Assembly (NCBI RefSeq): GCF_964194025.1 | Contig: NC_134470.1 | Location: forward strand, 53,010,001-53,074,000 | DNA length: 64,000 nt | Source: Convolutriloba macropyga | Taxonomy: Eukaryota | Direction of reading: 5' to 3' | Part shown: positions 1 through 64,000 of the stretch, in pieces | Position numbering within the stretch: position 1 is the first letter of the stretch | How the letters are laid out: every line of letters starts with the position of its first letter | Position numbers and translations under genes: made by a program | Notes under the pieces: model-generated | Database searches by the model: none | What the model was told of the DNA's origin: nothing | The model's input: the letters and a program-made list of their open reading frames with translations, nothing else

Positions 1-1537
1 CCCAGACTGTTAACAAATCATGGCCTTACAAGGTAGCTGTTACTTTTAAAATCTCGATCTGGCAACGGGTTTCCGTCAGATGGAAATAGAATCAGAGGAT
101 CAACGACTTCAGAGGATCTAGAATCAGAGGATCATCAAAAACGAATACTGATGGGGCTTTGTAATGCACCTGTTGCTTTTCAAAGATTGATGGAATGGTG
201 TTATGAAGGTTAACACACAAAAAGTTACTGGCGTATACAGATGAAATAATTGTTTATGGATGATCGTTCGAGGAATACATGAAAAACCTAGCCATCACTG
301 CATGTAGAATAGAAGAGGCAAATCTGAAAAAAATGCCATAAAAATGCAAACTTTCTCAACATCATATCCCTTTCTTGGGTCTTATTAATTCCGAGGATGG
401 AATTCAAATCAATCCAGCTATTATAGCCGCTATAAACTCATAGCCAGTCCCTTAATCGGTGAAGCAGGTGCGTGCATTTTTAGGATTAACATAATTTTAC
501 ACGAACTTTATACCAAGTTTTGTATATTCTAATGAATAAAGAAAAACTATTTCATTACACGGAGGATTGCGATAAAGCAGTTTTTGCAAAATGCATTGCT
601 GAACTTTCCAATTGTTGGCTTTCTTACGGAGACTGATATTTTGTCCTTTGTACTGATACGTCTCTGTCAGAGAATTGGAACTGTTCTTTTTCAGAACCAA
701 GGCGGAAATCTAAAGTTTTTTGCTTATGCTTGTAAAACTTTACAGAAGGGTTGGCGTAGCTGTTCTGCAACAAAGCGGGAATCGTACGCAGTTATTTTTC
801 TTTTACTTTTGAGAGTATCTCATTGGTCAGAAGTTTGATATAATAACTGATCATCTGGCTCTAAATTGGTTATTTTCTTTCAATGGACCTGATGGCTTGG
901 TAGCCAGATGGATTGAGAAATAAAATTTGTTCATTTTTTGAAATTGTAAATCGACTGGGGACACTAATATCAGATGCAGATGCTTTATCGCGCAGAAATG
1001 ACAATTCATATTATATATCAGCAGTTAGATTAGAGCCCTCAACAGAGGTTGAGGTTCATTTTGCTAAAGCACAGACAGACGATTACGCCTTGGGAAAGGT
1101 TCGTATTTGCTTAGTCTCAGAATCGGCATTGGAGGTCAGAACTCTTTGGAGAGCCAATAGATTTTATAGGTTATTGGAATCAATTTGAGTCCCTAACTAT
1201 GATAGATGACTGTATTTACCACCAGATAGTTGACACTGACAGTTCAGTACAAGTTTATCAACATTGTGTGACAAGAATTGAAGTTTCAAAAATATCAACT
1301 TTACTTCATAATGACCCAGCAGCCGGTTATTTAGGTATCGCTAAAACCCTTCAACCCTTTCATTGGCCTAGTATCAAAGGAGATGTTGAGGTTTTGGTCT
1401 CTAGTTGCGATCAATGTTAGAAACGGAAGGGTGCAAAAAAACATCGAATGCCGATGTTAGATGTTAAAATGGCACGCCTCACAGCGGTTTTAGCATATAT
1501 CTTGTGAGATCTTTGGTCTGTTGGCAATTAATATATA

Positions 1538-1590
<53 letters not shown>

Positions 1591-2340
1591 CCATAAAAAT
1601 ATCCTCAAGGTCGGTGATAAATATTCTTGATGGTTCAAAACTTTAAAAAGATGTTTGGGGAATAGGACCGACTTACTCCACGCCCGATTATCCACAGGAT
1701 AACGCTAAAGTTGAGTCAATTAATAGAAAACTAGAGGACGGTTTGCAAAATATTATGAGGAAAATCAAACTCATTGTTCTGAGCTTTTGCCCGTTTTTCT
1801 GATGGCTTACATGTCAACCGTTCATGAACCAACTGGTCAAACACATTTTGGAGTAATTTGTGGGCAGGAATTGAGAATGCCTATTAGCTTTCTATATCCA
1901 ACCCATATATCGAAGTTCTTAAAATTTCCAGTCAGGAATCCAAGAGAGGTTGGTGCGTAGTTTGCAATTTTTTGCGTATGTACGCTCTAAATGTGCTCTG
2001 GAGCACCGTAGAGGAAAACTGATACTCGGCAAAAAAATTTACGGTCCCTCTTTTAAAGAACAAGACCTCGTGTTTGTACACTCACCTGTCGCAAAAACAG
2101 TTCAATCGACAAAACTGAAAAACCGTTGGACTGGTCCTTATGTCATCAAAGGAAAAGTTAAGGATGTTAATTTCAATGTGGAAAGTTTTAACAAAACTAA
2201 AGAAGCGTTGTGCATTATGATCGTTTTAAACATTATAAAAATAGTTTTAAGGGGAAAAATTTTTCGCTTACTATGAAAACGCCCTCGTATAAACTGGTTG
2301 AAATTTCTAAGAAGACAACCTAGCAACCTAGTGTAGAAAA
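1..2340 (+). pseudogene. pol: Degenerate Ty3/Gypsy pol (RT-RNase H-integrase), truncated by the window start
   Basis: Frameshifted motif remnants in Gypsy order: DLATGFRQME (RT motif A), MGLCNAPVAFQRLM (motif B), AYTDEIIVY (decayed YxDD), RNase H YACKTL, integrase HHCC (HNDPAAGYLG..HWPSIKGDV..CDQC) and C-terminal WTGPYVI. Confidence 0.9.
1543..1589. repeat. (TA)n microsatellite inside integrase remnant
   Basis: Direct TA run. Confidence 0.95.
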
Positions 2341-2464
2341 TGTTGAAATACAGTCAGATGATAATATTTCGTTTTTGAACCTGATTTGATGTCTAATCAA
2401 GTTCAAAAACCGCAGACAAGTAGTTCTAATAGATTTTTAAATCGTAGAAAGGCAACAGAAAGTG

Positions 2465-4100
2465 CAATGTCACCAGGGTCCTATTACTTGTCTTGATGCT
2501 TGATATCGAGTATATACATGTTCCTTGTGGGGAGACTTGCAATGTCTCTGTCAGCAACGGTAACAAGGGTTGGATACGACATCAAACAATTTTTGTTAAA
2601 AAGATATTCTCATTGATGCCAGGAATTCACCTAGTTTAACCTATGGTGGTTTAGTAATTAATGCCCCGGAGTTTGACATTGATTTGAGTTTCTGTATGTA
2701 CCGTGCATCGTATAATATCTGGAAAATTGCTCATTCAGCTAGATTAGATGATGCAACTTTGATTGCAGAAGAATCAAGATTGATTCTGACTTGATATCCA
2801 ACTGAAACTTGGACTTGTCGTGTCATTCTGATGAACCAGTAGTTTACACTACCAGGATCTTTGAATTCCAAATTTAAGTTGGAAAAAGAAATATTTATTG
2901 TTGAAGGTCGACAGCTGAAAGCTGGGGAGCAAAAATTTTTTCAATTTAATGCTAGATTCAACTGACGAAGCTTGAACGTTCGCTATCGATGGGGGGATGG
3001 TGTATAACGGAAAACACCTACGGGTTCAGTAGTATTTGGCTCGGTAGCAATTACCGGAGAAATAGTGATAGGAAAGTTGATTGCTTCCTCAGACAAAACA
3101 ACAACGCCATTGTCGCTTGTAATGAAGGATCGTATGGGTCAGAATACATCATGTATGTTTCCTGGCACAGATTTAATACACGATTCAGTGGCGTATCTAC
3201 CACCTTTTATGGGTAATGTGAACTGAAATCTTATTTCTTGTTTAATGAAGATTATACAGATGTCCTCATAAGATCTAGAGAAGCGGAATGCATTAGCGGC
3301 GAAACCACCGAGTGATCAAACTCCAGAGTGTTTTACGTAGAGGTACTCAACATTACCCTAACGGTGAAAACAACAATATACACGGGCGTGTATTTGGTAT
3401 TTGAACAAACCAAACAGAACCTTCCAACAGTAGATTTTAACGTTGATGAATATCGAAACCTGGTTTATGGAACTCATGTTTAATTTGCGCTTGTAAATGT
3501 TGAATTTTCGAGACAACGGATTGTCAGATTCATGAAACAGGAGATTTGTAAAACGAGACAAATAATCCTATTCTCATTAATAGCCCTCGCTTCTTATCTA
3601 GACAATCCCAATTTCTTTGGGACAGGTTCTAAGGTGAGATTTCATTCAGAAAAAGCTGGTGCAGTGTTATATGTACAAATATTTTCTCAAGTTGCAGTAA
3701 ATGTAGCTGACTTTCTTTATTGCACTGAGGAAGTACTTGTGATTATAGATATTTTAACCAAAATAAAATTCGTGAATCTCATCACTCAAAAAGTTTTTTC
3801 TAATTCTACACTAACATCTTGTGATCTGAGGGTGTTTTGTCATTTAGACTTTGCTGACAATCTGCCTTCCCTGCACACGGCGGGATTGTTTTCGTATGAA
3901 AATTTACAAAAAATGCAAGAGCACGCGTTTTGAGATTTTCAAGAAAGAAAATCGGTGGTGGAGAGCTATACCTAGATGCTGGTAACAAATATTCACATCC
4001 TGGCTTAAGTCATTTCAATCCCAACTTCAGAGCGGAATTGGTTGTCTTACCAACATGGAGATACTTAGAAGGTTTGGAAAACTTAGCTGGGCATGAGCTC
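2465..4100 (+). pseudogene. env: Degenerate env-like ORF, class III fusion glycoprotein-like (chuvirus G / herpes gB type), copy 1
   Basis: Lies after integrase; hydrophobic RVLLLVLML near the start; ORF 3532-3933 has ICKTRQIILFSLIALA, KAGAVLYVQ..V.V....CTEEVLV, FVNLITQKVFSNSTLTSCD and SLHTAGLFSYENLQKMQEH, which I recognise as the order and spacing of chuviral-G-type motifs. Confidence 0.65.
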
Positions 4101-4102
4101 CC

Positions 4103-4564
4103 TTAATTTGGGCGTGAGCTTCCTGTAGTCTAGAACTCGACTTCTGAAAAGACTTTAAAATTCTAGTGGGGGTCTTTACTGACTATAGATAAACGCTCCA
4201 GTATCACAGAGAATCAAAATTAATCCTTTAAATACTGTAAAAAGCAAACCTTTTCAATACCGTGAAGAGCGATGACAGAAAAAAGGCTGAGCCAATGAGA
4301 GCCAAATGAGGGTTTGACAAACGTCTGGAGTTTAAAAAGGCCGACAATCTTACTATATTAAGCAAATTGACGCATCAATTCAATAACTGGCTAATTTTTT
4401 CAATGTTCCCAAAATTCTTTGATATTCAGTGGAAATTCATTTTCTAAAACTTTTCCTACAGGAAAAAACAAAAGCTGACAATTCAAAAGAAAACAAACAT
4501 CATGAAATTGCCAGGGCTTTCAAAACTTACTTCTGAACAGTTGGACCAAAACTTGCCAAAAGAC
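4103..4564 (+). repeat. ~460-bp direct repeat A (partner 5181-5659; also present in copy 2)
   Basis: ttaatttgggcgtgagct...ggaccaaaacttgccaaaagac repeated about 1.08 kb downstream. Confidence 0.9.
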
Positions 4565-4762
4565 CAAAACTTGCCAAAAGTATATTGGAGGTTATTTTTT
4601 CTCCCTTAAAGTTGTATATGTAAAGTATAATGCGTGTTCATACCTCTTGTAAGGCTATAAAAACAAATGTCAAAGCGGAACGTCTACTACTTCGTTCACA
4701 TGTGGTTAATGAAACCGAATGTTTTATTCAGAAATATAACTACCATAGTTTTGTGTTTTCAG

Positions 4763-4938
4763 AAACGCAACGAAGTATGTCCTCGACTGCCTACAGAGTG
4801 GGTGACTGACATTGACATAGGAGTGAACAACCCTCAGCCTAAGGTCGTCAACCAACACAAGCTGTACAAAGAAACTGAACTCAAGTTGTTCAAACCTGTC
4901 GCCAAATCATTCACGGGTGGAGCAGCCCCTATCAATTT
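4763..4938 (+). CDS. Candidate host-gene exon of unknown product (duplicated at 9814-9989)
   Basis: Acceptor ttttgtgttttcag, donor gtaagc, open frame KRNEVCPRLPTEW...GGAAPIN, higher GC than the flanks. Confidence 0.4.
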
Positions 4939-5180
4939 GTAAGCATTAAGTTTCGATACTGTCTTGTAATTCATTTTTTGGAAGAAAAAAATGCTACAGA
5001 CCCCCTGAACCCTTTGTAATTTATCATCGCTATTCACGGTATATGCAATCAGAACTAATTAGTTGCTCTCAGTTGAGACTCTTTGCATATAACTCAGTCA
5101 TTGTGGTCTTTGCACCTTATTGAGTCGTTTTGTGGAGTTGATTTCATTTTCGAGTAACTTATTTCATCCCGCCTGACCTT

Positions 5181-5659
5181 TTAATTTGGGCGTGAGCTCC
5201 CTGTAGTCTAGAACTCGACTTCTGAAAAGACTTTAAAATTCTAGTGGGGGTCTTTACTGACTATAGATAAACGCTCCAGTATCACAGAGAATCAAAGTTA
5301 ATCCTTTAAATACTGTAAAAAGCAAACCTTTTCAATACCGTGAAGAGCGATGACAGAAAAAAGGCTGAGCCAATGAGAGCCAAATGAGGGTTTGACAAAC
5401 GTCTGGAGTTTAAAATGGCCGACAATCTTACTATATTAAGCAAATTGACGCATCAATTCAATAACTGGCTAATTTTTTCAATGTTCCCAAAATTCTTTGA
5501 TATTCAGTGGAAATTCATTTTTTAAAACCTTTCCAGGAAAAAACTTTTGTTCACAGGAAAAAACAAAAGCTGACAATTCAAAAGAAAACAAACATCATGA
5601 AATTGCCAGTGCCTTCAAAACTTATTTCTGAACAGTTGGACCAAAACTCGCCAAAAGAC
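5181..5659 (+). repeat. ~480-bp direct repeat A, second copy
   Basis: Matches 4103-4564 with a small insertion near 5535. Confidence 0.9.
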
Positions 5660-7395
5660 TCGAAATTATAGATTTTATTGAAGCTGCAATAATAATTTAA
5701 TTCAGATGGAAGAAAATATAAACAATTATTACAGAACATTAGTTCAATTCACCACTTGGGACACCATACAAGTTAAAAGACTCATCAAGAGGTGCCCCAA
5801 AAAATCTATCAAATGCATGTGCTAAAGTGTTTGCGCAGAAGTAAAGGATCTAAATTGCTTGTCTGTTGCACAGAAAAACTTAACCCCACGCCATTCAAAC
5901 TTGCAAAAAAGATTTCCTCGGCATAAAATTCTGGCAACAGATAATTTTAGCATTTATATAGCTGAATTTTGTACTTAAGTAAAGTTATCGACAGTTTGTT
6001 CATAGCCACAAAGCTGGGGCTATTATTGAATTGCTCTTGGTTTTTCTAATTTGAAAGAATTTGAATTGTATTGAGGCGCTGTATTTCTTACAACTCACAA
6101 CTTACAAGAGGAGTATTGGAGAAGTGTCTTTTTTAATCATTTGTTTGTTTGAACTTGAAGCAAGAAATTAAACGCGTGAAAAAATTTAGAGTGGTTTGTT
6201 GCGCTGAAAAAAACTGTCAAGTGGAGTGAAAAGAAAGTGTTTTTTTTTCAATTCGTTGTTCTCGTTAGAGCGAGAATTGGAGGTGTGAAAAAAAAAATTT
6301 GTGTAATCGAGGGAAAATTTTTGTTCACGTACGGCTTTTGAAAGCAATTTTTTGCAACTTTATAAGTTACGAGGCTTGTTTGGGATATTTCACTAATTGT
6401 TGACTGATTCGGATAAGGTTTTTAAAGTTTCTGGTAATTATTATGAGTTTTATGGGAATTTTGAGGTTTCTCATCTAATTTTCTGAATTTTAGGCTAATT
6501 ATAGCAATTTTTCGCCTATTATTTTCTTTTAGAGCTTTAAGTGGGATTTGATTAGACGAATATTACTCCAAAAGCTTTTAGATGTGAAGTGATAACATAT
6601 TTGTTGGTATTAAATGTTTTTTTACTTATGAAAAATGAGAAGCAATCGAGAAATTTTCTAATAATTTTTTAAATTTTTTTACACTTTTTTCTCTTACCTT
6701 AGACATAGTTCTTAGCCTATTATGACTTGCCTTTTCTACTGCGAGCATGTCAATACAATAAATTCTTCAATGAATATTTTTGGCTTCATATGCCCTTGTA
6801 ACGTTAAAAATTTCATTAACTGTTTTTGTTTTTTTTTAATCAAGTAGTTTTTAATTGCCTTTTGTATTCTTTTTCCATTTTTTATTGCATTTAGCGAGGT
6901 CTAATGTTCCATTTCCATATTCTATTCTTTTTGCTGCCTTCCGACTGAATTGATTTTAATTTTGATTTGTTTTTGGTAAAGATAATTGAGTAATTTCAGG
7001 CAATTTATGGCCGATTTTTGTCTATTTTTGAGTTTTTCCTTCCTCAGCTGCGTTTAATATCTCATCGAGGCTTTGTAAAAAAGTTTTTGCATATGTTCTA
7101 TTTGCAACGGAACGATTTTCAACATTTTAATGTCGAGAATTGTTGCTAGTTTTTGAAAAAAAACTTTATTTTTGAAGGCTTGTCTAAAATTTTTGTCATT
7201 TTTCGAATTTTTCCAACCTCAGGGGCCGGAAAAATTCCATTTTTGTTTGCTAATCTGTTTCTGCATATTTTTTTGGGCGATGAAGTTGTTTTCAACAATT
7301 TAATTTCACGAATTTTTGCAATTTTTCGATAAAATTTGAAATTTTTTTTAATGTTTCTTAGTTTTTTGGTCCAGTTTTTAGTTTTTCGAACTTTC

Positions 7396-10300
7396 GAAAT
7401 ACAGTCAGATGATAATATTTCGTTTTTGAACCTGATTTGATGTCTAATCAAGTTCAAAAACCGCAGACAAGTAGTTCTAATAGATTTTTAAATCGTAGAA
7501 AGGCAACAGAAAGTGCAATGTCACCAGGGTCCTATTACTTGTCTTGATGCTTGATATCGAGTATATACATGTTCCTTGTGGGGAGACTTGCAATGTCTCT
7601 GTCAGCAACGGTAACAAGGGTTGGATACGACATCAAACAATTTTTGTTAAAAAGATATTCTCATTGATGCCAGGAATTCACCTAGTTTAACCTATGGTGG
7701 TTTAGTAATTAATGCCCCGGAGTTTGACATTGATTTGAGTTTTTGTATGTACCGTGCATCGTATAATATCTGGAAAATTGCTCATTCAGCTAGATTAGAT
7801 GATGCAACTTTGATTGCAGAAGAATCAAGGTTGATTCTGACTTGATATCCAACTGAAACTTGGACTTGTCGTGTCATTCTGATGAACCAGTAGTTTACAC
7901 TACCAGGATCTTTGAATTCCAAATTTAAGTTGGAAAAAGAAATATTTATTGTTGAAGGTCGACAGCTGAAAGCTGGGGAGCAAAAATTTTTTCAATTTAA
8001 TGCTAGATTCAACTGACGAAGCTTGAACGTTCGCTATCGATGGGGGGATGGTGTATAACGGAAAACACCTACGGGTTCAGTAGTATTTGGCTCGGTAGCA
8101 ATTACCGGAGAAATAGTGATAGGAAAGTTGATTGCTTCCTCAGACAAAACAACAACGCCATTGTCGCTTGTAATGAAGGATCGTATGGGTCAGAATACAT
8201 CATGTATGTTTCCTGGCACAGATTTAATACACGATTCAGTGGCGTATCTACCACCTTTTATGGGTAATGTGAACTGAAATCTTATTTCTTGTTTAATGAA
8301 GATTATACAGATGTCCTCATAAGATCTAGAGAAGCGGAATGCATTAGCGGCGAAACCACCGAGTGATCAAACTCCAGAGTGTTTTACGTAGAGGTACTCA
8401 ACATTACCCTAACGGTGAAAACAACAATATACACGGGCGTGTATTTGGTATTTGAACAAACCAAACAGAACCTTCCAACAGTAGATTTTAACGTTGATGA
8501 ACATCGAAATCTGGTTTATGGAACTCATGTTTAATTTGCGCTTGTAAATGTTGAATTTTCGAGACAACGGATTGTCAGATTCATGAAACAGGAGATTTGT
8601 AAAACGAGACAAATAATCCTATTCTCATTAATAGCCCTCGCTTCTTATCTAGACAATCCCAATTTCTTTGGGACAGGTTCTAAGGTGAGATTTCATTCAG
8701 AAAAAGCTGGTGCAGTGTTATATGTACAAATATTTTCTCAAGTTGCAGTAAATGTAGCTGACTTTCTTTATTGCACTGAGGAAGTACTTGTGATTATAGA
8801 TATTTTAACCAAAATAAAATTCGTGAATCTCATCACTCAAAAAGCTTTTTCTAATTCTACACTAACATCTTGTGATCTGAGGGTGTTTTGTCATTTAGAC
8901 TTTGCTGACAATCTGCCTTCCCTGCACACGGCGGGATTGTTTTCGTATGAAAATTTACAAAAAATGCAAGAGCACGCGTTTTGAGATTTTCAAGAAAGAA
9001 AATCGGTGGTGGAGAGCTATACCTAGATGCTGGTAACAAATATTCACATCCTGGCTTAAGTCATTTCAATCCCAACTTCAGAGCGGAATTGGTTGTCTTA
9101 CCAACATGGAGATGCTTAGAAGGTTTGGAAAACTTAGCTGGGCATGAGCTCCCTTAATTTGGGCGTGAGCTCCCTGTAGTCTAGAACTCGACTTCTGAAA
9201 AGACTTTAAAATTCTAGTGGGGGTCTTTACTGACTATAGATAAACGCTCCAGTATCACAGAGAATCAAAATTAATCCTTTAAATACTGTAAAAAGCAAAC
9301 CTTTTCAATACCGTGAAGAGCGATGACAGAAAAAAGGCTGAGCCAATGAGAGCCAAATGAGGGTTGGACAAACGTCTGGAGTTTAAAAAGGCCGACAATC
9401 TTACTATATTAAGCAAATTGACGCATCAATTCAATAACTGGCTAATTTTTTCAATGTTCCCAAAATTCTTTGATATTCAGTGGAAATTCATTTTCTAAAA
9501 CTTTTCCTACAGGAAAAAACAAAAGCTGACAATTCAAAAGAAAACAAACATCATGAAATTGCCAGGGCTTTCAAAACTTACTTCTGAACAGTTGGACCAA
9601 AACTTGCCAAAAGACCAAAACTTGCCAAAAGTATATTGAAGGTTATTTTTTCACCCTTAAAGTTGTATATGTAAAGTATAATGCGTGTTCATACCTCTTG
9701 TAAGGCTATAAAAACAAATGTCAAAGCGGAACGTCTACTACTTCGTTCACATGTGGTTAATGAAACCGAATGTTTTATTCAGAAATATAACTACCATAGT
9801 TTTGTGTTTTCAGAAACGCAACGAAGTATGTCCTCGACTGCCTACAGAGTGGGTGACTGACATTGACATAGGAGTGAACAACCCTCAGCCTAAGGTCGTC
9901 AACCAACACAAGCTGTACAAAGAAACTGAACTCAAGTTGTTCAAACCTGTCGCCAAATCATTCACGGGTGGAGCAGCCCCTATCAATTTGTAAGCATTAA
10001 GTTTCGATACTGTCTTGTAATTCATTTTTTGGAAGAAAAAAATGCTACAGACCCCCTGAACCCTTTGTAATTTATCATCGCTATTCACGGTATATGCAAT
10101 CAGAACTAATTAGTTGCTCTCAGTTGAGACTCTTTGCATATAACTCAGTCATTGTGGTCTTTGCACCTTATTGAGTCGTTTTGTGGAGTTGATTTCATTT
10201 TCGAGTAACTTATTTCATCCCGCCTGACCTTTTAATTTGGGCGTGAGCTCCCTGTAGTCTAGAACTCGACTTCTGAAAAGACTTTAAAATTCTAGTGGGG

Positions 10301-12448
10301 GTCTTTACTGACTATAGATAAACGCTCCAGTATCACAGAGAATCAAAGTTAATCCTTTAAATACTGTAAAAAGCAAACCTTTTCAATACCGTGAAGAGCG
10401 ATGACAGAAAAAAGGCTGAGCCAATGAGAGCCAAATGAGGGTTTGACAAACGTCTGGAGTTTAAAATGGCCGACAATCTTACTATATTAAGCAAATTGAC
10501 GCATCAATTCAATAACTGGCTAATTTTTTCAATGTTCCCAAAATTCTTTGATATTCAGTGGAAATTCATTTTTTAAAACCTTTCCAGGAAAAAACTTTTG
10601 TTCACAGGAAAAAACAAAAGCTGACAATTCAAAAGAAAACAAACATCATGAAATTGCCAGTGCCTTCAAAACTTATTTCTGAACAGTTGGACCAAAACTC
10701 GCCAAAAGACTCGAAATTATAGATTTTATTGAAGCTGCAATAATAATTTAATTCAGATGGAAGAAAATATAAACAATTATTACAGAACATTAGTTCAATT
10801 CACCACTTGGGACACCATACAAGTTAAAAGACTCATCAAGAGGTGCCCCAAAAAATCTATCAAATGCATGTGCTAAAGTGTTTGCGCAGAAGTAAAGGAT
10901 CTAAATTGCTTGTCTGTTGCACAGAAAAACTTAACCCCACGCCATTCAAACTTGCAAAAAAGATTTCCTCGGCATAAAATTCTGGCAACAGATAATTTTA
11001 GCATTTATATAGCTGAATTTTGTACTTTAGTAAAGTTATCGACAGTTTGTTCATAGCCACAAAGCTGGGGCTATTATTGAATTGCTCTTGGTTTTTCTAA
11101 TTTGAAAGAATTTGAATTGTATTGAGGCGCTGTATTTCTTACAACTCACAACTTACAAGAGGAGTATTGGAGAAGTGTCTTTTTTAATCATTTGTTTGTT
11201 TGAACTTGAAGCAAGAAATTAAACGCGTGAAAAAATTTAGAGTGGTTTGTTGCGCTGAAAAAAACTGTCAAGTGGAGTGAAAAGAAAGTGTTTTTTTTTT
11301 TCAATTCGTTGTTCTCGTTAGAGCGAGAATTGGAGGTGTGAAAAAAAAAATTTGTGTAATCGAGGGAAAATTTTTGTTCACGTACGGCTTTTGAAAGCAA
11401 TTTTTTGCAACTTTATAAGTTACGAGGCTTGTTTGGGATATTTCACTAATTGTTGACTGATTCGGATAAGGTTTTTAAAGTTTCTGGTAATTATTATGAG
11501 TTTTATGGGAATTTTGAGGTTTCTCATCTAATTTTCTGAATTTTAGGCTAATTATAGCAATTTTTCGCCTATTATTTTCTTTTAGAGCTTTAAGTGGGAT
11601 TTGATTAGACGAATATTACTCCAAAAGCTTTTAGATGTGAAGTGATAACATATTTGTTGGTATTAAATGTTTTTTTACTTATGAAAAATGAGAAGCAATC
11701 GAGAAATTTTCTAATAATTTTTTAAATTTTTTTACACTTTTTTCTCCTACCTTAGACATAGTTCTTAGCCTATTATGACTTGCCTTTTCTACTGCGAGCA
11801 TGTCAATACAATAAATTCTTCAATGAATATTTTTGGCTTCATATGCCCTTGTAACGTTAAAAATTTCATTAACTGTTTTTGTTTTTTGTTTAATCAAGTA
11901 GTTTTTAATTGCCTTTTGTATTCTTTTTCCATTTTTTATTGCATTTAGCGAGGTCTAATGTTCCATTTCCATATTCTATTCTTTTTGCTGCCTTCCGACT
12001 GAATTGATTTTAATTTTGATTTGTTTTTGGTAAAGATAATTGAGTAATTTCAGGCAATTTATGGCCGATTTTTGTCTATTTTTGAGTTTTTCCTTCCTCA
12101 GCTGCGTTTAATATCTCATCGAGGCTTTGTAAAAAAGTTTTTGCATATGTTCTATTTGCAACGGAACGATTTTCAACATTTTAATGTCGAGAATTGTTGC
12201 TAGTTTTTGAAAAAAAACTTTATTTTTGAAGGCTTGTCTAAAATTTTTGTCATTTTTCGAATTTTTCCAACCTCAGGGGCCGGAAAAATTCCATTTTTGT
12301 TTGCTAATCTGTTTCTGCATATTTTTTTGGGCGATGAAGTTGTTTTCAACAATTTAATTTCACGAATTTTTGCAATTTTTCGATAAAATTTGAAATTTTT
12401 TTTAATGTTTCTTAGTTTTTTGGTCCAGTTTTTAGTTTTTCGAACTTT
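7396..12448 (+). repeat. 5,051-bp tandem duplication, copy 2
   Basis: Near-identical to 2345-7395; ends at ...tttttcgaacttt. Confidence 0.97.
7516..9151 (+). pseudogene. env: Degenerate env-like ORF, copy 2
   Basis: Duplicate of 2465-4100. Confidence 0.65.
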
Positions 12449-15285
12449 ATGCGTCTCATTTTTTAAGTTTTTTAACTCGGTGGATGGATAGCTTCTGGAG
12501 GCAAAAAAATGGTTCTGATGAAAATATTATCAAAAATCTTAGCAACATTTCATTGAAAATTGCATTTGTTTTCAATATTTCTTTTATTTTAGTCATTTTC
12601 TAAGTTTGTCAATCGATATGGGGAAACAAAACCTTTATAGATATTGCAGATAGGTTACTGGAAAAACTCCAGTGAAAAAATGTGGTTAAAAACTCCTTAA
12701 TATTGAGAAATCAAGAATAATTCTTTAAAATTCCCCATTTTCTTTTTATTAAAGTATTTGTCATATTTCTCAATTTTTGCTAATTTTAGTGGTCAGCAAA
12801 GCTCTTTCATAACTTGTGCTTGGGTTAGTGGGTATATTTAATTCGATGAAATCTGGCTGTCAGTGTATAAGCCTCAACAGTTTTTCCAATGGTTATATTT
12901 TTGTTTAAATTGTTTCATTTTTGTTTCTCAACTTTTGAGAATGTTTTTGCTTTTGTCTGGCGTAGTTCAACCGATCTGCTTTTAATGTACAATAGTTCTA
13001 GATTTTTCATTCAAACTTTCGGATCGTTTTTCAGAACATGTCGTCAAGCTTTTTTAATACGACTGTTTGACGTCACAATCACTTCAAATCTTCGTTTTGT
13101 TTAATCGTTCATGCAATTTCAATTACATGCGTTACGTCATTTTTCAATCTAAATGCAGATAGTTTTTTGCTCATTTGCATCTTTAAGTTTCTGATCACAT
13201 CTGACTTACCTCGCTCTCCAAAAAGGCTTCCTCAATCTGAAATTGATTTTTTTCACTCTAACTCAAAATGATGCGGTCAAGTGTGTGCCTCTCACTGTAA
13301 GTGAAGCGTTTTTACGAGCAACTAATAGAAGCAGCAGTAATTTAAACAGATTGCTAGAACTAAAAAATATCTAATTATTTCTTGCATTTTGTAATCTTCT
13401 TCCATTTTCTATAACATTTGGGGAGTCCTAATGTTCAGTTTTCTTGTTCTAGTCTTTTTGTCGCCTTATGATTGAGTTTTGTTTTAATTGTGAGATGTTT
13501 TTGGTGAATATAATTGAGTAATTTTAGGGAAAACATTGAACAATTTTTGTCCATTTTTATTTTTTTCAAGTTTTTGTTGTCACTTTGTTAGTTTTTTTGA
13601 TCCTAAGCGGCGTTTGAAACCTCCTCCAGGCTTTGTAAATAAGTGTTTGCATAGTTTCTAGTTGCGACGGAACGGTTTTCAACAATTTAACGTCGAGAAT
13701 TACAGCTACTTTGTGAAAAAAAAAATTTTTTTAAGGTCTTTCTAAAATTTTTGCCATTTTTCGATTTTTGCGAACCTCAGGGGCCGGAAAATTTCCTCCT
13801 TTGTCTGATAATATGTTTTTGCATATTTTTTTGGGGCAATGAAATTGTTTTCAACAATTTAATATTACAAATTTTTGCAATTTTTTGACAAAAAGTGAAA
13901 TTTTTTCAAATTTTCTGAAATTTTTTTCATCCAGTTTTTAGTTTATCGATCTTTATGCGTCTCATTTTTTATATCTTACAACTGGGTTAATGGATAGCCT
14001 CTGGAGACAATAAAATAGTTCTGATGAAAATATTATAAAAAAGTTTGCGATTGTTTTCAAAATTTCTATACTTTTAGTCATTTTCTAAGTTTATCAAGCA
14101 ATACGGGGAAACGATTTTTTTTAGGTATTGCAGATAAGTTACTAGAGAAACTCCAGTGAAAAAATGTGGTTTTAGACCCTTTAATATTGCAAACTGAAGA
14201 ACATTTCTTTAAATTTTCCAATTTTCATTTTTTAAAGTTTTTGTCATATTTCTCAATTTTATAAAATTTTGGTGGCCAGTAAAGCTTTTTCATAACTTTT
14301 GCTTGGGTTAGTGCGTATATTTTAATCGATAAAATCTGGCCCTCAGTGTATGAGCCTCAGCAGTTTTTGCAATGATTATAATTTTGTTTAGTTTGTTTCC
14401 TTTTTGTTTCTCAACTTTTAATATTATTTTTTTTTGGCTGGCGTTGTTCAACTGATCTGCTTGTCAGGTACAGTAGTTCTAAGTTTTTAATTCTGTTTTT
14501 TGGATTGTATTTTAGGACTTGTCGTCAAAATTTGTGTTACGAATGTTTGACTTTACGATCACTTAAAGTTTGCTTTTTGTTCATTCGTTGAAGCAATTTC
14601 AATTACATGCGTGACGTTATTTTTCAGTCTGAATGGAGATAGTTTTTTTGTTCATTTGCATGTTCAAATTTTTGGTCACACCTGACTTACCTCGGTCTCA
14701 AAAATGACTTCCTTAACCTGAAATTGATTTTTTTTCTGACTCAAAATGATGAGGTCAAAATGTGGTTTTGAACTCTGTAAAATTGCGAAATCAAGAATAT
14801 TTCTTTAAATTTTCCCATTTTCATTATTTTAAAAATTTGTCATTTTTCTCAATTTTGCTAATTTTGGTGGCCAATAAAGCTCCTTCATAACTTTTGCATG
14901 GGTTAGTGGGTATATTATCGATGAAATCTGACCGTCAATGTATAAGTCTCAACAGTTTTTGCGATGATATTTTTGTTTAGTTTGCTTCATTTTTGTTTCT
15001 CATATTTTGAGATTGTTTTTCTTTTTGGCTGGCGTTGTTCAACTGACCTGCTTGTCAGGTACAGAAGTTATAAGTTTTCCATGCAAATTTTTGGATTGTA
15101 TTTCAGGACTTGTCGTCAAGGTTTTTGTTACGACTGTTTGACTTTACGATCACTTCAAATCTGCTTTTTGTTTATTCGTTCAAGCAATTTCAATTACATG
15201 CGTGACGTCATTTTTCAGACTGAATGGAGATAGTTTTTTGTTCATTTGCGTGTTTAAATTTTTGTCACACCCTACTTAACTCCAG
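11900..15285. repeat. Diverged T-rich segmental tandem repeats (~1.5-kb unit plus ~0.55-kb sub-unit)
   Basis: Blocks recur: cctcaggggccggaaaa (~12270, ~13775), gggttagtg.gtatatt (~12820, ~14305, ~14900), gcaatttcaattacatgcg (~13110, ~14595, ~15185). Confidence 0.8.
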
Positions 15286-15949
15286 CTGTTTTTATTTTCG
15301 TATGCTAATTGCTTCTCTTCCCAATGTTCTCTACAATTGATCCCTCAGCCGAATAGGCCAAAAATAAGAGCGTGTTTTTATTGAAACAAACACGCTTGCA
15401 CCCTTAACTAACTTTCTTTAGTTATTTGAGATCTGAGAAAATGTTTACCAGGGTTCACCACTTTCATCTAACGATAAGTTTCAATAATTTATTAGTTTAT
15501 GGAATAAGAGGACTTTCTCTAAATATGCTGAAACAAAGTTTTATTGACTGAGAGGAAAGAAATCGTACCAAATGAAAATGAGTTTATTCAGGTTGAAGCT
15601 ACTTGGCGTTCGAAACAGATGTGTACTTGGCCCACTATTAATTTTGATGTTCTCCGAAAAGCTTTCTGATTATGGCTATATTTGTGGTAATTAACTGCTC
15701 TCGAACGAAGATTGAAGCAATAATTTTAAACGCAGTGGCCTTTTGACGACTGGAAGAGGAGTATTGAGATTCTTCTGATTTTTTTTTAGCTGACGCCAGT
15801 TTGTCTGTCTTAGAACATTAAACTCTGTTTTTCAACATTGTACTTTAACAATAGCGTAGCTATTAAGATAAAGTACTTAGGAACTGCTGGTAAAATTCAA
15901 GGTGTATTTTGATCTCATTAAGGTCCTCCTGCCTTTCTAAGTTAACTCT

Positions 15950-16115
15950 TCTTACCCTCCCCCATTTACCCCACCCCCACCTATCTACACTCCAACACCT
16001 ACCTACCTACACCCCAACACCTACCTACCTACCACCCATCTCACCTGCCGACCCCCCTCCCACCTACCGATCCCCGACCACTCACCGCCAACCTACCTAC
16101 CCCCCAACCCACATT
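15950..16115. repeat. C-rich low-complexity tract (cctacc/cacc)
   Basis: Direct composition. Confidence 0.8.
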
Positions 16116-17164
16116 CCTAAACAAATTTGTAGTTTCTAACTAAAAATTGCTTTGTTTGTATTGTTTCATATTTTTTTATATTTTAATTGAAATAATTGAG
16201 TTTTTGGATGTTTTATGTTTGTGCCCCCCCAGCTTAGTTGAATATTATTTGCACCCCCAACAACACGTGAAATATTTTTACATACTGTTTTACTATTTAA
16301 TGGCACGTGCTCTGTAATGGGGTGTGCATGAAGTACTGGGAGGCACAAACGGTAAAGATCCGAGTTTTTATTGCACGACTCTTCGAGTCGCATGGTTTTA
16401 TGCCTGCAAAATTTTTATGGCTATAAAATTTTCGCTCGACCGATTTGACTTTTCCAGTGATTTTAGTGTCCTTGACTTTTGCGTTTTGAGTGATTTAAAC
16501 TTCGCTCTTATTCAAAATTGTAAGCAGCTGAACTCAAGTGGCGGCAGATCACTACTAAATCTTAACTGAAAATTGCGCCAATATTGGTGTCATTTTTTTT
16601 CACTTTAAATCTTTTAGTGGTTATAATGGTAAAAGATAACCTCTAATGACGTCATTTGAACCCCTTTGGCCATTATAGTTAAGAGTTCAGAGATCCCAAT
16701 GATCGCGACATTTATTCCAGAACAGTAGCAGAATTACTACAAAACTTTTTAATTTGATCAATTGAGAAATGTTTGTCATTAAATGTTTGGAACTCAAAGT
16801 TAAAGCTTTCATGGTTGTACAGGGTTGATGTTTAAGGCTAGAATTACTGTCGTTCTTGTCAGAATATGCATCAGTATGGCATTTTTCGCTGAGACTAGAA
16901 AACGACACTAAAAACGTACTTTAAATAGTTCTGCCAAAAAGTCTGGCCTACTCCAGAGTGTGGTGCGCTGACAACCGCCTTTGATCAATCAGACTTTCAT
17001 CCCCTACAGATGTCAAAACCTTTTAACTTCAAGCAGACTCAACGTGACCACCTCTTTGGTCCTGTGAAAATGGTCCGATCAGTTGTGTTTCTTTAGTTAT
17101 TGCCATCTCAGCTGGGTGCATAACTTAAACAGAAAAATAGTTGATTAATATTTATTATTCACAG

Positions 17165-17273
17165 GGTTAAGTCGCTCTTCGATGGTGATCAGTTGTCCTC
17201 TATCTGGTCAGTATTGCCCAGAAGTGACAAATTGAAGAAGGTGACATCAGATGCAGACTGCAGGGCTCTACAG
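17165..17273 (+). CDS. Candidate host-gene exon of unknown product
   Basis: Acceptor ttattattcacag, strong donor CAG|gtaagg, open frame VKSLFDGDQLSSIWSVLPRSDKLKKVTSDADCRALQ; phase-compatible with 4763-4938. Confidence 0.4.
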
Positions 17274-18077
17274 GTAAGGATATTGAGTCTTTTCCGTCTA
17301 TGTCCCTAGTCGTGAGAGCTTGCCTACTCTGCAAGTTCTCAATTTGAAACCCAGGAAGTTGTCGCTGTGATACTGTTAACAAGAAAATTTTTTCACGATC
17401 TTAAGTAATTTTTCATTTTTAATCGTGTAACATATGAGTTTCTGACAAATGTCTTGAGATTTTGCAACGATTTGTTGAAACGTTGTAAGACATTTTATCA
17501 TGTTTGATCCCATAAAAGTTTTTAGTTTTTATTCCATAAAAAGATTTCACATTAAATACAAAAAATCTGCCTGACAAAAAATTTTATTGTGAATAATCTT
17601 ATTAAAACAGAAGTCAGAAAAGTAATATACTCAAAAGTTAAAATAGTAACGTGCCATCCAAGCTACCGTTTGCAGCACTTTAGCTGTATCTCCGAAAAAT
17701 TGCCGAAAAGCTGTTGTTGCAACTTTTCAATGGCAGATTGATCTTAACCCAACTAATTATTGATTTAGCCCCACTATGGGCTCTATAAGAAGAAGTCCAT
17801 TAGCGCTGAGCAACAAGGTGGTTCAACATAACAACTAACTGCAGGTAAATCCTTTAGACATATAACTTATGCAAGTTTTCAGCAGTTGTCCTTAAATTTT
17901 TGTGCGTGTCATACGGGATGGATATTATCATCAGAATGTCCATTACCGTATTTTAGTTCAGATTTAATCTTTTCATCCAATTCAAGGGCAGTTGATCTTA
18001 ATTCAGTTCCTCATGTATCATTTGATTATTTTTTGATGATTATTCAACCAGGTAGACAGGAGACTGTCTGTTCATAC

Positions 18078-18406
18078 TATAAACAAACTTCTAATTCCTT
18101 TTTAAACTGTTATTAAGCCCATAATTTGATAATTTCCTTTTGATCTAATTTTCATTATTCTGTTTTCATTCATCTCATTTGCATCTCTGTAAATCAGTTG
18201 CAATTTAAAGTTTGTCAACTGCTTTTCAATTAGCAAGCTTGATTAGCAAGCAATTTTCATGCCTTTCGCGCCGCGAATGCTCAGTTCATAACTCGGAATT
18301 CAGCCAGTGAATACTAAGTTGGCAATCGCATAGCAATTGCCTTAGTTAGTTGGTAAAGATACAATTGCTACTCATTTGACTAGTCACAGAGTAATTGAGT
18401 ACAACA
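18078..18406 (+). repeat. 5' LTR of Gypsy element (left end approximate)
   Basis: Homologous to 25005-25302. Confidence 0.85.
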
Positions 18407-18421
18407 TGGCGCAGTCGGCAG
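18407..18421 (+). promoter_or_regulatory. Primer binding site, tRNA-Ser
   Basis: TGGCGCAGTCGGCAG directly after the LTR CA; complementary to a tRNA-Ser-type 3' end (CUGCCGACUGCGCCA). Confidence 0.8.
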
Positions 18422-20242
18422 TCGACTCTCGCACGAATCTTCTCCACATCGACGCGTTCTGGCAGAAAACTACTATCACACCACCACTTTCGTGGTTTAA
18501 ATGGACGCAACAATGGAAATTGGCATTGCTGGCTAAAGAGAGGATTCAATTGGAAACTTTGTTTAATGGACCACTTCCAACGGTTACATACCCACCTGAA
18601 CCACTATATAAAGAACTCGTGGACAATCTTACTGAACGGGAAAGAAAAATCCGCAACCAACAATTAAAGGTAACTTGGCAAAATAGATGCAGTAAGATAC
18701 ATGAAATTGGTTTTTTGTGCTGGGATAAACCTTGGTAAAATTGCGAACAAAAAGCTGCATCTCTCCTCTACCAATGTATTGGAAAAGTAGGTCGTCGCAT
18801 CTTTAAAAGCAATCACCCCCACTTCGAAATCGAAAAAGTGCCGTTAAAGGAACTTTGGCGAGTGATGAAGGATTCATTCATAAAAGCTAGAAACATACCC
18901 TATGATCGTTTTGTTTTCTTCTCTTTTAGACGACAAAAAGGGGAATCAGTGGAAAATTTCTATGGACGTCTCATTGAACGAGCACAAAATTGTAGTTTGG
19001 GGGATGAAAAAACAACTCTTATTAGAGATTCTTTCATACTCAACATGCAAGATCACGACACTCAAAGAGAACTCTTGAAAGAGGCAGGATCGCCTGCCAA
19101 AGCTCTTGAATTTGCAATGCAAATGGAAATGGAGGCGCAAAATCAACAGAAAAACCAAAATATGAATACTAACGCTCAATCTGTCAACATTTTCAACAAT
19201 TTTCAAGGACGCAATTGGAATGCGAGTTACCAGTAGCCACGAAAGACTTCACTCGCTATCCAACTTTCCCTCAAAACTAACAATATACAAGCATTTGCGC
19301 TATTTGTGGTCAGCGCTGGAGTCATAACCACCGCCAAATTTTCCCCACAAATCGTAAGAAATGCAATAATTGTGAAATTATAAGACATTTGGCAAAAAAG
19401 AGTGTGGCGAACCTAAAAAATCAGAAACTCGAACGTCAAAACTTCCACGAGCAAATATCGATCAGATCGAAACAAATACCACTAAAAGCGACTGTCAATT
19501 ATATAACAAGTTATCAACAACTCCACAATCAAGTCTATGATTCTAGCTACGATAGTGACTCTGATGACTATGTGGCAGCTATCTCCAGTGATACTGCAAA
19601 CCAATTACAACTCCTCAATGCAAAAATTCTTTATTGAAACATCTTGGCAAACTCGATGATTGACTCAAGCAATGTATGCAGTCTCATCACAAAAACTTTC
19701 GCAAACAGAATCCTCAAAACTACACCACTTGCAAGATGGATTACTACGAAACAGGACAAAGATCTCGAAACATTCATTTTCGAATGAACCAATCAAAGTT
19801 TCAGGAAAACTTTCAACAACAGTCACATACAATGATTGGACCTGTGAAGAGGCTTGCTTAACAGTTGTGTAGGACGGACACAAACTAATTATTGGGAAAG
19901 ATCTTTTCAACAGTCATGGCCTGGCAGTGGTACAACAACAAACAAAAAGGGCAAATGTTTAAACAATAATGATAATTATACATGTAAAATTAAACAAACA
20001 ATCGCGTGGCAATTTACACGCCTAGTCTCAAGAATTGGCCTCTCAAAGACTCTCAGCAAAGCCTCAAAAAGGTCGTCGCGTTCCGAATAATCTACAACCT
20101 GGAGTTACAATCGAATTAGATCGTCTACAAAAAAGAAGGACATATTGAAACATTCTCTAGCTGCTCTAACGAACACTTTATATCACCGATAGGAATCACA
20201 GTAAAGAAAGATCAATCTATAAAATTAGCATTAGGTTATAAA

Positions 20243-20948
20243 CTATGTCCAACTATGTTATCCAACTATGCTGGGCAAACAAGCCGGCCTGCTACCACAA
20301 GGATAACAGAACATCAAAAGAAGGATTCACTGGTGGGTCAACATCTGGTTGAATGTCGTGGCGCCACGAATGACATTGAATGGAAATTTGTGGACGCCTG
20401 TCGGATAGTAGAAAAACTAATGATTATCGAAGCTTTATATATATATCAGCAAGCTGAAGCCGGCACTAAACACACGCGATGAATATAGGGGGAGGGAACT
20501 CACGCTAAAATATTAGTTCAAATCATAATTTTGACTAGATGAGAATACATAGGACAAAAAACATTTTGTGCATGACAAAACGAAATTTGCAAAACCTCCA
20601 TAAGAGGGATACTTATGGTTAGGGCAAATTCGGAATAACCCTAAAAATACAAGAACATGGCCGCAATCGAAAAATCCGGAATAGGAATGTTTTTAAATAA
20701 ATTGATAACAGATGTAAATACGAGTTGTTAATAGGCTAAATATTGTATATAGGGAAAAATTTTCGATTGTTTTTGAAGAATAGTTCCTTGAATTGTTTTA
20801 ATTGTCATCTCAGACAAATGTAAATACAGATTCATTTTATCTTTTAACAATTTGTAAAACAGTTTTAACCTGACGATGAACGTAAAGTTCGAAAACGTTT
20901 GTTTTAAATATTGGAAGTAAATTTAATTTGACAAATTGGTTTCCTTTA
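20243..20948 (+). mobile_element. 5'-truncated Penelope-like retroelement (GIY-YIG C-terminus plus 3' region) inserted into the Gypsy RT
   Basis: YAGQTSRPATTRITEH...SLVGQHL...KLMIIEALYI..KPALNTRDEY; flanked by a 14-bp duplication cattaggttataaa (20229-20242, 20949-20962); removing it rejoins RT IKLALGYKVFKKLIHK. Confidence 0.85.
20863..20908 (+). ncRNA. Candidate minimal hammerhead ribozyme of the Penelope-like element
   Basis: CTGACGA-T-GAAC(gtaaa)GTTC-GAAA followed by palindromic acgttt; stem I is short and imperfect. Confidence 0.6.
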
Positions 20949-23443
20949 CATTAGGTTATAAAGTTTTTAAAAAATTAATTCACAAAAAAAATATCAAATG
21001 CCCAACATCGAAACGTTAATAGATTCAATTTCACACCACCTTACAAACACACAAAACGGTCAACCAGCCTATTTTTTAACAATAGATCTCAAATATGCCT
21101 ATAGTCAAAAACAATTGCATAAAGACACCGCAAAACACTGTAACTTCAATATCATTTGTGGAGAATCCACCGGCACCTATAGATTTAAGACTGGATTTTA
21201 CGATCTTACTGACATGCCAGCTGAATTTCAAAAAGCAATGGACTATATACTTGTAGGCCTTCAAAACACCTATTGATTCCTTGGCGATACTGTTATTGTT
21301 AGCACAGGATCAGAATCCGATCACCTTTGTTATGTTACTAAATGCCTTAAAAAACTAGACGATGACAACTTGAGATTTAATTGTCAAAAATGCCATTTCG
21401 TAAAAACGGTAATTGAACGGCTTGGGTACAAATTTACCCAAACTGGTATATCACCACTTGAAAATAAAACGGCTGCTATATTAGCAATACCACCACCATC
21501 AACATTTAAACGCCCAATATCTTTCCTTGGGTCAGTACACTATATAAGTAAATTCATATCAAATCTAGCACAGCTTTGCCTCCCCCTTAGATCATTTCCA
21601 AAAAAATCCGCTAAATTTCTGGACTGAAGAACATACGAAACATTTCAACATTATAAACGGAAAAATTGCTGCAAGTACCGAAAATAGCCATTATAATCCC
21701 AAACTGGATGTTCGTGTAAAATGTGGTGCTTCCCGTTCTGGATTGGGTGCTGCCCTCGAACAAAACACTACTGATGGGTGGAGACCTATAGAATTTGAAT
21801 CACGATATCTTAATCCTACAGAAGAACGAAACAGTGTCAATGAACTTGAATTATTGGGAGTCGTTTGGTCAATCGACTACTTTAAATACTACCTCTACGG
21901 AAAGGACTTCACTCTAATAACAGAGCATCGCGCTTTACTATCAAACCTAAAGGAACATAGATCCAACAAGTCCTACAATAGTCCTTTTTCTAGATGGACC
22001 GACCGTCTATTTCCCTATGATTTCACGATTGAACATATGCCTGGAGCAAAAATGGTCTTGTAGACTACATCTCTAGAAATCTTTTTGCCAAAGCTAAGAA
22101 AGTTTCGTCCTACGATGCACATTTTGTGTTGGTGACGATATCCAATTTTCGGCATTCGTTTAAAAACCTAATCAAACAAAAATTACAAACAGTACAAAAA
22201 TTAGATGGTATATTCACCCTTACAAAAATCAAGTAGGTTAATCGCACCGCAAACACCTAATTTAATTCATGGCAATTCGCAAGTTCGGATTACAGCAATT
22301 ACACCACAATCATTATCTCTTAATACTTCATTACCAATCCCATCGCAATTGGCACAGAATAAATCTATTAGTCCCCACTTAAAAACGCCAATCGCGTCAC
22401 AAATATCTTTCAAAATTCAAAACCACAATTTGCACTAAATAAACCGCCATTGCATAAATCACATTTCATTAACAAGTTCGCTGCATCTCCGCTGCAAAAG
22501 TCAGAAACTAAAGAATAGGAAAAATCTGAACAATTAAACCCAATAAAGCCCATATTTGATACCAACTCAAATATTCACCACAAATTTCTCAAATTAGGCG
22601 CGACAGTACAAAATCCCAACTATAAATACAACCAATTCAAAAAAATTTCGCTTTTTGCCCGAAATCGATTCAGTATTCATCATTCAAAAAATCACTCCAT
22701 AAACGCTATCTCCAGTATGCCGAGAATTAAATCAACCAAACCAACACCCACAAAAGCCCGAGTCACCTTCTCGGATAATTCACCCTCCAACACGACACCA
22801 GCAACAAAACCTCGTCCAATATAGAAACAACGCATTCTACGAGTGCCATAAACACCACGGAGGATCTCAAAATGACTGATACGATCAACAGGATCTTCAG
22901 CAAAAAATTGTTGGCGATCTTGACCGGAAAAAATGCCACCTTGAAAGAGGTACGAGATTGCGTTATTCGCAATGACGAGGAACGATTGAAGGATATCAGC
23001 CCCTATATCCATTCATACAGGCGGGACATGAATGTGAAACATGGATGCATGTACATCGATGAGCGTATAGCAATACCCAAAACCATCAAAGACGCTGTGC
23101 TGGAGGACATTCACTCCACACACCCCGGGAGTTTTGCTATGCTATCACTAGCGCAAATCATTTGGAGGCCATATATCCATCGAGATATAGAAGCTATGCC
23201 AGTGAGTGCAAAGCTTGCACGGAAATTGGTAAGATTTTAAAACCAGTGATTCTGCATAGCAAATGGTCACCTTTACATAAATGTATTGAACCGAACGACG
23301 CAATCCAAATAGACTGTGGTGGACCTTCTGTTAATGAAAAGGGTGTAGAACAATTTTTCCTTACAAGCGTTGATCGATCTCAAAATACCCCACAGTAGAA
23401 AAAGTAAATAACGCATCTAGCACGAAGGTAATTAAATTTCTTA

Positions 23444-23445
<2 letters not shown>

Positions 23446-23527
<82 letters not shown>
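23446..23527. repeat. (TA)n microsatellite inside Gypsy integrase
   Basis: Direct TA run between IKFLN and NHRVPRTIR. Confidence 0.95.
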
Positions 23528-23532
<5 letters not shown>

Positions 23533-25004
23533 ATCACCGAGTACCCAGAACAATCAGATTAGATCAAACTAAATGTTTGACAGGCAAAAAGTTTGAAACA
23601 TTTTGTGGTTCTGAAAATAATATTGAACCAGTATATGCACCTGCAAATGACCATAGAGCAATAGGTTTAGTCGAACGTCTCATTCAAACTTTAGAACGTT
23701 AATTATCATGCATGAAAGCACATCTAAATAAAATCTTGAATCTTGAACATTCAATACATGCAATTATAGAACGCTTAAGGCTATTTAGACAAAAAACAAC
23801 AAAAATTTCACAATTTGAAGCACACTTTGGTAGACGTTGTAATACACCAATTTCAAATACCACCACTAAATCGAGTAATAAAAATTTAAGTTATAATAAA
23901 ATAATTAAATATCGTTTAGACAAAGATACCGTCCCAGGAAGATTGTATCTCACGGATGAGCTGTGGGCAGGTACAGGCATGTGCTCCCATGTAGAAATCG
24001 AGAAAGTTATATGCGCTGCAAAGGCCCGAGCTCACGATGAGCAACAAAATCGAAAAGATGAAGAGTCAAGGCTCGTTTGGTCTGAAGGTATCTCCAGACC
24101 TATCCCGCGAAGCGAAGGAGCATACAGGTCAAGATTGGACAAAATACATGCAGCGCACAGACAAAAAAAAAGACCTTGATGGTTTATACGAAGTCCTGGC
24201 CCCAATATATTGACAGACGACCAAAAAAAATTCAAGAAAAGACGTTGGAGCAGAAAATAATTAACCATAAAAAGGATCTAGTGAGAAAAGACTTAGGGAG
24301 CAAGAAGATTAAGCGCAACCACAAGCAACCTAACAACGTCAGTATTGTATCTTCTGGACGATCTTGCATTTCAACCTCCAGTAATGTCGCTCACGCTTCG
24401 AAGATGAGAATCCCCAAATGAAACCCCAAGCACGTTGAGGCATTCCAGAACCGGCCAGATTTGACACAAATTCCGCATTTCAGTCCACCAGTACCAATTG
24501 TGGCTCCACCTACACAACCCGCGCTAGCAGGACCATCTGCGCAGCAAATAACCCCCATTTTGCGGAAAGAAAAGCGAACCATTCAAGTCAGCGACACGTC
24601 TGACTCCGATAAATCCTTATTAAGAAGGAGTAAACTGCGACAAGTAAACAAGCGACTTAAGACGCAGAAAAAAGCCCCCCCAGTCTTAATCCATTGTGCA
24701 AAACATTCAGTATGCGGAAGGATATTCAACAAAACTTCCAATTTCGGATACAACCTTCTTTTGTGTTTCGTCTTCGAGAAATCCAAATGAAAGATGGACA
24801 GTAGATCCAAACCCAAATTTTCCACGCGAAATGATTGTATTAGAGGCGGAAGAATGTTTAGATAATTCTGAATAAACTCTCAAAAAACTCTTTAAAGTCG
24901 GTATTTTACTTTATTGTTTAGTATTTTTCTATTATATAACCGGTGAATAATTACTAATTTTCTGATTTTATTTATTAAATTTTTTTTTCTCCAACAGGGG
25001 GAAA

Positions 25005-25302
25005 TATAATTAAACTGCTACGTCCTTTTTAAAGTGTGAACAAGCCCATAATTTGTTAATTTCCTTTTGATCTAATTTTCATCATTTTTAGTTTTCATTC
25101 ATCTCATTTGCAACTCTGCAAATCAGTTGCAATTTAAATTTAGCAACTGCTTTTCAATTAGCAAGCGAATGCTCAGTTCATAATTCGGAATTCAACCAGT
25201 GAAAACTGAGTTTGCAATCGCATCTCAATTGCCTTTGTTAGTGGGTAAAGATACAATTGCTACTCAATCAATTGACTAGTCACAGAGTAATTGAGTACAA
25301 CA
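25005..25302 (+). repeat. 3' LTR of Gypsy element
   Basis: Follows PPT agggggaaa; homologous to 18078-18406. Confidence 0.85.
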
Positions 25303-25711
25303 GTGCGCATAATATTTTGCGGAAAGATTTGAAAAACGGGCTTCAAAAGTAACGATGATTATAGTTCATCTTCTTACAATTCTACAGGTTGTTGCTTAAG
25401 CTGAAGGTGTGAAGATGAAATTTACTCAAATAGGCCAATATGCTATCTTCAGGCATCTTCGTTGCAATCCAAAATCCTCCTTTCATAAATTTTGTACTTG
25501 TCGCGGTTCTTACATAGCTTTAGAAGTCCCTGGACCCTCGAATTTTAGCGCTGAATCACATCATTTCAAGACTGTAATTTTTCTCTGAGCACCACTACAT
25601 CTGATCATAACTTCGTCTTTTTAAGTCTGATCATAACAAAAAAATCAAGGTAGTCTGAATTTAATTTGAAATTAATCTGAATTTAATCTTAATTTCAAAT
25701 GCTATCTATAA

Positions 25712-25850
25712 TCTGAGAAATTGTCCATGTACGAGAACCTACAGCTGAGAAATAGTTCATATACAAGTGCCGAAGGCTGAGAAATAACTATTTACGAGTA
25801 CCTGCGGTTGCGAAATAGTCCACGCACAAGCACCTGCGGCTGAAGGAAGC
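25712..25850. repeat. Diverged ~32-bp tandem repeat (about 4 units)
   Basis: ctgagaaat...(g/a)ag(t/c)acct.c.g units. Confidence 0.55.
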
Positions 25851-25942
25851 AACTGCTCAAGGGAATGGACCTTCGGATGAAGTGCTATCCAGAGGACCAC
25901 ACCTGCAGCTGAAAAACCGTCCGATGAACAGAGCATTCAACT

Positions 25943-26371
25943 GAGAAAAAATTGCACTCCGTTAGACTTTACCTGTTTGAAAGAAATAAAAAATGGAACT
26001 CAAAGATTGCGAAACCAGAAAAAAATACACGATTAGAGTTTGAAGAGTTTTTTTTATTTAAATTCAAATATTTAAACTGAAATAAAAAACTCTTCCAACT
26101 CTAATCGTGAATTTTTTCTGGTTTCGCAATCTTTGAGTTCCATTTTCTATTTCTTTCAAACAGGTAAAGTCTAACGGACTGCACTTTTTTTCTCTAAGTG
26201 AGCTGGAAATGATTCGAATCAGAGCTACAATTGAGCTTCTTGAACTTCATTTACAAATTTAATATATATTAAGTTTATAAATGAAGTTCAAGCAGCTCAA
26301 TTGTAGCTCTGATTCGAATCATTTCCAGCTCACTTAGAGAAAAAACTGCACTCCGTTAGACTTTACCTGTT
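25943..26371. repeat. Two overlapping long palindromes (25943-26194 and 26160-26371)
   Basis: Arms are near-perfect reverse complements, centred at about 26069 and 26265. Confidence 0.92.
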
Positions 26372-27006
26372 GTGTAGCTCTGAGTCGAATCATTTTCAGC
26401 TCACTTTGGAAAACACATGGAACAGGATTAAAGATTACTCATGAAGGGAAGAAGAGGGGGTGAGTTTGAGGAGGAGAGTGGGTTGACAGCAGGGACCGCT
26501 CCTCCCACCAAAGAAAGCTCATAAAACATTGAATAAATAGTTTAACTATAATGCAAATTAAATACCGTTAGACCTCATTTTGTCGTTTCAAGGCTAAGCA
26601 ATGTCATTGTGAAAACAATTCTTTAATTTGTATTGAATAAAAGCTTAAATTTAAGTGGGGTATTTCACTGCAAATTTGATATAAATTGCTAGAACATAAT
26701 TAGAAGCTTTGGATAATAAAATAAATCTATGAAACGAAAACTTAACGATTAACGCTGGTCGAATTTCTCTCAAACGACCGGCGAGTGGTATGCATTGCTG
26801 GTAGCCAGCTGAGGATTGGGGGTGCTAGCATTAGATGGTGGTGACCGGCGTGTGTGTGGGAGGGGCAGGGTTGCGAGGGATGGATGAGAGGGGATTAAAA
26901 TCAACAGCTGAAGTAGGGCGTTGAGGAGGAGGGGAGGGGGGGGGGTGGTAAGCGGGGGACTGAGGAGCGTCACACTATTAAGATCAAGAAACACGTTTAG
27001 TACAGT

Positions 27007-27136
27007 TTCAATTAGCCTAAATCATGTTTTGGTGAACTTTGTCATCACTTAAGCTCGGACTTAGTTATAGATCTATGTCTAAGTCAGAGCTTAATTGATG
27101 ACAAAAGTTACCAAACCATGATTTATGCTCATTGAA
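27007..27136. repeat. ~130-bp imperfect palindrome (foldback/MITE-like)
   Basis: Centre atagatctat; arms taaatcatg...tcatcacttaagctc / gagcttaattgatga...catgattta. Confidence 0.8.
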
Positions 27137-27471
27137 TATCTACCTGTGGAAAACAATAGGAAAAATTGGTTTATTATATTTAAGAGACTATTTAAAAGCG
27201 TCTATTTGTCACGGAACGTTGATTGTTCTAGATCTTTTTAAAATTCGCTAATGATTTCATTTGGGACCTTCATTAACTATATGGTCTTGCTGCAGGTGGT
27301 AGCGTATTAGCCATCAAAAAGCACCAATGAAGTTTATTTGGAATTTGATTAATCCTTTTTTTTGCTGGCACTAGAATGTGTAATTACTACAATATATTGC
27401 GATCTATTGAATTTCTTTGAACATCCGGATGAGCATGTCACAGATTAGTTAAAACATTTGGATGGAATTTA

Positions 27472-27610
27472 CCCTAGTTGGAAAAAAAGTACAATGTATC
27501 GTCTTACAAGAATTTCTTCCAAAATCTTTGTTGCGAGATCTTACAAGACAAACTTTTTCTTGCAAGAATCTTTGAAGATCTTATAAGATAAATTTTGCCC
27601 TCGACTAGGG
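27472..27610. mobile_element. Small MITE with TA target duplication
   Basis: TA-ccctagttg ... cgactaggg-TA; internal tcttacaaga-type repeats. Confidence 0.7.
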
Positions 27611-28318
27611 TAGGAATTGAATAGGAATTTTTGTTTTTGTAAAATTGAAAATCTTGGGTTCAGAAAAACACAGCTAAATAGGTCTAGGGCTTCAAGAGTT
27701 GTTGTCATTTATTGTAAAATTTTTGTAAAATGAGTAACACCGATGATGTGCAGTTATTTATTTGCAACATATTCATTTTTAAACTAAGTTATGTGTATAG
27801 AGAATCGAGCTCTGATATGAAAAGCTCTGAAAGTTGAGATTTTTCTTGGAGTTTTTAAGGACCGGGAAATGTTTAATCATTATTATGTACTGTTTTAGTC
27901 CATGCAGCCTGTTTTGACTTCCTGTCCCTTGTAAGCTGATATAAGATTTCACACTATAATTTTTTTGCGGATCAGCTTTTTTTAATCGTGTACGATTCGT
28001 TGAAAACTGTTATATCCCGTTAGCATATTGATAAGGTAATGATAGCGGCTGATAGGACATATTCTGTAAGAATTGTTCATAATTTAAACGATAAAATGTT
28101 GCGAATCATTTGGGTTATCTCTGATTCTTTCGGAACTATTAATGCATTTATAGCTATTTTGGTTTGGTCTCAGTAGTTTCGCAAGGAAGATTTCGAGAAC
28201 TCGGGAAATTGGTTTGCGTGTTTCAGGAATGCATACATAAACTTGACGTCACAAAATCTGACGCAGACATTCTCAACGCAATTGCGGTAAGCGTTCTGGT
28301 GGCCGCCGTATTGACCGA

Positions 28319-29145
28319 CAGCGCGTTTAGCCGACAACCAAAAAATCAGAAATTTAGCCGACAATTTAAGCAAAATGAGCGATAAAATTTGATCTGAAGC
28401 TGTGATTGCCCAATTTAAAACATTTTGTGAAGCGGACAAATATACCGCAGTTTGTTATCAACTAGCATAACGAAGGTCAATCAGTGGTCGCAACATCATC
28501 CCCCCTCCCCCGTCGGGGGGGGGGGGGGTGGTCTTGCGGCCACGGAGAGGCCGAGTGGAGCGCCACCCATATGCACACCAAAGTTAATGGTCCACCAAAC
28601 TACTGATTCGATCTTTTCAACAATTGCCCCCCCCCCCCCCTTAGTACCTAGTAGAGAATCGCCACCCCTTCTGTGCTATACTTTACCACAATATTACTTG
28701 GCCTACACTTTGGATGGCCGAATATTAGTTTAAGCGCAATTGCGGACCGCTGTTCACGGCCATGCCTCCCACGCGCTGTGGGATGTAATCCGGAAATCGC
28801 GGGTCGGTTATCGCGGCGAAGCCGCGACGCGCGCGCACCGACCCGCCAGTCGGAAATTCTTTTCGCTTTGTATTCCGTTTCGGCTAGTTGCCATACCACG
28901 GTGTATTTTATTTTATTCCATTTAACATAGTATGTGCATGTGTGGAAAGTTATTAGTCGTCTCTGATTGGTTAATAAATAGCTCGCTTAAATTCTATTCA
29001 AGAATAGCCCCCCCTTTTTGCAGGGGGGGGGGGCAATTGTTGAAAAGATCCTACTGAATTTATGAATCAATGAGATTTTTTTGACAAATTATGATAAAAC
29101 TGTCGGCTAAATTTCTCATTTTTTCCTTGTCGGCTAAGCGCCCTG
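28319..29145. mobile_element. Non-autonomous TIR element (hAT-like CAG ends), outer member of a nest
   Basis: cagcgcgtttagccgacaaccaaaaaatcagaaatttagccgaca is inverted at tgtcggctaaatttctcattttttccttgtcggctaagcgccctg. Confidence 0.65.
28609..29051. mobile_element. Nested MITE with ~30-bp TIRs and 8-bp TSD
   Basis: gatcttttcaacaattgcccccccc ... ggggggggcaattgttgaaaagatc; TSD tactgatt / tactgaat. Confidence 0.8.
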
Positions 29146-30230
29146 GTGGCCAACTTTCCTAGCACCAAGTGTTCTACCTTGGAAATTCCAGGCAGTACAA
29201 ACCGCTGTAATCAGTACGAAAACATGCATTAAAAAATTTTAGTTCATTTTCTAATTTAACAGACTTTGCGCGGCTTGCACGTTGAGAGTGCCCAAGTGAC
29301 CTCTAAATTGACCAGCTGTATGAAAAGATCCTCAGCTGATGCGAGTTCAAGCAATGTTGCAGATACTGTGCAGACGGCCGCCGCTTTCACCCTGCTTTCA
29401 TACGGTATGTTTCATACGGGGATGCAAAATATAGTAGTATCAAAATGTGGCAGAAGCCGAAGAGTTGATTTACTTGAAAATGGCGATGACACTTGACTCA
29501 TCGTGTAGCTCATTAAAAGCCCGCATCCTCGAGATCCCTTGCAAAACTTTGCCCCGTCATAAGTTTTGTTCTATTTCCCTATTTTATTACACATTTCTTT
29601 GCCTGTTTTTCTTTGCCTCCCCACGGAAAAATTTCATGGAAACTGAACTAGAATAAGAAAAATGGCTCAAAACGCCTTTTTTTAGTGGAACATGGTGACA
29701 AATTTTGCCAGCATATTCCGCATTTTGTGTTTTGGAAATTGAGAGTTTGAGACGTGAATATGATGGCAAAGTTTGTCACCGTTTTCCAAAATTAAGCATA
29801 AGAGCATTTTTTGGTAATTTAAATGTATCTAATTAGTGTTGATATTGATAAAGTCGCAATAATCCATCATCAGAGCCAGTTGTAATTACCGCCTAGATCC
29901 GATAATATAACTTCGGATAACTATAAAAATGTTTTTCTATTAGCCGTGGGATATTTCTCAGCTTAATCAAAGTATGAATGTTTTTCATCACTCTTCGAGT
30001 CTGAAAAACATTCATACAAAAACAAATACAAACAGTCTGCTCGACCCTCCCATTTCCCTAAATTAATAATCAAGGCTTTAGTAAAATAATTTTTGATCAC
30101 TTTCCATACAGAAGCATTTTCCAGAAAATAATAGTTACTGATGACTTTTCATACAGAGGGATTTTTCTGTAATTGAATGCTACCGATCGTTTTTCGTTGG
30201 GAGAGATTTTTAAGAATTTATTAAAACAAG

Positions 30231-30390
30231 GACTCATTCTTCACCAAATGAACGCCCAGAAAACAATAGTCTACTGTTTTGCTGGCCTATTTATTAGCCT
30301 ATACCGTTTTGCCAGTTTTGGTGAACAATGACTCATTCTTCGCCAAATGAACGCCCAGAATACATTAGTTTATACTGTTTTACCAGTTTC
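30231..30390. repeat. ~99-bp tandem duplication
   Basis: gactcattcttc(a/g)ccaaatgaacgcccagaa at 30231 and 30330. Confidence 0.75.
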
Positions 30391-30553
30391 ACAAGCCAGT
30401 TGGCTCTGAAAATTTTACGAATTGTTTTTGCTCTTTCATCTAAAAATTATAATTAAGTTTTTTACATTTTAACATACATAAAAACTTTTTAACTGATTTA
30501 ACTCCTGATATGGAAACTACTCGTTTAATTTATCTGCTTGAGGTTGTTTTGTT

Positions 30554-30753
30554 NNNNNNNNNNNNNNNNNNNNNNNNNNNNNNNNNNNNNNNNNNNNNNN
30601 NNNNNNNNNNNNNNNNNNNNNNNNNNNNNNNNNNNNNNNNNNNNNNNNNNNNNNNNNNNNNNNNNNNNNNNNNNNNNNNNNNNNNNNNNNNNNNNNNNNN
30701 NNNNNNNNNNNNNNNNNNNNNNNNNNNNNNNNNNNNNNNNNNNNNNNNNNNNN
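30554..30753. other. Assembly gap
   Basis: N run. Confidence 1.
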
Positions 30754-31948
30754 ATGCACTATGTAGCTTCAATATTCCGGCAAAATCTGCCTATTTTGTT
30801 GTTTTCAAATTGTTTACTTAGTTATTATTTGTAGTTTTATGGGATTTAGCGTGGAGAAAACAAATTCCCCAAGTTGTTGAAATCAAAATATTTATTTGCG
30901 GAATCGGAGGGTCAAATTTTGTCAACAGATTTCTCAAAAAAATCCAAATTGCGATTTCCAAACAAAACTTTTGTTACCATATTTCATACTTTAAGCCATT
31001 TTAAGCAGATTCAATCTTGGGAACCAAACCATACAAAGGGTATAATGGGGGGGGGGGTTAACGTAGCATAATTGGACAGATCACCTATATTAAGTCTTTA
31101 AAAATTTAGGTGGCTCAATATGTTCTACATTTTAAACTAAGTCAGTCTTTATAGCTTTTACTTCAAGGAACGACCTGAATTTAGGTAGTTAGTGTTCAAA
31201 CCTTAAAAAAGTCAGACTTGTTAGAAATGGCTGCAAATGAGTTATGATAATGGATCATGCTTATCCGCACAGTATGAGGGGCGCTACCCAAGCCAGTGCA
31301 GATCAGACCACTTTGGGTTGCACACAGATCGCTCCACAGAATCTAACAGAACTGCCCGTGGTCTGAATGCTGTGATCAGGACTCCAGCCAGAGTCTGTAC
31401 GGTCTGATTGTGGCACTAGCTGCGGTCTGTACAGTCTGATCAGAGCCACGTCCAGAGTCTGTATAGTGTGATCATGGCGTGGTCTAGGGCCTGCGTTGCT
31501 TTATGTTGTGATCTGAATAGTCGGAACAGAGTCCTTTGCAGCGTTTTTACCGTTTGGTCTTACGTTTTTCCAGATTATGGAAAGTCTGCCCAGAACCAAG
31601 AGGTTCGACTGAAAAAAAGCTAGTCCCCAATTAAATAGGGAATTGACCTCCGATTGGACTGTTTTTTGAGGAGCACTTTTTCTTTTTTACTTGATTAACA
31701 TCAAAGACCATGCTAATGACTAAGTTTTGGTAGTTGTCGCTGAGGTGGAAATTTTTCTTTGTTAGGAACCAATGTTTTAGACTGAAGAACCTTAAAACCA
31801 TTTACATAAATTGACATCTGTTTTTCCAGAATTAGTATATTATACCAAAGATTACCGCTACTTCAACAGTTAAAAGTGTCAGTTAGTCAGGATACAACCA
31901 GTGCGCGACTGAAATGGGTCTGAAAAAACCAATGTGTGACCCAAGCTG

Positions 31949-32552
31949 TGTTGGGAATGCAAAGTAAGCTTGTATATTTAAACTAGGCAGCGAATGTTTG
32001 TAAGCGTGTATATATTTGAATTGAATAGCAAGCTATCCAGACGGCATATCGCAGACGTTAACGCACTGGACTCCAAATCCAAGGGTCGCTGGTTCAAGCT
32101 CTCGGCTACGACCAATTTGGCAAAGCAAAATCCGTTTTCTATAACATGTATCTTGAGCAGCGGACTGTTAGAGAGCGGTTTTGGGCCAAACTAGCCCTAT
32201 TTAGATTAAGATTACTTGGATATAAAAATATTAGAGTAACAAAACGCTTTGAATGGTTTAACTTTAAGGCCAAAGCAAGGCCAAATTACGTCATACATGA
32301 ACTGAATTGATTGATACTGGCCAGAAAAAGTCTATCAGGTCATGGCTAGCCTTTTTGCCGCCAGTTTTATTTTACATAAGTTCTGTTAACGTTGATATGA
32401 GAACTTCTAATGTGTCTTACGTTATGAACACAAGCTATTGATTGCATAAAGAGTCGTTTCTTGAATCTTATTCGATTAGTATTGGTTAAATAAATATTTC
32501 CCGTCTTCCGTTTTGTTAATTTGAGTTTATTGTCGCTTACAAGGCTCGAATG
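31949..32552 (+). repeat. 5' LTR of B1
   Basis: tgttgggaatgc...aaggctcgaatg; matches 40309-40903. Confidence 0.93.
32040..32114 (+). ncRNA. tRNA-derived (Trp, CCA-anticodon-like) sequence inside the 5' LTR; not a functional tRNA call
   Basis: A-box-like tatcgcagacg, anticodon arm tgga-CTCCAAA-tcca, B-box ggttcaag, ends acca; acceptor stem does not pair. Confidence 0.6.
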
Positions 32553-32617
32553 TTTGGGCCACCGCGTGAGAAAAAACCAGGACGAGGATTTTTCGTACTC
32601 TCACATCGACTTCTATC

Positions 32618-32800
32618 GGTCAGAGGCCCGGTCAACGTTGGTGAGTATTCCGTGGAGCACTATTAGTGGTTGAGTGTCCCGTGGAGTGACTTTTGCGGTC
32701 AGAGACCGAGTCAAGTTTGGTGATAATGGTCAGTGGAGCACTACTAGTGGGACAGTGTCCCTTGGAGTGATATTGACAGTCAGAGGCTTGGTCAGGTACC
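32618..32800 (+). repeat. ~80-bp diverged tandem repeat in the B1 leader
   Basis: gtcagag..gtca...gtggagcacta.tagtgg...gtgtccc.tggagtga, about 2.3 copies. Confidence 0.7.
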
Positions 32801-32950
32801 TTCAAAGTGACGTGAGGAACATAGAGATCCACAACTGTAAGATAAACCGTTGGGACTATTTTAGTAGTTGATCAGACTCTTAAACTTGGTGCTATTATTT
32901 TACACTGGCGGCACATACTTAGCCTGGATATTTCTTTGAACCCATAGCAC

Positions 32951-33478
32951 TTAGCCGAAAGCCTTCGGGTGCTCTATTGGCCGTATAACTTTGAGTGCTG
33001 ATTTAGCCGAATAACTTTGGGTGCTCAATTAGCCGAATAAATTTGGGTGCTCAATTACTCGAATAACTTTGTGTGCTCAATAAGCCGAAAAACTTTGGAT
33101 GCTCAATTAGCCGAATAACTTTGAGTGCTCAATTAGCCGAAAAATTTTGGGTGCACAATTAGCCGAATAACTTTGGGCGCTCAATTAGCCGAATAACTTT
33201 AGGTGCTCAATTAGCCGAATTACTTTGGGTGTTCAATTGGACGAATAACTTTGGGTGCTCAACTGGCCCAATAACTTTGTTTGCTCAATTAGCCGAAAAA
33301 ATTTTGGTTGGCAAATAGCCGAAAAAATCTTGGGTGCTCAATTAGCCGACAAAAATGTGGGCGTTCACTTAGCCGAGAAGTTTTTGTTTGTTCGATTAGC
33401 CAAAAAAGTTTGGGTGTTCACTTAGGCGAAAAAAATAGGGTGTTCACTTAGCCAAAAAATGTTTGAATGTTCACTTTG
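32951..33478 (+). repeat. 26-bp minisatellite (about 20 units) in the B1 leader
   Basis: Consensus ttagccgaataactttgggtgctcaa. Confidence 0.95.
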
Positions 33479-33487
33479 ACGAAGTCA

Positions 33488-34040
33488 ATGCTACTCATAG
33501 TAGTTGCTAGTTCGTTGAGCCGTATAATAAGCAAACTACGTGACCCTAGTATACACGACACTTCAATACTTCTATAGCAGAGACCGGACTCAGTTTTAAG
33601 GCCGTTAAACAGAGAAAGATTGCAATTTAAGCTTAAATTCGAGAACCCACAGGCCAGTAAAGTAATAATTTGGAACGACGCTAAAAACAAACGCTTTACA
33701 CCCCATCATAACAATAATCATTGCCCACTCTCTGCGTCTGAACTTATTCAAGAACTTTACGCAATCGGAAATAAGATAAGAGCTACTGTATGCTGTCCAC
33801 GACACGGAGCCCCAGATATTTTCGAGGCCCTGAAGCGAACAAGTTTCGTTGTGGTTCACGTCATAAAGACCTCCTTTCAAAAGCGCAAAGCCAAGGATCC
33901 TCACAGCACTGTGAGATTTCATAGCACCTGATAAAGAAGACGAGACCAAAAAGACTTAAACAGCGCCGTCAAAAAGCTCGAGCAAACAGGGCTGCCGCCC
34001 TCGAGGAGAACTCTGCTGACGAGCTGTGGCTAGCTTAAGT
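33488..34040 (+). pseudogene. Degenerate accessory ORF upstream of B1 gag, possibly SGNH hydrolase-like
   Basis: ATG right after the array; MLLIVVASSL (block I-like), TGLS after a frameshift (block II-like), VIIWNDAKN (block III-like); same position as the clear SGNH ORF of B2. Confidence 0.45.
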
Positions 34041-34189
34041 GCATGACTATAGCTTGTTTGCAGTCTTTTCCTTACTAGTGGTTGAACAGTTCTTTCGAGC
34101 CTTTAGAAAGCCACATTCTAGTCCTGTTCTCAATTCCCCATAGAATATTTGCAATACGAAACTATTGTTTGTAACAATTCCTCTTTCTT

Positions 34190-37100
34190 ATTCTTTGCTG
34201 GAAAGAGTTCTCGAAAATTCAGAATAATGTATTACATGCGCCTAATTCATTGAAAGAATTATCTAACAGTTAATACCGTTGTTCACAAGATAGAAGCTCA
34301 GGCCATGAAGTTATCTAAAGCTAGATCTAAAGCTGAATTAAGTTTAAACGACTTGTACAAGTAAAATAAAATAAAACACCCTGAAGAGCTTGAAATTTGG
34401 CTCAAAGAAGCAAGCGAAACCCTTTACAATTATGTAGCAAAAGCATGACAATATTTTGAGCTCAGTGATGAGACAATTGGTAAAGCAACGCTCCGCCGAA
34501 AAACATCAAGCTTTTGATCAAAAACTCTCTCAATCTCATCCAGCCTGATGAGAAGAGAACAGGAAATAGCAAAACTGCAACGAGAAGAGATTGAGAGAGA
34601 GTGTGTGTGAGAATGAAATCAAACTTGCCCAACAAAAGCATCAATTAGAACTAGACAAAATTAGCGAAGAGAACAGGAAACAATTATTTGACGCAGAGGT
34701 CGAAGAGATTCGGGCAATGAAATCTTCCGATGAGAAGCTTGACTGTGAGCTTGGTGATCCAACAATTATGAAAAAGTATAAATATTCGAAGCGTGTAACA
34801 GAATGGGTTGACAGCTCATTAGCAAACAATAATCTGTGTGCAACTCTTCGTTCAAACCGCGCTGAAAACGAAATGCAAGAAAATGGGTTCCTTCCAGCTC
34901 TGAACTTGTTACCAATTCAGGAAATGGATAACCACATAATGGGTCTTCGATGCTACCGAATTCAAACGCCGAACCAGATCCGTTAGTGCAGCAATGCTAT
35001 TCCTCACCGCCAAACGAAGGTAACGCGCTTTAAAACTTCGTCCCTACTCCAAGAGGAGTATCATAATTTGTTTCATTTGGAAAGTAAGACAGACAGTCCA
35101 GTCCGCAGAAATGAAATAACAATGTCACTAACCAGGCAGCTGATACGGGAGTATCAGCACCTGAACCCTCACAGTTGCCAGAACCCTCGATCTGGGCTCC
35201 AGCCCCCCGCGCAGATCCAAATTGGAATCAACCAGATTATTTTTTAGCAAACATAAACAACCCCATGTTGACAATTTTACCATCTATTACTCCTGATCAT
35301 CAGAATGTACAATACACTGTCCAATATATGCAACGCAAATTTTATCCCATGGCTAGCCACTTCCTGCCAAAAATGACTCTGTGGCATGTACCTCAACCGG
35401 CAACCGTAACTTCCTTACATCCTCAACAAGTTGAACAGCGAGTACTGCAAACAAATATGAATAAAGCAGTTGTATCCTATTCAAGTGGAGGTACAACCTA
35501 CTACAACCGAAACCCGTTATTGTCTGCAACCTTTATAGGTCAACAAAACACTTCGTTGTCATTAACGGTGCAGGAAGGTCTGTACTGGAACCAAATGCTG
35601 CCTTACGCAGCCGTGCCAATCAATTCCACTGGTCCCTTCCATTCGTATCATTCATCGGCATCAGTCGCTTTCACATGCGATAACTCTTTGAATGTTAAAG
35701 ATCTAGCCGACGCAATAGCCCCCGGTCAACTCAATCAATTACCAAAATGGAGGCTTGTGCAATATAATGCGCAACCCCTTCTTTGGCATGAGTGGATACG
35801 GCAGTTCGAAATTGCCATTGACTCTCAGAATCTCTCCGATGGAGCAAAATTAACATATTTGAAACTCTTCTATCCGGAAAAGTTAAAAAACGCATCGAGC
35901 AGTTTGCGTATAGTGGTGCATTGCATAACAATGCCATGAAAGTTCTTGAACAGAAATTCGGCCAACCCCATGCCGTAGTTGGTGCTCAGCTTGATAAGTT
36001 TAACAATTACCCACCCTTAAAGATGCAAAATTCGGAAAATGTAATTGCTTTCGCATCAGTAATATCAAGTTCAGTCGTCGTTTTCCAGTCACTGTCATAT
36101 TACGCCAATTTGCGTAGCTTACCTTTACTGAATCAAGTGGTACAAAAACTCTCGCCCAATCTTAAGAACTTCTGGTGTTCGCATATAGTGAAAAAGCTGT
36201 GGTTCAGATCTTCCTTGTTAGAGTTCAACGATTGGCTACAGGAAAAAGCGGACACACATGACCTCATGAAAGCAGTTGAATTTAAGATTAGGACAGACGA
36301 AACATCAGTTGTAACTAAAACAAAAACAACTTCAAAGGCATTGCGTCAAATTCAAAAGTTGCCGACGTTAAACAGACGAACCCGTTAACAAGAAACGGAA
36401 ACAAACTTGGATGCCCACACTGCAAGGTATATCATTCAATTTGGAAATGCCTGAAAATCAGAAATGAAAACCCAACTCAGAGAGCAAAAATTGTTGCCGA
36501 ACATAGACTATGTTTTTCCTGTCTCAATGGTTCTCGTCAGTTTAGAAATTGTCCCAACCCCCGAAAATGCAAACAACCTAGTTGCACTAGTACACATAAT
36601 ATTCTGTTACAAGGTGCCGAACGCATCTTCACTAAAAACAACGCAAAGGAACCAAGTGAAACAAAAAGCTTCGCGGATCCACAGCAGTCAACAACTATAG
36701 TTACACTCAATTCCGAAAACATCTGTCCCCTCAATCAAGACGGAAACTCATCATCTTTCCCTGCTGTGTCCGACATCAAACCTTTTACAGGTTAAGGAAG
36801 TCCACCTCAAAGGCCCCACAGTTGAAGAAACAAAAAACTTGCTGTATGTGATCCAGCCTGCCCTGCAGTCATTCGTGGATTGCGGAAGCGCTGCGGCAAG
36901 ACTCAATCTGAAAAGTTTACCTCTTAAACTAACTGTTTGTGGAACAAATGCAAAACAAACAAGTCATTGACACACTTATTACAGACGTGACAGTTAAACC
37001 GTTAGGTGATAACTCCTGTGACAGTTTCGACGTAAGTCCATACGTAAGAGACATGCTAAATGTGGGTTGTGATATTATCAATGTACCTCAATTACAGGAA

Positions 37101-60900: not shown

Positions 60901-63410
60901 CAAAAGATCTGAAAAATTTACTTTTGCTAGGTGGTTTCAATTTAACCAAATGGTCCTCCAACTCACTTGAAACAATGAAGTCAATCCCTAAAGAAGACCA
61001 GAATCCTAACGATACAAAGGAGTCTACCATTCTACCGCCTATTCCAAAGTTCGGAGAAAAAGACGAACAGCCATCATCAACTGATACCGAGAGAGTATTA
61101 GGAATACAGTGGTCTGTGTCTAGAGACTCTTTCGTTATAAACAGCAAAACGTTTAAAAAAGTGGATCTAGAGAACCCCACCCAAAGAAAGATTTTGAAGA
61201 GTGTTTCATCCATCTATGACCCAATTGGGTTTATTGCGCCCTTCACAGTGCGGTTAAGAACAATCATGCAGGACGTCTGGCGTTTAGGAAAACAATGGGA
61301 CAACCTGTTACCTACAAGTTTTGATGCAACCCTGAAGTCTCTTATGACAGAAATCAGAAACATTTCCAGCATCGAAATACCACGATTTCTGTTCGAGGAG
61401 AAAAAGACACCTAAAGAATCAACTCTTCATATCTTTTGCGACGCTTCTCTAACAGCAATGTGTGCCGTAGCATATTTAAAAACAGAGTATACAGATTCAA
61501 CTTGTTCAATCAATTTTATAATGGGAAAAGCAAAAGTTGCCCCGATTCGACAGCAAAGCATACCTAAACTAGAACTGGCAGCAGCTGTTATCGGAGTCCG
61601 GCTGGCCTTCTTCATAAAGCAACAGCTCGATGTAACAATTAGCAAAACGACATTTTGGTCGGATAGCGCAACCACCCTACAATGGATTTACAACTCCAAA
61701 GAGAGATACAAAATGCATGTAGCAAACAGAGTTGCAGAAATTCTTGAAACAACTTCACCATCAGACTGGCGTCATGTTCCAGGTGTCTTGAATCCAGCTG
61801 ACGACGGAACAAGAGGGTTGAAATTAAACGAGTTCAAACCGGATTGTCGTTGGTTTAACGGGCCACTTTTCTTGAAACATGACCCAACAAATTGGCCTCC
61901 GACAAAAGTGCCAAATTACCCTTTAGCAGCTTCAATGGCTCTCTCAAGGGCAAACCAGCCACTCATTGACCCAAAACGGTTCTCAAGCTTTGAAAAACTT
62001 AAACGCGTTCTTGCATTTGTAATTTTGTTTATCAGCAACCTCAAAACTACAACGAAGAGTTTCCACTTGGTCAATATGAGCAAAACTTATCTACTTAGGC
62101 AATCTCAAGAACTCTCATTTGAGGAAGAGCTAGATTGTCTTCGCAAAGACCAAACCGTTCCAGCACACTCAAAAATAAAAAATTTCTTGCCCTTCATTTC
62201 CGACGACGGAGTTATAAGAGCTAATGGACGTCTTGCCAATGCAAATCAACTGGAAGAAAACTTACAAACCCCAGTAATCCTAAGTGGCAAAGAACATATA
62301 ACTTTTCTAAAGCTTAGAGATATTCACAACCACAATGGACATACAGGACTCGGCCATTGCCGTTTCATTGTTCAACAGTCCTTTATTGTAATCAGCCTTC
62401 GCTCCACCTTACGAACATTAATCAACCGATGTTTCGATTGCCGTCGACAAAAAGCAGTAGCGTTGCAACCTCAAATGGCACCCCTGCCAGACTTTAGAAT
62501 TTCAAATACTGAAAACTTTATTTTTCAAAATACGGGTGTAGATTTCTTTGGTCCTTTCGCTATAAAGGCCAGCGACAACTTGTATCCAAAACGATACGCT
62601 TGCATCTTCACTTGCCTTACCACAAGAGCCGTTCATCTAGAACCAGCTTACCATTTAAGCACTGATTCCTTTATTCAAGCGATACTGAGGTTTACTGCCC
62701 GTCGAGGAAACCCTCACCTCATTGTCTCTGATAATGGTAGAAATTTCGTTGGCGCTTCTCGTGAACTCATTACAAAAGTAAACCAATTCGACCACCAGGA
62801 AATCAGTGACCGATTATTCAAAGAGACCATCGAATGGAAGTTCATCCCACCATACGCATCCCACTTCGGAGGAGCATGGGAAAGACTCGTGCAGTCCTCA
62901 AAACGAATTCTCTACTCAGTGATTGGCTCTCAAATGTTGACCGAAGAAACATTTCACTCGTTCCTAACTCCAGTCGAAGAAATCCTGAACAGCAGGCCTT
63001 TGACTCACGTCCCAGACAACGGTTTGTCTTATCAACCAATCACGCCTAATCATTTCCTTATCGGTCGACCTCAGAAACGTTTGCCGTCAATACTGTCAAT
63101 CACTAAAGATTACAACAAGGACTGGAAAAGATGTATTACCCTTTCACATCAATTTTGGACACGACTCCTGCGCGAGTTCATACCCACAATGGCTAGGAGA
63201 CCCAAATGGATAAAAGATCAGAATCCTCTCGAAGTTGGTAGCCTTGTTTGGATATTGGAAGACATGACTCCACGAGGTATTTGGCCCGTCGGTATTGTGG
63301 AAAAATTGTCTCACAGCAATGATGGAAAAGTTAGATCATGCGAAATCAGAACTGGGTTCGGGAAACAAACAAGACCAGTAAACAAATTGGCACTAGTAAT
63401 TGACGACTAG
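57987..63410 (+). CDS. gag-pol: BEL/Pao gag-pol polyprotein (1807 aa) with an in-frame deletion in RT
   Basis: LPTLKLDTFNGNP; three Cys/His knuckles; protease FLDNGS; RT IPHHPV, ADIEGMFMQV and FYMDD; RNase H HIFCDAS and PKLELAAA; integrase H..GH..CFDC, GVDFFGP, SDNGRNF and GGAWERLV. Confidence 0.97.
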   Translation: MPAKTVESQRSFHKYCVSSIKNLIEDLSTDENLPYDEFIEGEKEVQQLLSELEKTNEFLLLILDESQHCQFLDESLAVKRDSRRKLNLVRRKLKVSSELVNNSTDTQTRLPTNLQQQTLQNESEHREIPQENLSASTGITLSSNQPATFQNTETSNFSFHASATRNLFDQTTFPQHQASFGLANCQDHTHRQQFITTPISSGTLPTLKLDTFNGNPLTWTDWIQLFESVIDSRPLSTTENMTHLQSLLTGQAKSLVKGYGCNGQCYHQALADLKKKYGKSSVIVNAYLEKLASFPSPSAQLPKSFDNFSIFINDLVNTFTRLEYEHDLKSTMNTQVAIQKLPYSQLVDWSKHCAQHQIESPSLEQFAEWLSLTAQTFENLEPFSRNKLGKNDSSNPRSNRSQYGNNHPRYDQNQIQGTSRYVSTQDKISDMQTTSKFNKERSQHQRQFKSSRNQQQQLEDQNVPQTSRASKCLFEDGNHRIYMCEKFKNMSVKQRRDAIYQLKACFNCLKMGHSSKECPSTQSCRSCNKCHHTHLHDESSQSANSTHCSTAGSSERPALLQILPVTLSRDGKSVNTYAFLDNGSVVSMMLTKTASALGIVLDEKTQHTELHKGIHGTKSVSFNNVNLSIKGMSSNQTFDIEDVQVSADIEFPQYNLEWIRKVCQEFDHLKHISYPDVDINQISILIGCDNFDLIAPREIHYGPPNTARAIQTELGWTASGKTDLPSAVTCQSQIVKSESTECCEIDDTLYNEVLNWYKVENLPSNKDVTKSETDKRASDILESTVEFKEGRYHVGLLWKNKPDLPNNFTLAFKQLNALVKRLERDPELLEKYTKTIDEDQKKNYIEEVPLDKMTPNIWHIPHHPVINPNKAKIRKVLNAASKYHGVSLNNQLMPGPDLMQNLTGVICRFRQKKVAISADIEGMFMQVGVRPQDQKFLRFLWKKGEKIICLRSFYMDDLYHATDTVEEAISISKDLKNLLLLGGFNLTKWSSNSLETMKSIPKEDQNPNDTKESTILPPIPKFGEKDEQPSSTDTERVLGIQWSVSRDSFVINSKTFKKVDLENPTQRKILKSVSSIYDPIGFIAPFTVRLRTIMQDVWRLGKQWDNLLPTSFDATLKSLMTEIRNISSIEIPRFLFEEKKTPKESTLHIFCDASLTAMCAVAYLKTEYTDSTCSINFIMGKAKVAPIRQQSIPKLELAAAVIGVRLAFFIKQQLDVTISKTTFWSDSATTLQWIYNSKERYKMHVANRVAEILETTSPSDWRHVPGVLNPADDGTRGLKLNEFKPDCRWFNGPLFLKHDPTNWPPTKVPNYPLAASMALSRANQPLIDPKRFSSFEKLKRVLAFVILFISNLKTTTKSFHLVNMSKTYLLRQSQELSFEEELDCLRKDQTVPAHSKIKNFLPFISDDGVIRANGRLANANQLEENLQTPVILSGKEHITFLKLRDIHNHNGHTGLGHCRFIVQQSFIVISLRSTLRTLINRCFDCRRQKAVALQPQMAPLPDFRISNTENFIFQNTGVDFFGPFAIKASDNLYPKRYACIFTCLTTRAVHLEPAYHLSTDSFIQAILRFTARRGNPHLIVSDNGRNFVGASRELITKVNQFDHQEISDRLFKETIEWKFIPPYASHFGGAWERLVQSSKRILYSVIGSQMLTEETFHSFLTPVEEILNSRPLTHVPDNGLSYQPITPNHFLIGRPQKRLPSILSITKDYNKDWKRCITLSHQFWTRLLREFIPTMARRPKWIKDQNPLEVGSLVWILEDMTPRGIWPVGIVEKLSHSNDGKVRSCEIRTGFGKQTRPVNKLALVIDD

Positions 63411-63527
63411 GAAACGAATCATAACGTCGAAACAGGACACAAATTTAATGAACAGTAACCACATTCACAACTTTTAACAAATCATTAACCCTTTAGGTTT
63501 TGACTACAACGCCAAAACGAGGGGGAC

Positions 63528-63681
63528 TGTAATGAACTCTTAAAGAACTTGACTTTTGAGCAGTCAGAATCATAAATTGAATATAGAACGTGCAAAATGA
63601 GGTAGACCAAGACAACACACCAAGACATTATGAATTGATGATTAACAACTTTAAGCAGAGTTATAGACGTAGTTGATGACA
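63528..63681 (+). repeat. 3' LTR of B2
   Basis: After PPT gagggggac; TG...CA ends; followed by TSD cgctt. Confidence 0.96.
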
Positions 63682-64000
63682 CGCTTCGTCAAGAGTTTTC
63701 TATTTAAAATCTGAGCTTTCCAATTAAGTCCACGTTCTCCGCATCAAGCGAATCGTCTCCGATTTTAGTAGATGTGCTCTTTTTCGTGCAAGCTTCTGAT
63801 TATCTTCATCTGGTGTTTTGCATCTTAATCTCATAGAAATGTAGAATTTGTTTTACGAAGTTGGCCTGCTTCAGAATATGTCATGATAGCATTATAACAT
63901 CCGGTACATTGTGAACGTAATTTATACATACTAGTTAGCTGTTTTCATCTGTAGCTGAGCCCAGAAGTTTGCTTCCAGTGACTTTGGTTCAAGTTTAGAG

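What the first reader, a model, noticed from the sequence alone, without database searches (positions are those of the whole stretch)
2465..4100. Ty3/Gypsy remnant with a class III (chuvirus G / herpes gB-like) envelope gene
Seen: decayed coding sequence right after integrase, with a signal-peptide-like start and motifs C....I...L.ALA, AGAVLYV...V.V....C.EE..V, F....T....N.T...CD and SL.TAGLFS.E.L.KM.EH. Established: classical insect errantivirus env derives from baculovirus F, while gB/chuvirus-G-like envs occur in some BEL/Pao (Tas, Anakin) elements. Inference: this is a fossil of an enveloped Gypsy element with a class III fusogen. The similarity is from my recall of the motifs, not a search.
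Basis: partly seen in the sequence, partly recalled or inferred. Interest (0 to 1): 0.7.

Follow-up and report, generated by a model that had tools for sequence, protein, structure and literature searches.

The report
Fossil enveloped Gypsy element, acoel worm
This is a broken, duplicated relic of a virus-like jumping gene, likely from an acoel worm, whose envelope protein is predicted to fold like the fusion proteins of chuviruses and herpesviruses; such elements are already known from other animals, and dozens of young sister copies here likely still use this protein to move between cells.

Summary
Window 2496-4089 is a decayed env gene directly behind a Ty3/Gypsy integrase. It has 7 stops, several frameshifts, and ends before the membrane anchor. 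It is duplicated at 7547-9140.

Complete relatives in the same genome read LTR-PBS(tRNA-Leu)-gag-pol-env-ORF4-PPT-LTR, with 4-bp target duplications in 12 of 16. A sister subfamily has 35 listed copies with an open 684-aa env and LTR pairs 99.4-100% identical. That env hits Pfam Monjiviricetes_fusion (E 5e-20). Its model matches chu-like virus glycoproteins (E 4e-30) and herpes gB.

Gypsy elements with gB-type env were described across animals by Chary and Hayashi (PMC13524379). New here are the likely acoel host (COX1 91% identical to Symsagittifera), a phylum that survey did not list, and a constrained fourth ORF after env. This scan already noted gB-env Gypsy elements with extra genes elsewhere in this genome. 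Fusion and infectivity are inferred, not shown.

The parts
23..2496 (+). Decayed Ty3/Gypsy pol: second half of RT, RNase H, integrase (zinc finger, core, C-terminal SH3-like part). gag and protease lie just upstream of the window (G000:C3 about 53008474-53009930).
   Evidence: Pfam RVT_1, RT_RNaseH, Integrase_H2C2, rve_3 on X-read frames; tblastn with a related pol and gag; about 79-80% nt identity to complete elements
1530..1590 (.). (TA)n microsatellite sitting where part of the integrase core is missing
   Evidence: sequence; alignment gap 1518-1634
2496..4089 (+). Decayed env gene for a class III (chuvirus G / gB-type) fusion glycoprotein. ATG overlaps the pol stop. Seven premature stops; frameshifts near 2600-2640, 3203 and 3907; an in-frame internal loss near 3826; no transmembrane anchor.
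   Evidence: 83% nt identity (1355 of 1633 aligned bases) to a related copy
3484..3933 (+).
4103..4564 (+). Unrelated repeat (second copy 5181-5659) that begins where env homology stops; ORF4, PPT and 3' LTR are absent
2345..7394 (+). First unit of a 5.05-kb tandem duplication that includes the pol tail and env
   Evidence: 99.7% identity to 7396-12448; short shared sequence at the junction; contigs of two runs break at the unit ends
7547..9140 (+). Second copy of the decayed env; 6 single-base differences from the first over 2345-4100

Best explanation
The stretch is a dead, truncated and locally duplicated copy of the env gene of a Ty3/Gypsy LTR retroelement, and in unbroken relatives that gene encodes a predicted class III (chuvirus-G/gB-type) membrane fusion protein that likely lets particles pass from one cell into another. 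Shown: gene order gag-pol-env-ORF4 between LTRs, 4-bp target duplications, reverse transcription primed by tRNA-Leu, recent multiplication of a sister subfamily, and env as conserved as pol between subfamilies. Predicted: signal peptide, ectodomain with ten shared cysteines, two hairpin tips where gB carries its fusion loops, long central helix, one C-terminal membrane anchor. Inferred from other class III fusogens and from Drosophila gypsy (not tested): trimer formation, budding of enveloped particles from somatic or stem cells, and fusion into germline cells. The window copy branched within or beside subfamily A, lost its LTRs, ORF4 and anchor, decayed, and was later copied passively in a 5-kb tandem duplication.
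For: Linkage: paired LTRs around gag-pol-env in 5 of 6 subfamily A and 11 of 11 subfamily B elements examined (one B match partial); 4-bp TSD in 12 of 16. Gypsy: pol Pfam order RVP, RVT_1, RT_RNaseH, Integrase_H2C2, rve; no Peptidase_A17. Env family: PF24664 E 3e-20 to 3e-22, above cut-off, for 6 of 6 A/B-clade proteins. Fold: model pLDDT 83; all 42 PDB rows listed are herpesvirus gB, best E 8e-12; best viral matches are chu-like, qin-related and xinmovirus glycoproteins, E 4e-30 to 8e-25; the top 4 VIA rows are gB. Constraint: A versus B env 61% aa, pol 57%, gag 55%; env pN 0.27 against saturated pS 0.82. Youth: 35 of the 150 listed matches have a 684/687-aa stop-free frame; 16 of 17 B loci are 99.6-100% identical to one reference. 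Priming: 15 places carry a PBS complementary to mature tRNA-Leu including the non-encoded CCA, and two run on 31 and 47 nt into the tRNA. Decay: mismatches by codon position 76/68/118, 7 stops; branch 0.19 inside the A group.
Against: No experiment shows fusion, trimers, particles or infection. Global fold scores are low: TM 0.18-0.27 by query to gB, at most 0.45 to viral models, rmsd above 20 A; VIA Z 6.3-7.3, under the tool's caution level of 8; pTM 0.48. The sequence search of PDB found no relative. None of the 6 subfamily A elements examined has gag, pol and env all uninterrupted, and env dN/dS among A copies is 0.45-0.88 in 3 pairs, so the window's own subfamily looks mostly dead. The fusion-loop assignment rests on topology only. 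No furin motif in B env, though PMC13524379 says it is not always kept in this type. gB needs partner proteins in herpesviruses, and the entry route of gB-type errantiviruses is stated as unknown.
Confidence: 0.86

Rival explanations
1. A non-retroviral endogenous viral element: a chuvirus-like G gene that landed by chance beside an unrelated Gypsy pol.
For: Best structural matches are glycoproteins of negative-strand RNA viruses. Such G-only insertions are reported in arthropods (PMC10084718, listing only).
Against: The same gene follows the same pol inside LTRs in 16 of 17 elements examined. The pol stop and env start overlap or lie 12 nt apart. env and pol diverge in step between subfamilies.
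Confidence: 0.02
2. The env belongs to a BEL/Pao (Anakin- or Tas-like) element, not to a Gypsy.
For: A BEL/Pao element lies about 0.6 kb upstream of the gag remnant (L061, Peptidase_A17). Chuvirus-G envs are known in BEL/Pao.
Against: The adjoining pol is Gypsy in the window and in complete copies, and lies between the BEL/Pao element and env.
Confidence: 0.01
3. Identity as above, but the protein in living copies does not make free infectious particles; it fuses neighbouring cells or internal membranes, and the family spreads mostly inside the germline or stem cells.
For: No infection data exist here or, by the authors' words, for most such elements. Multi-copy spread alone needs only gag and pol.
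Against: env is kept open in 35 listed young copies and is as conserved as pol over saturated synonymous distance, so it serves transposition somehow. The fold is that of viral entry proteins.
Confidence: 0.25
4. The window copy was co-opted by the host as a truncated, anchor-less env (restriction factor or small-RNA source), which is why it was duplicated.
For: A 149-codon frame stays open in both tandem copies. The region is dense in transposon debris, as small-RNA clusters are (general knowledge).
Against: 7 stops and several frameshifts upstream; first and second codon positions are hit about equally (76 and 68); the open frame has no early Met. The duplication unit carries 3.3 kb of unrelated DNA.
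Confidence: 0.04

Closest known systems
HSV/gB-type 'ancient errantiviruses' (env-carrying Ty3/gypsy; Chary and Hayashi, eLife 2026, PMC13524379)
   Same: Gypsy pol, gag-pol-env order, LTRs, tRNA PBS, signal peptide plus one anchor, gB-like fold, many near-identical copies
   Different: Host likely an acoel; Xenacoelomorpha is not among the groups listed in their methods, and six acoel-related terms give no hit in text or 7 supplements. A fourth ORF follows env; 'accessory' and 'coiled-coil' do not occur in their main text. Their cysteine class (C1-C3) and POL clade could not be assigned because figure supplements are unreadable here.
Anakin, mosquito BEL/Pao with chuvirus glycoprotein (Dezordi et al. 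2020, PMC7642597; listing, and as cited)
   Same: Chuvirus-G-type env on an LTR retroelement
   Different: Anakin is BEL/Pao; this pol is Ty3/Gypsy
Glycoproteins of Chuviridae, Xinmoviridae and qin-related viruses (Pfam PF24664 Monjiviricetes_fusion)
   Same: Profile hit above cut-off; best structural matches
   Different: Only 14-16% identity; carried by a retroelement, not a negative-strand RNA virus; the A/B envs form their own long-branched clade
Herpesvirus glycoprotein B
   Same: All listed PDB fold matches; domain IV of pseudorabies gB aligns at 3.9 A over 154 residues, Z 5.2
   Different: 8-12% identity, shorter, no gH/gL partners in the element; a more distant match than the chu-like G proteins
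Drosophila gypsy/ZAM errantiviruses
   Same: Env-bearing Gypsy element; the model for soma-to-germline infection
   Different: Their env is F-type (class I), unrelated to this one
Cer1 CERV (C. elegans, PMC10309623) and extra ORFs of bdelloid LTR elements (PMC5408684)
   Same: Gypsy-like elements with an extra non-env ORF near the 3' end; CERV exports genomic RNA
   Different: No homology to ORF4 was tested or shown; an analogy only

Membership tests
Ty3/Gypsy (Metaviridae) | pol order protease-RT-RNase H-integrase with Gypsy-type RNase H and H2C2 integrase, no Pao peptidase | tested here: met
Ty3/Gypsy (Metaviridae) | LTRs, PBS, PPT, short target duplication | tested here: met
   In relatives: paired LTRs in 16 of 17, tRNA-Leu PBS, purine tract, 4-bp TSD in 12 of 16. 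The window copy itself has lost them. LTR ends are TG..GA or TG..TA, not TG..CA.
Ty3/Gypsy (Metaviridae) | RT placed among reference Gypsy clades (GyDB profiles or tree) | not testable with these tools
   No reference set of named clades is held
HSV/gB-type errantivirus | env ORF linked to Gypsy pol in gag-pol-env order inside LTRs | tested here: met
HSV/gB-type errantivirus | ectodomain between a signal peptide and a transmembrane segment | tested here: met
   Hydropathy peaks at the N-terminus and at about 576-612 in unbroken relatives and helices in the model; no dedicated predictor was run. The window copy lacks the anchor.
HSV/gB-type errantivirus | lineage-type cysteine-bridge configuration (C1-C3) | not testable with these tools
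   Ten ectodomain cysteines are shared by A and B; the reference figure supplements cannot be read
Class III viral fusogen | gB/G-type fold | tested here: met
   Foldseek PDB and viral hits; VIA Z 6.3-7.3 is only middling; predicted model, low global TM
Class III viral fusogen | two hydrophobic fusion loops at the tip of domain I | tested here: inconclusive
   Hairpin tips at about 86-92 and 162-175 with aromatic and aliphatic residues in the model; not superposed on gB
Class III viral fusogen | homotrimer and membrane fusion activity | not tested
   No multimer job and no assay
BEL/Pao with chuvirus env (Anakin-like) | Pao-type pol (Peptidase_A17, DUF1759) | tested here: not met
   Absent from the linked pol; present only in separate neighbours
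F-type (insect) errantivirus | baculovirus-F-like env | tested here: not met
   Only PF24664 is hit and the fold matches are class III

The most novel reading that the evidence does not exclude
Acoel worms carry living, 'complex' enveloped Gypsy viruses: at least two deeply split gB-type env lineages, each on its own pol lineage, with a dedicated accessory gene after env (disordered N-terminus, small beta domain, coiled coil, and in A and B a basic, serine-rich tail) that would act as a Rev-like or matrix-like factor. Particles would infect germline or neoblast-like stem cells through the class III fusogen. This would add Xenacoelomorpha to the test of a pre-Cambrian origin and give a system in which gB-type entry without gH/gL can be studied.
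Probability: 0.3. Interest if true: 0.65.

Novelty: new member of a known kind. Interest (0 to 1): 0.36.

Why it matters
The window copy itself is inert. Its value is as a pointer to a young, high-copy family in a phylum missing from the published survey of env-bearing Gypsy elements. How gB-type errantiviruses enter cells is stated as open (PMC13524379, discussion), and a family with dozens of near-identical open env genes is good material for that question. The conserved ORF after env suggests these elements are more complex than gag-pol-env.

Tried and rejected
Pfam on whole X-read frames 2401-4200 and on 2615-3217 and 3205-3912 gave no PF24664 hit; only the short open frame did. phmmer against PDB sequences found nothing meaningful. 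The ESM Atlas gave no answer for env or ORF4.

ORF4 function is unresolved. Pfam gives only coiled-coil noise. The database holds 3 homologues, none named. A versus B blastp is not significant (E 0.28). The model of its middle part (pLDDT 60-70 in the beta domain) gave no Foldseek match at E <= 0.001, only PWWP, Tudor and ribosomal rows at E 1-3, and the VIA list was filled by the coil. An SH3-like barrel is therefore a guess.

No 5' LTR, leader, ORF4 or 3' LTR of subfamily A was found in the window or in 30 kb upstream. No RNA holder was listed.

Horizontal transfer was considered because runs labelled as two other organisms hold near-identical B sequence. It was rejected as unsupported: depth is low and patchy, and one of those runs also holds non-env flank of this window, which fits co-sampled host DNA.

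The tree of 31 B copies needs 6 changes of PBS type but is largely unresolved, so a single origin is not excluded. Assembly artefact for the tandem duplication was judged unlikely, not excluded (contig depth is no copy number). No absolute age is given, since no substitution rate is on hand.

Literature searches listed no paper on env-bearing retroelements of acoels; the library lacks most subscription journals, and Repbase was not searchable.

Full report
Observation. Some match exactly, three only with spacing off by one or two. Upstream, X-read frames hit RVT_1, RT_RNaseH, Integrase_H2C2 and rve_3 in that order. The short frame hits Pfam PF24664 Monjiviricetes_fusion at E 0.004, below cut-off; longer X-read frames do not. 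A profile of 35 distant glycoproteins scores the frame 34.9 bits, while the 170 of 200 shuffles reported reach at most 2.3. Those proteins were found with a sister env, so this control is not fully independent.

Relatives in the genome. The window lies on contig C3 of a 1.18-Gb genome. Searching with the 149-aa frame gave 209 matches from 150 scored of 570 candidates, 150 of them listed. One group (subfamily A) is 62-69% identical to the frame. A second (B) is about 60% identical, and 35 listed rows have a stop-free frame of 684 or 687 codons. I examined flanks of 6 A and 11 B elements. Paired LTRs were found in 5 of 6 A (92.8-99.3% identical) and 11 of 11 B (99.4-100%; one match partial). The layout is LTR, PBS, long leader, gag (339-363 aa, CCHC knuckle), pol (1265-1290 aa), env (about 680 aa), ORF4 (330-410 aa), purine tract, LTR; most are 9.5-9.8 kb. 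Target duplications of 4 bp are present in 12 of the 16 with paired LTRs. Pol has the Gypsy domain order and no Pao peptidase. Six of 11 B elements have an uninterrupted 1290-aa pol; none of the 6 A elements has gag, pol and env all uninterrupted.

The window copy. It aligns collinearly with subfamily A from gag (just upstream of the window) to position 4089 at about 79-80% nt identity. Against an A env, 517 of 678 codons align without gaps at 73% aa identity, with 7 stops, frameshifts near 2600-2640, 3203 and 3907, and an in-frame loss near 3826. Mismatches by codon position are 76/68/118: mostly neutral decay on top of earlier selected divergence (inference). It falls in the A group on a branch of 0.19. 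Homology stops at env codon 569, before the anchor at about 576-606, where an unrelated repeat begins. No LTR or ORF4 of A was found in the window or 30 kb upstream. Bases 2345-7394 recur at 7396-12448 with 99.7% identity. Contigs of two runs break at the unit ends and show about three times the depth of the flank, which fits a real recent duplication; depth is not a copy number.

What env is. All 6 A/B-clade proteins tested hit PF24664 above cut-off (E 3e-20 to 3e-22). An AlphaFold2 model of a natural unbroken B env, from an 89-row alignment, has pLDDT 83 and pTM 0.48: N-terminal helix, long beta hairpins, a 48-residue central helix and a C-terminal membrane helix. All 42 PDB rows listed by Foldseek are herpesvirus gB (best E 8e-12). 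In the viral library the first nine rows are chu-like, qin-related, xinmovirus and other negative-strand virus glycoproteins (E 4e-30 to 8e-25), and gB first appears at rank 20. VIA ranks four gB chains first (Z 6.3-7.3, rmsd 21-32 A, 390-402 aligned) and aligns gB domain IV at 3.9 A over 154 residues. Global scores are low and Z is under the tool's caution level, probably because the monomer's domains are loosely placed. A and B share ten ectodomain cysteines; B has no furin motif. Two hairpin tips (about 86-92 and 162-175) are my candidates for fusion loops, from topology alone.

Selection and activity. Between A and B, env keeps 61% aa identity, pol 57% and gag 55%; env pN is 0.27 against saturated pS 0.82. 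Among A copies env dN/dS is 0.45-0.88 (3 pairs), as expected for decaying copies. Sixteen of 17 B loci are 99.6-100% identical to one reference. Priming by tRNA-Leu is shown directly. The host genes end without CCA. Fifteen places join the B LTR end to an 18-nt complement of mature tRNA-Leu, against 35 with a variant site 4 of 18 off. Two of the 15 continue 31 and 47 nt into the tRNA, and one joins the 18 nt straight to the pre-LTR tract. These look like products of reverse transcriptase copying its primer (established mechanism, recalled). Subfamily A matches the tRNA over 13 nt, at 11 places.

ORF4. It is open in most young copies, with dN/dS 0.31-0.45 in 4 A pairs on small counts. A and B share layout and C-terminal tail but only 25% global identity, not significant by blastp. 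A 411-aa database relative is 34% identical. Two other PF24664-bearing Gypsy families here (898-aa and 769-aa env) also have a coiled-coil ORF after env; two more showed none of 230 aa or longer. Their env (at most about 23% local identity to A/B) and pol (26-31%) form a separate lineage. ORF4 folds as a low-confidence four-strand domain plus coil with no significant match. A Rev-like or matrix-like role is a hypothesis.

Host. The assembly's COX1 is 91% identical to Symsagittifera roscoffensis and 75% to another acoel, against at most 68% for named non-acoels. The host is likely an acoel relative of that species.

Comparison with print. Chary and Hayashi (PMC13524379; I read the abstract, Results parts 1-4 of 5, Discussion part 1 of 2, Methods part 1 of 3, term searches of the text and 7 supplements, and part 1 of 34 of the element table) describe 1512 env-bearing Gypsy elements, with gB-type env widespread and resembling chuvirus glycoproteins. 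Their genome list does not name Xenacoelomorpha and acoel terms give no hit. Their figure supplements could not be read, which bears on clade and cysteine class. The S. roscoffensis genome paper (PMC9911081, passages) reports half the genome as LTR elements and has no occurrence of gypsy, env or envelope. Also seen: PMC12440569 and PMC10309623 (passages), PMC5408684 (abstract), PMC7642597 and PMC10084718 (listing). Six searches listed nothing on acoel env elements. This scan has two earlier unchecked notes on env-bearing elements with extra genes in this genome.

Verdict. Observation confirmed and interpretation supported. It is a new member of a known kind, the window copy is dead, and the added value is the host phylum, the young sister family and ORF4. 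Interest 0.36.

Noticed in passing
G000 subfamily B 5' LTR junctions (e.g. L125, L126, L128, L131): Two primer-site types coexist (35 variant, 15 tRNA-Leu-perfect places); two copies carry 31 and 47 nt of copied tRNA-Leu, and one joins the 18-nt site directly to the pre-LTR tract.
   Followed up: partly
L062-L102, LTR ends: LTRs end TG..GA (A) or TG..TA (B, also the 898-aa env family) instead of TG..CA.
   Followed up: partly
L031-L060, L113-L124: At least four more Gypsy families with PF24664 env (898, 769, 828, 754 aa), many with open frames, forming a lineage separate from A/B; a further env type at L121/L122 is about 31% identical to A/B.
   Followed up: partly
   Followed up: no
window 56859-57581 and 57942-63410: A GDSL/SGNH-like ORF (E 1e-4, just below cut-off) directly upstream of an uninterrupted 1822-aa BEL/Pao gag-pol ORF.
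   Followed up: partly
window 2345-12448: 5.05-kb tandem duplication at 99.7% with a short shared sequence at the junction; depth suggests more than two copies may exist.
   Followed up: partly
window 18346-24790: Another decayed Gypsy-like gag-pol remnant, 27-33% identical to the A pol, with no env seen.
   Followed up: no
window 34570-40078, 41000-45300 and L061:1339-7900: Several decayed BEL/Pao-like elements; DUF1759 or Peptidase_A17 hit in the pieces tested at 35822 and in L061, the 41-45 kb one is judged from ORF text only.
   Followed up: no
window 50458-56925: GC-rich tandem arrays with proline-rich repetitive ORFs in several frames, repeated about every 2.5 kb.
   Followed up: no
G000:C1 about 80.69-80.73 Mb and C11 about 45.16-45.22 Mb: Long tandem arrays matching the tRNA-Leu 3' end, periods about 620 and 345 bp; 184 matches genome-wide; ARAGORN confirmed tRNA-Leu genes in the C1 loci tested.
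   Followed up: no
L020:465-480: In subfamily B a pyrimidine tract plus AG stands directly before the env ATG, a possible splice or trans-splice acceptor; in A the pol stop and env start overlap instead.
   Followed up: no
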